From: a virus
IMG/VR virus record: IMGVR_UViG_3300002461_000295
Span: 1-44,447 of that record
Length of the DNA stretch: 44,447 nucleotides
Direction: 5' to 3' (one strand)
Within the stretch, counting starts at the first letter, position 1, and each line of letters starts with the position of its first letter. Both the position numbers and the translations under genes were made by a program. This document shows, one piece after another, positions 1-44,447 of the stretch. The notes beneath the pieces are model-generated. The model was not told the origin of the DNA and searched no databases. It saw only the letters and a list, made by a program, of their open reading frames with translations.

Positions 1-126
1 CCCGGACCCGTACCCGGACCCGTACCCGGACCCGTACCCGTACCCGTCCCCGTACCCGTACCCGTCCCCGGACCCGTACCCGTACCCGTCCCCGGACCCG
101 TACCCGGACCCGTCCCCGGACCCGGA
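1..126. repeat. Tandem hexamer array of 21 phased units CCCG[G/T][A/C] (8x CCCGGA, 9x CCCGTA, 4x CCCGTC), running into the left window edge
   Basis: Read directly. The units are perfectly in phase from nt 1. The minus strand has GGG every 6 nt. There is a partial 18-nt super-period (GTA,GTA,GTC). The variant CCCGGC never occurs. Confidence 0.97.
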
Positions 127-147
127 CAGCTCTTGCGGCTCATCCAT
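1..147 (-). CDS. Candidate 5' part of a (Gly-X)n dipeptide-repeat ORF: MDEPQEL followed by 21 x [S/D/Y]-G, open to the window edge
   Basis: ATG at 147-145 overlaps the stop of the upstream gene (ATGGATGA context). The frame stays open through every repeat unit to nt 1. Only a weak AGG lies upstream. There is no homology support. Confidence 0.3.
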   Translation of the reverse strand, partial: MDEPQELSGSGDGSGYGSGDGYGYGSGDGYGYGDGYGYGSGYGSGYGSG

Positions 148-514
148 TGTGGACCGCCTGAGCGCGAATTACGCGCTCTGCTTCGGCGCTACACTGAAGA
201 ATTTCACAATTCTCCGTCAGCGCGATGCGCTCAACCGGCGCACTAACCTTGCTGTCCTTATGAATACCAGAAAGCGCGATTGCGTTGAGAAAATCGCCAT
301 TGCCAGCAGTCTTCCAATACCACAGACGACGCGCGTCAGTCAGCACGCAGGCGCGGCCATCAGTCGCTTCCAGCACGCCAGCATGAACGCCTGCGTCGCG
401 ACAGCGAACAATGACATACTTACCCACCATGCCAGTGTTAAATGTCCCCGCCGATGAGCCGAACTGAGCCGCAAGCGCCTTGGCCTGTCCAATAGTAAGA
501 TCGTCGATAGTCAT
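140..514 (-). CDS. Conserved phage protein of unknown function (124 aa)
   Basis: ATG is preceded by a GAAAGGA Shine-Dalgarno. The sequence is globular and protein-like, with a ...DARRLWYW... core that I recall from other phage hypothetical proteins. Confidence 0.8.
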   Translation of the reverse strand: MTIDDLTIGQAKALAAQFGSSAGTFNTGMVGKYVIVRCRDAGVHAGVLEATDGRACVLTDARRLWYWKTAGNGDFLNAIALSGIHKDSKVSAPVERIALTENCEILQCSAEAERVIRAQAVHNG

Positions 515-553
515 TATCGTCCTTTCTTCGTTGCTGGATACCGCCAGCGCGGA

Positions 554-766
554 TTAAAGAAGCAGCGTTCGCCGCTTGCTCAATTGCTCGATTGCAGTTT
601 CAGGGATTGACGCCGCTTCATCGATCCAGACGTCCGAAGGCGCATAGGTATATTCGAGGATCAGCCGCCCCTCAGCGTCGCGCTTCCCATCGACAGGCCG
701 ATAGCCGGTTGGCTTCATGCCCTTGCGCGGCGGGTTGCGGAAAACGTGCGTCACTTCACCCCCCAA
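554..766 (-). CDS. Hypothetical protein (66-70 aa)
   Basis: GC-rich third codon positions. The ORF-track start is TTG 766. GTG 754 would give a GTGA start/stop overlap with the upstream gene. Confidence 0.55.
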   Translation of the reverse strand: MGGEVTHVFRNPPRKGMKPTGYRPVDGKRDAEGRLILEYTYAPSDVWIDEAASIPETAIEQLSKRRTLLL

Positions 767-984
767 GCGCCCGCCACTTCGCGCGCCAACGCAGTCAATG
801 CGCGCCCACGCCGCCCAAAAGGATCAAGCAAGCGCTCGCCGCCAGCGCTGCACTTGAGAGCGACAACCAGAGTATGCTTCGAATTGCGCATCAAGCAGAC
901 GCGATAGACGCGCCCGCCATCCTCGACGCGAAAGTTTGAATAGGCCGGAAGCCGTGCCTTGCGCCGCGTCACGCCAGGCACCAC
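751..984 (-). CDS. Hypothetical protein (77 aa)
   Basis: Open frame with moderate GC3, packed between neighbours with 16-nt overlaps. No recognisable motif. Confidence 0.5.
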   Translation of the reverse strand: MVPGVTRRKARLPAYSNFRVEDGGRVYRVCLMRNSKHTLVVALKCSAGGERLLDPFGRRGRALTALAREVAGAWGVK

Positions 985-1295
985 ACCTTAGCCGAGCGCC
1001 CCGAGGCGTTCGACCGGCGCAAGCCCGTGTCGCGCACCTTGCCCAGCTTCAGCAGCTCAGTCATGCGCGGACGCATCGACAGGACAGACACGCCCGCCCA
1101 CTCAGCGACTTCGTCAGCCGTAAATGCACCGTGCCCGAGGCGCGAAAGACACAGCTCGCGCAGATGCACCACGCTTCCCGTCATCGTGTCCGCCGCCTTG
1201 CGCGATGTGTCATGCTCTTTGAAGCCCGGCGTTGACGGATAGGTCGCTTCGAACCCGGCCCGCGTGAAGAACGTCATAGGCGCTGCGTCAGTCAT
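969..1295 (-). CDS. Winged-helix DNA-binding protein (108 aa)
   Basis: The C-terminal half (FTADEVAEWAGVSVLSMRPRMTELLKLGKVRDTG...) has the helix-turn-helix plus wing pattern of MarR/Lrp-type wHTH domains. Confidence 0.65.
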   Translation of the reverse strand: MTDAAPMTFFTRAGFEATYPSTPGFKEHDTSRKAADTMTGSVVHLRELCLSRLGHGAFTADEVAEWAGVSVLSMRPRMTELLKLGKVRDTGLRRSNASGRSAKVWCLA

Positions 1296-1312
1296 GGGGT
1301 TTTCCCTTCAGG

Positions 1313-1654
1313 TTAAGCGGCGCGCCGATCGGCCAGGCCGCAATCAGCATGCGTGCAGCTCTTCACGACGGGATCGTCAACGGCGCGCGCTGGAACATGG
1401 CTGTTGAACAGACTTGCCCCACGCTTGCGCAGCGCAAAATAAACGGCGCGCTCATTGTCAAAAGGCGCAACAACAATGGCGCGCGGCCTCTTCTTTTGCC
1501 GCTTTAATTCTGCAAGCCAGCCAGGCATGTACCAAGCATAATCCAAGGCCGTCGCCATGTGCTGACGCAGACGGTTTTGCACGCCAACCGTCGTCTTCCC
1601 AACATAGCGAATACGACCGTCGCGCGGATCGACGAGAACATAGGTCTCGATCAT
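1313..1654 (-). CDS. Small stand-alone GIY-YIG-domain protein (nuclease-like, 113 aa)
   Basis: The N-terminus TYVLVDP..GRIRYVGKT fits the GIY...YIG motif, followed by RLRQH (conserved Arg) and FDNE (candidate catalytic Glu). No DNA-binding extension. Confidence 0.65.
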   Translation of the reverse strand: MIETYVLVDPRDGRIRYVGKTTVGVQNRLRQHMATALDYAWYMPGWLAELKRQKKRPRAIVVAPFDNERAVYFALRKRGASLFNSHVPARAVDDPVVKSCTHADCGLADRRAA

Positions 1655-1854
1655 GCCGCCTTCCGTTCCGCTTCTATTTCAGAAAGCGCGTTTTCCAGCT
1701 TGCCCAGCGTCGTTGCCGTCATGGTCTCAGGGTCTTTCTTCCACCGGGACGGCGTTGACCGCGCAACCTTGGCGCGATCACACACCTGATAGACGGGAAC
1801 GCGGGCGTCGAAGCAGCGCTTCAAGAGCGCTTGGAGTTGGGTTTCTTTGTCCAT
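1651..1854 (-). CDS. Small HTH regulator (Cro/CI-type, 67 aa)
   Basis: VPVYQVCDRAKVARSTPSRW is a helix-turn-helix. It is the first gene of the leftward arm next to the divergent control region. ATG 1854 is preferred over the ORF-track TTG 1890. Confidence 0.6.
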   Translation of the reverse strand: MDKETQLQALLKRCFDARVPVYQVCDRAKVARSTPSRWKKDPETMTATTLGKLENALSEIEAERKAA

Positions 1855-1865
1855 GAGCCGCCCAC

Positions 1866-1928
1866 TCGCACAAAAATGATCGCAACACAATGCTAAAAAA
1901 AATAGCTTGCGTTATTCATTTTGTGCGA
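1866..1928. promoter_or_regulatory. Divergent control region with an imperfect inverted repeat TCGCACAAAA(A)TGA (1866-1879 and 1916-1928) flanking an A8 tract
   Basis: Read directly. The arms are 14 and 13 nt and differ by one A/T. They are separated by 36 nt that contain GCTAAAAAAAATAGC. The region lies between the first minus-arm gene (HTH) and the first plus-arm gene. Confidence 0.6.
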
Positions 1929-1974
1929 CTAGCTGTTGCTCACTACCAACCGGCGACAAAGGAGCGACGCCACC

Positions 1975-2178
1975 ATGACTATCGAACGCAAGCCTATCAG
2001 TGAGTTTCGCAAGGCAACGCTTAACGCGCAATGGCCGACCGAAACCGAGACCGACCGCCTCGGTCTTCACCCCAACACGATCATCTTCCGCAATCTGGAA
2101 ACCGGCGAGATTTGCGGCCAGGTCAACGCGGACGATTTGTTCGACGCGGACGGCAACCGCTTTTGGCTGGACGCTTGA
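1975..2178 (+). CDS. Hypothetical early protein (67 aa)
   Basis: ATG 1975 has an AAAGGAG SD about 10 nt upstream. It is the first gene of the rightward arm. Confidence 0.65.
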   Translation: MTIERKPISEFRKATLNAQWPTETETDRLGLHPNTIIFRNLETGEICGQVNADDLFDADGNRFWLDA

Positions 2179-2180
2179 AC

Positions 2181-2324
2181 ATGAGCCGCCAGATCATCGC
2201 GCTTCAGATCGCGCTCGCGGCCACGGTCGCATCCTTTGCAGAGACCCGCGATCCTTGGCAGCGCGGCGCGCTTGCCCAGCAGGCGCAGTCCTACCGGATC
2301 GCATTGCGGGAGCTAGGGGCATGA
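2181..2324 (+). CDS. Hypothetical small protein (47 aa)
   Basis: ATG lies 2 nt after the upstream stop. Its stop overlaps the next start (ATGA). Confidence 0.45.
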   Translation: MSRQIIALQIALAATVASFAETRDPWQRGALAQQAQSYRIALRELGA

Positions 2325-2548
2325 GAAGTGCCTACATACCGGCAGCGTTTCCGGTTCCGACTGAACGTAGCGAAGACGGCATGACGTTGCGCGATCACTT
2401 CGCTGGGAAAGCGTTGCCGGGCGTGCTGCAAATTTGCATCGAAGACGAACCGCGCGACGGTGAAACTATGCCGCAAATGTTTGCGCGCAAATCATTCGAA
2501 ATTGCCGACGCCATGCTTGCCGAACGCAAGAAAGGTGGTGCGGCATGA
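2321..2548 (+). CDS. Hypothetical protein (75 aa)
   Basis: ATGA overlaps at both ends. High GC3. Confidence 0.6.
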   Translation: MRSAYIPAAFPVPTERSEDGMTLRDHFAGKALPGVLQICIEDEPRDGETMPQMFARKSFEIADAMLAERKKGGAA

Positions 2549-2823
2549 CGCGCACCGTCAACGGCCATTCAGCCCGCGCCGTCGCGCCGCTATGCGAGCG
2601 CGCCAATCAGATCATGGCCCGTTATTTCCCCCCGCGTCCGGTCGCGCACGGCTTCCATGATCCAGCCGGTTTCATCGCCGGTTGCCGCCGCGCCGCCGCG
2701 CAGGCCCGCATTCGCCGGGCATTGATCGGCGCGCTTGTCGATCAGGAGATTGCAGCCGGGCGCTTGGCGCTCGACGGCAATCTGATTGTCGTGCCCGTCA
2801 CCGAGGCAGACTTGCCTTACTAA
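2545..2823 (+). CDS. Hypothetical protein (92 aa)
   Basis: ATGA coupling to the upstream gene. Coding-like composition. Confidence 0.6.
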   Translation: MTRTVNGHSARAVAPLCERANQIMARYFPPRPVAHGFHDPAGFIAGCRRAAAQARIRRALIGALVDQEIAAGRLALDGNLIVVPVTEADLPY

Positions 2824-2839
2824 TCGAGAGGATTACCCG

Positions 2840-4024
2840 ATGATCGTTTTCCGCAACCCCGGCCTTATCGACATGGCCGCAGCATGCACGCTTGGCGTCA
2901 GTGTCAAAGAGGGCGACAACCCCATTGGACGCTTCGGCACCGGCTTCAAGTTTGGCGTCGCCACCCTGTTGCGCGAGGGCGCGCGCATCGTGATTTATCG
3001 CGGCGCGGAGCGCTTGGAGCTTGCCACGAAGCGCGAGACTATTCGCGGCAAAGAGTTTAACCTTGTCACGCTGGACGGGGTTTCGCTTGGCTTCACGACG
3101 CAACTCGGTCGCGATTGGAAGCCGTGGATGGCATTCCGCGAATTGGCTTGCAACGCGCTCGACGAGGGCGGACGCTTCTATTCTGACATGGGCCAGCCCG
3201 AGGCAGGCGATGACGAAACGATGATTTGCGTTTCGGGCGGCGGGATCGAAGACGCTTACAATGATCGGCATGAGACGCTGATCGAGGGCGAGCCGCTTTA
3301 TGCGAACGCACATATCGAGGTTCGTCCAGGCGAAACCAACGCAATCTATTTTCGCGGCGTGAAGGTTGGTCTTTTGCCGCGCCGCACCACGCACCGTTAC
3401 AATATCTTGGGCAACATCGACCTCACCGAAGACCGCACTTACAAATATCAGTTTGAGGTTATCGAGAAGATTGGCGCTGGACTGATTGCGTGCGACGACG
3501 CTGCGATCCTGAAGCGCGCCATGACGTGCGGCGAAGGCTTTCTTGAGCATCATATCGACATGCCAATCTATCGCCCCGCAAGCCCGGCTTTCGATCGCAT
3601 CGCCGCAGACCTTCGTGGATCAGTCAGCGACATGGCGAACGCAAACCCGTCAGCTCTTCGCATTGCCGAACAGAAACGCCTCAGTGATTTGGGACCAGAG
3701 CATTCGATCGAGTTGAACGAAATCGAGAAGCAATCGCTCGACCGCGCCATTCGCCTTTTGTCGGCGGCTGGATACGCGATCGACGATTACCCCGTCATGG
3801 CCGTCGAGAGCTTGGGCAGCGGCGTGCATGGCATCGCAAAGGAAGGGCGCATTTTCATTGCGCGCGCGGCGTTTTCCAAGGGCGCGCGGGAAATCGCCGC
3901 CACGCTGTTTGAAGAATATGCCCACCTTCGCAGCGGCCATGCAGATTGCACGCGCGGGTTTCAAAACTTTCTGTTCGACCAGCTGCTTTGCCAGGTCGAG
4001 CTTAAAAATGGAGAGGCTTTCTAA
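2840..4024 (+). CDS. 394-aa protein with GHKL-ATPase-like signature motifs in atypical order
   Basis: IGRFGTGFKFG (G2-box-like) lies near aa 48 and FRELACNALDEGG (N-box-like ExxxNAxD) near aa 118. ATG 2840 sits just downstream of the previous stop. Confidence 0.8.
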   Translation: MIVFRNPGLIDMAAACTLGVSVKEGDNPIGRFGTGFKFGVATLLREGARIVIYRGAERLELATKRETIRGKEFNLVTLDGVSLGFTTQLGRDWKPWMAFRELACNALDEGGRFYSDMGQPEAGDDETMICVSGGGIEDAYNDRHETLIEGEPLYANAHIEVRPGETNAIYFRGVKVGLLPRRTTHRYNILGNIDLTEDRTYKYQFEVIEKIGAGLIACDDAAILKRAMTCGEGFLEHHIDMPIYRPASPAFDRIAADLRGSVSDMANANPSALRIAEQKRLSDLGPEHSIELNEIEKQSLDRAIRLLSAAGYAIDDYPVMAVESLGSGVHGIAKEGRIFIARAAFSKGAREIAATLFEEYAHLRSGHADCTRGFQNFLFDQLLCQVELKNGEAF

Positions 4025-4194
4025 TGAAGAACCGCAACTATTTCGAGCGCCCGATCCAGGGCAACGGGCGCGACTTTCACGGATACGGCAACACAGGGCC
4101 GTTTGAGCGCGAGCGCGATCCGTGGGCAAAGCCCGCCATCATCGCCACCGTGGTGATCGTGGCATATTTCGTCTGGCAGTATTTGGGGCGCTGA
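4024..4194 (+). CDS. Small membrane protein (56 aa, below the ORF-track cutoff)
   Basis: TAATG overlap with the upstream stop. Translation is MKNRNYFERPIQ...WAKPAIIATVVIVAYFVWQYLGR, with one C-terminal hydrophobic helix. The stop lies 2 nt before the next ATG. Confidence 0.5.
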   Translation: MKNRNYFERPIQGNGRDFHGYGNTGPFERERDPWAKPAIIATVVIVAYFVWQYLGR

Positions 4195-4196
4195 TC

Positions 4197-4574
4197 ATGG
4201 CAAAGAAACCGACGAACGCCGAGCTGGCAGAGCAGCTTGCCACAATGACCGAGCGCGCAATGACAGCCGAGCGCGAGAAGCGCGATGCTGAGGGACGCGT
4301 TCGGCTTCATGAAGAGGCGCGCGCCAGGGCCATCAAAGAGGTTGCGGATTGTGAAAACGAGCTTCGCGACGCCATCCTTCGATTGACCACCGAAAACGCC
4401 CGCCTTCGTGGTTATCTTGATCGCATCGAGGATGAAACGCCGGAGCCGCGCGCAATGCGGTACGGACGCGCGCGCGAGCTGGACGAACGCAATCGCAACA
4501 CAGGCCGCGACATTGATCACTTTGCTCGCATGGGCATGGGGGCGAGCCAGCGCCGTCCTTGGCACCATCGCTAA
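4197..4574 (+). CDS. Coiled-coil protein (125 aa)
   Basis: Charged heptad-like sequence (AELAEQLATMTERAMTAEREKRDAEGR...ENELRDAILRLTTENARLRGYLDRIED). Confidence 0.7.
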   Translation: MAKKPTNAELAEQLATMTERAMTAEREKRDAEGRVRLHEEARARAIKEVADCENELRDAILRLTTENARLRGYLDRIEDETPEPRAMRYGRARELDERNRNTGRDIDHFARMGMGASQRRPWHHR

Positions 4575-4588
4575 TTGAAGGGACCATC

Positions 4589-5809
4589 ATGAACGACATT
4601 ATCGACAACATCGCAGCAGGCGCGCAGACCATCGGGCAGGCCATCGGCTTTGATCCGGTTGGCGGCGAAAAAGTTGAGCCGTGCCCGCCGCCCATGATTG
4701 AAGGCAACGCGCCCTTCCCCGAGCCGGGCATTTATTTCGGCATGTCGGACGAAGCCTATCACGCGATCCATGCGTGCAGCGCGTCCGGCCTGAAGAAACT
4801 GTCCATTTCAACGATGGACTATTGGGCAGACAGCGTTCTCAATCCCGACCGCGACGAGTATCGGTCGCAGAAGGATTACTTCGACTTCGGCAAGGCGATC
4901 CATTGCTTCGTTCTGGAAGGCGAGGCGGTCTATAACCGGCGCTACGTCGTTGGCTTGGAGAAGCCCAAGGGCGTGATCGAGACGACCGATCAGATCAAAC
5001 TTCGGATCGTCCAGCTTGGCGGCAAGCCGACCAGCAAGGGCTTTGACGACAACACCCGCGCTGCCAAAAAGGAAGACTGGATCGCGCAGCTCTTGGCGCT
5101 CGATCCCGACGCTCAGATTTGGGAGCGCATGCAAGCCGCGTTCAACGAGGCAAACGAAGGCGCGGAAATCGTCACGCACAAGATCGACAAGCGCGTCCGT
5201 ATCGCGGCGAAGATGATCCAGGCGCACCCCGAGCTGAAGGATGCTTTCACGGGCGGTTGGTCAGAGGTTGCCGTGTTCCACTATTGCCCCGAGACCGGCG
5301 CGCCGATGAAATCCAAAATGGACTATCTCAAAATGCGCGCGATCGTGGACTTGAAATCGTTCGGCAACAACGGCGGCAAGCCGATCAATCGCGCGATCGA
5401 GACCGCCATTGCGTCCATGCGGTACAATGTCCAACACAACGTTTATGATGACGCGGTGATGGCTGTTCGCGCGCTGATCCACGAACGCGGCGCGGGCGCT
5501 ATCTTCACGCACCCGTTCGCCAGTCTGGATCAGCGCGAAGCTCAGGTCGCTTGGGCAATGCGTTGGGCACAGCAGCCCGAGCCGCCCGCCTTTATGTTCG
5601 TGTTTCAGCAAAGCGGACAGGCACCCGTGACGCGCGGACGCATCATGCCGCGCGGGACCGTGTTCAGCGTCACGCGCAGCCGCGTGCGCGAGCTGAAGCG
5701 CCGTTGGGTCGATTGCGTCAAGACGTTCGGCACCGATCCTTGGATTGACGTCGAGCCGATCGACACGATCGAAGACGAAGCCATCCCTTTGTGGGCTACC
5801 GAACTGTGA
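4589..5809 (+). CDS. RecE-like PD-(D/E)XK exonuclease (406 aa)
   Basis: FGKAIHCFVLEG and a later D...VDLKSF motif fit the PD-(D/E)XK exonuclease VIII-like family. It has a GAAGGGA SD and is paired with RecT downstream. Confidence 0.8.
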   Translation: MNDIIDNIAAGAQTIGQAIGFDPVGGEKVEPCPPPMIEGNAPFPEPGIYFGMSDEAYHAIHACSASGLKKLSISTMDYWADSVLNPDRDEYRSQKDYFDFGKAIHCFVLEGEAVYNRRYVVGLEKPKGVIETTDQIKLRIVQLGGKPTSKGFDDNTRAAKKEDWIAQLLALDPDAQIWERMQAAFNEANEGAEIVTHKIDKRVRIAAKMIQAHPELKDAFTGGWSEVAVFHYCPETGAPMKSKMDYLKMRAIVDLKSFGNNGGKPINRAIETAIASMRYNVQHNVYDDAVMAVRALIHERGAGAIFTHPFASLDQREAQVAWAMRWAQQPEPPAFMFVFQQSGQAPVTRGRIMPRGTVFSVTRSRVRELKRRWVDCVKTFGTDPWIDVEPIDTIEDEAIPLWATEL

Positions 5810-6309
5810 TTGCTATCGAACGGCTGCGTGCCATCCTTCGTTACGAACCGAAGACGGGAAAGCTCTTTTGGCTTCCTCGCGGCACGCAGCCGTTCGATGG
5901 ACGATTTGCCAATCGCGAAGCATTCACCGCCGACAACGGGCACGGTTATCGTTGTAGCTTTGTCGATGGCAGACCCTTGAAAGCGCACCGCGTAATCTTT
6001 GCGATGATGAAGGGCTATTGGCCTGTTGAGGTCGATCATCGAAACGGGAAGCGAAGCGATAACCGTTGGCAAAATCTTCGCGAAGCAACGCGCCAGACCA
6101 ATTCTCAAAACAAGAAATTGCGCACCGACAACATTAGCGGCGTGCCCGGCGTTCGACAGCGTCAAGACACACGAAAATGGACAGCTTGCATCGGCGGGAA
6201 AAATCGGCGGCATCTTGGGCAATTCGAGACCAAGCGCCAAGCCATCGCCGCACGCCGCAAAGCAGAACGCGAAGACAACTACCACCCCAACCACGGGAGA
6301 GCATTATGA
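5806..6309 (+). CDS. HNH homing endonuclease with an AP2-type DNA-binding domain
   Basis: VDHRNGKRSDNRWQNLREAT...N is an HNH_3-type motif. GVPGVRQRQDTRKWTACIGGKNRRHLGQFETKRQAIAARRKAE is AP2-like. GTG 5806 gives a GTGA overlap, and the ORF track lists GTG 5791. Confidence 0.8.
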   Translation: MIAIERLRAILRYEPKTGKLFWLPRGTQPFDGRFANREAFTADNGHGYRCSFVDGRPLKAHRVIFAMMKGYWPVEVDHRNGKRSDNRWQNLREATRQTNSQNKKLRTDNISGVPGVRQRQDTRKWTACIGGKNRRHLGQFETKRQAIAARRKAEREDNYHPNHGRAL

Positions 6310-7061
6310 CCGAACCGACAGACGCCCAGGTTATCGACCAGACCCCGGCACCCGTGCAGCGCGAGCCGCGTCCGGCCCCCTTCGTCGCAGGCGGCGCGCT
6401 TGCGGCGATGATCCCCCAGACTGGCGAGGAATACGCCCGCATGGCGACGCTGTTGATGGACGCCGGTTGCGTGCCCGCCAGCTATGAAGGCAAGGCAGGA
6501 CCGGATCAGTATCGCGAGACGCGGGCAAAGCTGATCATCGGCCTTATGAAATCGGTCGAAATCGGCGTGCCCCCGTTGACCGGGATCAATGGCATCATGA
6601 TCGTGAACAATCGCCCGAGCGTATGGGGCGACCTTGCCGTTGCGCTTGTCCAACGGGATGGACACTTGGCGCGTCAGGAAGTTCGTCGCATTGGCGCAGA
6701 GCCGCCGCCCGGCACCCCGCTCGACCAATGGGATCGCAGCTTTGGCTTCCGCGTGATGATGTGGCGGCGCGGGCAGGAGACCGCCTATGTGGGCGAGTTT
6801 ACCGTTGGCGACGCCCGGCGCGCAGCGCTTTGGGAAAACACGCGCAAAGCCCCGTGGATCAATTACCCGCTCGACATGCTCTTCAACCGGGCACGCGCCA
6901 AAGCCATGCGCGCGGGCTTCAGCGACAGCCTGCACGGCATGTCGATCGTCGAAGAGGCGCGCGACGTGGCACCCGATCCCGTGAAGATCAGCGGCGCGTC
7001 GATCCTTTCGGACGAACCCGCCTTGATCGAACACAAGGCAGACACGGAAGAAGAGGCATGA
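6306..7061 (+). CDS. recT: RecT-family single-strand annealing recombinase
   Basis: LIIGLMKSVEIGVPPLTGINGIMIVNNRPSVWGD...NYPLDMLFNRARAKAMRAGFSD matches the RecT core pattern. ATGA overlap with the HNH gene. Confidence 0.85.
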   Translation: MTEPTDAQVIDQTPAPVQREPRPAPFVAGGALAAMIPQTGEEYARMATLLMDAGCVPASYEGKAGPDQYRETRAKLIIGLMKSVEIGVPPLTGINGIMIVNNRPSVWGDLAVALVQRDGHLARQEVRRIGAEPPPGTPLDQWDRSFGFRVMMWRRGQETAYVGEFTVGDARRAALWENTRKAPWINYPLDMLFNRARAKAMRAGFSDSLHGMSIVEEARDVAPDPVKISGASILSDEPALIEHKADTEEEA

Positions 7062-7243
7062 AGCACGTCATTGCCAGCGAAGGCCAAGCTGAAAAGATCG
7101 CAGCGCAGGCCCGCGCCGAGGGCAAGGAAGCGACCGTCTTTCATTACGAGCAGGCGCGCACGCGGCTTTCACTGTTCGGGATCGAGATCGTCAGCACCGA
7201 CGCCAACGGCAAGCGGCAGACCGAAACGATCCACTATGCGTAG
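7058..7243 (+). CDS. Hypothetical protein (61 aa)
   Basis: ATGA overlap with the recT stop. Coding-like composition. Confidence 0.6.
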   Translation: MKHVIASEGQAEKIAAQARAEGKEATVFHYEQARTRLSLFGIEIVSTDANGKRQTETIHYA

Positions 7244-7415
7244 CTGGAAGGACTGGTTCGACAACCGCGTCCGTCGCGAACGGCACGCCAAAAGCAACGC
7301 TTGCGTTCGGTGCGGTAACGGCCCCGTCAGCACAACATGGTTGGGAAAGTTGACGCATTTTGGCTGTCTCACAGAAAGCGAGAGAGCCGAGCAAGATTGG
7401 CTTGACCGCTCTTGA
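7236..7415 (+). CDS. Hypothetical Cys-containing small protein (59 aa)
   Basis: ATG 7236 overlaps the upstream gene by 8 nt. CVRCGNGP...HFGC suggests a small zinc-binding element. Confidence 0.5.
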   Translation: MRSWKDWFDNRVRRERHAKSNACVRCGNGPVSTTWLGKLTHFGCLTESERAEQDWLDRS

Positions 7416-7459
7416 AATCCGCGCCGGGCGGTTTCCCGGCAATCGAAGGAAGGAAGATC

Positions 7460-7672
7460 ATGGCAGTTTATCTTGTAGGACGTGACGGCGCAGGGCCGGA
7501 CGAAAAGCCTCACTTGGTTGAGGCGCGCACCGCGAAGAGCGCAACCATCCACGTTGCGGACAAAACGCTTGCGGCCACCGTCGTCACCACCCGGCAGGCG
7601 ATGGAATATGCAGCGCAAGGCGTCGTCCTTGAAACCGCAGGCGAGACCGCACCCCCGCCCGCTGGCGAGTGA
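7460..7672 (+). CDS. Hypothetical protein (70 aa)
   Basis: ATG 7460 is preceded by GGAAGGAAG. Followed by a hairpin. Confidence 0.65.
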   Translation: MAVYLVGRDGAGPDEKPHLVEARTAKSATIHVADKTLAATVVTTRQAMEYAAQGVVLETAGETAPPPAGE

Positions 7673-7689
7673 CACCATCCCCGGCGCTG

Positions 7690-7716
7690 GGGATGCCAGC
7701 GCCGGGAACACTCGCA
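7690..7716 (+). terminator. GC-rich hairpin (11-bp perfect stem, 5-nt loop) without a U-tract
   Basis: CCCGGCGCTGG-ggatg-CCAGCGCCGGG, read directly in the 54-nt gap between two plus-strand genes. Confidence 0.4.
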
Positions 7717-7726
7717 GGAGCCAGCC

Positions 7727-8383
7727 ATGACACCAGGATATGAAGCAGCCATGCGCCGGATCATCGGGCGCGACGTAACCGCAAGAGTGCACGCGCGCGG
7801 CGTGATCATCACGCTCCCGTGCAGCGGCGGGCATGCTGTCGAGCATCAAATGGAAAAGATGCTTCCGCCCGACGCGCTGAAGCGCCAGCTCGCAAATCGC
7901 GGCTGGATAACGGGCAGGCGCATCACATGCCCGGAACACCAGAAGAAGGATAGAACCCCAATGCCATCAGCGATCCAGCCGCCAAGCAGCGCCCGCGTTG
8001 CAGAACCGCCCACGCTTGAACAGACCGCCGCCGCCAAGAAGGTTCACCGCGCCGTCATGGAAGCGTTGATGATTGCCTATGACGATGACGGCAAGCGCTA
8101 CACGTCCGGCTACACCGACGCCAAGGTTGCCACCGAAACCGGCGCGGCGTGCGAATATGTCCGCAAGGTGCGCGAGGATTACTTTGGTCCGCTTGCCGTG
8201 CCCGGCGAGCTTACCGGCATTCGGCAGGAAATGGACGCGCTGGTTGGTTCGATTGCACTCGCGCGCCGTGACATGGCACAGGTCCGCGCGAACGCAGACA
8301 GCCGCTTCGACGAGCTGGACAAGCTGGCAAAGACGATCAGCGACAAGCTCGATCGCATCGCCAAGCAGAACGGTTGGGCATAA
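7727..8383 (+). CDS. Hypothetical protein (218 aa) with Cys/His-containing N-terminus and coiled-coil C-terminus
   Basis: Long ORF with high GC3. Contains LPCSGGH...ITCPEH and a C-terminal heptad-like region. Confidence 0.75.
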   Translation: MTPGYEAAMRRIIGRDVTARVHARGVIITLPCSGGHAVEHQMEKMLPPDALKRQLANRGWITGRRITCPEHQKKDRTPMPSAIQPPSSARVAEPPTLEQTAAAKKVHRAVMEALMIAYDDDGKRYTSGYTDAKVATETGAACEYVRKVREDYFGPLAVPGELTGIRQEMDALVGSIALARRDMAQVRANADSRFDELDKLAKTISDKLDRIAKQNGWA

Positions 8384-8393
8384 TGTACGCGCA

Positions 8394-8651
8394 TTGGCCG
8401 ACCGCCGCGCGCGGCGGTCGGCCATTGACCGCGCCGTCGCAGAGCTGCCCGCCGACGCGGACTTGAAGACGCGCCAGAAGGCGTTGCGCGCAGCCGCAGG
8501 CAACTTCCACGGGGGCACATCGCACGGCAAAAAGGTATGGTCGAAGGAAGTGCGGCTTTACCTTCAGCGGCACGGCTTGCCGCCGCGCACGTTGCCGAAA
8601 GAGCCGCGCTTTGCGGACGACATTATTTTCCCGTGGAAGGTGAAGACATGA
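8394..8651 (+). CDS. Hypothetical protein (up to 85 aa), start uncertain
   Basis: Strong GC3 bias throughout the frame, and its stop overlaps the next ATG. There is no ATG, and TTG 8394 lies inside the palindrome. Confidence 0.4.
   Translation: MADRRARRSAIDRAVAELPADADLKTRQKALRAAAGNFHGGTSHGKKVWSKEVRLYLQRHGLPPRTLPKEPRFADDIIFPWKVKT
8395..8424. other. Perfect 30-nt GC-rich palindrome TGGCCGACCGCCGCG/CGCGGCGGTCGGCCA
   Basis: Read directly. It starts 12 nt after the stop of 7727..8383 and covers the only candidate start codon (TTG 8394) of the next ORF. Confidence 0.9.
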
Positions 8652-8842
8652 TCCGCTTTGGAACAGTCGCGGTCTTTCGCAACAACGGGAGCGTCCGCGT
8701 CGTCCATTACGACAGCGGATGCTTCCCGTTTCCAGCCCGTACCCAGGCCGAGGTAATCGCGTCCGAGACTAGAATATCCCGAGCAGTTTCGGGCGCGCCC
8801 GCTTCACCGCCTTCGCATCACGATCCTCGCAACGCGCGATAA
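8648..8842 (+). CDS. Hypothetical protein (64 aa), last gene of the contiguous plus arm
   Basis: ATGA coupling. The first two thirds have good GC3. The C-terminal 74 nt overlap the 3' end of the convergent o-spanin candidate. Confidence 0.5.
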   Translation: MIRFGTVAVFRNNGSVRVVHYDSGCFPFPARTQAEVIASETRISRAVSGAPASPPSHHDPRNAR

Positions 8843-9128
8843 TCCCGATCGTGTCGGTTGTCCGGCCATTCGCCTTGTCGAGCTGCGCAGCTTGCGCGTC
8901 ACCGAACGCGATCCAGTCGCCTACCGTGTTACCATCGGGCAGGGGCGCGCCGGGCACGCCATCCTTCCAGCTATCGGGGATTAGCGAGCTGCACGCACTT
9001 GGGGTCGCGACGATGGGCGGCACGCCGACACAGGCTTGCAAGGCCAGCATCGCGCACGCCACTGGCAACAGGCGCGTCAGCGCCGTCAGCTTTCTTGATC
9101 GCATTCTCATTCTCCCTTGTGATTGCAT
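8769..9128 (-). CDS. Outer-membrane lipoprotein spanin candidate (o-spanin)
   Basis: Signal peptide with lipobox-like LALQAC and a Pro-rich mature N-terminus. It starts inside the i-spanin candidate in another frame and extends beyond it (overlapped Rz/Rz1-type layout). The start could be 9128, 9110 or 9104. Confidence 0.6.
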   Translation of the reverse strand: MQSQGRMRMRSRKLTALTRLLPVACAMLALQACVGVPPIVATPSACSSLIPDSWKDGVPGAPLPDGNTVGDWIAFGDAQAAQLDKANGRTTDTIGIIARCEDRDAKAVKRARPKLLGIF

Positions 9129-9345
9129 CGGTTGTCTGATCCGCCGTCATCCGGTTGCCAACCGTTGACACGCTGTCCGCACCGCTTTCGAGCGCCGCGC
9201 CAGCTTGCCCCTTGGACAGCCTGCTTTCGGTTTTCGCGGTCAATGCCTGCGTGCATGAACGCTGCACAATGATACCGCCCAAGACGAGCGCCACCAGCAG
9301 GCCAATGATAATCCGGCTGGCGAGCTTGGCCGAAATGCTTCCCAT
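8971..9345 (-). CDS. Inner-membrane spanin candidate (i-spanin)
   Basis: N-terminal TM helix (IIIGLLVALVLGGIIV) followed by a charged periplasmic region. Positional pairing with the lipoprotein ORF. Confidence 0.6.
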   Translation of the reverse strand: MGSISAKLASRIIIGLLVALVLGGIIVQRSCTQALTAKTESRLSKGQAGAALESGADSVSTVGNRMTADQTTDAITRENENAIKKADGADAPVASGVRDAGLASLCRRAAHRRDPKCVQLANPR

Positions 9346-9417
9346 AGTCTCTTGCCTTTCCCTAATTCATCGAGTAACCCGGTCGCGCCACAACAGCCGC
9401 CACAGAAGGCCAGCCCC

Positions 9418-9828
9418 ATGAAAGCCACCACGACAGCCAACCAGACCCAAATCGCGCCCAAGCGCCCGCGCAAGGCGAAATGCTCTTGGTGCGGTACGGC
9501 GTTCGAAACCACGCACGCCACCAAGGAGTTTTGCGCACCCGCGCACAAGCAGGAATATGCCAACTTTTGCGCGAGCCGTGGCAAGGTGCTGTTCCCGATC
9601 GCGATGGCATGGCGGACCCAGCGTGGACGCAAGGGGATCGGAGCTGACGCTATGGCCGAAATGGAGCGCTTCCTCGACGCATGCGCCGCCGAACTTACCG
9701 CTCAGGGCGCGCCGCCGATCGCGCATCACTATAAGGCCAGCCGTCAATTCATCACCCCTTGGTTTGACGATCCGCGCCGCCGCCCGCAGCGGGATCGGCT
9801 TGCGCAGTCTCCCCCGGCTGAAGAGTGA
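9418..9828 (+). CDS. Zn-ribbon protein (136 aa) on the opposite strand inside the lysis region
   Basis: KCSWCGTAFETTHATKEFCAPAHK motif, high GC3 and a protein-like sequence. The competing minus-strand ORFs look non-protein-like. The 3' 77 nt overlap the holin candidate. Confidence 0.6.
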   Translation: MKATTTANQTQIAPKRPRKAKCSWCGTAFETTHATKEFCAPAHKQEYANFCASRGKVLFPIAMAWRTQRGRKGIGADAMAEMERFLDACAAELTAQGAPPIAHHYKASRQFITPWFDDPRRRPQRDRLAQSPPAEE

Positions 9829-10195
9829 CGTCCGGCGTGTGATTGCCGGTCGCAGCGGTAATCCCCTCGATCGCCGACTTCAAGCCGTCGATCGCTTTGC
9901 CGTTGGTTTCGGCCCGCTTGGCATCCAGCTCGCGCGCGCCCGCCGTCATCGTGTAGTGATAGGCAACGACACCACCGGCAAAGCCCGAGAGCTGCCCGAG
10001 CATATACGTCAACAAGTCCTTGTTGGCTTCAGGCACCGGCAACCAGACCAGAACCATGATCGCGCCGAGAAACCCGAACACCAACGAGCAGCCGATCACG
10101 TTGGCAAGCAGCCGCACGTTGGCCGGACGATCAATCATCACCCGTGCGCGGCGCTCCCCAACGCGGTCGAGCCATTCCCAGATCGTCACGCCCAA
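9752..10195 (-). CDS. Holin candidate (147 aa, two predicted TM helices)
   Basis: Hydrophobic segments LLANVIGCSLVFGFLGAIMVLVWL and LTYMLGQLSGFAGGVVAYHY with a charged C-terminal tail. Its start overlaps the endolysin stop. Confidence 0.6.
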   Translation of the reverse strand: MGVTIWEWLDRVGERRARVMIDRPANVRLLANVIGCSLVFGFLGAIMVLVWLPVPEANKDLLTYMLGQLSGFAGGVVAYHYTMTAGARELDAKRAETNGKAIDGLKSAIEGITAATGNHTPDVTLQPGETAQADPAAGGGADRQTKG

Positions 10196-10758
10196 CCCCC
10201 ATCACGAAGGGCGCGCTCGAATATCTGCGCATAGTCTTCGATCAGATCAGCCTTGTCGCGCCCGTTGATGATCGTCCGCGCGTTCATGTATTGCTGGCGC
10301 GTGGCGACACCCGTGGCAGGCAGAACGTCCGCATGCTTGACGCCCGTGAACCAGCCTTCATCCATGCCCTTGCGCATGATGAACGCAGCAATGTCAGGCC
10401 GCATCGCCAGATCAGCGTTCTTGATCAGATCGCCCGGCTCGATAAGCCCGGCTTCCGCCGCTTCAGCGTCAGCCTTTTCGTAATTGAACAGCCAGGTGAG
10501 CTGCACATAACCGCGCCCGTACCACGGGAAATAGCGAAGGTGCTTGCGCCGCCAGTCTTCAGACAGCCAATAGGCCTCGCGAACCGGCAGCATCGTTGCC
10601 GCCGTTTCATGCCAGGCAGTCGCCAGCATATAAGCGGCATAGGCAAGCGGCGCGCCGACGCACGCAGCAAGCACGGCGTTCATGCCCTCGACTTGCGAGG
10701 TTTTCAGGCCACTCATTTTTGAGCGCACGGTGGCAAAGAAAGCAGCAACGTCCTTCAT
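10186..10758 (-). CDS. Endolysin, glycoside hydrolase family 19-like
   Basis: ATAWHETA...YFPWYGRGYVQLTWLFNY matches the GH19 catalytic-core signature (Glu...YGRGxxQLTxxxNY). Confidence 0.85.
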   Translation of the reverse strand: MKDVAAFFATVRSKMSGLKTSQVEGMNAVLAACVGAPLAYAAYMLATAWHETAATMLPVREAYWLSEDWRRKHLRYFPWYGRGYVQLTWLFNYEKADAEAAEAGLIEPGDLIKNADLAMRPDIAAFIMRKGMDEGWFTGVKHADVLPATGVATRQQYMNARTIINGRDKADLIEDYAQIFERALRDGGWA

Positions 10759-11222
10759 CGGTATCTCCCTTCAGACTTTTCGCGGGCATTCATCATTGGC
10801 GCGGGGTGCGCATTTTCAGTTGGCAGCACAAGCATTCCCGTTGCGCGGAACAGCAGGAAGAAGACCGTGAACGCAATGCCGATCGTCCATGACAGCGGCC
10901 CCCACCAGCCGAGAAACGTCGTCCACGCCTTCGAGCTGCCAAGCCGCACATTTTCAGCAGCCGTCAGCGTGTGGATCGTGGCGTATGCGGCATCAAGCCG
11001 TTCCTCGATTTTCGCCACGGTCTCGTTGACCCGGTTCGCTTCGATTTTCGCCAGTCGTTCCAGCATTGCGTTTTGCGTTGTCTGAAAGACGCGCATCACT
11101 TCGGACTGTTGGCGCACACTTTCAGCGAGGCTTTTGATGACCTCAAACTGAAACCGCAGGTCGCTCTCGGTCCCGCCTTGGTGAAGCGCGCGCATCAGTG
11201 CTTCGTGAACTTCCTCGCTCAC
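10755..11222 (-). CDS. Coiled-coil protein with C-terminal TM helix (lysis-cassette associated, possible holin or antiholin partner)
   Basis: Heptad-like N-terminal 100 aa, then WWGPLSWTIGIAFTVFFLLF. ATGA overlaps with the tail-fibre and endolysin genes. Confidence 0.65.
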   Translation of the reverse strand: MSEEVHEALMRALHQGGTESDLRFQFEVIKSLAESVRQQSEVMRVFQTTQNAMLERLAKIEANRVNETVAKIEERLDAAYATIHTLTAAENVRLGSSKAWTTFLGWWGPLSWTIGIAFTVFFLLFRATGMLVLPTENAHPAPMMNAREKSEGRYR

Positions 11223-13735
11223 GTCATGATCGCATAGCTAATGTCGATGGAGACATTCGTCCACACATCACCAGATGCACTATCCATCCAGGATGTGCCG
11301 TTCAGAAGATGCATTTGGAACGGTTGAGCCATAGGCTTTGCGACCTCATAAGTGAACATCGCACCGCCGTACCGCGTTGGAGCCGCTGCGTTTGAAATGA
11401 CGAACAAGGGCTTGCCCGCCGCCGTCGATGTGCCTTCGAGAACACAGCTCAGCCCGAACGTATCCGATGCAACTTGACCGCCCGTTTCGCCGTACCAATC
11501 AATGATCCCGCCTTCCGAAGCGGTAAAGTCAGCGCCGAAAAACGTCGCCGGAACAATCTGCGTAATGAACGGCAATGTCGCGGCAGATGACGGAACGTAA
11601 TTGCCTTCGCCAAGCAACGTCCCAAAATCAAAGCGAGGATGGGCAATGCTCCACGGCTTATTGATCGACGATCCAAACTTAAAAGACAGCGTCAGATCAG
11701 TGGCATTGGTTGGGACAGGATATGTCCATTCGACCCATTGCCAGTTACCAGTTGCCGCGATAGGCGCGCTTGCCGTGTCGAGAATAGCGTTACTGGCAAT
11801 CCCCAACGATATCGTCGTCCCCACTTGCCCACGAACCCACGCCCCCCAGACAATATTTCGACCGCGATAACGCCGGGCTTCCGCAACAGTCTTGTTGTGA
11901 CCGATATAATCACCGTCCGCCGCAGGCACAAACACCAGCGCGCGCTTCATCGACGGGCGAAGATTGCACGTCCAGCCCGGCTTGTTCGGCGCAGAAGCGC
12001 CGCCGACAAAGGTTTGCCCCGAACCAAACCCGTTAGAGATTTCCGGCCATTCATCGACATAGATTGTTGCCGCCGCCGACTTCAGCCAGCCATCGGGACC
12101 GTTGCCCGTGCCAACGCTTTGCGTGCCGCCGCGCATGACTTGACGGCAGACATAATTAACAGCGCCCGTCGCCGGTCCCGTGCCACCCGAATAACGACCA
12201 TTGCGCGGCGGATAGAACGTGAACGTCAGGTTCGTATAATTGACCGACAGAACCCGCAGCGTCGATTGCAGCAGCGCCGGATTGGCAACGCTCGCCGCGA
12301 TCGAGGCAGGCGTGAACGCAATCAGCGCGCCGGGATAGAGAAACTGGACAAAGCTATCGCCTTGCGCGGTGACAATCTTTTGTTCGCCAAGGCCGGTCGA
12401 TACCGAAATATTCGACACCGCAATATGCGGGAACACAATGCCCGAATAATTCCAGTTTTGCCGCGTGTCGAAAGCATCGAGATAGGCGTTCAGATTGGCT
12501 TCAGCGCCACCCCAGCCCGGCCCGATCGCAGAAAAGATTTGCCATTCCGAGTTGGGAAAATCATTGCGCCCCGAGCCGTTGACCGTTGACGGCACCGCGC
12601 CGCCCCTGCCAGGGCTGTAGAAATAGGACCGCCAGAACCCGCCGCCGTCACTAAAGAAAAGCGCGGACCCGCCAGCAAGCAGCGTCGTTGGCCCGTCACC
12701 GCCGCCCGGATAGGCAAGCGTGATCGAGCCGTTGGACGCATTGGAAATCGCAACCCCTTGCCCTGCCACAAAGCCAGTGGCGGGCAATGTGATTGTGACG
12801 CCCGCCGTTCCAACCAGAATGTTTGCGCTCGAATGTGTGGCAGCACTGAGAACGGTTGAACCCGTCAGCACCACTTGCCCGGTTGAACGCAGGCCTTCCC
12901 GGTTATTTGCAAAGAGCGAGCGCCAAAACCCCGTACCGTCCGCATGCAGAAGCACCGAACGGCCAGCCTGAAGCGTTGTGGCGGCGTCGCTCCCGCCCGG
13001 AAACGCCAAGGTTATCGATCCCGTCGAAATGTTGGACAGAGCAATAATGCTGCCATTGGAGAACCCGGTTGCCGGAAAAGTGATCGTGATCCCATCGTCA
13101 TTAGCCAACACGACCCGGCCCGCATGCGTCGCAAACACCAACGACGTCGTCGTTGAAACCAACACCTGACCAAGCGAACGAAGCCCCTGAACGACAAAAT
13201 CTTTGAGCAGCTCCGCAAGCGTGCCGCCACCCGCCACCCCAATAAACTTAGCGCCGTCTTTGCTTGCCAAGTCTTTGCGCAAGCCCCCGTCCGCGCCCGT
13301 GCCAGACGACCAGACGAAGCCCACACCGCCCGGCGCAACGACCGGATACTTGCCCGCGACGTCCACACCGCGCGGGATGGCAGGCGCGCGCAAGCTGCGA
13401 TCACGAAGCCAGATATCGCGGATCGAGGCGCGATCGAGCGGATTGTTCAGATCGCGTTGATAGAACGGACCTTGCGTTTCGAAATTGACCGTCTGTCCGA
13501 AATACGGATTGGAGCCGACGAACAGGATGCCTGACGCAGGCGCGACCAGAAACGTCACCGTGCCCGTGCCGCTTGGCGCAACCGCCACCGTGTAGAGCGC
13601 CGACGACACCGTAGCGCCGTCAATCTCGACCATGACTTCGCTCGCGTCCGCAACTTGGAACGTGAACGGGAACGCCGTTGTCGCGCCGTTCGGATAGTAA
13701 GGGCCGCTGAAGGCGTTGAGAGCTTCGATCGTCAT
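11219..13735 (-). CDS. Tail fibre / tailspike (838 aa) with an internal tandem domain duplication
   Basis: It follows the internal-core genes, as gp17 does in T7. The N-terminal anchor-like region has an L..KDGAKFIGV motif. There are two ~95-aa repeats (aa ~184-279 and 281-374) and a long Gly/Ser/Thr/Asn-rich C-terminus. Confidence 0.85.
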   Translation of the reverse strand: MTIEALNAFSGPYYPNGATTAFPFTFQVADASEVMVEIDGATVSSALYTVAVAPSGTGTVTFLVAPASGILFVGSNPYFGQTVNFETQGPFYQRDLNNPLDRASIRDIWLRDRSLRAPAIPRGVDVAGKYPVVAPGGVGFVWSSGTGADGGLRKDLASKDGAKFIGVAGGGTLAELLKDFVVQGLRSLGQVLVSTTTSLVFATHAGRVVLANDDGITITFPATGFSNGSIIALSNISTGSITLAFPGGSDAATTLQAGRSVLLHADGTGFWRSLFANNREGLRSTGQVVLTGSTVLSAATHSSANILVGTAGVTITLPATGFVAGQGVAISNASNGSITLAYPGGGDGPTTLLAGGSALFFSDGGGFWRSYFYSPGRGGAVPSTVNGSGRNDFPNSEWQIFSAIGPGWGGAEANLNAYLDAFDTRQNWNYSGIVFPHIAVSNISVSTGLGEQKIVTAQGDSFVQFLYPGALIAFTPASIAASVANPALLQSTLRVLSVNYTNLTFTFYPPRNGRYSGGTGPATGAVNYVCRQVMRGGTQSVGTGNGPDGWLKSAAATIYVDEWPEISNGFGSGQTFVGGASAPNKPGWTCNLRPSMKRALVFVPAADGDYIGHNKTVAEARRYRGRNIVWGAWVRGQVGTTISLGIASNAILDTASAPIAATGNWQWVEWTYPVPTNATDLTLSFKFGSSINKPWSIAHPRFDFGTLLGEGNYVPSSAATLPFITQIVPATFFGADFTASEGGIIDWYGETGGQVASDTFGLSCVLEGTSTAAGKPLFVISNAAAPTRYGGAMFTYEVAKPMAQPFQMHLLNGTSWMDSASGDVWTNVSIDISYAIMT
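12614..13186 (-). repeat. Two tandem ~285-nt coding repeats inside the tail-fibre gene
   Basis: GLRSLGQVLVST..ITITFPATGFSNGSIIALSNISTGSITLAFPGGSDAATTLQAG..GFWRSLF aligns with GLRSTGQVVLTG..VTITLPATGFVAGQGVAISNASNGSITLAYPGGGDGPTTLLAG..GFWRSYF. Confidence 0.85.
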
Positions 13736-13737
13736 GG

Positions 13738-16700
13738 TCAGTCCCTTCTATCTTCGAGCTTACCAGTCTGAAGCCCGCGCAACCAGTCCCCCGCCGTTTG
13801 CGGATCAACTTCGCCATTTGCCCAATCGGTAATGAATTGCGCGGCGTTCGACACTTGGCCGACCGGGAGCTTGGCGACATAGCCGATTGTCTCGACGGCA
13901 TTCTTCACCGCGCGCCCCGAAGGCTCAGTATCTTCGTTCATGTCAACCAGGCTCGCGACGTCCTTGCCCGTCTTGATCGCGGTCTCGATCATGCGGCTGG
14001 CAGGCGTGAAGGAATAATCGAAGCCGGACGCGGCGGACCCGGCAATGTCGCGGATCACCGGCACGCCCAGAAACAGCCCAAAGAACATATGTTGCATTGC
14101 CCACATGCCCCAATCTTCATCCTCTTCAGGACCATTGCCATTCAGGCCCGCGCCAATCAATGCCGGGACCAGCGGCGCAACCGCGAACAACCAGAACGAC
14201 CGCGCCAGCAGCTCAGGAAAATCACTTGCCCGGCGCGCGGCAACAGCATCCCCGGCGTCACGCGCGATCGAGCGCTGGCGATTGTAGAACGTGTTCGCAT
14301 AGGAATAGAACATCGTCGCCAGCCGCATCCATTCGGACCCGCGCTGGACGGATGACAGGTCTTTTGCCGAACCGGCACCCTGCGAATTGCGGACCATTTT
14401 GTCAGCGTAAAACACCGCGTCAGCGTCCGTCATGCCTTCGTGCAGCGCCTTGTTATACGCGCCCATCCACGTCGGGATGACAACCACCCGGTCCATGTAC
14501 CCAATCCCGTGGAACGCAAAGCGCCGGACGTCTGCCAGTATGCCGCGCCGACCTTGCAGATCGCGCACGTTCGCATTGATATCGCGCTCCATCGTGTCCA
14601 TGCGGAACCGCACTTCGCCCGACTTTTCCATGACGAAATCAAACGACTGTGCAATCTTGGCAGGCGTGCCCATTGTGGCGCGGAACCCCGACGCCATCCA
14701 GCGCACGCCGATTTGCTCAGTGCTGTTCGCATAGCCGCCAATCTGCATCAGGATCGTGGACAGGCGGTATCCCATGCCAATGATCGTCGAGTGCGTGCGC
14801 AGCGTCTTGGCGAGCTTGTCCCAGCCTTCAGCGCCGCGCCGGTCGATCGCCCATTCGTTTGCGATGTGCTGAAGCCAAGGCCGCAACTGGCGCTGGACTT
14901 CCGGCCCGAGCGTGCCCCGGATCGCCTTCACAATCCGCCGATCAGACAGGAACCGATCAGCGTCGATCACAGCTTCGCGGTGCGTCACGTCATGGATCAC
15001 TTCAGCAACGTGCCGGTTGAGAACCGCCAGCGACAGCAGCACCGGACGCGCAACCGCCGTGCGCGCCTTCGTGAACCCGCGCGGCGTGGTGGCGCGCGTA
15101 TAGATATTCTCGAAGAGCGCATCGCCCGCCGCCGCCGCTTGCTGTTCGGCAGTCAAGTCCTTCGCGGTATCATAGACCACGGGATAATAGCCGCCGTTCA
15201 TCGTTGTGCCGTCATTCAGGACGAACGCGCGGCGCTCGACCTTTTCCGGCTCGACCCCGTTCAGGCGCTTTTCCATGCTCGCGATTTGCGGCCAGAGCGT
15301 TTCGATCGTGTCCCACAGCGATTGAACCAGCGTCCACTCTTCAGGCTTCAGCTCACGATTGAGGACGCGCATGATCGCATCAGGCGACCAGCCATAGCCC
15401 CGCGCCAGCTTGTCAAAATTGCCTTCGTTGCCGACGTTCAGCGCAATCGAAATCAACTGATCCCGCGTCATGTCCCACGGTTGCCCGGTTTCCCGGTTAA
15501 GGAACTCAGGAATTGTCACATGCTCAGACCAGCGCTTGATCGTTTCCTTTGGCAGCGCCTTCATCAGCCCTTGGATACGCCCGATATAATCGCCCATCAT
15601 CTCGCGCTCGCGCGTTTGCGCGTCCGCAATGCGGCGGAACACGACACGGTTGAACGTGCCGTTCGGATTGCCGTCGTCGAGCCAGTCGAAGACGGTTTCC
15701 ATTTTCAGCAGCGCCGCATCAGCCGATGCAATATGAGCCTTCAGCTTATCGGCAATGTTCGGTGACATGCGATTGTTCGGGTTGCGCTGGCGAAGACCCT
15801 CGACCGTCGAAAGCGCTTCCCCAACCACTTCGTCAAAATCGCGCTGATCCTTTGCGTCGAGCAGCTTTTGCTTCAGCCGCCCCAGGTGGATCACTTGCTT
15901 GACGCTGTCATCCAGGCCCTTCAGCTCTTCGACCGACATGCGCGAATAGGGGACGCCCGCATCCTCCAGGCGCGGCGGGATGACAATGTCGATCCCGTTC
16001 GCCTGTTGCCCAGCCGCCCAGACGGCAAAGCTCTCTTGTTCGTTGATCGAGCGCTGCGAGCGCGGACGGAAATCGAACTTTTCCAACAGGGCGTGCGCGC
16101 GGTCGAGATATTCCTGATCGACGCTCTTCATCGTCGCGCGCTTGGCAATCTTGCCTAGCCGCGTCACCGCCGCCTCGACGTCGTCCGCCGCGCGCTTCGC
16201 CTCGACAAGCAGCGCCTGATTGAGCATCTGCGATTGCTTTTGACGGAAAGCTTCGTCCACGTCCCCGGCAATGAAGGCAGCTTCAGCCGAGCGTCCGGCC
16301 TTTGCCACGGCGCGCGCATAGCGCTGGATAGCCGACCGGCTGGCGACGTCCACAACCTTGCCTTCAGCAATCTTGCGCGCCGCCCATTCGCGCGCGAGCC
16401 GGTACGGCGTTGGCGCGACGCCCCGGCCCTTGCCGAGCTGGCGAGCTTCAGCCGCGATCACTTCGGCTTGCCGATCGTTGTTGATGGCAGCAAGCGCTTC
16501 CTCTTCGATCGTGCCATCGTTCAGCAGATCGCCGTGACGTTCAATCATGGTTGCCGCCGTCTGTTCGTCGATCAGGCGCGCGCGCACCGTCCGCTTGTCG
16601 CCAGCGCCGCGCATTTCGGACTGAAGCTGTTCGACGCCCATCAGCGACCGGACCATTTCGTCACCGTTGCGGAAGCCCGCCATCGCTGCGATCGTGTCCG

Positions 16701-19700
16701 CGTCCGTTGTGTCCGCGTCCGCATAGATCGGCGGGACGCCTTTAGGCAGCAGCGCCAGCGCATCGGCCCCATAGGTCTCGACCAGCCAGGCGCGATCCAG
16801 CTTCACCTTGACGGCTTCACGATCCGGCTCACCCAGCCACCGGCCCGTGCGCAGAAGGTGAAGCGCGCGGAACTCAGGACGGGAATTGATCGCGTCCGTC
16901 ATGCTCGCGCGGACGTTGGTTTCCTCCTCCTTCCACGCCTTCGTGCGCTCGCGCCGGATCGTCGCCATCGTCTTGTAAAGCAGCGCATCGAACGCCTCAG
17001 ACCGCGCGTCCGCCGTCGCCTGTTGGTACGCGGCAAACTCAGCTTCCGTCATGCCAGCTTGCGCGGCGTCAGTGAACATCGCCTTCACGCCTTGGCGCGC
17101 GCGCTCTTCGTTGATCGCATCCTCGGTTGCCAGCATCCGATCAAACACGGCCCGCACTTCCGGCGTCAGATCGACGCGAAGGTTCGACACATGCTTGTAG
17201 ATATTGAGCAGCCAGCCCCGGAAAGCATCGAACGCCCGGCGCAGCGTCGCGGACGGCGACTTGCCTTCCATCGTGTAGCGCTCAAACCCGCGCGCCCACA
17301 ATTCATGCGCCTCGGTTGGGATGAAGCCGTCATCACCGACCGGCGCGCCATTCTCAGCGAACCAGGCCTTCACGGTCTCCCAATCAGCCTTCACGTCGTC
17401 CGGCGCGCCCGTCATCATCGCGTTGCGCTTGAACTCTTCAAGCCAGACGTGCCCGGTTTCGTGGATCACCGTTGACAGGTCCGAGCCTTGGAACAGGTCA
17501 ATGAACGTCGGACCCGTTTGCCCGGAGATGATACCACCCGTCGTCCGCCCGCGCGTGCCCTGAAACAGCGGGAAGCCTTGCCGCGCCGCGTCGCGCAGCT
17601 CAGGCGTGATCGTGAAACCCGGCTGTCCGGCAGGACCGAGCTTTTCCATTTCCGCCTTGATTACATCGATCGTCCCTTCAGGCACGACCAGTCGAAGCGC
17701 TTGATCGTACAGGTCTTGCGCTTCATTCCATGCAGCGCGCGCATCGTCAGCAGCCGCGCGAATGTTGTCGGGGATGGCACTGTCCGGCGCGGGCGCGTCG
17801 ATAATCTCACGGGCTTGCGTCCGCAGCTCGACAGCCCGGCGCGCGTTGCCCGCCGCGCTTTCACGATCAGCTTCCTGATACAGCTCAAAAGCCTTGTCGC
17901 GATTGGCGGCGCGCCCAGCGTCAGCGGCTCGACCGAGCGCCGCTTGCGCTTCGCGCACCGCCGCGCCCAATTCCATTACATAGGAAAGCCCGCGATCCAG
18001 CGCCGTTCGCAACGCCTGTTGCTGATCAGCGGGAAGCGCAGCAAATTGCGCAGCGTAATTCTCAGTGACTTGCAGCCGATCGGCATACTCTTCGGACTTG
18101 TCGCGCATGCCATCGACGCGCAGACGCTCAACCTTTGTGCCATAAGGCTTCAGCAGCTTGTTCGTGACGTTGACCAGATCGCGCTCATAGAACCAGCCGA
18201 CATTGTCGTTCGTCTTGCCGCCGTTGTTTTGCCCCTGCTTCACCCACGCGACTTGATCGTATCCGCCTTCAGCCGCCCAAGCGATAATCCGCTTCATCAC
18301 CAGGTCCGGCCATGTTTTCTTGAAGGGCGCGTCTGGGATGCCGTTGATATTTTCAGCATCGTTACGCCGTTGGCGGGCTTCATCGACGCGCAACGCCGCC
18401 GCCTGATAGGCCGATGCCGCAGCCGCCAGCTCTTCCGGCACCTTTTCCATAAGGTTCATGTCGCGGTTAATGATCCGCATGCGATCCATTGGCATGCGCT
18501 CGCGTTCGTCCGAATTGGATGCCTCTATCGCGGCAATGCCCTCTTCGGTCTCGTAACCCATTTCGTCGCGGATTTGATCGTCCGAAAGCCCACGCTCACG
18601 AAACACGCGCAAAGCAGCGCGCATCGCCTGAAGCATGTCGTCGCGATAGCGATCATAGGCGGCAAACAGATCGTTGCGCGCCGCGTCCGCAGCGTCGTTG
18701 GCAAGCTGCACGCCCTGTTGCGCCTCAAACACCGCCATCGGATCGACGGGTTGCGCATATCCTTGCTCCCGGCCCTTTTGATGCCAATCGCTTTGCACTT
18801 CCTCGACGAACAGGACGCGCTCACCGTCCGGCCCGACCTTGTCCATGAAGCGCGCGTGCGCGACGACGGCAGGCGTATCCCAATGCGTGTCCGGCGCGCT
18901 TTCAGGATTGCGACCTTCGCCCAACGGGAGCGTGATCAGTAGCTCGTTATAGGTTGGGTTGCGTTCGTCGCTCGAATAAGATTGGTAGCGAGCGCCGCCG
19001 CTTTCTTCGACCAGACTTTCCGCAACAATCGACGCCCAATCGTCATCCAGCTCTTCGGGATCGTCAGGGTTTTGCAGCTCTGGAAACTTGTCGAGTTGAC
19101 TGTTGATTTCCGAATAAGCGACGCCGTCGTTCTCAAGGGCGCGCGCGACGTCCTCGACCGACGCTTCGCCACGGATCGCACGCCCGATAGCCGGGGAATA
19201 GTACGGGCTTCCCATGTTGATGATTGTGGCTCCCAGCACGCTTTCATCAACGCGGATACCGCCGTCGCGCAACATCGCCAGGATCGCATCACGCTCGACC
19301 GGACCTGTCTGGATATCGAGCCAGTCGTTCAGGCCGGACCATTCCAATTCTTCAGCCTTGACGCCGGGAGCCTTGGCGAGCGTCGCCTTCCACTGTGTTG
19401 CGGGCGCGCGCGCCGTCTTGACCGCCTCGACCGTGCGCTGAAGCTGCGAATAGAACACTTCGCCGGACGGCTCCATGTTCTGAAACAGCTCACGCTCAGC
19501 AACCTTTTGCAGCGCTTCCGTCCGATCCTTGCCGCGCGGATAGGTGGCAACCTTCAGCCCGTACCCTTTCAGCGCATCGACGACGTCCTTCGGTGTATCG
19601 TCCGGCACCACCGCCGCCTTGAACTCACCAAAGCGAACCGGGCGCTGGACCTTCACTTCGAAATACTCAGTCGGAAGATTTGCCAGCTTGCGCAGATACG

Positions 19701-22700
19701 CACGCGCTTCCGTCAGCAATTCGTCGCTGGCAGGCTCTTCGAAGATTTCCTTTTGCCACTCGCGAATATCGCCGCGCGACAAGTCTTTCATGAATTGCGA
19801 GAAGATATCGATCCAACCAAAGTCCTTCCCGCTACGGTGCAAATGCTCAAACCGCTCGGCGAGCGCAAACAATTCATCGGACGCCTCACTCTTCACGGCT
19901 TCCATTTGATCAGGCGTGACAATGTTATTGCGGGCTTTCTTGATTGCCGTGATCGACTTGAATTGATTGGCAACGCTCGCACGCAGCGAGCCAACGCCGT
20001 AGTTATAGCCTTCCCCGTCGCGAATTGTGCGCGTCATGTCGCGAACCAGCGCGTCCATTTCATAGGGTTGGCGACGCCCGGACGTGCGACTTTCAAAGAA
20101 TTTCTTCCCCAGAACATCGCGATATTTACCAGCGATCCAGGCCTGATATTCCCCTTCGCGCTTTTTCGTCGCGGTCATCTTTTTGTCGATCGCGCGCCGC
20201 GTCGCATAGATATCGACTTCGCGCGGCCCGTTGGCGCGAGCGACTTCAGCCGCGCGCCCTTGCAACTCGCGAAACGCAACCGTGCCGTCTTCCATCAGCC
20301 AGCGATCACCAACGCGGTTTGCGGCCTCTTCCCCGGCGCGCGCCGCAATGTCAGCAAGCTCGCGCTCGATCACCGCACGGACGGCAGGCTCAAAGTTGGG
20401 ATCATCGGCAATGTCATAGCGCGATCCCTTGAACCCCTTCAGCTCAGGTTGCAGCGGTATCTTGGCCGCATAAGCCAGCTTCACGTTTTGCCCGATCGAG
20501 CGCAGATATGTCAGCTTGGCCGCATAGGATCGTTCGACCGCTTCCAGTCCTTCACGCGATATCGTGGTTTCATCAAACTCGTTATCGAGGCTTGCGCCCA
20601 GATCGTCCGCCGCCTGCTTCATGTCCGCCAGCATGACGCGCAGCTTCGGACCAACCAGATCGTACCGCGCGCGCGGCTGGCGAGGCGAATAGACGTCAGC
20701 ATCAAACGCCTTCGCGCCCGCCGACGCGGCCAGCTCTGGCGAGCCAACCAGCGAGATTTCACCGAAATTGCTGAAGCCCAGATCGGCGCGGATCACCGCG
20801 ATTGATGGAGCCGCCAGCCCGCCCAACTCTTCCGCATTGCGGAAACCCGCAATCGACAGGTTGTGAACAACGACAAGCGGACGGCCCTCTTGATCGAAAT
20901 ACGGCACGTCACCAACCGGCTGTTCGTTCCGATAGCTGTCCAGCGCCTTGCGGATTTCAGCCGTCGTTGCCTTGTCAGGATCGATCCCGCTGTTTTCGAG
21001 GATGCCCCGCAAGTCTTCAGCCGCCCGGCGCACGTCATCGGACGCGCTCCCCGGCGTGTCCGCCGCATAGCGCGGCGTGCCGCGAAGCTCAGCGTCGATC
21101 GCATCCAGCAGGGCTTGCGTGTCCGGCAGATCGCTATAGCCGCCCTCGGTAATGTCACCCGACAATTCCGCGCTGCGTTGCAGCTCAGGAAAATACCCAG
21201 CCTCGATCGCCGCCTGAAGCGTGTCGTCCAGGCCAGCACCCGTTTGCCCAGCGCCGCCCAGCATGCCACCTTGCGCCGCGTTTGCGGCGACGTCAGCGCT
21301 CGACCGGCGCACCAGCTTGCGGCGGAACCGGCCTTCGCGGTGCCAGCGATCCGCGCCCATCGACGCCAGATCACCGCCGACGTCGTCGATCCCGCCACGC
21401 GCCGCGATAAACTCCAACAGGGAAGGGCCGAAGCGTTGACGATCCGTTGCCGCGCTCTTGTCCCGACGCATGGCGTTGATCGTCATGTCCAGACCATCGA
21501 CCGCTTGAACGCGGCTCAGCGCTTCCGGCAAGATACGGCGAAACTCGACCGGGTTGAGCTTGCGGTAATCCGTCGCAGTCATGCCCAGCCGCGCGGCCCA
21601 TGTCTCACTGTTCGCCGCCCAGAGCTGCGCATAGCGATCCGCCGCGTCCGGCGCGAACCCGGCATTGGCGAGCTGATCCCGCACTTGGCTATAGACTTGC
21701 GCGGCAGGCTCAGCCGCCGTTGCCGCAGCCGTCATTTGCTCGACGATTTGCGCTTGCGTGCGATCCAGCCCTTCGGCCTGCAATTGTTCCAGGCTGGCAA
21801 GCTCAGCTTCGGACATGCCGCCCGGCGAGAACCGCGCTTCAGGTTGCAGCGCGCGCCATGCGTCCGTACCCGCCAGCCGCGCCGCCGCGTCCGCCGTTGG
21901 GATCACAACGTCACCGTCGAGCGCCAGCGCTTCATCAATCTGTTCGGCGTAATCGCTCCAAAACGGATCGTCGCGGTATCCGTCTTGCATCAGATCGCGG
22001 ATCGCTTCAGCCAGGATATAGATATTCTCGACAGGCGTTCCCTGCGTCTGTCCTTCGACAAACTCGCGAAACGCTTCAGGATCACGCGCCCGCAGCTTCG
22101 ACGCTTCCGCATCGGCCATCAGGCTGTCCATGATCACCGCCCCGGCCTTCGCCCGGTTGGCTTCAGCATAGGTGCGGATTTCGGCGCGGATACGCCCACC
22201 GGCCTCTTGCGCGGCGCGCAGCGGTCCGCCGAGAAACGCGCCGCCGATCGCGCCTTGCAGCATTTGATCGAGCGCTTCCGTCAGGTTGCCACCCTTTTCG
22301 GTGCCAAGCGCGCCACCGGCATATTCAACGCCAGACTGAAGCGCCTCGGTCCCGGCCTCACCAGCCGCCGCAAAACCGATCCGCGTCCCGACGCGGGCAG
22401 CAGCCCCGCCACCGACGCGAGACGCCACAGCGCCCGCCGCACGGCCAAAAACAGCCTCGATCCCCAGCCGCTCGATCAGCGCCGATGCCACCGCCGCAGG
22501 CGCGGCCATCGCCACATCGGTAATCGACGCATCGGCCCGCCCGTTATTCTGTGCCCGCGTCTGTCCGATATTGCCCGCTTGGCTGGCAACATAGGCAGGC
22601 AGGGCCAAGCCAGCAACCGCCATGCCGGGGATCGACTGGATACCGCTCTCGACGCCGAACGCGGCAATGTTACCCGCCGTTGGCCGCGCCTTCACATCGG

Positions 22701-23343
22701 CCCAGGTTGTCGCACCGCGTACCGGCGCAACCGCGTTGACCGTTGCCGAGCGCGCGCGGAGCTGTTCGGCTTTGCGTCGCGCCGCCGCCGTGCTGTCCGC
22801 CGACGTCCACGGCAGGGGATTGTTCGCATCCCATTCCTGAAGCGCGCCGCCGAGCTGGTAAAGCCCGGCTTCCAGCGACGAGATACCGCTTCGACCAAGC
22901 GCCAGCGCGCGATCGAAGAACCCGTCCGCAGTCTCAGCGTCGCGGGACTGGTTCGCCGCATCGCGCATGATGCCCATAGACACCGCACGATCGGTCGAAT
23001 TGCTACCCGGCTTGTTCCAGAACGATCGAAAGTGATTGCTGATCGACTTCAGCGTTGGCGCATCATCGCCCGCCGCCGCCGCGTTGCGCGGCTCTGCGTA
23101 CCACTTTTGCAGATAAGGCGAGCCGGAACGTACCGTTTCGACCGTGCGACGCGCAGCGGTTTCCTGTTGCAGCTCAGGAAGGTTGCGCTCGACGACGACA
23201 GGCGGAAGGCCCAGCTCACGCGCCAGCCGGTTGGCGCTTGCCGCCGTGTCCGGTTGCGCGCGCCGTTGACCGATGATGGCAGGGCCGGGATTGCGATCGG
23301 CGTCGAGCTGTTCGTTAATCCAGTCGCGATCATCGCTCACCAC
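13738..23343 (-). CDS. Giant 3201-aa virion / ejection-protein candidate (T7 gp16 position) with an embedded HExxH motif
   Basis: Single uninterrupted ORF with GTGA-type coupling to the upstream gene. Gly/Ala-rich hydrophobic region at aa ~224-376. HETGH at aa 1961-1965 (nt 17449-17463). Two hydrophobic segments near the C-terminus. Confidence 0.9.
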   Translation of the reverse strand: MVSDDRDWINEQLDADRNPGPAIIGQRRAQPDTAASANRLARELGLPPVVVERNLPELQQETAARRTVETVRSGSPYLQKWYAEPRNAAAAGDDAPTLKSISNHFRSFWNKPGSNSTDRAVSMGIMRDAANQSRDAETADGFFDRALALGRSGISSLEAGLYQLGGALQEWDANNPLPWTSADSTAAARRKAEQLRARSATVNAVAPVRGATTWADVKARPTAGNIAAFGVESGIQSIPGMAVAGLALPAYVASQAGNIGQTRAQNNGRADASITDVAMAAPAAVASALIERLGIEAVFGRAAGAVASRVGGGAAARVGTRIGFAAAGEAGTEALQSGVEYAGGALGTEKGGNLTEALDQMLQGAIGGAFLGGPLRAAQEAGGRIRAEIRTYAEANRAKAGAVIMDSLMADAEASKLRARDPEAFREFVEGQTQGTPVENIYILAEAIRDLMQDGYRDDPFWSDYAEQIDEALALDGDVVIPTADAAARLAGTDAWRALQPEARFSPGGMSEAELASLEQLQAEGLDRTQAQIVEQMTAAATAAEPAAQVYSQVRDQLANAGFAPDAADRYAQLWAANSETWAARLGMTATDYRKLNPVEFRRILPEALSRVQAVDGLDMTINAMRRDKSAATDRQRFGPSLLEFIAARGGIDDVGGDLASMGADRWHREGRFRRKLVRRSSADVAANAAQGGMLGGAGQTGAGLDDTLQAAIEAGYFPELQRSAELSGDITEGGYSDLPDTQALLDAIDAELRGTPRYAADTPGSASDDVRRAAEDLRGILENSGIDPDKATTAEIRKALDSYRNEQPVGDVPYFDQEGRPLVVVHNLSIAGFRNAEELGGLAAPSIAVIRADLGFSNFGEISLVGSPELAASAGAKAFDADVYSPRQPRARYDLVGPKLRVMLADMKQAADDLGASLDNEFDETTISREGLEAVERSYAAKLTYLRSIGQNVKLAYAAKIPLQPELKGFKGSRYDIADDPNFEPAVRAVIERELADIAARAGEEAANRVGDRWLMEDGTVAFRELQGRAAEVARANGPREVDIYATRRAIDKKMTATKKREGEYQAWIAGKYRDVLGKKFFESRTSGRRQPYEMDALVRDMTRTIRDGEGYNYGVGSLRASVANQFKSITAIKKARNNIVTPDQMEAVKSEASDELFALAERFEHLHRSGKDFGWIDIFSQFMKDLSRGDIREWQKEIFEEPASDELLTEARAYLRKLANLPTEYFEVKVQRPVRFGEFKAAVVPDDTPKDVVDALKGYGLKVATYPRGKDRTEALQKVAERELFQNMEPSGEVFYSQLQRTVEAVKTARAPATQWKATLAKAPGVKAEELEWSGLNDWLDIQTGPVERDAILAMLRDGGIRVDESVLGATIINMGSPYYSPAIGRAIRGEASVEDVARALENDGVAYSEINSQLDKFPELQNPDDPEELDDDWASIVAESLVEESGGARYQSYSSDERNPTYNELLITLPLGEGRNPESAPDTHWDTPAVVAHARFMDKVGPDGERVLFVEEVQSDWHQKGREQGYAQPVDPMAVFEAQQGVQLANDAADAARNDLFAAYDRYRDDMLQAMRAALRVFRERGLSDDQIRDEMGYETEEGIAAIEASNSDERERMPMDRMRIINRDMNLMEKVPEELAAAASAYQAAALRVDEARQRRNDAENINGIPDAPFKKTWPDLVMKRIIAWAAEGGYDQVAWVKQGQNNGGKTNDNVGWFYERDLVNVTNKLLKPYGTKVERLRVDGMRDKSEEYADRLQVTENYAAQFAALPADQQQALRTALDRGLSYVMELGAAVREAQAALGRAADAGRAANRDKAFELYQEADRESAAGNARRAVELRTQAREIIDAPAPDSAIPDNIRAAADDARAAWNEAQDLYDQALRLVVPEGTIDVIKAEMEKLGPAGQPGFTITPELRDAARQGFPLFQGTRGRTTGGIISGQTGPTFIDLFQGSDLSTVIHETGHVWLEEFKRNAMMTGAPDDVKADWETVKAWFAENGAPVGDDGFIPTEAHELWARGFERYTMEGKSPSATLRRAFDAFRGWLLNIYKHVSNLRVDLTPEVRAVFDRMLATEDAINEERARQGVKAMFTDAAQAGMTEAEFAAYQQATADARSEAFDALLYKTMATIRRERTKAWKEEETNVRASMTDAINSRPEFRALHLLRTGRWLGEPDREAVKVKLDRAWLVETYGADALALLPKGVPPIYADADTTDADTIAAMAGFRNGDEMVRSLMGVEQLQSEMRGAGDKRTVRARLIDEQTAATMIERHGDLLNDGTIEEEALAAINNDRQAEVIAAEARQLGKGRGVAPTPYRLAREWAARKIAEGKVVDVASRSAIQRYARAVAKAGRSAEAAFIAGDVDEAFRQKQSQMLNQALLVEAKRAADDVEAAVTRLGKIAKRATMKSVDQEYLDRAHALLEKFDFRPRSQRSINEQESFAVWAAGQQANGIDIVIPPRLEDAGVPYSRMSVEELKGLDDSVKQVIHLGRLKQKLLDAKDQRDFDEVVGEALSTVEGLRQRNPNNRMSPNIADKLKAHIASADAALLKMETVFDWLDDGNPNGTFNRVVFRRIADAQTREREMMGDYIGRIQGLMKALPKETIKRWSEHVTIPEFLNRETGQPWDMTRDQLISIALNVGNEGNFDKLARGYGWSPDAIMRVLNRELKPEEWTLVQSLWDTIETLWPQIASMEKRLNGVEPEKVERRAFVLNDGTTMNGGYYPVVYDTAKDLTAEQQAAAAGDALFENIYTRATTPRGFTKARTAVARPVLLSLAVLNRHVAEVIHDVTHREAVIDADRFLSDRRIVKAIRGTLGPEVQRQLRPWLQHIANEWAIDRRGAEGWDKLAKTLRTHSTIIGMGYRLSTILMQIGGYANSTEQIGVRWMASGFRATMGTPAKIAQSFDFVMEKSGEVRFRMDTMERDINANVRDLQGRRGILADVRRFAFHGIGYMDRVVVIPTWMGAYNKALHEGMTDADAVFYADKMVRNSQGAGSAKDLSSVQRGSEWMRLATMFYSYANTFYNRQRSIARDAGDAVAARRASDFPELLARSFWLFAVAPLVPALIGAGLNGNGPEEDEDWGMWAMQHMFFGLFLGVPVIRDIAGSAASGFDYSFTPASRMIETAIKTGKDVASLVDMNEDTEPSGRAVKNAVETIGYVAKLPVGQVSNAAQFITDWANGEVDPQTAGDWLRGLQTGKLEDRRD

Positions 23344-25454
23344 TTGACCCCTTTGCCGCGAATATAAATCCGCGTGATTTCGGCGTCCGTCGCATCAGGT
23401 GCCGCCGCCTTGATCCGATTACGGATTTCCGCAGGGACCGCAACGCTTACGTTGAAATTGCCACCCGGCGCTTCGAACCCAAAGCCGCGCGCCGTGCCAT
23501 TCTCGGTCTTCCAGGTGCCTTCGATCAGATAGCGATCAGCCTGCTTGCGGATTTCCTCGCTGTTCGGCAGGCGTCCGTTGGTTGCTTTGAAGCTGTTCGC
23601 CCAATCGTGCATCGTCACCGTGAACGCACGCACGCGCGGCGCGTCCTTCAGCGCGTCCTTGCTGTCACCCGTGCGCACGCCAGCCGCCGACAGGAGCGAC
23701 TTGGACACCGCCATGATTTCACTGTCCGTCGTCCATTGCGGCGTCTTGCCGTTGCCGCCGCCGCGCGTACTTTGAAGCACATCGCGCCGCCACCCGAGAT
23801 AGGTGTTAAAGTCCCCGTCGTCGAGAAACCCGCGCACTTGCTCAGGCCGGATCGCCAGAAACGCCTTTGGATCGGCAGCATAGGCGTCCGACAGGACGGA
23901 CCATTTGGCCGGATCAGTTTGCTCACGCGCCGTTTGTGCCGCCTTCACATTCGACCGCGCCCAATTGGAAAACTGAAGCCGGGTTTCAGGCGACAGCTTT
24001 GCAAAATTAGGGATTTGGCTTGGCGACGTGAAATTGTCACCCAGCGCCATCACGCTTTCGAGTGCCGCATCCTTCGCCTGATTTTCGCGCTCCCTTTCAA
24101 CGCGCTTGTTCAGCTCAAAACGTCGCTCTACTTCCGCCCGCGCCGACTGGCGCACTTCGTCCGTCACCCCGCGCTCGCGCGCGATCCGATCGACCGTTGC
24201 AAGCTGCGCACCCAGATCGCCCGAGGCGTTGCCTTGCGACGTGCCGCCGCCAAGCGCCGCCATCCCGTTGGCGACATAGTCCCGCGTTTCCTTTGGCATG
24301 GCCGCAAGCCAGCCGGACCCGCGTTCGCGGATCGCTTCATCGACCCGGCCCGGCCCGCCATTGTACGCGGCCATCGCCCGCGCCGGATCATTGCCATAAC
24401 GCGCCATCATCGCCGTCAGATAGTCGCGGCCAACCCGAGCGCGCTCAGCTTCGCTATCATTCTGCGCAGGGCGGACCCCAAAGCCGGGATCAGCATTCGT
24501 GCCCGGCATGACTTGCATGGGGCCGCGCGCGCCCTTTTTGCTTGTCTTGGGATCAGCCAGCGAGCCGCCGCCTTCCAGCCCCAGCACGACGCTGATCAGG
24601 CGCGGCATGACCGGACCCTTAGCGTCAGCCATTGGCCCCGGCTCACCAACCGCCATGTCAGCCAGGCCGTTCGCATCGCGCTCGACCAGCGCGGGATGAA
24701 GCTGGCGGTCAAGCCGGAGCTGCGTTGCAGCGTCGATATTGTCGCGGTTTTTTTCGAGGAACGTCATGGCTGCAACGGGATCGCTTATCGCCTTTGCATC
24801 GACGACACCCGCATAGGCCTTCGATACCGCCTCAGACGTCATCGCCTTGATCACGCCCGCGTCCTGAAGCCCGAGCAACGCGGCTTGCGCCGTCACTTCA
24901 GACCGGATCGTCGCCAGCTCCAACGCGCTGCGCTCAGGATCATCGCGGAACAGAACGAAATTGTCGGTCGCATTCTGGACACGCGCCGAGGATTGCACCT
25001 TGGCATAGGACAGCGCTTGCCCTTGCGAATACCGAGCAAGCCCGTTCATCGTTTCTTGCCGACGCCGGTTGAGTACGTTCGTCAGCATGTCGCGCTCACG
25101 CGCGTTCTGCGTGCGCGCCGTCAGCGCACCAATCTGTTCAGTGATCGCTTGCTCTGTTGGTCCGCGTGCATTGAGCGCATCGGCGTTCTGCTTCGTGTAG
25201 AAGCCCCCATCACCGAACAGCGTTGTTCGCTCAAACTCTTGATATTCGTTATCGAGCTGTTTCGCGCGCGCTTCATCGTACATTGCATTGACTTGATCGT
25301 CAGCGTTCGCCTTTTCGCTCAGCGCCGCGCCGAAACGCTGAAGCCCGGCACCAAGCGCACGCCCGGCGACCGACATATCAACCGCTTCGAACCGCTCCCC
25401 CGTTACCCCACGAAGGCGCTGTTCGTTTTCGACGATGACCGGAACGCGTGCCAT
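23337..25454 (-). CDS. Internal virion protein with lytic transglycosylase (SLT) domain (705 aa)
   Basis: LGLEGGGS...GARGPMQVMPGT...AMAAYNGGPGRV matches SLT-domain motifs. It lies between the gp14-like and giant genes. Confidence 0.85.
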   Translation of the reverse strand: MARVPVIVENEQRLRGVTGERFEAVDMSVAGRALGAGLQRFGAALSEKANADDQVNAMYDEARAKQLDNEYQEFERTTLFGDGGFYTKQNADALNARGPTEQAITEQIGALTARTQNARERDMLTNVLNRRRQETMNGLARYSQGQALSYAKVQSSARVQNATDNFVLFRDDPERSALELATIRSEVTAQAALLGLQDAGVIKAMTSEAVSKAYAGVVDAKAISDPVAAMTFLEKNRDNIDAATQLRLDRQLHPALVERDANGLADMAVGEPGPMADAKGPVMPRLISVVLGLEGGGSLADPKTSKKGARGPMQVMPGTNADPGFGVRPAQNDSEAERARVGRDYLTAMMARYGNDPARAMAAYNGGPGRVDEAIRERGSGWLAAMPKETRDYVANGMAALGGGTSQGNASGDLGAQLATVDRIARERGVTDEVRQSARAEVERRFELNKRVERERENQAKDAALESVMALGDNFTSPSQIPNFAKLSPETRLQFSNWARSNVKAAQTAREQTDPAKWSVLSDAYAADPKAFLAIRPEQVRGFLDDGDFNTYLGWRRDVLQSTRGGGNGKTPQWTTDSEIMAVSKSLLSAAGVRTGDSKDALKDAPRVRAFTVTMHDWANSFKATNGRLPNSEEIRKQADRYLIEGTWKTENGTARGFGFEAPGGNFNVSVAVPAEIRNRIKAAAPDATDAEITRIYIRGKGVKW

Positions 25455-25960
25455 CAGGCCGCCTTTTTCGCGGCTTGCAGCTTGCGCACTTGCGACGCGC
25501 CGGACAGGATCGTTGACCCCGCATCAAACGCAGCGCCGATGATTGCCGCCTGCCCGGACGCGCGCGACGACGCGGCCTTGCCGACATTGTTCGACGCGCT
25601 GATTTCAAAGCCCTTGCTTTCGCGGATCGCATTCTCACGGATCGTTTGCGCGTCTTCCCAGCCGATCGCTTTCGTGTCGAGCTGAATATCCGCCGCAGAC
25701 CCAAAGTCCACTTCCAGCCCGTTGGCAGCAAGGGACGTACGCTGTTGCCCGAGCAATTGCGCGTTGCGCCGGTATTGCCGCGCCTCTTCGATCGCGCCGC
25801 GCTCGCGCGCATCCTTCGCCGCCTCGCGGTCGAGCGAAGCGTTCTGTTCGGCAACCTTGGCCTCATAGCCCGCTTGCCGTGAAGCGTTGACGCCTTGCGT
25901 TACAGACCCAGCAGCGGCGATGGCCGTGCCAGCTATCGCAAGAGTGACCGGATCGCACAT
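25454..25960 (-). CDS. Internal virion protein (gp14-like position, 168 aa)
   Basis: N-terminal hydrophobic/Gly-Ala stretch followed by a coiled coil. Synteny with podovirus core proteins. Confidence 0.7.
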   Translation of the reverse strand: MCDPVTLAIAGTAIAAAGSVTQGVNASRQAGYEAKVAEQNASLDREAAKDARERGAIEEARQYRRNAQLLGQQRTSLAANGLEVDFGSAADIQLDTKAIGWEDAQTIRENAIRESKGFEISASNNVGKAASSRASGQAAIIGAAFDAGSTILSGASQVRKLQAAKKAA

Positions 25961-26397
25961 TGCCTGAAGCCCCGCATTGGTTGGCCGTTGATAACATCGA
26001 TAGGACCAATTTCAAAACCAAGGCGCATCAGCCACCGGATTGCAACATCATTGTGCGCATGCACCCTGTTTTCCAGCGTTGGAAACCGCGCCAGCATTTG
26101 CGCCAGGTACACTCTTGCCGTGCCCACCAGCGCGCGCGGATGCCGAACCGCTTCGTCCGTCATCAGCATCCACGGGCTTCCGATCCCCTCGATTGTCGAG
26201 ACCGAACAGACGCCCATCATCGCTTCGACCCGGCCATCCACCTTTGCCGTCCATGCCAGCGCCGACGAGGCGAGCGACAGCCGCAAGGCCTGCTTCGGCG
26301 TCCGCCCGGCAACCGCGCATTCCAGCGCGTCAATGTCGCGCATCCGGTTCGCCAGCGGCCCGATATGGACAACGCTTGCGGGCACAATCGCGATCAT
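25933..26397 (-). CDS. Hypothetical 154-aa protein, possibly GNAT-fold
   Basis: ATG 26397 forms an ATGA overlap with the nozzle gene stop. The C-terminal ...VHAHNDVAIRWLMRLGFEI resembles the GNAT C-terminal strand-helix. The functional call is weak. Confidence 0.6.
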   Translation of the reverse strand: MIAIVPASVVHIGPLANRMRDIDALECAVAGRTPKQALRLSLASSALAWTAKVDGRVEAMMGVCSVSTIEGIGSPWMLMTDEAVRHPRALVGTARVYLAQMLARFPTLENRVHAHNDVAIRWLMRLGFEIGPIDVINGQPMRGFRQCAIRSLLR

Positions 26398-28175
26398 GAC
26401 GTGACGACAGGCTCCAGGAAGATCGCGCTGATCGTGGCGGGCAGGGGATAATTTTGCTCGACCGTAACCGTTGCACCTTCCGACCATTTGGCGGACGTGT
26501 TCACGTCAAAATCGCCCGTCAGAAAATCGATTGGCGAGCCGATAGGTTCATCCCGGCGCTGCTTCACTTCGAACATTTCGCCGCCCGTAGGGCCGACCTT
26601 GATCCCGCGCGTGTCGGTTACGCGGATCACCGCCCGCCCGATCATTTGCCGCTTTGCCTGATTGGACCCCTGTTGCCCCTGAAGCGCCAGCGGGAGCGTC
26701 TGGACTTGCCCGCTGAAGGGCAGACCAACCGTCACCATCGAAGCAGCCGTGGGCAGCGTGACAGCGCCGTTTACCACGACCAGGCCGGACGTGACGTTGC
26801 CATCGTAATAGGCCGTTACCGTCTGTCCTTCCAGATGCCAGAGCTTCGACACAGTCGCGGACGGCGGATCAAAGAGCTGCGAGACCGAGCAATCCAGGTG
26901 GCACGCCTGCTTCATGTCGCCGCCCTGAATAATCGGCAGCGCCATGCGTTCAATATAGACGTTGTTGATCCCGGCAAAGGGACGACGAACCGCGAGATAA
27001 AGCCGATCCATGCCGTTTTCAGTGATCGTGCAGACGTCAAGCACATCGCCGCCCATGTCGCAGAGCGTCCAGCCCCAGACCTGTTGCTCTTGCTCCCAGG
27101 TGAAGCACAGCAATTTGCCGTCCGAGCGCGCCGCCCAGATGCACGCATACGGCTCTTGCTGATGGGCCCATGCGACAATGTCGAAGCCCTCGAAAAAATG
27201 CGGGCTGAAGATCGCGACGTTGTTCGACTGATAGCCATCCAGCTCGAACGTATAGCCCAGCGTGCGCACGCTCGACCCTTGGCTTGGCCGATAGAACACA
27301 ATGTTGTCGATCACCAGCGGCCCGAGCCGCGACGATCCGCGTCCGGTTTGACGGCGCGGCACAATCTGTGACGGCGTCAGCGCGACATCGTTCGATCCGC
27401 CATTGATCACAAACACGGCGTCAGACGTCAGCGCCAACAGGTTCTTCATGCTCGCGAGCTGGTTGACCGCGTTGACCCGGCCCGCGACCAGCGCGAAGCT
27501 CAGCGCATCATCGGCCTTGGCCGGACGTGACGTATCCTGATTTTCAAAATCGCCGGACTGTGAGCCGAACACCGCATTGGGCTTTGCCCGCGTGCGCGCC
27601 CACATCAGGCGTTGCTCGAAGAAGGTGACGGTCGAGGGATAGTTATCGGCCCCCTCGAACGGGTTTTGCGCGCGCGGCGGCGTGTCGCTCAGATCGGCGG
27701 CAATGTTGCGATCAGTGAACGTCAGTCCGTCAGTGCCGCCGATATAGCCGAAAATCCCGTTGACGCCCTTATAGACGACATAGCGATCCGCGTCCGCCGC
27801 AGCCGCCCAAGTGATCGTGTTCAGGTGCCCGTTAAGCGTCAGATCGTTGACACAGCTCGCAACCACCGACGCGCGGCTTTCTTGGTTCTTGTCATCGTCG
27901 ATCGCTGTCACGACATAGTTATAGGTTGTCGCGGTATAGCCAGGAACAGATGGCGACCCCGAGGGCGTTGCCGTCAGGGCTGTTGGCGCAACCACCGTTG
28001 GACCGAACGTCACCGTCGTGAACGTCCAGTTGGTATGACCGGCGCGCGTCACCTTGGTTGGCGCGTAATTGATATGCGCAAAATACATCACGTCCGCGCT
28101 TTGCTCGAAATCGAGATCGCGCAGATCGACCGCGTTGTAGGGCGTGCCCGTCGAATAAAGTCGCGCCGCACCCAT
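26394..28175 (-). CDS. Tail tubular protein B / nozzle, C-terminal portion (593 aa)
   Basis: FFEQRLMWA...DALSFALVAGRVNAVNQLASMKNLLALTSDAVFVI parallels the T7 gp12 central region (FFRNRLGFL...DVAVSTNRIAILKYAVPFSEELLIWSDEAQFVL, from memory). Confidence 0.85.
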   Translation of the reverse strand: MGAARLYSTGTPYNAVDLRDLDFEQSADVMYFAHINYAPTKVTRAGHTNWTFTTVTFGPTVVAPTALTATPSGSPSVPGYTATTYNYVVTAIDDDKNQESRASVVASCVNDLTLNGHLNTITWAAAADADRYVVYKGVNGIFGYIGGTDGLTFTDRNIAADLSDTPPRAQNPFEGADNYPSTVTFFEQRLMWARTRAKPNAVFGSQSGDFENQDTSRPAKADDALSFALVAGRVNAVNQLASMKNLLALTSDAVFVINGGSNDVALTPSQIVPRRQTGRGSSRLGPLVIDNIVFYRPSQGSSVRTLGYTFELDGYQSNNVAIFSPHFFEGFDIVAWAHQQEPYACIWAARSDGKLLCFTWEQEQQVWGWTLCDMGGDVLDVCTITENGMDRLYLAVRRPFAGINNVYIERMALPIIQGGDMKQACHLDCSVSQLFDPPSATVSKLWHLEGQTVTAYYDGNVTSGLVVVNGAVTLPTAASMVTVGLPFSGQVQTLPLALQGQQGSNQAKRQMIGRAVIRVTDTRGIKVGPTGGEMFEVKQRRDEPIGSPIDFLTGDFDVNTSAKWSEGATVTVEQNYPLPATISAIFLEPVVTS

Positions 28176-28837
28176 CAGGGGACAACCACCGGAGGAATGA
28201 AATAGACCGGCCCAAACGCATTGCCGCCACCACCGCCACCAACATCAGGCGGGGCAGGCGGCTCAACGACAGGCGGAACAATTGGCGGGGCAGGCGGCGG
28301 GGCAGGGGGGGCGGTGTTAAGTTCGCCGTCCGATGACACAAACGCCGTGAAGCCCGAGCTGTCCACATCAATTTCAACTTGATCGACGTTCGGCACGCTG
28401 ATCACCGTCACCGTGCGACCGTTCAGTTTGACCATGCCAGCGATCCCCGTCAGATACAGCCGTTCGCCCACCGCATAGCCGTGGAACGGGATCGTCAGGA
28501 CGCAGGGGTTGGACTGCGACGCGGCGGTTATCTTCGTGTTCTGTTCGATCACGTAGCCGCCGAGCGCAGCAAATTGCGCAAGGCCTTGGTGCATGATCAA
28601 CACATAGGCTTGGTCAATCGAAAACTGAAAAGGTGCCAGCCGCAGCGGGAGCGCCGGATCGAGCGCCTTTCCAACCAGCCGCGTACCAGGTCGAAAGGTG
28701 ACACCGCCATAGCGCTGGACGATGAAATTGCGCGCCTTGCGCAGCGCGGAATTATACTGGTTCGTGTCTATGCGCCCGTACAGCGCAGGCGCAATTTCAC
28801 CCTTACTGAAATTGGGAAGGACGACTTGGTAGGCCAT
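28175..28837 (-). CDS. 220-aa protein resembling the nozzle N-terminus, ending in a Pro/Gly-rich tail
   Basis: LPNFSKGEIAPALYGRIDTNQYNSALRKARNFIVQRYGGVTFRPGT parallels the T7 gp12 N-terminus (LKGGISQQPDILRYPDQGSRQVNGW...). The tail reads APPAPPPAPPIVPPVVEPPAPPDVGGGGGG. TGATG junction with the next ORF. Confidence 0.7.
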   Translation of the reverse strand: MAYQVVLPNFSKGEIAPALYGRIDTNQYNSALRKARNFIVQRYGGVTFRPGTRLVGKALDPALPLRLAPFQFSIDQAYVLIMHQGLAQFAALGGYVIEQNTKITAASQSNPCVLTIPFHGYAVGERLYLTGIAGMVKLNGRTVTVISVPNVDQVEIDVDSSGFTAFVSSDGELNTAPPAPPPAPPIVPPVVEPPAPPDVGGGGGGNAFGPVYFIPPVVVP

Positions 28838-29487
28838 CAGATACGCGAGAACCGTTCGGGCGCAATCGCGCCAAACCGCACCAGATTGCTTTCGGTAAGC
28901 TGATCCCCATAAGTAGGCTGGTTTCGGTTCAGATCGTTCGCCATCGCGCGCTGTTTCATCCCCTCAGACAGCGTCGCCAGGTCTTTCTCACGCGTTGCGC
29001 TCTTCGTGATCGGCATGCAAATGCGCGCGGCAAGCTCAATCTCGACGATCCGGCTGAAGACGTTCGTGAAATCAGCCTCAGTGATATCGAGCGAGGTATA
29101 TTCGAGAACAGCAGCTTCGACCGTCGAATAGATCACCCCGCCCACTTGCTCGAACATTTTCAGGCCGGGCACGCGCCACGCCCAGCCGCCATAGCCAGCG
29201 CCGTCAACCGTTGTCGTCTTCACGGGATAGGCAAGATCATCGGGCTTGGCATAGGCATATTGCCATTCGCCCAGACGATCGTTCGTCACCACCGCCAGCG
29301 CCACGCGCCGGGTTGCGAGGCCCCAATGATACATTTCCAGCAGCTCAGCCACCAAGGGCTTGTAAGCGCGGCGGCACTCACGCGCTTCAATGGACTGTTC
29401 GACGATCGAAGCGACCGGCTCAGCAGGCAGCATTTGAAGCGCCTTGTTCCAGATCAGGACGTCAGAGATTGGAACCTTGAAGGACAT
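28837..29487 (-). CDS. Tail tubular protein A / adaptor (gp11-like, 216 aa)
   Basis: The N-terminal pattern ISDVLIWNKALQMLPAEPVASI...CRRAYKPLVAELLEMYHWGLA parallels T7 gp11 (VNDILASIGEPPVSTLE...RILNKINRQIQSRGWTF). Size and position agree. Confidence 0.75.
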   Translation of the reverse strand: MSFKVPISDVLIWNKALQMLPAEPVASIVEQSIEARECRRAYKPLVAELLEMYHWGLATRRVALAVVTNDRLGEWQYAYAKPDDLAYPVKTTTVDGAGYGGWAWRVPGLKMFEQVGGVIYSTVEAAVLEYTSLDITEADFTNVFSRIVEIELAARICMPITKSATREKDLATLSEGMKQRAMANDLNRNQPTYGDQLTESNLVRFGAIAPERFSRI

Positions 29488-29529
29488 GCCGAGCTTCCTA
29501 TCAATTCAGCGCCACCAAGGCAAACCGGG

Positions 29530-30192
29530 CTATCCCGAAACGCGCTCAATAATAACGACGCCGCCGCCGCCAGCGCCACCGCCTGCCGTCGTCCCGACGC
29601 CACCACCGCCGCCAGAGCCGTACCCCGTGGCAGCAAAGCCAGCGCCAAAGCCAGCGCCAGAACCGCCGCCCGCGCCGCCAAACGGGCTTGCCGCGCCACT
29701 TCCGCCAACGCCCGTTGTAGTGCCCGAAAAGATAGCTGGATCGCCGCGTCCGCCCGCTTGGTTGATTGCAGGCGCGCCCGTGACAGTGCCGCCCGCACCG
29801 CCGACATTGTTCGTGCTTGATCCGCTGGTTGATCCAATGCCGCCAGCGCCGCCGCCCGCCGTGATTGACACAGGCGTATCGATAACAGCACTCCCGCCCG
29901 TGGAGCCGTTACCGCCCGCGCTCGATCCGCCACCGCCGCCCGCGTTGATCGTGATCGTGACGCCCGTTGATGGCGCTACGCCGGTAAAAGTGCCTTCGGC
30001 ATAAGCGCCCGCACCGCCACCAGAGCCGCTTGCTCCGGCACCGTTTGCACCACCACCGCCGCCGCCGCCGCCGACCATACGGTAACGATAGACGGTTGAC
30101 GCGGTGCTGTTTGCAGGCGTGGTGAATGTCCCCGAAGCCGAAAAAACAGTTTGGGCAAATTCGTCGATTGCAGGAGGAGACGAGAAACTCAT
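29530..30192 (-). CDS. Glycine-rich structural protein (220 aa)
   Basis: A short globular N-terminus is followed by Gly-rich segments such as MVGGGGGGGGANGAGASGSGGGAGAY and ITINAGGGGGSSAGGNGSTGG. It lies in the structural operon. Confidence 0.75.
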   Translation of the reverse strand: MSFSSPPAIDEFAQTVFSASGTFTTPANSTASTVYRYRMVGGGGGGGGANGAGASGSGGGAGAYAEGTFTGVAPSTGVTITINAGGGGGSSAGGNGSTGGSAVIDTPVSITAGGGAGGIGSTSGSSTNNVGGAGGTVTGAPAINQAGGRGDPAIFSGTTTGVGGSGAASPFGGAGGGSGAGFGAGFAATGYGSGGGGGVGTTAGGGAGGGGVVIIERVSG

Positions 30193-30195
30193 GTC

Positions 30196-30627
30196 CTACC
30201 ACTCCCGCGCGGCAAAGGCTTGACCCGTGGTCGCACCGATGATCGAAATTGCGGCGAGCGTGGTGAAGCTCGCCGGGCTTTCATAGCTCTCGCCGGGCTT
30301 CAGCTCGAAAGAGGGCTGACTTACAACCGCCCCGCCCCCAATCTCGTTAAACCAGAGCGAGGCGGAAGACAGGTTCTTGATCGACCAGCCCCGGCGCGCC
30401 GTGTTCGCGGCCATCAGGCTTTGTGCCGTCCCGCCCGTCGTGATCGTACCGCTTCGATTGGTTGCCGTGCCGCCAATGACCGTGTTGCCAGGCGTGACAG
30501 GCGTGCCGTCTTCATTGCGCTGGACGAACGCCGACAGGATATAGGAGCCAGCATCGCCAGCCGGGTTTGCAGCGGTAATGCGCACGCCCAGCGTGCCCGT
30601 GATCGGATTGTAGAGCAAAGCGGCCAT
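30196..30627 (-). CDS. Hypothetical structural protein (143 aa)
   Basis: GAGGGTG SD and beta-rich sequence. First gene after the intrinsic terminator. Confidence 0.7.
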   Translation of the reverse strand: MAALLYNPITGTLGVRITAANPAGDAGSYILSAFVQRNEDGTPVTPGNTVIGGTATNRSGTITTGGTAQSLMAANTARRGWSIKNLSSASLWFNEIGGGAVVSQPSFELKPGESYESPASFTTLAAISIIGATTGQAFAAREW

Positions 30628-30636
30628 GTCGCACCC

Positions 30637-30667
30637 TCAAAAGAGGCCGGGACACATGGCCCCGGCC
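30637..30667 (-). terminator. Intrinsic terminator after the capsid module
   Basis: The minus-strand RNA reads GGCCGGG-gccaugugu-CCCGGCC followed by UCUUUUG. It lies 8 nt downstream of the stop of 30675..31298. Confidence 0.75.
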
Positions 30668-30674
30668 CCGTTGG

Positions 30675-31298
30675 TTATTCCGTGCCGAGCTTTTCGATTG
30701 CAAGCTCGATCGCGTTCTGGACGCCGGTACGCGGCTGTTCGCGATCCTGTTCGGCGGCGCGGACGGCATTGAGCTGTTCGCGCGTCAGGCCTTCGAGGCG
30801 AGCCGCCACTTCAGGCACCGTGCCGTTGATGACCGCGTCAGCCGCAAAGGCAGCAGGATCAGCGGCGGGATCAGCAGCCGCCGTTGCCGCAGCTTCCGCC
30901 CGGAAGCGCGCCAGCTCAGCAGCATCGTCCGAACCCAGCACTGTGGGGAACGCGGCTTCAGCGCCGGGCACACCATCAGCGAGGCGGCGCACGGGCGCTT
31001 CCTCTTCGACAGCGCCTTCAGCCGTCATGTCCGCGCCGTTGCCGTCAACGAACCCGGTTGCCGTTTGAAACGCGCCGGGCATCGTCTGTTGCGGCATGGT
31101 TGGCGACGGACCCGTTGGCGCAATCGCTGCGATCGGCGCGCTGACAGGAAGGCGAACGCTACCCACATCGGCAATGTTGGACGTGTTGCCCGTCAGATCG
31201 ACCTTGTCGGTGTCGATCGTGATGACCGTACCAACCGGCACCAACCGGCCACCATGAAACGAAATATCAGTCGTCACTTTTTGTACGAGATTGCCCAC
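30675..31298 (-). CDS. Hypothetical head-associated protein (207 aa) with Ala/Asp-rich linker and HeH/SAP-like C-terminus
   Basis: GTG 31298 with a GAAAGGA SD. The C-terminal TVPEVAARLEGLTREQLNAVRAAEQ is a helix-extension-helix-like motif. Confidence 0.7.
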   Translation of the reverse strand: MGNLVQKVTTDISFHGGRLVPVGTVITIDTDKVDLTGNTSNIADVGSVRLPVSAPIAAIAPTGPSPTMPQQTMPGAFQTATGFVDGNGADMTAEGAVEEEAPVRRLADGVPGAEAAFPTVLGSDDAAELARFRAEAAATAAADPAADPAAFAADAVINGTVPEVAARLEGLTREQLNAVRAAEQDREQPRTGVQNAIELAIEKLGTE

Positions 31299-31361
31299 GG
31301 CAAAAATCCTTTCTTCGCTTGATCAAACCAGTGACGCGGACCCGAAAGCCCGCGCCGCCGA

Positions 31362-31796
31362 TTAGAGGCCCGTGACGCTTGGCACGTAGGGGTTGGCGTC
31401 CGTATCGGACAGAAGGAACGCCGAGACCTTGCCCGTGCCCGCGCTGCGATCGCCAACCAGGACGTACCGCACGCCGACATAGCGCTTGGTATTGTCCGGG
31501 AGCTGGACGTCCCAGAGCTTTGCGCCCGCGACCGCAGCGGCTTCCGCCGTGACGGGGCCGCTCAGCAGGACGTCGGGCGACGACATATCCGCGTTGGCCG
31601 ACTGGATATAGACCGGCTGGATCGACGTGCCGCCCGTCAGCGTGGTCTCCACCACAACGAGCAACCGCATCGGCTGGCCGCGCCCGAGGTTGCGGTTGGC
31701 GGAAAGCAGATCAACATTGTTCGTCGAAAGCACCGTGCTTGCGACAAGCGCCACCGTTTGCGCGTTCGACAAACGAAGCTGTGCGTCAGTAATCAT
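31362..31796 (-). CDS. Capsid decoration / cement protein candidate (144 aa)
   Basis: Small beta-rich protein directly downstream of the major capsid gene. Order and size match the cement protein of BPP-1-like podoviruses as I recall them (inference). Confidence 0.7.
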   Translation of the reverse strand: MITDAQLRLSNAQTVALVASTVLSTNNVDLLSANRNLGRGQPMRLLVVVETTLTGGTSIQPVYIQSANADMSSPDVLLSGPVTAEAAAVAGAKLWDVQLPDNTKRYVGVRYVLVGDRSAGTGKVSAFLLSDTDANPYVPSVTGL

Positions 31797-31854
31797 GTTC
31801 TTGTGCCCTTTCTCTTGCAGCGAACGAGGCGAGGCAACCGCCCCGCCCCATCGA

Positions 31855-32895
31855 TTAGCTGACTTGCGTTTCGTTGACGTTCAGCGCGTCAGTGCGACGG
31901 ATCGGAATATCGTCGAACATCAGCGTCGAGCTTTTGCCCTGCTCACTCAGCGAGAGGAAGGTGTTCTTCTTCTCGACGAGCTGTTGACGCAGGAACGAAC
32001 GGATCACGCGCGGCATGTAGAAGGCGATACGCACGCCCTCGGTGCCTTCGATCGTTTCCAGCGCCCGGATCATCAGGTTCTGAAGATACGGACCCGTGGC
32101 AGCGTTGAACGTCAACGCCGTTGGATCGATATTGCAGATACGCACGGCATAGCGCCAATCCTTGACCATCAGGCCGCAGCGCCACAGCCAGTGATCGCGA
32201 TAACCCATGTAGAGGTTGCCGTTCGCATCCTGAAGCGCCTGCCCAGGCGGAAAGCCATCGCCCGGCCCGCTGCCAGCAGCAGGCGAGGTTGCGTCTTCGT
32301 GCCCGAGACCGCCCTTCGTGTTCTTCGGATAGATTCCCGTGATGGTATCTTCCGACCAGGCAATCAGCCAGATCGAGCGCAGCGCCGAGCCGGTGCCGCC
32401 AGCGCTGATCACGTTGTTGGCCGTCTGGGACGTCGCGGTCGAGAGGCTGTTATAGCGCGGCGCGAGGCCGGTGAAGCCCTTCGGATCAGCGAGCGCGTTG
32501 CCGTAAAAAACCTGTTGCGCCATCTTGTGCGCAAACCCGATCATGTGCGGCTTCGCCTGCTTCAGACGATAGGCGTTCACGTTGCCGGACAGAACAGCCA
32601 GCTCGCGATCCGTCTGGCTGAAATCTTCCAGCAGCGAACAGGTCTCTTCGATCGGCGTGGTGCCGCCCTTGGAGACGGGGACGCCTTCGTTGATCGCGCG
32701 GAACGTCGGCACGGGCAGCGCCGTGCGCACGCTATCGCGGTGCCCGGTGACGAGGTTGCCTTCCATCCACGTCATGTCCTGAAGCACTTCGGTATGCTGC
32801 GTCAGGACTTCGGCAGTATCAAGCTGCGAACCGTCCGGCGCGAGTTGCTTCAGAACATCAATCAGCGTGTCAACGCCGGAACCAATAACAGCCAT
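31855..32895 (-). CDS. Major capsid protein (346 aa)
   Basis: Position after the scaffold gene, size, and sequence pattern typical of HK97-fold podovirus coat proteins. Strong SD. Confidence 0.9.
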   Translation of the reverse strand: MAVIGSGVDTLIDVLKQLAPDGSQLDTAEVLTQHTEVLQDMTWMEGNLVTGHRDSVRTALPVPTFRAINEGVPVSKGGTTPIEETCSLLEDFSQTDRELAVLSGNVNAYRLKQAKPHMIGFAHKMAQQVFYGNALADPKGFTGLAPRYNSLSTATSQTANNVISAGGTGSALRSIWLIAWSEDTITGIYPKNTKGGLGHEDATSPAAGSGPGDGFPPGQALQDANGNLYMGYRDHWLWRCGLMVKDWRYAVRICNIDPTALTFNAATGPYLQNLMIRALETIEGTEGVRIAFYMPRVIRSFLRQQLVEKKNTFLSLSEQGKSSTLMFDDIPIRRTDALNVNETQVS

Positions 32896-32913
32896 CTTAT
32901 GCCCTTTCTTCGT

Positions 32914-33744
32914 TTAACTACCGTAATACTTTTCTTCGCGGCTCTTCGGCGTGTTGGGAGTGCCGTCACTACGCTCGAAGTCCGTATCTTCCGAAATCAG
33001 CGCGCCCGCCTGATAGGCCATGCGCACCATTGCCGGATGATTGCCCAAGCCCGTGGACTTCAAGAAATCGCGGAACGTGCCCGGCGATCCATCGGCCTTT
33101 GCGGCTGGATAAAGCTGCGTCCCGCCAAAGCGATCAATCGCCTTCGCCGCCGTCGCAAGAACCGTGTCGCGATCCTTGCCCTCAAAGGCGGGATCGGGCT
33201 TTGCATCGACCATGACGGGCTTGCCATCGGCCATGACCGGCGCGCCGTTCGCATCGAGCGAAGGCACCTTGCCGCCGTTGATCGCAAGCGTCGTTGCCTG
33301 ATCCCAGGCCGCGCGCTGCGTGACGACTTCAGCGATGATCCCGTCCGAAACCTGTTTCTGGACGATCGGCAGGCCTTCGCTCGCAATCTTTGCCAGCCCG
33401 GCAGGCGACAGGTTCAGTTCTTTGGCCGTGGGCGTGATCGCAGCCAGCGCTTCCGTGTCGATGACCGTGCCCTCAGGTAGCACGCCCGTCAGATCATAGT
33501 CGCCTTCAGGCGCACCGATCAGAACAGGTTCATCGGACTTCGCTTCGCCATCAGGCGCGGCGTCGTCCTTTGGCGCATCGTCCTTTGAAACTTCGCCGTC
33601 CGGCGCATCCCCGAGCGCGGAAGGCGCATCGAGAGGATCACTCGGCGCTATAATCGAGGAAGGTGAAGCCGTTGTTGCGCTCGCGTCCGTCGGGTTCGCC
33701 GGTTCCGAGTTCGTCACGTCTGTCACTGGTGCTTCGTCTGCCAT
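32914..33744 (-). CDS. Scaffolding protein (276 aa)
   Basis: Acidic, Ala/Pro/Asp-rich, low-complexity N-terminus between portal and capsid genes. ATG 33744 has a GGAG SD 7 nt upstream. Confidence 0.75.
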   Translation of the reverse strand: MADEAPVTDVTNSEPANPTDASATTASPSSIIAPSDPLDAPSALGDAPDGEVSKDDAPKDDAAPDGEAKSDEPVLIGAPEGDYDLTGVLPEGTVIDTEALAAITPTAKELNLSPAGLAKIASEGLPIVQKQVSDGIIAEVVTQRAAWDQATTLAINGGKVPSLDANGAPVMADGKPVMVDAKPDPAFEGKDRDTVLATAAKAIDRFGGTQLYPAAKADGSPGTFRDFLKSTGLGNHPAMVRMAYQAGALISEDTDFERSDGTPNTPKSREEKYYGS

Positions 33745-34024
33745 TCGGGGTCTCCATTCGGGTTTTCTGTTCCTCGCTCAGAACAGCAAGCAGGGCGTCT
33801 GGATCGACGCTTTGCATCGTTGCGAGGATATCTAAACCCAGAGACCTTCGCCCCTCCCACCAAGGGAGATTGCGACCATCGGCTCCGTAGCTTCCCCGCA
33901 ATACGTTTGCGTCCATCAAAACGCAATACACAAATCGGCGGAAGCGCGCGTCGTTCAGCAGCGCCCGCATGTCCGACGATAGAAGCTGTTGGCGCGTTAT
34001 TCGCGGCGCGCGCGCTTCACTCAT
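33638..34024 (-). CDS. Conserved head-module protein (128 aa, Bbp19-like position)
   Basis: ATGA overlap with the portal stop. The globular N-terminal ~90 aa are followed by 107 nt that overlap the scaffold gene out of frame. Confidence 0.65.
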   Translation of the reverse strand: MSEARAPRITRQQLLSSDMRALLNDARFRRFVYCVLMDANVLRGSYGADGRNLPWWEGRRSLGLDILATMQSVDPDALLAVLSEEQKTRMETPNGRRSTSDRRDELGTGEPDGRERNNGFTFLDYSAE

Positions 34025-35730
34025 TGCGCACCCATCACGCGCTCAAGCATATTCTGTCCGCCGACGTCGGTGCGGCTCAGCAGCTCAGCGGCTTGCGCGC
34101 CGTCCGCCATTGCGGGCATTGCGGCCAACGCCTGTTGCCGTTGCTCAGCGGCTTGACGATCCGCGCGCAGCTTGGCGACGACTTCGTCAGTGCGGATAAT
34201 CTTTGGCGGCGTGCCCGCGCCCGTGGCAAATTCGTCGATTGCCTGATCCGCGTCAAACTTGTCGGCAGCGCCAGGAAACAGCCCGGCGAGGAAACCGACG
34301 AATTGCGCTTGGCGCTGGATCGAGTTGAGGCCAACCGCGCGCTGCGCTTGCGCCAGCGTCGAAATGAAATCGATTTTCAGCGGCTCCCCTTGCAGCTCTT
34401 GCGGCGGCGGCGGAAGCTGGCCGGTCTTTTCGAGGATCGAGAAGGCGCGGTCGATCGCCACTTCCAGCTTTTCGATATTCACGCGCTCAACGACCGGCCC
34501 GAGCTGCGTCAGCTTTTCCTCATTGCGAAGGAACAGCTCTTGTTCATTGCGCGGCTGCACGCCTTCCATTTCGCTGATCGCCATGAACAGATCGGCATAG
34601 AAGCATTCCATCACGTCGCGGCCATGCGCCTCGACTTCCTCACGCACCGCTTGAACCGCGCGATAGTCCGGCACCAGCAGCGGCTTGACAGCGCCCAGAT
34701 CAGCCGCCGACGCATAAGTAATCGAGCCGGGATCGAGCGTGAGATAGGTGTTCGTCATGCCCGTGGGCGCGCCCATCGGCGGCTTGTTCAGCATGTCAAC
34801 GGCGCGGCCCCGGCGCTTGGCGGCAAGCTGAAGCTCGCGCAGATCGGGCAGGGAGTCATAACCAGGCCCGTCCCCATAGACGAACGATCCGCCAGTCTCG
34901 ACCCAACGCGGTGCCCAGAAGGGCTTGTCGTCGAAGCCGCTATCGCGCAGCAGGACGCTCTTGTTGCCGTTGCCCTCTTCCCACCAGATCGAGCGCCACG
35001 CCTTGTTGCGACGATCCTCTTTGCCCGGCTCGCGCCGATCGTTCGGCTCGATCGCATGAAACACGCGCACCACTTCCTGATAGCGCGAATTGTTATAGGC
35101 GTTCTGGACAGTTTTCGAGAGCTTTGACCACGGGAACGATTGAACCATTTGGTTCACCGTCATCATGACAACGCGGTAAAGCGTATCAGCGATCAGCCCG
35201 TCATCGTTCGCAATCCAATATTCCCCCGCCGTCAGAGGATGACACACCGCCCCATAGATCGAGTGTTCGAGCATGACGGTCGCTTCAGTGCCGAAGCAGC
35301 CCAGCTCAGCATAACCAATCTTGGCGGCGTTGTAGAAGTTGGTCGAAGCCAGAAAGTTGTAGATCAGCCGCTCGACGACCGCGATCCATTCCTTGACCGG
35401 CTGAAACTCCATCATGTCCTTGTCGCGCGTTTCCAGCTTGAACCAAGGGCGCGAAGGGGATGACAGACCGGACGTCATGCCGCCCGTCAGGATACGTGCA
35501 GCGCGCCGCCCCTTGGACGAATACATCGACGTGTTCGCGCGGCGGCGGCGATTGGACGACACCGGCACGCCCGTTCCATACATCGACATGCCGGATTGGC
35601 CGAGCATTTCAGCCCGCGCGGGCAGGACCAGCCGGGAAATCTCTTCCCAATCCTGTTCATAGGGCGCGCGCACCGACCGCATTCCGGCAAGGCGGCGCTC
35701 ACAAAGCTCGCGGCGGGTTGGCTCAGCCAT
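34021..35730 (-). CDS. Portal protein (569 aa from ATG 35730)
   Basis: Size, position after TerL, and sequence pattern of podovirus head-to-tail connector proteins. The ORF-track start is TTG 35745, while ATG 35730 gives a TAATG junction. Confidence 0.9.
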   Translation of the reverse strand: MAEPTRRELCERRLAGMRSVRAPYEQDWEEISRLVLPARAEMLGQSGMSMYGTGVPVSSNRRRRANTSMYSSKGRRAARILTGGMTSGLSSPSRPWFKLETRDKDMMEFQPVKEWIAVVERLIYNFLASTNFYNAAKIGYAELGCFGTEATVMLEHSIYGAVCHPLTAGEYWIANDDGLIADTLYRVVMMTVNQMVQSFPWSKLSKTVQNAYNNSRYQEVVRVFHAIEPNDRREPGKEDRRNKAWRSIWWEEGNGNKSVLLRDSGFDDKPFWAPRWVETGGSFVYGDGPGYDSLPDLRELQLAAKRRGRAVDMLNKPPMGAPTGMTNTYLTLDPGSITYASAADLGAVKPLLVPDYRAVQAVREEVEAHGRDVMECFYADLFMAISEMEGVQPRNEQELFLRNEEKLTQLGPVVERVNIEKLEVAIDRAFSILEKTGQLPPPPQELQGEPLKIDFISTLAQAQRAVGLNSIQRQAQFVGFLAGLFPGAADKFDADQAIDEFATGAGTPPKIIRTDEVVAKLRADRQAAEQRQQALAAMPAMADGAQAAELLSRTDVGGQNMLERVMGAQ

Positions 35731-35852
35731 TACCAGTGACGCCAATCAGCAGGCGCTTTGTCGCTGCGAACGACATAGCTTGCCAGCCGGTACGTGAGGA
35801 TTGCCCCGGCAAGCGCATAGAGCGCGGCGGCAAGGACGCCTTGGTCGATCAT
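35730..35852 (-). CDS. Small membrane-like protein (40 aa, below the ORF-track cutoff)
   Basis: MIDQGVLAAALYALAGAILTYRLASYVVRSDKAPADWRHW. ATGA overlap upstream and TAATG overlap with the portal start. Confidence 0.45.
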   Translation of the reverse strand: MIDQGVLAAALYALAGAILTYRLASYVVRSDKAPADWRHW

Positions 35853-36055
35853 GCGCCGAGCATCGGCTTGCCGCCAGTGACGGCGGGCATGCCGAGCGTG
35901 CCGTTTTGCGGAGTGAAAATGGAAGCGGCCATTGCCAGGCGGCGGCGCGAGCGATCCCCTTGGCGAACGGCTGGATTGCCATCGTCCGGCTGGCGCGCGG
36001 CTTGCCGGTTGGGCACAGGCTCAGGAGCGTCCGGCGTCGATACAAGGCACATCAT
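35849..36055 (-). CDS. Hypothetical protein (67-68 aa)
   Basis: ATGATG overlaps the TerL stop. GC3 is about 75 percent. The competing 99-aa ORF in another frame is Arg/Cys-rich and not protein-like. Confidence 0.45.
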   Translation of the reverse strand: MMCLVSTPDAPEPVPNRQAARQPDDGNPAVRQGDRSRRRLAMAASIFTPQNGTLGMPAVTGGKPMLGA

Positions 36056-37719
36056 CTTCCTCCATTCAGCTCAGCATAGCGATCGGTTGACGGCGCTCTA
36101 TGCCCTGCAAAGCCGCTGAATACCACATTTCGCTTCGGCGTCGATACCAGTGCGTAAACAGCCGCGTCCCCGCGATCCGGCGACCGGCCCAGCCGGGCAA
36201 CCAGCCCCGTGGGCTTGCCGTCCGCCGTTGGCTTGCCGCGCTTCGGCTCGACCATGATCCCGGACGGCGTCAGCCACCAGCGCGGCGCGGCCAGATCGGC
36301 CAGCAGCTCAGCATCATCGGGAAGATCGATCGGCTCTGGATTGGTAGGATCGAGCGCTTCCCGCATGCGCCAATAAAGCTCAGACCGTAGATTGACGAAC
36401 GACAGCAGGCCGGACTTGTCATGCCCAAGGCTTTTCGCGCCGCCGTTCACGCCGATCACTTGGACATGCGACGTGTTCAGGAAATCATAGGGCGACGTGC
36501 CCACGCCGACGATATCGATATGGACAACGGCCCCGTCGCGGCGGCGCTGGATCACTGCACCGGCAACAGCAGGGCCATCCTCGACGTTGATCCCCTTCAG
36601 GCTGATCAGATCATCGAACCAGGTGCCGTGACGCCGGGCGATGACAGTGCGATCCTTGCTTGTGCCGCCCGTCATGCCGCCCATGCTCGACCGCGACACG
36701 TCAACGCCCATGCTGTCCATTGGCCCTTTCGTGTCGCGCGGCTTCCAGCGTGCCATTGCCGCTTCGATCCACGCCGTTGGGATCAATTGCCGTTCGTCAT
36801 CCTCGATCCCGGCATCGAAATCGCCGTTCAGCATTTGCGAGCGCAGCGGCTCAGGCAAGGATTGCAGCGTCGAGATATAGCCAGTCGCCATGTAGAAGGG
36901 GTTATCAGTAACCCGGCTTGGAATAAAGGTGCGGCTTTTCGGCTCGATCACCTTCGTCTTGCGCGCGCCCTTGTAATCGTTCGGATCGAAATCATACACG
37001 CGCTCTTGCGTGACAGTGCCATCGCGTTCGTAAAGCACGAACGGGCGAGCGTCCGGCACTTCAACGTCACGCTCACCGATCGTTGCGAAATACAGCAGTT
37101 CACCAGGCGCGGCGCGCTTAGGCCATTTTTTGTCCAGCCACGGACCAAAGAACGGGATCACCCAGCGCCCTTCCGCCGTCGTTGGCGGATTGAACGTCAG
37201 GATCGAGCGCACGGGCTGGTTCGGCAAGTCTGTTCTGTTCCAGCCCATGATGAAACGGACTTGAAACTCCCGGCATTCGGTTGCTTCATCGACCGCCTTC
37301 AGATCATGATCGCGGCCCTGCCATTTGCGATGATCGGACAGATCGTCGAGACCGCCAAACTCAATCAGCCGCCCGTCATATTTCCAGAAGCTCTTTGTCG
37401 AATTGTACCCGTCGTCATTCCCGATAATCTTGGTGAAATCCTGCACAAACTTTTCGGTTTGCGCCTTCTCGCGCCGCAGGATCAGCGATCGATTGTGTGA
37501 GCATAGCGCCAGACCGCAGACGAGGAACGACTTGCCACCACCGCCCGCGCCGCCGAACCCGAGGATATCGGCATGGCTATCCCATGCGTCGAGCTGAGGC
37601 CCAGGTTGCGGCTTGAACAGCCGCGTGTCGCTTTCCAGCAGGCGGAACAGGTCTTCGCGCTCTTCCGGCGTCAGATACGGAAGCAGCTCTTCAATCTCTT
37701 CAGCGCGCATCAACTCCAT
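36052..37719 (-). CDS. terL: Terminase large subunit
   Basis: Walker A GFGGAGGGGKS (nt 37528-37560) followed by ATPase and nuclease-type regions. ATG 37719 (MELMRAEEIEELL...) is preferred over the ORF-track TTG 37827. Confidence 0.92.
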   Translation of the reverse strand: MELMRAEEIEELLPYLTPEEREDLFRLLESDTRLFKPQPGPQLDAWDSHADILGFGGAGGGGKSFLVCGLALCSHNRSLILRREKAQTEKFVQDFTKIIGNDDGYNSTKSFWKYDGRLIEFGGLDDLSDHRKWQGRDHDLKAVDEATECREFQVRFIMGWNRTDLPNQPVRSILTFNPPTTAEGRWVIPFFGPWLDKKWPKRAAPGELLYFATIGERDVEVPDARPFVLYERDGTVTQERVYDFDPNDYKGARKTKVIEPKSRTFIPSRVTDNPFYMATGYISTLQSLPEPLRSQMLNGDFDAGIEDDERQLIPTAWIEAAMARWKPRDTKGPMDSMGVDVSRSSMGGMTGGTSKDRTVIARRHGTWFDDLISLKGINVEDGPAVAGAVIQRRRDGAVVHIDIVGVGTSPYDFLNTSHVQVIGVNGGAKSLGHDKSGLLSFVNLRSELYWRMREALDPTNPEPIDLPDDAELLADLAAPRWWLTPSGIMVEPKRGKPTADGKPTGLVARLGRSPDRGDAAVYALVSTPKRNVVFSGFAGHRAPSTDRYAELNGGR

Positions 37720-37735
37720 GCGCACCACATAGAAC

Positions 37736-37764
37736 GGGCGCGGCCCCGTTGCAAAGCCGCGCCC
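37736..37764 (-). other. 9-bp GC hairpin (GGGCGCGGC / GCCGCGCCC, 11-nt loop) 16 nt upstream of the terL ATG
   Basis: Read directly. It lies in the 230-nt spacer between 37951..38412 and terL. Confidence 0.5.
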
Positions 37765-37950
37765 GTAGCTATTCCGATGCTTTGACCGGGAGACAATCCG
37801 CCCGCTACCCTTCCCCGGCCCTGCCAACCAGCAGCCGCAGCATCGACGATTGAGGGACGCGCTACCGCCCCCTCCATCTGAAGGACGGGCAGCTTGTTAA
37901 ATCGCGGCGTCCGCCAACGCCAGCAATTCATCCCGCATCGGGGGTTCCTT

Positions 37951-38412
37951 TCAGTGTGGTGAGGGCGGCATCGATCGCTTCAAATGCCGGCGATAGATCA
38001 ACCTCTTGCTTGCCAAGGCTGACTCCGAGCAGCGTGTGTTGTGCTTGTCGCAAAGCCCCTCCGCCACCTTCGCACACCGCTCCACCACTTCACGCATACG
38101 ATCAGGCTCTGCTGCTATGTATGCTTCGAGTTCGGTGATGCGCAGATATGCGGTTTCAGCAATGCGCGCCGATAGTTCGGCTTCGTTCGGGCGACCCCAG
38201 AGTCGCTCATTGCACCATTCGCGATAATGCATTGCCTGACCGAGCAAATAGCGAGGCTCAAATCCCAACAATGGGGTGATGGGATCGCTTGTGCTTAGAT
38301 TGCGATCTGCCGGTCGCCGAAACCGATCGAGTTCGGCTTCAAGGTTTTCGATGTAGGCGTTGATCTTCTCCACATCCGCCGCCACGCCAGCGCTGTTCTG
38401 TGTGTCTGTCAT
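37951..38412 (-). CDS. Hypothetical protein (153 aa)
   Basis: ATG 38412 (MTDTQNS...) forms an ATGA overlap with the upstream ORF. Helical and lower in GC than its neighbours. Confidence 0.65.
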   Translation of the reverse strand: MTDTQNSAGVAADVEKINAYIENLEAELDRFRRPADRNLSTSDPITPLLGFEPRYLLGQAMHYREWCNERLWGRPNEAELSARIAETAYLRITELEAYIAAEPDRMREVVERCAKVAEGLCDKHNTRCSESALASKRLIYRRHLKRSMPPSPH

Positions 38413-38549
38413 GCTGCCTGTCCTGTGACCGCAAAATAAACAACGAACGCCACCATGCCGATGTGGATTAGCCAAAACGACCAGCCGGGTTTCTTATCGG
38501 AATACCCATAAGCGTAGCGCGCCCATTCGCTTCGTGGTCCGTCAGTCAT
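38409..38549 (-). CDS. Small membrane protein (46 aa)
   Basis: ATG 38549 has a GGAAGGA SD. MTDGPRSEWARYAYGYSDKKPGWSFWLIHIGMVAFVVYFAVTGQAA contains one TM helix. Confidence 0.5.
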   Translation of the reverse strand: MTDGPRSEWARYAYGYSDKKPGWSFWLIHIGMVAFVVYFAVTGQAA

Positions 38550-38679
38550 CACCACATCCTTCCGCGATATGCTCTTCGATCGACGGACGTTCATCGTTCT
38601 GCACAACGGGCGGCTTGGCCGATCCGCGCAACGCCTTCGCAGGCGAAACAGGGCGTTCTTCAGGTGCTTCGTCAGTCAT
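38542..38679 (-). CDS. Small acidic protein (45 aa, below the ORF-track cutoff)
   Basis: ATGA overlap with the terS stop. MTDEAPEERPVSPAKALRGSAKPPVVQNDERPSIEEHIAEGCGDD. Its stop lies within ATGACTGA of the next start. Confidence 0.4.
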   Translation of the reverse strand: MTDEAPEERPVSPAKALRGSAKPPVVQNDERPSIEEHIAEGCGDD

Positions 38680-39218
38680 GGATTTTCCTTTCGTGCCTTG
38701 GCCGCAGCCATCAGTGCCGCGACCTTTGCCGCAGCGTCGTCCAGGTTCGGCGTCATCGTTTCGCCGCCCGTCGTCAGGTCGAGCTTGTCACCGTATTTCT
38801 TCGGCTTCAGCTTTGAAGCGTGCCAGCGCCGTTGCTCGATCCGCAGCTTCGAGCGCGCGACGTGTTCGCCGTTGACCGCGAAGCCGATGATCATGCCTTC
38901 AGCGTTGCGCTTCTCCATCCAGTCGTTCCGGCCATCGTCCGCGATCAGCTCGCATTCGTCGATGAGGCTGTCCGCTTGGTCTTCGCGCGCGCGCGCGTAC
39001 TGGGTGCGAAAGCTCTCGCCAATTTCGTCGTCCCGGCGCAGCCAGCGCAGCACGGTAATGCGGTGCGGCATGTCGTCGTCTTCACAGATCGCGCGCAAGC
39101 TCTCCCCCAGGGAGAGGCGGTCGCAGATCGTGTCTGCTATCCCTTGAGTATAGGACAATGGGCGTCCCGTGGGCTTGTGTCCGGCAGGGACTATTTCGCT
39201 TTTGGATTGCTCAGTCAT
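38676..39218 (-). CDS. terS: Terminase small subunit
   Basis: The N-terminal HTH pattern ICDRLSLGESLRAICEDDDMPHRITVLRWL...FRTQYARAREDQADSLIDE is typical of podovirus/Sf6-type small terminases. Confidence 0.8.
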   Translation of the reverse strand: MTEQSKSEIVPAGHKPTGRPLSYTQGIADTICDRLSLGESLRAICEDDDMPHRITVLRWLRRDDEIGESFRTQYARAREDQADSLIDECELIADDGRNDWMEKRNAEGMIIGFAVNGEHVARSKLRIEQRRWHASKLKPKKYGDKLDLTTGGETMTPNLDDAAAKVAALMAAAKARKENP

Positions 39219-39525
39219 TGCCGCCCCCAATCGTCATACCACGGGTTTGCATGATCCGTTCCACATGATCCGCCATCACTCTGCAACGAATAGCAAACGC
39301 ATGAACATCATTGGCAAGCCCGCGCAGGGACGTGGGCGTATGGTTTGCCTTCAGCGAATTACAGTCAGCGCAGGCGAAGACAATGTTCAGCACCGAGCGA
39401 CCGCCGCCGATCGATTTCGGGATGACGTGATCGCGCGTCTTTCGTTTGCCCGGCACAGTCATGTCAAACGCATCGCCGCAATAGGCGCAGGCTTCACCTT
39501 TCGTGATCGCGTCAGCCATTGCCAT
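39211..39525 (-). CDS. HNH endonuclease (terminase-associated)
   Basis: CAYCG...DHVIPKSIGG...NIVFACADCNSLK is a ββα-Me HNH motif with two CxxC pairs. It lies directly upstream of terS and overlaps it. Confidence 0.85.
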   Translation of the reverse strand: MAMADAITKGEACAYCGDAFDMTVPGKRKTRDHVIPKSIGGGRSVLNIVFACADCNSLKANHTPTSLRGLANDVHAFAIRCRVMADHVERIMQTRGMTIGGGND

Positions 39526-39997
39526 CCTCCACAACCCCGAGCGCCGCCGACGTGGCATTGAACGCGTCCGCGCACAGTTGCGCCTCTTCCTTCGTCATAG
39601 CACGCCCTTCCCCGTAGGCGAGCAGCGCAGCGGCAAACGCAGGGCGCGCGGCCTCACATGCCCCGAACGCATCGCCAGCGCCGGGCGGTGGATCAAAGCC
39701 AACCAGCAGCATGCTCTTCCCCGCACCCGCAAGCAACTCACACAGGCGGCGATACCGAGCATAGTCGAGTTGCGCGACAAGCGTGTCATCGTCCGCGCCG
39801 TGGACCGAGACGAAAAACATCGGCCCCTTCCCCAGCACGTTGGACGCACCCACGCCAATACCGGACGGCGGCTTGTTGCTGGTTGCGCCCGTCACCATTG
39901 GTGACGCCACGGTGCAGCCGAAGCCGCGCATCATAGGCATGACGAACGCGCCGCCAGGTTCATCCCCGGACAGGCCGGGCAGGATCACACCGCTCAT
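39512..39997 (-). CDS. Hypothetical protein (161 aa)
   Basis: Long ORF with high GC3, tightly packed. Confidence 0.65.
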   Translation of the reverse strand: MSGVILPGLSGDEPGGAFVMPMMRGFGCTVASPMVTGATSNKPPSGIGVGASNVLGKGPMFFVSVHGADDDTLVAQLDYARYRRLCELLAGAGKSMLLVGFDPPPGAGDAFGACEAARPAFAAALLAYGEGRAMTKEEAQLCADAFNATSAALGVVEDGNG

Positions 39998-39998
39998 A

Positions 39999-40268
39999 TC
40001 AATTCACTTTCTGCGTTGATTGCGCGCCCGCGTGTTCAATGATGCTTGCGCCCAAAGCGCGCGCCGGTTCGGGATCAAGGCGAAGCTCCAACCGTTGCCC
40101 TTCAACGACAAACGTGATCGCCACAGACGGACAGCCCGTTTCACATTTGGGGTTGGCACAACCAACCGCAGCAGCGCCGATCATGCCGTTGGGCATGTCC
40201 TTGATTGGCCCTTCATTCCAGAAACCCCAGAACGGTACAGCCTGCACGTCCTTCATTTCGATCGTCAT
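39999..40268 (-). CDS. Hypothetical protein (89 aa)
   Basis: ATGA overlap upstream. Protein-like sequence. Confidence 0.65.
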   Translation of the reverse strand: MTIEMKDVQAVPFWGFWNEGPIKDMPNGMIGAAAVGCANPKCETGCPSVAITFVVEGQRLELRLDPEPARALGASIIEHAGAQSTQKVN

Positions 40269-40942
40269 GCTTCTGGTTCCTTCACATCATGCGACGCCAT
40301 TGCCGCATCAAATTGTTCTTGATTGATCCAGCCGGACCCGAGCCACATGCGCAGCAGCGATTGCCCCAGGTCCGTACCCGCCAGCTTGGCAAGCTCTTCG
40401 TCTGTTGGTGCTGACAGCTCAGCCTCTTCGAGACGCGGCGCAGACGCTTCCGCAATCTCACGTTGCAACCGTTCCAGCCGGGCGATGGCCGCGCGATACC
40501 GAACGGCATGCTGTTCCGCCTTGTCGCGGATCACGCCCTCGACTTCAGAAAAAAACCGGATCGCGACATGCAGCGCGTCTTGCGTGCCCCGGATCACCGC
40601 GCGCGGCGGCAGATCGGACAGCGACGCGATCATTGCGGCGAGCCAGCCGCCCACTTGCTCAGCGGACATTGTCGGATTGAGCTTCGCCCCAATAGGCCGC
40701 AGGGCATCGGCCAGCTTTTCGGTTGCCACCCCATCGAAGCGGAAGCCGGTTGGCTTGGACGCGTCGCGGATCACAGCACCCGGCTCGACTTGCTTCAGCG
40801 GAAGCAGGGCCGCGCGCAGACCGTCGATCGTTGCCGGGATATCCGCCTTGGTATCAAGCGGCAGCGTGGAACGCATGTCGAGCGCGAGCGCGCCCAGCTC
40901 ACGATCAGGCGACCCAGCCAGAAGGGCGACTTCCGTTGCCAT
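40265..40942 (-). CDS. Hypothetical protein (225 aa)
   Basis: ATG 40942 has an AGGAAAGGA SD. It overlaps the end of the upstream gene by 38 nt. Confidence 0.7.
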   Translation of the reverse strand: MATEVALLAGSPDRELGALALDMRSTLPLDTKADIPATIDGLRAALLPLKQVEPGAVIRDASKPTGFRFDGVATEKLADALRPIGAKLNPTMSAEQVGGWLAAMIASLSDLPPRAVIRGTQDALHVAIRFFSEVEGVIRDKAEQHAVRYRAAIARLERLQREIAEASAPRLEEAELSAPTDEELAKLAGTDLGQSLLRMWLGSGWINQEQFDAAMASHDVKEPEA

Positions 40943-41606
40943 GTCCGTTCCTTTCCTGCTTGACCGCAAACAGACCAGTCCAGCCGTTCATCGTCGATTG
41001 ATCCAAGACGGCATCGGGATCGTGCCCATCAGCCTTCAGCTTCGTCAGCTTTCCGATCGCCAGCTTGATCGCCCGTTCGGTTGGCGGCTTTTTCGCTTTC
41101 GTCCGCATGGCAATCCAACCGTCCCAGCTTTCACCCGAAAAGGGGTTAGGGGATATATCTTCTGGTTCTGGTTCTGGTTCTGGTTCTGCGTCGCCACTCC
41201 CGCCTTGTATCCCGTCGCCACTCCCGCCTTGTATCCCGTCGCCACTCCCGACAACACTCCCGCGCCGTTCGTTCGTTTTCAGTGCGCCAGTCCTGCCGCC
41301 TTCGCTCTTTTTGCGGTGCAGATCGCGCGCCTTTTCGGCTTCAGCAAGCGCGCGAAGATTGACGATCGAGCCATCAGCGGCGCGCACCAGCTTGCCGGAC
41401 GCAACCAGCTCTTCGACGTACCGCTCCCAGCCCGGCAGATCGCCGAGCATGACGGGCATTTCAGCAGCAGGAACCGGGCGCGCATAATCCCAGATGTAGC
41501 AGCACAGATCAAAATACACCGATCGATGCAGCCGTGACATGCGCGCCGTTCCGGCGACCCAATCTGAAGGAAAAAATGGCACGTAACTATGCCTCCCGTT
41601 AGACAT
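40905..41606 (-). CDS. DUF1376 (YdaU)-family protein, putative replication organiser, with a repeat-encoded linker
   Basis: The N-terminal YVPFFPSDWVAGTARMS...YFDLCCYIWDY matches the DUF1376 pattern. The linker reads GSGDGIQGGSGDGIQGGSGDAEPEPEPEPE. The C-terminal domain ends ...NGWTGLF. Confidence 0.8.
   Translation of the reverse strand: MSNGRHSYVPFFPSDWVAGTARMSRLHRSVYFDLCCYIWDYARPVPAAEMPVMLGDLPGWERYVEELVASGKLVRAADGSIVNLRALAEAEKARDLHRKKSEGGRTGALKTNERRGSVVGSGDGIQGGSGDGIQGGSGDAEPEPEPEPEDISPNPFSGESWDGWIAMRTKAKKPPTERAIKLAIGKLTKLKADGHDPDAVLDQSTMNGWTGLFAVKQERNGHGNGSRPSGWVA
41160..41188. repeat. (TTCTGG) x 4.8 microsatellite inside the DUF1376 gene, encoding (Glu-Pro)n on the minus strand
   Basis: Read directly. 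Confidence 0.95.
41190..41250. repeat. 24-nt direct repeat GTCGCCACTCCCGCCTTGTATCCC x 2.5 inside the DUF1376 gene
   Basis: Read directly. Two perfect copies plus a 13-nt partial third copy. An ATATAT element lies about 30 nt upstream on the plus strand. Confidence 0.95.
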
Positions 41607-41682
41607 GACGGGCTTGCCCCGAAAGGCACGACGGGATAATAGGAAACCAGATCATACGCGAGACCCCTTCGCTTGTGTTCTA

Positions 41683-41720
41683 GGGCCGGTCGATCGTGTT
41701 TTCCGCCACGATCCCGGCCC
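41683..41720 (-). terminator. 14-bp bulged GC hairpin in the 130-nt intergenic gap, no U-tract
   Basis: GGGCCGG(tc)GATCGTG-ttttccgc-CACGATCCCGGCCC, read directly. It lies just downstream of the stop of 41737..42315. Confidence 0.35.
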
Positions 41721-41736
41721 GCCCTTTATGCGCTGA

Positions 41737-42315
41737 TCAATAGCGTTGTGCAAGATCGCGCGCATGCTTCAGCTCCCCGGCAAACTGGTTGTTGGCAATC
41801 GTCCGTCGCGCATGCTCAGGCGTGCCCTCGACTTCAGCCAGGATGATCGCCTTGCGTTCTGGCAGGCGGAAGCCTTGCCGCTTCAGACGGACGTTCAAAT
41901 CCCAATACTCTTCCGGGCACCATGCGAGCGCGCGGCGCTGGATAGACTTGCCCGCGCGAGCGCGCTGTTCAGGCGTCGAAGGCACCAGGTTCGGCTTGCC
42001 GTACCGATGACCATGCTCGACCATCAGCGCGCGGAAAGCAGGGTCTTTCATGCGCTCAGCGCGCGCCGCCCGGCAGATATCGCCCAGCCGCTTGCGAAAG
42101 GCAGGATCGGCTTGTGTCGCGGCCATAGACGCCGAGCGCTTGGCAACGACCGCCTTGTCCGCGCTCAATTGCCGGGCATGGGCCGCGCGGGCTTCGCGCT
42201 GTTCCGGCGTGAGCTGCCCTTTCTTCGCGCGCACCGCAGGATCGGCGGCGGCGCACTTGGCGCAGCGTCCGCTTTTCGTCTTCGGGCTGATGGGCTTTCC
42301 GCATTTGCAATTCAT
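41737..42315 (-). CDS. Zn-ribbon plus repeat-containing DNA-binding-like protein (192 aa)
   Basis: N-terminal CKCGK...CAKC. Repeated DPA[VF]R... and TPEQR[EA]RA... segments are reminiscent of NUMOD3-type modules. No nuclease motif. Confidence 0.7.
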   Translation of the reverse strand: MNCKCGKPISPKTKSGRCAKCAAADPAVRAKKGQLTPEQREARAAHARQLSADKAVVAKRSASMAATQADPAFRKRLGDICRAARAERMKDPAFRALMVEHGHRYGKPNLVPSTPEQRARAGKSIQRRALAWCPEEYWDLNVRLKRQGFRLPERKAIILAEVEGTPEHARRTIANNQFAGELKHARDLAQRY

Positions 42316-42710
42316 CGAGTAACCCCGTTCGTCCAGAAGCTATCGTCAGGTGCATCGCGCTTGTCCCAAGCTGCGAGGCACCACGCCACCACGTCAACGC
42401 CCCAGCGCGCCAGAAACTTGGCTTCCGAGCCGAGACCGTGGACGCCTTCATCCCCTTGGTGATGATCGTGGCAAAGAGGCGCGATGAAGCGATGATCCCG
42501 CCGCCGCACTTTGCCCGGCGCTGTCATCACATGATGTACGCAGGCGGGACGGCGGCAGACCAGGCACCCGAGCTTTGCGACGCGCTCGATATGCTCTTGC
42601 TCTTCAGTGGTTGCCGCCGCCTTCGCTTTCGGTTTGATCCTGTTGTGTTGCACCCGCCCCTCGCGGCGACGCGGCTTGTCCCGTTTCGCTTTGAGGGGCG
42701 AGCGCTTCAC
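42312..42710 (-). CDS. Ref/DUF968-like HNH-type nuclease-fold protein (132 aa)
   Basis: GCLVCRRPACVHHV...APLCHDHHQGDEGVH pattern (Cys/His-rich, as in P1 Ref-like proteins). ATGA overlap with the next gene. Confidence 0.75.
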   Translation of the reverse strand: MKRSPLKAKRDKPRRREGRVQHNRIKPKAKAAATTEEQEHIERVAKLGCLVCRRPACVHHVMTAPGKVRRRDHRFIAPLCHDHHQGDEGVHGLGSEAKFLARWGVDVVAWCLAAWDKRDAPDDSFWTNGVTR

Positions 42711-42712
42711 GA

Positions 42713-43762
42713 TCAGGCTTCCGGCGAACCGAAGAACACCGTCGCCTCGGTTTCCGCATCAACGCGCTGGACGGCTTCGTTGAAAGCGTGATCGAAAGCG
42801 TGATCGAGACGCTGAAGCTCGAACCAGAACTTCAGGCCGTCCGGCGTCTTGCGGTAATTGAGCGCAGCCGCCACGCGGTAATACGCACCGCGCTTGAAGA
42901 TCGGGATCGCGATGAAGAACATCGTCGGCACGCGGACGACTTCACCCGCAGCGCCGACCCGGCCCGTGCGATGCTCGACCGTGAAACGAAGATGCCCTTC
43001 GCCCGAGCTGAGCGTTTGCGCCTCTTCAACCGTCGCCTCTTCGTGGACCTTCAGGCCGCGCGACAGCTCGATCAGCTTGGCATAGTCGGCAATCATGTCC
43101 GGCCCGCCGCGCGTCTTGACGAAGCGCTCCAAACCGTCCGGCACGCCGTCTTCAGGAAGCGCTATATCGCCCATGTTCGCTTCGAGGAAAACGGCAAAGT
43201 CAATCATCGACATGACGACCTTGTTCTTCCCGTTCCACGCCTTCCATTCGTCGGACAGCGGGAAAGCAAAGTGCGTGCGGTGCTTGCCGTGGCGATAGTC
43301 ACCATGAACGCGTTCGCCGCGATCGTCCGCGTCCACAACCAGCGTGTCCGCCCGGTGATAGTCCAGCAACGCCGTCAGCGCGGGCGCGCTGCGATTGTCA
43401 CTGGCGAAGATCGCCGTGTCGCTGTCACCGAAGCGATTGACGTGCGCGATGAAGCTATCGAGCGACGTCATCGTTGCCGTGCCACGGCGGAAAAGCGGCT
43501 CTTCGCGCACGTCATCGAAGAAGCTCGACGGGATACCAATAACCCCATCGACTGTGACATAGGCCACCTTTTCGATACCCGTGCCCGGCTCAGTCACCGT
43601 CACCAGATCGGGCTTCATCGCTGCGTTGTGATCCGTGCGGACTTCCGCCAGGATTTCACCGATGCCTTCAGTCCGGCGGGGCAAGCTCGACGCCATCGCC
43701 AGGATCGCGGACAGCGAGAGAGTGCCAGCGCTTTCGTCTTCGTTGTTCGTTTCGTCAGTCAT
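42713..43762 (-). CDS. DUF2303 (YfdQ)-family protein (349 aa)
   Basis: The overall pattern (HFAFPLSDEWKAWNG..., FFIAIPIFKRGAYYRV...) matches my recollection of the prophage YfdQ/DUF2303 family. Confidence 0.8.
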   Translation of the reverse strand: MTDETNNEDESAGTLSLSAILAMASSLPRRTEGIGEILAEVRTDHNAAMKPDLVTVTEPGTGIEKVAYVTVDGVIGIPSSFFDDVREEPLFRRGTATMTSLDSFIAHVNRFGDSDTAIFASDNRSAPALTALLDYHRADTLVVDADDRGERVHGDYRHGKHRTHFAFPLSDEWKAWNGKNKVVMSMIDFAVFLEANMGDIALPEDGVPDGLERFVKTRGGPDMIADYAKLIELSRGLKVHEEATVEEAQTLSSGEGHLRFTVEHRTGRVGAAGEVVRVPTMFFIAIPIFKRGAYYRVAAALNYRKTPDGLKFWFELQRLDHAFDHAFNEAVQRVDAETEATVFFGSPEA

Positions 43763-43807
43763 GTTGATTTCCTCACTTCAGATTGCGGGCAACCGGCCCG
43801 CGCGGGA

Positions 43808-44257
43808 TCAGACCGAGCGAACCGGCCCGGACTGATCAGTCACTTCGCGCACGCCGAAGAAAGCACGCTGTCCAGGTGGATTGCGCGACAGCCCGCCGTC
43901 TTCGTGCGCGAACAGCAGCGTGCCCGGCACCTTGATTTGCGGCTTCTTCACCTTGACGGAAGGCACCACGACATGCGCGCCGTTCGCCAGCACGATATCG
44001 AGCGTGATCGTGAGCTGTCCCTTGGACACGCCCTTGTTCACATAGCCGTGCGCTTCCATCGCGCGGATCAGCTCGCGCATTTCGCCCGAGGCGTCCGCGT
44101 CGAATTGCCCGTCATTCAGCAGGCGCAGCGTGTCCGCGATCGTCACCGCCTTGCGCGGCATGGGCAGACCATCGGCGGCGGTCTCGACCTTGGACGCGTC
44201 GATCGTGCGACCAACTTCCCCGGTTTCAGGATCAAAAGTTTCAGGCTTCATGTTCAT
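43808..44257 (-). CDS. Hypothetical early protein (149 aa)
   Basis: GAAAGGAAT SD upstream of ATG 44257. Protein-like sequence. It is the first ORF downstream of the right-edge repeat array on the minus strand. Confidence 0.75.
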   Translation of the reverse strand: MNMKPETFDPETGEVGRTIDASKVETAADGLPMPRKAVTIADTLRLLNDGQFDADASGEMRELIRAMEAHGYVNKGVSKGQLTITLDIVLANGAHVVVPSVKVKKPQIKVPGTLLFAHEDGGLSRNPPGQRAFFGVREVTDQSGPVRSV

Positions 44258-44320
44258 TCCTTTCGTGAGTAAATTCGATGATGTGATTGCGAAGCAATCG
44301 GATCGAGCAATTTACGGGGT

Positions 44321-44447
44321 TTACCCGGACCCGGACCCGTACCCGGACCCGTCCCCGTACCCGTACCCGTACCCGTCCCCGTACCCGTACCCGTCCCCGT
44401 ACCCGTACCCGTCCCCGTACCCGGACCCGGACCCGTACCCGGACCCG
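44321..44447 (-). CDS. Candidate 3' part of the (Gly-X)n repeat ORF, ending ...GSGYGSGSG and TAA at 44323-44321
   Basis: In the Ser/Tyr/Asp-Gly frame, the codon directly after the last repeat unit is TAA. The frame is in phase with the left-edge part if the ends are joined through the 22-nt identity. Confidence 0.3.
   Translation of the reverse strand, partial: GSGYGSGSGYGDGYGYGDGYGYGDGYGYGYGDGSGYGSGSG
44324..44447. repeat. Tandem hexamer array of 20 full units plus 4 nt of CCCG[G/T][A/C] (6x GGA, 10x GTA, 4x GTC), running into the right window edge
   Basis: Read directly. It contains three consecutive 18-nt super-units (GTA,GTA,GTC). The last 22 nt are identical to nt 1-22. Confidence 0.97.

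Follow-up and report, generated by a model that had tools for sequence, protein, structure and literature searches.

Genomic context of the giant open reading frame

One open reading frame (ORF) of 9606 nt occupies 21.6% of the window, that is, of the whole 44,447-nt stretch of viral DNA that was analysed (Table 1). The ORF is intact, with zero internal stops over 3201 aa, in agreement with the original prediction of a single 3201-aa ORF covering about one fifth of the window. Its GTG start is part of a GTGGTGA sequence that overlaps the stop codon of the upstream 705-aa gene, and it is preceded by an AAAGGGG purine run. The prediction had also placed the gene in the slot of T7 gp16, after a gp14-like protein and a 705-aa protein carrying the SLT domain, and both neighbours were recovered with Pfam: the 705-aa protein contains SLT, and the 168-aa protein reached 27.4 bits with the T7_gp14 model (cut-off 27). 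The genes further upstream were assigned by PHROGs to tail tube A/B, portal, capsid and terminase, in T7 order. This arrangement is syntenic with T7 gp12-gp17, and the giant gene lies within the structural module, between the gp14-like/SLT core genes and a fibre candidate, the 838-aa downstream ORF. A tail fibre had been expected at this position. Only the first ∼120 aa of the ORF resemble the gene that follows the giant gene in relatives, and in one relative this gene carries a tail-fibre annotation; the ORF itself gave no family match. Based on this N-terminal resemblance a tail fibre is plausible.

Table 1. Position of the giant ORF, its parts and its neighbouring genes in the window, with the observations that define them.
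Feature	Residues (aa)	Position (nt)	Strand	Observation
Whole giant ORF		13738..23343	(-)	3201 aa + stop, GTG start
Conserved N-module	1-620	21484..23343	(-)	block-by-block alignment in 7/7 phage homologues
Pfam LPD22	27-108	23020..23265	(-)	E = 4.5e-16, 59.3 bits vs cut-off 28.6
Gly/Ala-rich hydrophobic region	224-376	22216..22674	(-)	42% Ala+Gly
Junction domain, with FGPSLLEFIAARGGIDDVGGDL	621-818	20890..21483	(-)	semi-conserved; opens the variable region
PBECR5, Pfam PF18814		20461..20889	(-)	E = 3.2e-21, 76.7 bits vs cut-off 25
Extension co-inherited with PBECR5	962-1289	19477..20460	(-)	tblastn, phrog_22978, relatives
QSDWHQ domain, Pfam-blank	1290-1720	18184..19476	(-)	possible derived GNAT fold, long helical insert
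Ala/Arg-rich helical linker	1721-1904	17632..18183	(-)	composition; unconserved in homologues
Conserved C-module, probably IVP-D-type ejection/encapsidation	1905-3201	13741..17631	(-)	phrog_9880, E = 0
Putative zincin-like domain, start of C-module	1905-2080	17104..17631	(-)	AF2 model, pLDDT 83
HExxH (H1961/E1962/H1965)	1961-1965	17449..17463	(-)	invariant in alignments
E2014, candidate third metal ligand	2014	17302..17304	(-)	in invariant HE(L/Q)(W/F)ARGFE(x)Y helix; E2021 likewise
GGYYPVVYD core motif	2717-2725	15169..15195	(-)	invariant G2717, G2718, Y2719, P2721, Y2724
Two C-terminal hydrophobic helices	3050-3067 and 3086-3097	14053..14196	(-)	in family consensus
705-aa gp15-slot protein with SLT		23337..25454	(-)	Pfam SLT aa 304-379, E = 2.4e-10; PHROG matches
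168-aa T7 gp14-family internal virion protein		25454..25960	(-)	Pfam PF24072 T7_gp14; phrog_418
838-aa ORF, candidate tail fibre or spike		11219..13735	(-)	N-terminal ∼120 aa conserved

The encoded protein contains no cysteine in 3201 residues, compared with 0.64% in the other 19 ORFs (P ∼1e-9). The whole protein had no match among PDB sequences (phmmer) or in NCBIfam (hmmscan). A megablast search with the gene in 50,697 phage records was also empty; the phage is without a close cultured relative. The identical 3201-aa protein is already present in public collections, where it is annotated with LPD22 and PBECR5; the second public copy is 100% identical and so yields no dN/dS value.

The unusual length is the sole argument for regarding the ORF as an artefactual fusion produced by an assembly or sequencing error, or as several translated products. 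The same 9606-nt ORF was, however, found with 100% nucleotide identity in the JGI assembly and in separately made ENA (MEGAHIT) and Logan assemblies of an activated-carbon metagenome, so that it is not an assembly fusion. Intact single ORFs were also present in 65 relatives, and cultured phages carry single genes of 2039-4012 aa at the same slot. An artefact is so improbable that it can be neglected. Within its family the size of the protein is unexceptional: some relatives have 3147, 3222 and 4200 aa, and many lie between 3.0 and 3.7 kaa.

Conserved N- and C-terminal modules

The alignments divide the giant protein into three: conserved N- and C-modules with a variable cargo insert (aa ∼621-1904) between them. 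The N-module includes an LPD22 domain, which was detected in seven of the eight family members scanned, and also contains the Gly/Ala-rich hydrophobic region that had been noticed from the sequence at aa ∼224-376. Residues ∼141-294 additionally match methylase-annotated giant proteins of Shewanella X14, Thalassomonas BA3 and Vibrio phages.

The C-module has homologues in about 50 cultured phages, and >565 relatives of 1.4-4.2 kaa were found in IMG/VR. When the C-terminal 1501 aa were used as query, Bbp10 of phage BPP-1 was matched with E = 6e-136 and 82% coverage, the homologous part comprising ∼1250 aa; over ∼1230 aa the C-module is 28-35% identical to BPP-1 Bbp10, AF gp16, Carin1 gp32, CP2 ORF24 and others. 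Bbp10 and its orthologues occupy the same slot after gp14-like and SLT proteins and carry an LPD22 N-module, and their C-module starts with DLSTxxHExxH and ends in hydrophobic helices, as it does here; across these orthologues the identity is 28-36%. These orthologues include Pseudomonas AF gp16, Cobetia Carin1 gp32, Xanthomonas CP2 ORF24 and Xacm4-11 gp35, Caulobacter Jess A gp39, Vibrio 1.021.A gp18 and the 'lysin' of Microcystis phage Mel-JY33. Bbp10 is listed as a homologue of the internal virion protein IVP-D (T7 gp16) in Table 2 of Hardies et al. (2016; PMC4819975), and a cryo-EM study (10.64898/2026.02.16.706137) regards gp35, the homologue in CP2/Xacm4-11, as the analogue of gp16. The giant protein was assigned to the IVP-D type because of its synteny in the gp16 slot and its homology to Bbp10.

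The core motif GGYYPVVYD of the C-module gave the best local match to GTYVPHVYD of T7 gp16 and to KGYIP of N4 gp50. The two hydrophobic segments that had been noted ∼100-150 aa from the C-terminus were found at 151 and 115 residues from it, and they flank an acidic EEDEDW cluster.

The cargo insert and its variation across relatives

The insert of this phage comprises ∼1300 aa and consists of a junction domain, PBECR5 with its extension, the QSDWHQ domain and an Ala-rich linker. In BPP-1, by comparison, only ∼170 aa separate the two modules and the protein has 2052 aa in total, while other Bbp10 orthologues carry ART-PolyVal, LPD23 or PBECR1 as cargo and the Mel-JY33 protein reaches 4012 aa.

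The junction domain, for which no Pfam match was obtained (aa 621-818), represents the consensus of the cargo alignment, is 43-51% identical to short-insert relatives and also occurs as stand-alone proteins of 175-251 aa. The segment that follows it matches PF18814 over model positions 12-165 of 239 and is a predicted BECR-fold RNase. The adjoining extension is inherited together with PBECR5: aa 821-1241 matched Acinetobacter phage Ab9 by tblastn, phrog_22978 was matched at aa 1042-1275, and the relatives of the extension carry PF18814. Two segments that had been described as reminiscent of polyvalent proteins, FVEEVQSDWHQKG (aa 1512-1524, in the QSDWHQ domain) and FGPSLLEFIAARGGIDDVGGDL (aa 638-659, in the junction domain), indeed both lie within domains that also occur in other giant phage or mobile-element proteins.

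The QSDWHQ domain is the largest cargo domain. Its relatives form 9057 cluster representatives (clusters at 50% identity, E ≤ 1e-3), which are mostly parts of proteins of 2-8 kaa, and all 27 invariant residues of the domain are retained in the copy in the window. An AF2 model of the domain had a pLDDT of 85. When this model was compared with the PDB by Foldseek, nearly all of the top 50 matches were GNATs (SSAT, RimI, Eis, GNA1), all of them weak (E = 0.012-0.25, TM ≤ 0.31). An hhalign comparison with SSAT gave E = 0.08, and strands 2-4 as well as motif A were aligned in register; the same comparison with RimI was negative. The domain belongs to no Pfam family, and 0 of 22 members matched any GNAT family even at E ≤ 10. 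The canonical motif A loop Q/R-x-x-G-x-G/A is absent, and a conserved SDWHQKGRxxGY is present. Relatives with a Pfam GNAT in the cargo slot are different from those bearing the QSDWHQ domain. The model comparison hints at a GNAT-like fold for this domain.

Comparison of the relatives for module swapping, as had been proposed in the original prediction, showed an interval between N- and C-module that ranged from 0 to 2316 aa across 65 relatives, all of which (65/65) had an intact single ORF with the same order of N-module, slot and C-module. Twenty-four different Pfam families, with varied enzyme domains among them, were found in the slots of 60 relatives; ART-PolyVal was present in 18, MuF_C in 5 and GNAT in 4, and LPD23, PBECR5, LPD3, PBECR3, Zeta toxin, ddrB-ParB, GGDEF and other domains also occurred. 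The slot between the conserved modules is a recombination-tolerant cargo hot spot.

An invariant HExxH motif at the start of the C-module

The HExxH motif was located exactly where it had been predicted (H1961-H1965) and lies in the first domain of the C-module, precisely at the boundary with the cargo. From the composition of the protein, in which there are only 26 histidines, 0.016 occurrences of HExxH would be expected by chance. Every relative that spans the region has the motif. In alignments of 70 and 38 sequences H1961, E1962, H1965, E2014 and E2021 were invariant, and the set of H, E, H and a downstream E was kept between relatives that are down to ∼27-30% identical. A nearly invariant Q..RG segment is situated ∼30 residues upstream of HExxH.

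For structure prediction the domain was folded from an alignment of sub-sequences of the proteins found in an exhaustive homologue search. The resulting AF2 model contains, in this order, a helix, two short strands, the HExxH helix, an inserted helix and the HE..E helix, with HExxH on helix 52-72 and HE..E on helix 106-122 (model numbering). Ahead of the HExxH helix, where zincin-like metallopeptidases of polyvalent proteins have an N-terminal helix and a three-stranded sheet, the model has one helix and two short strands, which were predicted with lower confidence (pLDDT 53-72). Foldseek of the model against the PDB returned no solved zincin or other structure (best E = 1.7), the domain profile found nothing among PDB sequences, and in BFVD the matches were confined to fragments from the family itself that carry no annotation. 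A Pfam scan of the giant protein detected no metallopeptidase family even at E ≤ 1. An hhalign comparison with the metallopeptidase region of N4 gp50 was weak (P = 0.0018, probability 15%, 96 columns), with HExxH in register and E2014 paired with a Glu of gp50. The original description as a zincin-type motif is supported by the invariance of H-E-H and E2014, but the model has no counterpart among solved zincins. The invariant residues and the weak profile match may suggest that the domain is zincin-like.

The HExxH motif was also kept in three relatives that have no cargo (L041, L042 and L073), and cargo release is therefore not its sole role. A peptidase that acts on host proteins, lipoproteins, wall peptides or other core proteins rather than on the giant protein itself would be in line with this, and with the position of the motif in the universally conserved ejection module and not in the cargo. 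Host-directed proteolysis is listed by Iyer et al. among the options for polyvalent metallopeptidase domains, and an extra envelope-directed activity is conceivable as the muralytic function already resides in the neighbouring SLT protein. The domain has, however, no similarity to wall peptidases or to any peptidase family, and its position at the module boundary and the Q..RG segment suit processing in cis at least equally well. We regard such an effector or envelope-acting peptidase as possible but rather doubtful.

The motif might instead be a structural metal site or a relic of encapsidation in a purely structural protein, with the cargo domains as inactive spacers. The region of the N4 virion RNA polymerase (vRNAP) that holds the metallopeptidase-like domain is needed for encapsidation, and this polymerase, which has the analogous domain, reportedly enters the virion without being processed (PMC5512222). 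The lack of a fold match to an active zincin, the inactive PBECR domain in MuF of phage Mu and the missing canonical Q/RxxGxG/A loop in the GNAT-like domain agree with such a reading. This is difficult to reconcile with the invariance of H, E, H and the downstream E even at ∼27-30% identity, with a PBECR5 score three times the Pfam cut-off, and with the toxin-type enzymes in the slots of relatives (ART in 18 of 60, Zeta toxin, PBECR, GGDEF), which would be hard to explain as spacers. A purely structural protein appears unlikely.

Comparison with T7 gp16, N4 gp50 and polyvalent proteins

The giant protein is 2.4 times the size of T7 gp16 (3201 vs 1318 aa), which had been estimated as more than twice. 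The two share the gene position, a large, mostly helical and Cys-free sequence (0/1318 in gp16) and a G-x-Y-x-P-x-x-Y-D region. In T7 gp16 the SLT domain is N-terminal, whereas here it is found in the adjacent 705-aa protein and a Pfam scan of the giant protein detected no SLT. As muralytic domains are variably placed among internal virion proteins (IVPs) according to Hardies et al. (PMC4819975), this absence is no bar to membership in an extended IVP-D family. Profile-profile comparison of the family by hhalign gave weak but co-linear alignments with T7 gp16 (P = 0.02, 142 columns including GGYYPxxYD/GTYVPHVYD) and epsilon15 gp17 (P = 0.009, 355 columns); the controls T7 vs epsilon15 and T7 vs N4 gave 0.67 and 0.24, respectively. 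When single sequences were compared by hhalign, the C-module reached probabilities of ∼1% with epsilon15 gp17, the C-terminus of N4 gp50 and T7 gp16, and full-length profile comparisons to N4, T7 and epsilon15 were each non-significant. The sequence HERLH in T7 gp16 (aa 559) was considered as a link to the HExxH motif and rejected, because HERLH and the shared motif are not spaced co-linearly.

N4 gp50 is likewise a giant protein (3500 aa) free of cysteine (0/3500), in which the cytoplasm-destined cargo is followed by an HExxH domain and then by a long C-terminal module; gp50 is packaged and ejected, which for the present protein would be expected by analogy. The cargo of gp50 is an RNA polymerase, while here a predicted RNase and a putative GNAT-like domain are found, and beyond the HExxH region the C-terminal modules of the two proteins are not significantly similar. 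The comparable size, the weakly similar C-terminal module and the absence of cysteine in both might be taken to indicate an N4-like vRNAP carrier. No RNA polymerase family was detected in Pfam, NCBIfam or PHROGs, however, and the middle region is explained by PBECR5 and the QSDWHQ domain, which makes a polymerase carrier highly improbable.

Polyvalent proteins, with a zincin-like metallopeptidase hub, were introduced as a framework by Iyer, Burroughs, Anand, de Souza and Aravind (2017; PMC5512222). As in those proteins, unrelated enzymatic domains, LPD/PBECR families and an HExxH hub are combined in one polypeptide, the gene of which sits among virion genes. At least two unrelated activities are predicted in the one ORF (LPD22, PBECR5, the HExxH domain and the GNAT-like domain), and two signature Pfam families, LPD22 and PBECR5, score well above their gathering cut-offs, in support of the polyvalent-type build that had been suggested. 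Unlike in polyvalent proteins generally, the array is embedded in an ejection scaffold with a single fixed insertion point; unlike polyvalent metallopeptidases, the HExxH domain escapes the Pfam metallopeptidase models, and the largest cargo domain lies outside the LPD families of Pfam that are signatures of polyvalent proteins.

IVPs have been described as hosts of domains destined for the cytoplasm, the N4 vRNAP included (PMC4819975). The giant protein belongs to a type that is already described: it combines a polyvalent protein as defined by Iyer et al. (2017) with an ejection protein, a kind of fusion known from Hardies et al. (2016). The original prediction had named, as the case against it, a routine and well-described core protein without enzymatic modules; such modules were found, but the class itself is indeed known. 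Since the concept as such dates from publications of 2016-2017, the present case refines the known picture and does not change it.

Proposed mechanism of cargo delivery

The giant protein is probably an IVP-D-type ejection protein of a BPP-1/epsilon15-like podovirus that has been expanded into a polyvalent effector carrier. Its packaging, ejection, topology, catalysis and autoprocessing can be envisaged on the model of T7 gp14/15/16 and N4 gp50. A few copies would join the gp14-like and SLT proteins in the core stack over the portal when the virion is packed. At adsorption these copies would be ejected unfolded through the tail, and the C-module would help to form or anchor a conduit through the envelope and inner membrane. 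The cargo would enter the cytoplasm before or with the DNA, and there the RNase and acyltransferase-like domains would act on host or defence targets. The metallopeptidase-like domain would most likely cut the polypeptide in cis, by which the N-module and the cargo would be freed.

Two more specific proposals, that the HExxH domain is a cis release protease active only after ejection and that the QSDWHQ domain is a new derived GNAT-type effector family, are put forward jointly as tentative, linked readings with a rather low probability. As such an effector, the QSDWHQ domain may have a non-canonical cofactor loop, a ∼140-aa helical insert and a target in the host or its defence. If the cis release protease is real, this very common ejection-protein family (>565 members in IMG/VR) would represent a modular protein-injection chassis with a single programmable slot. 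Cargo release, cargo targets and the delivery of engineered proteins via the slot are questions that can be tested in BPP-1, AF, Carin1, Xacm4-11 and the Caulobacter phages.

The giant protein offers a compact illustration of how short-tailed phages can deliver proteins besides DNA. The QSDWHQ domain is a very abundant domain without a curated family, and a single insertion point in a conserved ejection scaffold accommodates 0-2300 aa of toxin-type enzymes.

The giant ORF and its genomic setting

The giant ORF was a single uninterrupted frame of 3201 codons and occupied 21.6% of the window, the entire JGI contig of 44,447 bp, in agreement with the original prediction of one intact ORF covering about one fifth of it. 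Its GTG start, preceded by a purine-rich stretch, overlapped the stop codon of the gene upstream (GTGGTGA). Two assemblies of an activated-carbon metagenome, ENA (MEGAHIT) and Logan, contained the identical 9606-nt ORF, base for base and with the same neighbours; the ORF is not an assembly artefact. Public collections already contain this exact protein, with annotations for LPD22 and PBECR5. Both peptides quoted in the prediction, the Gly/Ala-rich region, the HExxH motif and the two hydrophobic segments near the C-terminus were located where they had been placed.

According to PHROG and Pfam scans of the neighbouring genes, the minus strand carries a late gene module resembling that of T7, in which the giant ORF follows the T7_gp14-family and SLT proteins. 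The assignment to the gp16 slot was thus correct, as was that of the SLT domain to the neighbouring 705-aa protein, and the ratio of its length to that of T7 gp16 is 2.4 (3201 versus 1318 aa), where more than twice had been claimed. The predicted tail fibre gene downstream is a plausible candidate: the first ∼120 aa of the 838-aa ORF resembled the syntenic gene of relatives (one annotated as tail fibre), but the remainder was dissimilar, and no family match was obtained in Pfam or PHROG. A conserved anchor followed by a variable distal part, as suggested by this comparison, is typical of fibres and spikes.

Tubular tail B was split into a 220-aa ORF matching phrog_376 positions 2-105 and a 593-aa ORF matching positions 103-706, which recalls phiRIO-1, whose N- and C-terminal tube B proteins are separate. 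In the IVP-A slot, the 184-aa ORF and the end of the tube B gene had 94 nt in common; the true start of this ORF probably lies further downstream, since the PHROG match begins only at residue 32. Downstream of the fibre candidate, a 190-aa ORF with endolysin-type matches (phrog_181, phrog_29753) probably belongs to the lysis cassette.

Features of the contig and of the giant protein (nt, contig positions; aa, residues of the protein concerned)
Feature	Position	Strand	Remarks
Late module, 1		minus	small and large terminase, portal, scaffold/protease-like protein, major capsid protein (PHROG/Pfam)
Late module, 2		minus	tail tube A, then tail tube B as two ORFs (PHROG/Pfam)
Late module, 3		minus	IVP-A-slot protein, then 168-aa T7_gp14-family protein (PHROG/Pfam)
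Late module, 4		minus	705-aa protein, giant ORF, 838-aa ORF (PHROG/Pfam)
Tubular tail B	nt 26394-28837	minus	split
IVP-A-slot ORF	nt 25933-26487	minus	184 aa
SLT domain of 705-aa protein	aa 304-379	minus
Giant ORF	nt 13738-23343	minus	3201 aa
LPD22	aa 27-108		59.3 bits
Gly/Ala-rich region	aa 224-376		Ala+Gly = 42%
Quoted peptides	aa 638-659, aa 1512-1524
Slot element 1, junction domain	aa 621-818		contains FGPSLLEFIAARGG
Slot element 2, PBECR5	aa 819-961		76.7 bits, cut-off 25; extension to ∼aa 1290
Slot element 3, QSDWHQ domain	aa 1290-1720
Slot element 4, Ala/Arg-rich linker			after QSDWHQ domain
HExxH motif	aa 1961-1965, nt 17449-17463	minus
Hydrophobic segments	aa 3050-3067, aa 3086-3097
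838-aa ORF	nt 11219-13735	minus	candidate fibre/spike
190-aa ORF	nt 10186-10758	minus	endolysin-type
Exonuclease VIII (RecE-like)	nt 4559-5809	plus
RecT-like annealing protein	nt 6177-7061	plus
O-like replication initiator/primosomal protein	nt 40905-41606	minus
Internal repeats	nt 41160-41250		TTCTGG ×4.8, then perfect 24-nt unit ×2.6
Terminal repeats	nt 1-127, 44322-44447		6-nt units

Relatives and three-zone architecture

A tblastn search of cultured phages showed aa ∼1948-3194 to be conserved in about 50 genomes, with identities of 28-35%, and the N-terminal half gave piecemeal matches only. The phages sharing the C-terminal region were podoviruses of 40-47 kb: Bordetella BPP-1/BIP-1/BMP-1 (Bbp10, 2052 aa), Pseudomonas AF (gp16, 2213 aa), HU1 and UFJF_PfDIW6, Cobetia Carin1 (gp32, 2854 aa), Caulobacter Jess A/SR18/RapA/BL94 (2039 aa), Xanthomonas CP2-like phages (ORF24, 2478 aa), Vibrio phages (2057 aa), and Microcystis and Nostoc phages (4012 aa). 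In each, the homologous gene occupied the same slot, downstream of the SLT/lysozyme protein. Block by block, an alignment of eight sequences showed conservation of aa 1-∼620 (N-module) and ∼1905-3201 (C-module), with aa ∼620-1900 found in some members only. LPD22 is part of the conserved N-module and was detected in 7 of the 8 members scanned. When IMG/VR was scanned with a profile of the C-module, at least 565 relatives were confirmed. Of the best 80 of these, 65 were complete ORFs, and they ranged from 1393 to 4200 aa (median ∼2130), three of them at ≥3147 aa. The same C-module occurred in many proteins of 2.5-3.7 kaa retrieved exhaustively with the QSDWHQ domain. The size of 3201 aa therefore lies in the upper tail of the family range and is not unique.

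The distance between the N-module and the HExxH domain varied from ∼0 aa (relatives L041, L042 and L073) to 2316 aa (relative L044) and was ∼1300 aa in the window protein. A Pfam scan of 60 slot inserts from relatives detected 24 families, so that the module swapping looked for across relatives was evident: ART-PolyVal (18), MuF_C (5), GNAT (Acetyltransf_7; 4), LPD23, PBECR5 and LPD3 (3 each), PBECR3 and Zeta toxin (2 each), and ddrB-ParB, LPD1, LPD5, GGDEF, PBECR1, Pol-beta NTase, a putative metallopeptidase and others (1 each). These families are the domain vocabulary of polyvalent proteins as defined by Iyer et al. (2017; PMC5512222). In the window protein the junction domain was semi-conserved even where the inserts of relatives are short (stand-alone versions ∼175-250 aa), and the extension following PBECR5 was co-inherited with it. 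One fixed cargo slot, between the N-module and the invariant HExxH domain of a very common family, appears to be an incremental addition to the known picture. A second, unrelated HExxH was observed within the slot of Pseudomonas AF gp16 (L003, aa 807), CP2 ORF24 (L005, aa 926) and the relatives L024, L053 and L054, for example AIDVVMHEVQHAIQ and VPSVVLHEVLHGV; these motifs fit the description of polyvalent proteins as carrying metallopeptidase domains in several copies.

The HExxH domain

The composition of the giant protein predicts 0.016 HExxH motifs, a low value because it contains just 26 His. In all relatives covering this region, the motif stood at the start of the conserved C-module. 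An alignment of 70 sequences (identity down to 27%) showed H1961, E1962, H1965, E2014, A2017, E2021, Y2023, G2027 and P2030 to be invariant and S1957, T1958, H2013 and an upstream Q..RG nearly so, and a second alignment of 38 other sequences agreed. Strong selection certainly acts on the motif. In the AF2 model (pLDDT 83), a first helix and two short strands preceded the HExxH helix, and an inserted helix separated the latter from the HE..E helix. This order is in line with the topology that Iyer et al. (2017; PMC5512222) give for metallopeptidase domains in polyvalent proteins, whose two catalytic helices are separated by inserts that vary.

The predicted zincin-type motif thus stood in position and in its invariant residues, but database matches to zincins were not obtained: Pfam gave no peptidase family for the giant protein even at E ≤ 1, Foldseek of the model against the PDB no structure match (best E = 1.7), PDB sequences no match, and BFVD unannotated family members only. 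The sole positive link was a domain-level hhalign comparison of the family profile (15 sequences) with the metallopeptidase region of N4 gp50 (P = 0.0018, 96 columns), in which '...tI.L..s..ETLIHELVH' aligned opposite '...FIDLFQGSDLSTVIHETGH' and the downstream Glu positions were aligned too. The motif is probably a zincin-type site, and we infer metallopeptidase catalysis by the domain.

The QSDWHQ domain

An HMMER search, run exhaustively with aa 1290-1720 as the query, retrieved 9057 cluster representatives (E ≤ 1e-3). Almost all were 2000-8000 aa long, and the full-length C-module was present in about 57 of the 150 best-ranked ones. No Pfam family covered the domain in ten short carriers or 22 aligned members. 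All 27 invariant alignment columns were kept in the window copy (YxE...P, H, AHxRF, EExQSDWHQxGRxxGY, PxAPFxxxW..L..KR). The AF2 model (pLDDT 85) started with a small N-terminal alpha/beta unit and a four-stranded antiparallel sheet reaching the QSDWHQ motif, followed by a ∼140-residue helical insert, a helix and a strand.

Almost all of the top 50 Foldseek matches in the PDB were GNAT acyltransferases (SSAT, RimI, Eis2, GNA1, Hpa2), at marginal values (E = 0.012-0.25, TM ≤ 0.31, probability up to 0.99 on short alignments). Comparison of the profile with human SSAT was not significant (E = 0.08); it placed YRELLLTLP, AHxRF and VLFIEEVQSDWHQKG on SSAT strands 2-4 and motif A (…FFVMSDYRGFGIG). 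There were additional hints of a GNAT. One relative is named 'RimI-like' (JGI) and a BFVD relative is labelled NAT_SF. ART lay directly N-terminal of the domain in two carriers (P0088 and L067), and Iyer et al. (2017; PMC5512222) describe a RimI-like GNAT family that adjoins ART in the polyvalent proteins of phages. Arguing against a GNAT, the canonical Q/RxxGxG/A loop was absent from the alignment, and no sequence model supported the assignment. A derived GNAT fold is a reasonable possibility, to which we give slightly less than even weight; an abundant, uncurated domain with this possible fold appears to be an incremental addition.

Relation to known ejection proteins and proposed mechanism

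Bbp10 is listed by Hardies et al. (2016) as the IVP-D homologue within the epsilon15 tail-structure group. Family-profile comparisons of the C-module with phage ejection proteins were weak and co-linear (epsilon15 gp17, P = 0.009, 355 columns; T7 gp16, P = 0.02, 142 columns); as controls, T7 gp16 gave P = 0.67 against epsilon15 gp17 and P = 0.24 against the N4 gp50 C-terminus. The invariant GGYYPxxYD of the C-module aligned opposite T7 GTYVPHVYD. In Xacm4-11, which is 92% identical to CP2, a 2300-aa gp35 was taken as the gp16 analogue and its AlphaFold model had no PDB similarity (2026 cryo-EM preprint, 10.64898/2026.02.16.706137); gp35 corresponds to CP2 ORF24, a relative of the giant protein.

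Cysteine was absent from the giant protein (0/3201) and the SLT protein (0/705), and averaged 0.64% in the other 19 ORFs (P ∼1e-9). T7 gp16 (1318 aa) and N4 gp50 (3500 aa) are likewise Cys-free, and nearly all of the best 80 of at least 565 relatives contained 0-2 Cys. This is an independent signature consistent with an ejected protein, may be general to proteins ejected through the periplasm, and appears to be an incremental addition to the known picture.

The analysis established gene order, homology, the cargo slot, the identities of the domains and the invariance of residues, whereas our view of packaging, topology, catalysis and cleavage is inferred by analogy with T7 gp14-16 and N4 gp50. 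On this view, the giant protein would be packaged in the core stack alongside the gp14-like protein and the SLT protein, and upon adsorption it would be ejected in an unfolded state. The inner-membrane end of the conduit would be built or anchored by the C-module, which bears the terminal hydrophobic helices and the acidic cluster. The N-module and cargo would reach the cytoplasm; there, host or defence components may be the targets of the PBECR5 RNase and of the GNAT-like domain. The metallopeptidase-like domain at the boundary would release the N-module and cargo in cis. The main internal rival is that this domain acts on other substrates or serves encapsidation only, as suggested by its conservation in relatives without cargo and by the report that N4 vRNAP is packaged uncut (PMC5512222). 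For packaging, we estimate that the extra mass is no problem: four copies would add ∼0.5 MDa relative to BPP-1, the volume of a few hundred bp of packed DNA. The original interpretation is supported in substance, and the giant protein is a real and biologically interesting member of a class described in 2016-2017.

Other features of the contig

Both contig ends lie within a tandem repeat of 6-nt units (CCCGKA/TACCCG), of which the right end has 21 copies; on the minus strand it reads as Gly-X-Y codons with a collagen-like look. The genome is probably otherwise complete and closes into a circle, the assembly having broken within a gene of collagen-like repeats. The internal repeats fall inside the O-like initiator gene and are a candidate iteron-type origin, as in lambda. 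The RecE-like exonuclease and the RecT-like protein form a recombination pair on the strand opposite to the structural genes; a RecT/exonuclease pair of similar kind is present in Carin1.

Follow-up and report, generated by a model that had tools for sequence, protein, structure and literature searches.

A putative X-Gly repeat gene split across the ends of a circular-mapping phage contig

Results

The locus and its genomic neighbourhood

The window, by which we mean the entire 44,447-nt stretch analysed (IMG/VR record IMGVR_UViG_3300002461_000295), is a podovirus-like phage genome with nearly all of its genes on the minus strand. These include genes for a 3,201-aa protein of the virion module (13738-23343; phrog_9880), the major head protein (31855-32895), the portal (34021-35730) and the large terminase (36052-37827), as well as a replication and recombination block (38676-44257); the small terminase of this genome is of the Sf6 type. 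Near the left end lies a minus-strand gene (140..514) for a 124-aa DUF6948 protein (Pfam PF22253, E 1e-25), modelled as an Sm-like barrel, and a hexamer array begins 14 nt past its stop codon. At the right end, a second array is separated from the next gene by a 63-nt minus-strand spacer (44258..44320) with GAAAGGA before the ATG at 44257. This next gene is YfdP-like (43808..44257, minus strand; PF27127, phrog_204), lies downstream in the same operon and is followed by a DUF2303/YfdQ gene (42713-43762, minus strand); a weak match to a RecA-dependent nuclease and an O-like initiator complete the operon here.

No promoter-like site was found at or near the array and no terminator-like site in the 44258..44320 spacer, and the few terminator-like matches in the scanned array flanks lay away from the array and were at chance level. 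An Rfam search of the window gave no RNA family. No integrase was present among the window ORFs scanned, nor was a reverse transcriptase among the scanned window ORFs, a subset of all ORFs. We considered and rejected the array as the target of a diversity-generating retroelement: the window holds no second array copy, long imperfect direct repeat or template/variable pair. In a Megablast search with 40 kb of the window, none of 50,697 phage records matched. Inside the minus-strand gene 40905-41606, positions 41160-41266 carry TTCTGG repeated 4.8 times and then a perfect 24-nt repeat (2.6 copies), which are likely origin iterons within the O-like (DUF1376) initiator gene, as in lambdoid phages.

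Hexamer arrays at both ends of the window

By direct reading and parsing, positions 1-126 consist of 21 hexamers of the form CCCG(GA/TA/TC), and positions 44324-44447 of 20 such hexamers followed by CCCG. The unit order of the left array is GA,TA,GA,TA,GA,TA,TA,TC,TA,TA,TC (units 1-11) and GA,TA,TA,TC,GA,TA,GA,TC,GA,GA (units 12-21); that of the right array ends ...TC,TA,GA,GA,TA,GA,CCCG. The two arrays are far beyond chance (Tandem Repeats Finder scores of 164-185) and constitute the sole genuine repeat family of the window: parsing of both strands revealed no further run of three or more CCCGNN units elsewhere. Both carry CCCGNN on the same strand and are thus direct repeats, and no inverted partner was found in the window.

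Placed in register, the left and right arrays are 90% alike, but their longest exact suffix-prefix identity is 22 nt (CCCGGACCCGTACCCGGACCCG), which keeps the unit phase. Joining the ends without overlap breaks the hexamer phase, while overlaps of 4, 10 or 22 nt preserve it. The first-pass annotation had described the same three hexamers at both ends in differing order and a longest identity of 22 nt in phase, and our parsing agrees on both points. It was also right that the ends form no exact long direct terminal repeat, given that only 22 nt are shared as against the roughly 100 nt or more required. When the units were shuffled within each array, an in-phase overlap of at least three units arose in 7.3% of trials and any overlap in 49%. 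By itself, the terminal identity is therefore weak evidence (P about 0.07, not significant).

A putative small gene divided between the two ends

Read on the minus strand, the units are TCC-GGG, TAC-GGG and GAC-GGG, i.e., Ser-Gly, Tyr-Gly and Asp-Gly. The resulting X-Gly (XG) repeat ORF opens at 127..147 (minus strand) with a start codon and a seven-residue leader (ATG GAT GAG CCG CAA GAG CTG, MDEPQEL). Its ATG (147-145) overlaps the end of the upstream DUF6948 gene, whose stop codon is the TGA at 142-140 (ATGGATGA), an arrangement resembling that of translational coupling; the same start/stop overlap (ATGGATGA/ATGGCTGA) is found in the relatives L155, L156 and L157. The 5' coding repeat occupies 1..126 (minus strand, 21 hexamers read from 126 down to 1) and encodes SG SG DG SG YG SG DG YG YG SG DG (units 1-11) and YG YG DG YG YG SG YG SG YG SG (units 12-21). 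The 3' coding repeat lies at 44324..44447 (minus strand, 20 hexamers plus 4 nt) and ends ...DG SG YG SG SG, directly followed by a TAA stop codon (44321..44323, minus strand). The start of the gene is thus near one end of the window and its stop near the other, in the same frame; a single small gene, at least 83 codons long, is interrupted by the contig ends.

If the 22 nt shared by the ends are counted once, the product has 83 aa and 38 units. The halves can overlap by three units at most, which makes 38 a lower limit. The first-pass annotation had proposed an array of about 38 units, possibly under-assembled; the latter part still stands, but the figure is a lower bound rather than an estimate. 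It had also taken the hexamers as a non-coding array, a view that we revise: the arrays form the body of what appears, from comparison with relatives, to be a protein-coding gene. The window ORF reads MDEPQEL and then SG/YG/DG units, and its composition agrees with the totals of the family described below.

All three forward frames are open through the arrays. The window array exclusively uses GGG, TAC and TCC, codons that serve only 24%, 27% and 16% of the respective residues in the phage's own genes. Such uniform use of minority codons, together with a bias for GGC in the family, makes a constraint at the DNA or RNA level possible. A G-quadruplex on the coding strand ((GGG N3)n, at least 38 G-tracts) was considered and rejected because relatives mostly use GGC and the property is not conserved; in the window this motif is probably incidental.

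Junction of the window ends in an independent contig, closed at another site

The exact DUF6948 protein of the window is also encoded on a 44,698-nt contig from an activated-carbon metagenome (ENA ERZ922818, k127_215692, run SRR2905791; L128), which bridges the two window ends. Its flanks match the window at 3388/3389 nt and 2861/2861 nt, and its gene order (DUF6948, array, YfdP-like, DUF2303) corresponds to window 514...1 followed by 44447...42713. The first and last 87 nt of this contig are identical and map once to the window, in unique sequence (38056-38142). The sizes match exactly: 44,698-87 = 44,611 = 44,447-250+126+288, where 250 nt are the two half arrays, 126 nt the array of k127_215692 and 288 nt an insertion at window 38059/38060. 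The 44.7-kb ENA contig does not encode the terminase protein in exactly the form found in the window, and its end was reached via the portal protein; an exact search of the right flank in viral and metagenome contigs gave no match.

The window thus appears to be a complete, circular-mapping phage genome. This is what had been proposed at first pass, namely one whole replicon, circular or circularly permuted, opened inside a single array: k127_215692 crosses the array and closes at another position, and the sizes of the two contigs reconcile. The outcome named there as contradicting the proposal, host sequence flanking the arrays or two termini that cannot be joined, is ruled out by the junction in k127_215692. 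The Sf6-type small terminase would suggest headful packaging and a permuted map, and the phage is probably a podovirus with a circularly permuted genome of about 44.4-44.6 kb that is packaged by the headful mechanism.

Food for thought is why the contig ends at this particular place. The assembler probably opened the circle inside the array because this exceeds one k-mer or read in length and is heterogeneous in the population. About 126-127 nt of array-compatible sequence are present at each window end; this reach would correspond to one 127-mer, which suggests an effect of the assembler and not biology. The array of k127_215692 has 21 units, i.e., 126 nt or k-1 for a 127-mer assembly, in an uninterrupted ORF that is possibly collapsed. 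Its first 18 units are those of the left half of the window, and it ends ...YG DG YG DG as opposed to ...DG SG YG SG SG in the window; either this short allele is real or the array was collapsed in assembly. The contigs of several relatives, some of genome length and some shorter, likewise terminate in the XG array (L003, L129, L130, L155 with 43,255 nt and L156 with 44,196 nt).

The X-Gly frame in relatives

Relatives with 52-82% identity in DUF6948 share the XG ORF with other codons. In L003 (DUF6948 77% identical), a GGGTAC/GGGTCC array lies at the contig end, 20 nt past the gene. In L004 (52% identical), ATG CCC CTT is followed by 45 units of GAC/TAC/TCC/TTC/TGC-GGC and then TAA, giving the peptide MPL(DG/YG/SG/FG/CG)45. 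Of the closer relatives L155-L158, which were retrieved by exact-protein look-up, L155 and L156 have GGC-based units. The change from GGG to GGC is synonymous in the X-Gly frame only, which favours this frame. L157 and L158 (82% identical) carry a 57-aa ORF (MDDWLDGYGYGSGYGNGAGTGTGYGDGAGNGSGFSTGDGDGAGNGSGYGDGDGAGSG); the DNA repeat of L157 is decayed (TAT/TAC, GGC/GGA, Ser as AGT and TCT) and the (XG)n peptide is kept.

A scan of viral contigs for a pattern of ten [D/A/Y/S]-Gly codon pairs yielded at least 120 loci. Among the matches listed, 93 loci contained bona fide arrays, corresponding to 98 ORFs, and frame statistics were calculated on the 68 of the ORFs listed that had no contact with a locus end. 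An ATG was present within 25 codons upstream of the array in 57/68 and a stop within three codons of it in 33/68. Both were present in 28/68 in the X-Gly frame versus 5/73 and 2/74 in the other forward frames. In 15/68, the ORF continued for more than 40 residues into conserved C-terminal domains. Fusions to DUF6948 itself also occur: in L038 the domain is joined in frame to (XG)44, and in PHROG 18306 an XG stretch lies N-terminal to the DUF6948 part. Leader peptides of the XG ORFs are short and not conserved.

Among the matches listed, the X residues of the 93 loci are S (1074), Y (1063), D (775), N (45), F (25), H (15), C (7) and A (7). Ala thus occupies 7/3,044 units versus about 290 expected if the two variable codon positions were independent. 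The non-Ala residues are Tyr (TAC) and the six residues reached from it by one nucleotide change at codon position 1 or 2. Gly is encoded by GGC in 85% of units, even where the flanks have less than 45% GC, and codon choice is near-uniform within each array. As side observations, about 98% of the X residues in the 93 loci (among the matches listed) are Tyr (TAC/TAT) or a single-nucleotide neighbour of it, the steps from Tyr to Asp and from Tyr to Ser are both A:T to C:G transversions, and Ala (GCC) is one step from GAC and TCC yet nearly absent.

Distribution of the gene pair

Array loci were picked by the DNA repeat pattern alone and then examined with a profile built from seven DUF6948 sequences. 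In 58 of the 74 judgeable loci among the matches listed, a DUF6948 ORF ends upstream of the array, at a median distance of about 24 nt. Conversely, in contigs of bacterial genomes (isolates and metagenome-assembled), the XG array lies directly downstream in 8/10 DUF6948 loci; Novosphingobium sp. FKTRR1 accounts for two of these, and a 4.5-Mb chromosome for another. A link of the array to the downstream gene was considered and rejected, as the phrog_204 loci L001 and L002 are without array: the array travels with DUF6948. Cultured phages with the pair inside complete genomes are NK-7, the Ymer genus and phiPLPE. The copy in the window is hence a further member of a gene pair already deposited, uncharacterised, in phage genomes.

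DUF6948 has 1,147 homologous clusters in a large protein collection, and the few that are named are called 'hypothetical protein'. A search with the XG protein produced at least 8,000 candidates, with no informative name among the matches listed. We looked for DUF6948, the XG protein and a fused 149-aa domain (see below) in Pfam, PHROGs, NCBIfam and PADLOC and retrieved only matches to DUF6948 and phrog_18306. Literature searches on DUF6948, the peptide motifs and a phage fibroin heavy chain gave nothing relevant save a table listing the phiPLPE repeat. Neither a name nor a tested function for the XG family was found in Pfam, PHROGs or NCBIfam, and the searchable literature offered only speculation at the DNA level.

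Variation of the arrays beside conserved flanks

Although their flanks are identical, the window, k127_215692 (L128) and L130 have their units in different orders. L130 comes from a second sample and encodes the identical DUF6948 protein; its array begins SG YG SG DG SG versus SG SG DG SG YG in the window, a difference that is reliable because it is within 30 nt of unique sequence. Between the phages Ymer and Amona, the 1,300 nt upstream and the 1,000 nt downstream show no difference, but the arrays differ in length and order; in eight isolates of the Ymer group, the XG ORFs range from 53 to 89 aa. The Bacteroides-type loci L049 and L094, with flanks 99.7-100% identical, have 36 units each in different order. 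Finally, 23 protein clusters of a Bacteroides type (P0221-P0244; one Bacteroides uniformis protein is in the family) have a 12-residue leader in common (MEEQIRKFLSIY) and a 149-aa C-terminal domain that is 100% identical, and carry 23 different arrays of 13-49 units.

The changes always comprise whole 6-nt units, so that the frame is kept. Judging from these comparisons, length and order of the array seem to change much faster than the flanking DNA, for which slippage and unequal exchange would be likely mechanisms. Most of the arrays were assembled from short reads, so that some misassembly is possible, and unit orders in their interior need care; differences next to unique flanks are solid. 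The Ymer-genus phages were assembled with metaSPAdes from 2 x 150 nt reads (PMC11445585).

Structure prediction

AlphaFold2 predicted the XG stretch with a pLDDT below 50, and DUF6948 with a pLDDT of 87.8 and a pTM of 0.74. In a Foldseek search of the PDB, the top 50 matches of DUF6948 were all Sm/LSm proteins (E 4e-3 to 2e-2, TM 0.44-0.73 relative to the target); DUF6948 thus models as an Sm-like fold, with modest Foldseek scores. A PDB sequence search with DUF6948 found nothing, and the viral structure library BFVD contained only unnamed DUF6948 proteins as matches. The 149-aa fused domain had no PDB match by AlphaFold2 and Foldseek.

Discussion

We consider it well supported that the terminal arrays are the two parts of a split minus-strand coding repeat, that a circular genome was opened there by assembly, and that the array changes fast. 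Accepting this, the contig would be a complete genome whose ends are an assembly break, with one gene split across them. The array would be at least 38 units long, and one 288-nt indel separates the assemblies. The terminal position of the array would then be an ordinary assembly effect; it is the gene family itself that is curious, being widespread as a DUF6948/XG pair and extremely variable in length and order beside perfectly conserved sequence. The XG-repeat gene appears to be a recurrent breakpoint of phage contigs, and this has a practical side. Metagenomic viral contigs are called circular on the basis of a direct terminal repeat of at least 20 nt (CheckV-type criteria). The 22-nt identity of the window satisfies this length, but it is of low complexity and at chance level (P about 0.07). 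As an identity of this size is expected by chance, the circularity of the window rests on the independent contig. A short terminal identity inside an XG array can therefore pass a circularity test by chance. Gene calling is affected as well, the family being systematically mis-called (in the +1 frame, ENA) or missed (phiPLPE).

Other explanations of the arrays deserve consideration. They could be a non-coding element acting at the DNA level, such as an attachment site, a replication origin or a packaging site, with the open frame being incidental. An attachment site was indeed the speculation of Comeau et al. (2012; PMC3391216) for phiPLPE, and the hexamer NNCGGS is conserved in DNA, GGC is preferred in AT-rich phages, codons are homogeneous within arrays and every forward frame is open. 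Nonetheless, start and stop codons are specific to one frame, in-frame fusions join arrays to DUF6948 and other domains, the decayed L157 array retains its peptide through synonymous and cross-family codons, and Ala is almost absent. In addition, no integrase is present among the tested window ORFs, and the likely origin iterons are elsewhere (41160-41266, in the O-like initiator gene). Taken together, we regard a purely DNA-level element as improbable. Fainter still is the case for translation in the +1 frame, which would give a Pro/Thr-Gly repeat protein, MSRKSC(PG/TG)n...GKPRKLLDPIASQSHHRIYSRKE. An ATG of its own and a longer tail outside the repeat speak for this frame, which was the choice of the ENA gene caller in k127_215692 (70 aa; L128 3372-3584, corresponding to window 143 wrapping to ~44260). 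In GGC relatives, however, it would read Thr/Pro-Ala and not Thr/Pro-Gly, so the peptide is not conserved; the (D/S/Y)-G frame alone is preserved, starts and stops at the edges of the array in different phages and is fused to conserved domains.

Alternatively, the arrays could be the true ends of a linear genome, either telomere-like or as short direct terminal repeats. The presence of one repeat family in the same orientation at both contig ends would fit such a genome, as would the contigs of 43-44 kb from relatives that end at the same place. A replicon with hairpin telomeres or inverted terminal repeats was rejected, the arrays being direct and on the same strand. More generally, true linear ends are very hard to reconcile with k127_215692, which spans the array and has its closing 87-nt overlap at another site, with a gene that starts at one window end and stops at the other, and with homologous arrays that are internal in complete genomes of cultured phages and in a bacterial chromosome. 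The sole terminal identity is 22 nt, at chance level, and the Sf6-type small terminase suggests headful packaging. We give this reading as little credit as the +1 frame, and both clearly less than the non-coding element. The split coding repeat, opened by assembly, is the reading that we follow below.

The closest published case is Iodobacter phage phiPLPE, for which a GC-rich repeat, (KMGCCG)35 at 46,046-46,255, was reported as a speculative novel attachment site (Comeau et al., 2012; PMC3391216). This repeat is of the same type as that of the window: its reverse complement, (KMC GGC)n, reads [D/A/Y/S]-Gly, and it lies directly downstream of a DUF6948 homologue (gp84, 37% identity) and beside recombination genes. 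It differs in using GGC instead of GGG, and it was published as non-coding and is unannotated in the record. In Ralstonia phage NK-7 (XCO36015, 'fibroin heavy chain-like protein', 137 aa) and in Pectobacterium phage Ymer (WCD42787) and its genus, DUF6948 is immediately upstream of the XG ORF, as in the window. These ORFs likewise have a short unconserved leader, an (S/Y/D)-Gly array and a stop at or just past the array, and array length varies between near-identical phages of these types. Unlike in the window, the array is assembled internally in NK-7 and the Ymer genus, their backbones are different and their DUF6948 proteins are only 35-44% identical.

The annotation of XCO36015 presumably derives from the repeats of silk fibroin. 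The heavy chain of this protein has crystalline (Gly-X)n repeats in which X is Ala, Ser or Tyr. Silk and the phage arrays both alternate Gly strictly with a small or aromatic residue and are encoded by a hexanucleotide-type repeat, but there is no homology, and the phage arrays are nearly without Ala and rich in Asp, which argues against a silk-like packing of beta-sheets. Another comparison regards Sm, LSm and Hfq proteins with Gly-rich tails, such as the Arg-Gly repeats of eukaryotic SmD1 and SmD3 and the GGFGGQ repeats of Acinetobacter Hfq. The phage pair similarly brings together an Sm-like barrel and a short Gly-containing repeat, either fused (L038, PHROG 18306) or encoded by adjacent, overlapping genes. 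In contrast to those tails, the phage repeat is acidic and aromatic instead of basic and usually a separate polypeptide, and the barrel is Sm-like by fold prediction only (E ~4e-3).

What could be the role of such a protein? The XG product might be a disordered, acidic and aromatic low-complexity polypeptide that is co-expressed with the Sm-like DUF6948 protein in an early recombination/replication operon. Elsewhere, the pair is also found beside recombination genes (Erf and SSB in Ymer, RecE and Bet in phiPLPE). Gene adjacency, overlapping start and stop codons and occasional fusion lead us to propose a partnership, in which the XG product is most likely, albeit with low confidence, a detachable low-complexity partner or tail of the DUF6948 protein, the latter being a presumed nucleic-acid binder. 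A more far-reaching and rather doubtful idea is that of a widespread two-part module, in which the hypervariable in-frame repeat is the disordered partner of a ring that binds RNA or ssDNA, and change in length and order would be under functional selection instead of being tolerated only. If so, the partner could be a nucleic-acid mimic, a condensate scaffold or a decoy.

Other features of the genome

Some observations touch on other parts of the phage. The head genes (31362-32895, minus strand) are of the Bordetella phage BPP-1 type (PF20911 GP7, PF21190 Bbp16). A plus-strand block that diverges from the rest of the genome contains a RecE-like exonuclease VIII (4589-5809) and a RecT-like annealing protein (6177-7061), and, with the minus-strand YfdP-like, DUF2303 and weak RecA-dependent-nuclease genes, the recombination gene set is unusually rich. 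At 38048-38060, the window is without a net 288 nt that are found in ENA contigs of both samples (L132 3205-3480, L135 96-371). Within the extra segment lies a small ORF rich in Cys (zinc-ribbon-like), and copies of the direct repeat GAGGGGG[T/C]TTTGCGA flank the segment. At this position, the window represents the variant with the deletion; the polymorphism is also the exact point at which the 44.7-kb ENA contig breaks.
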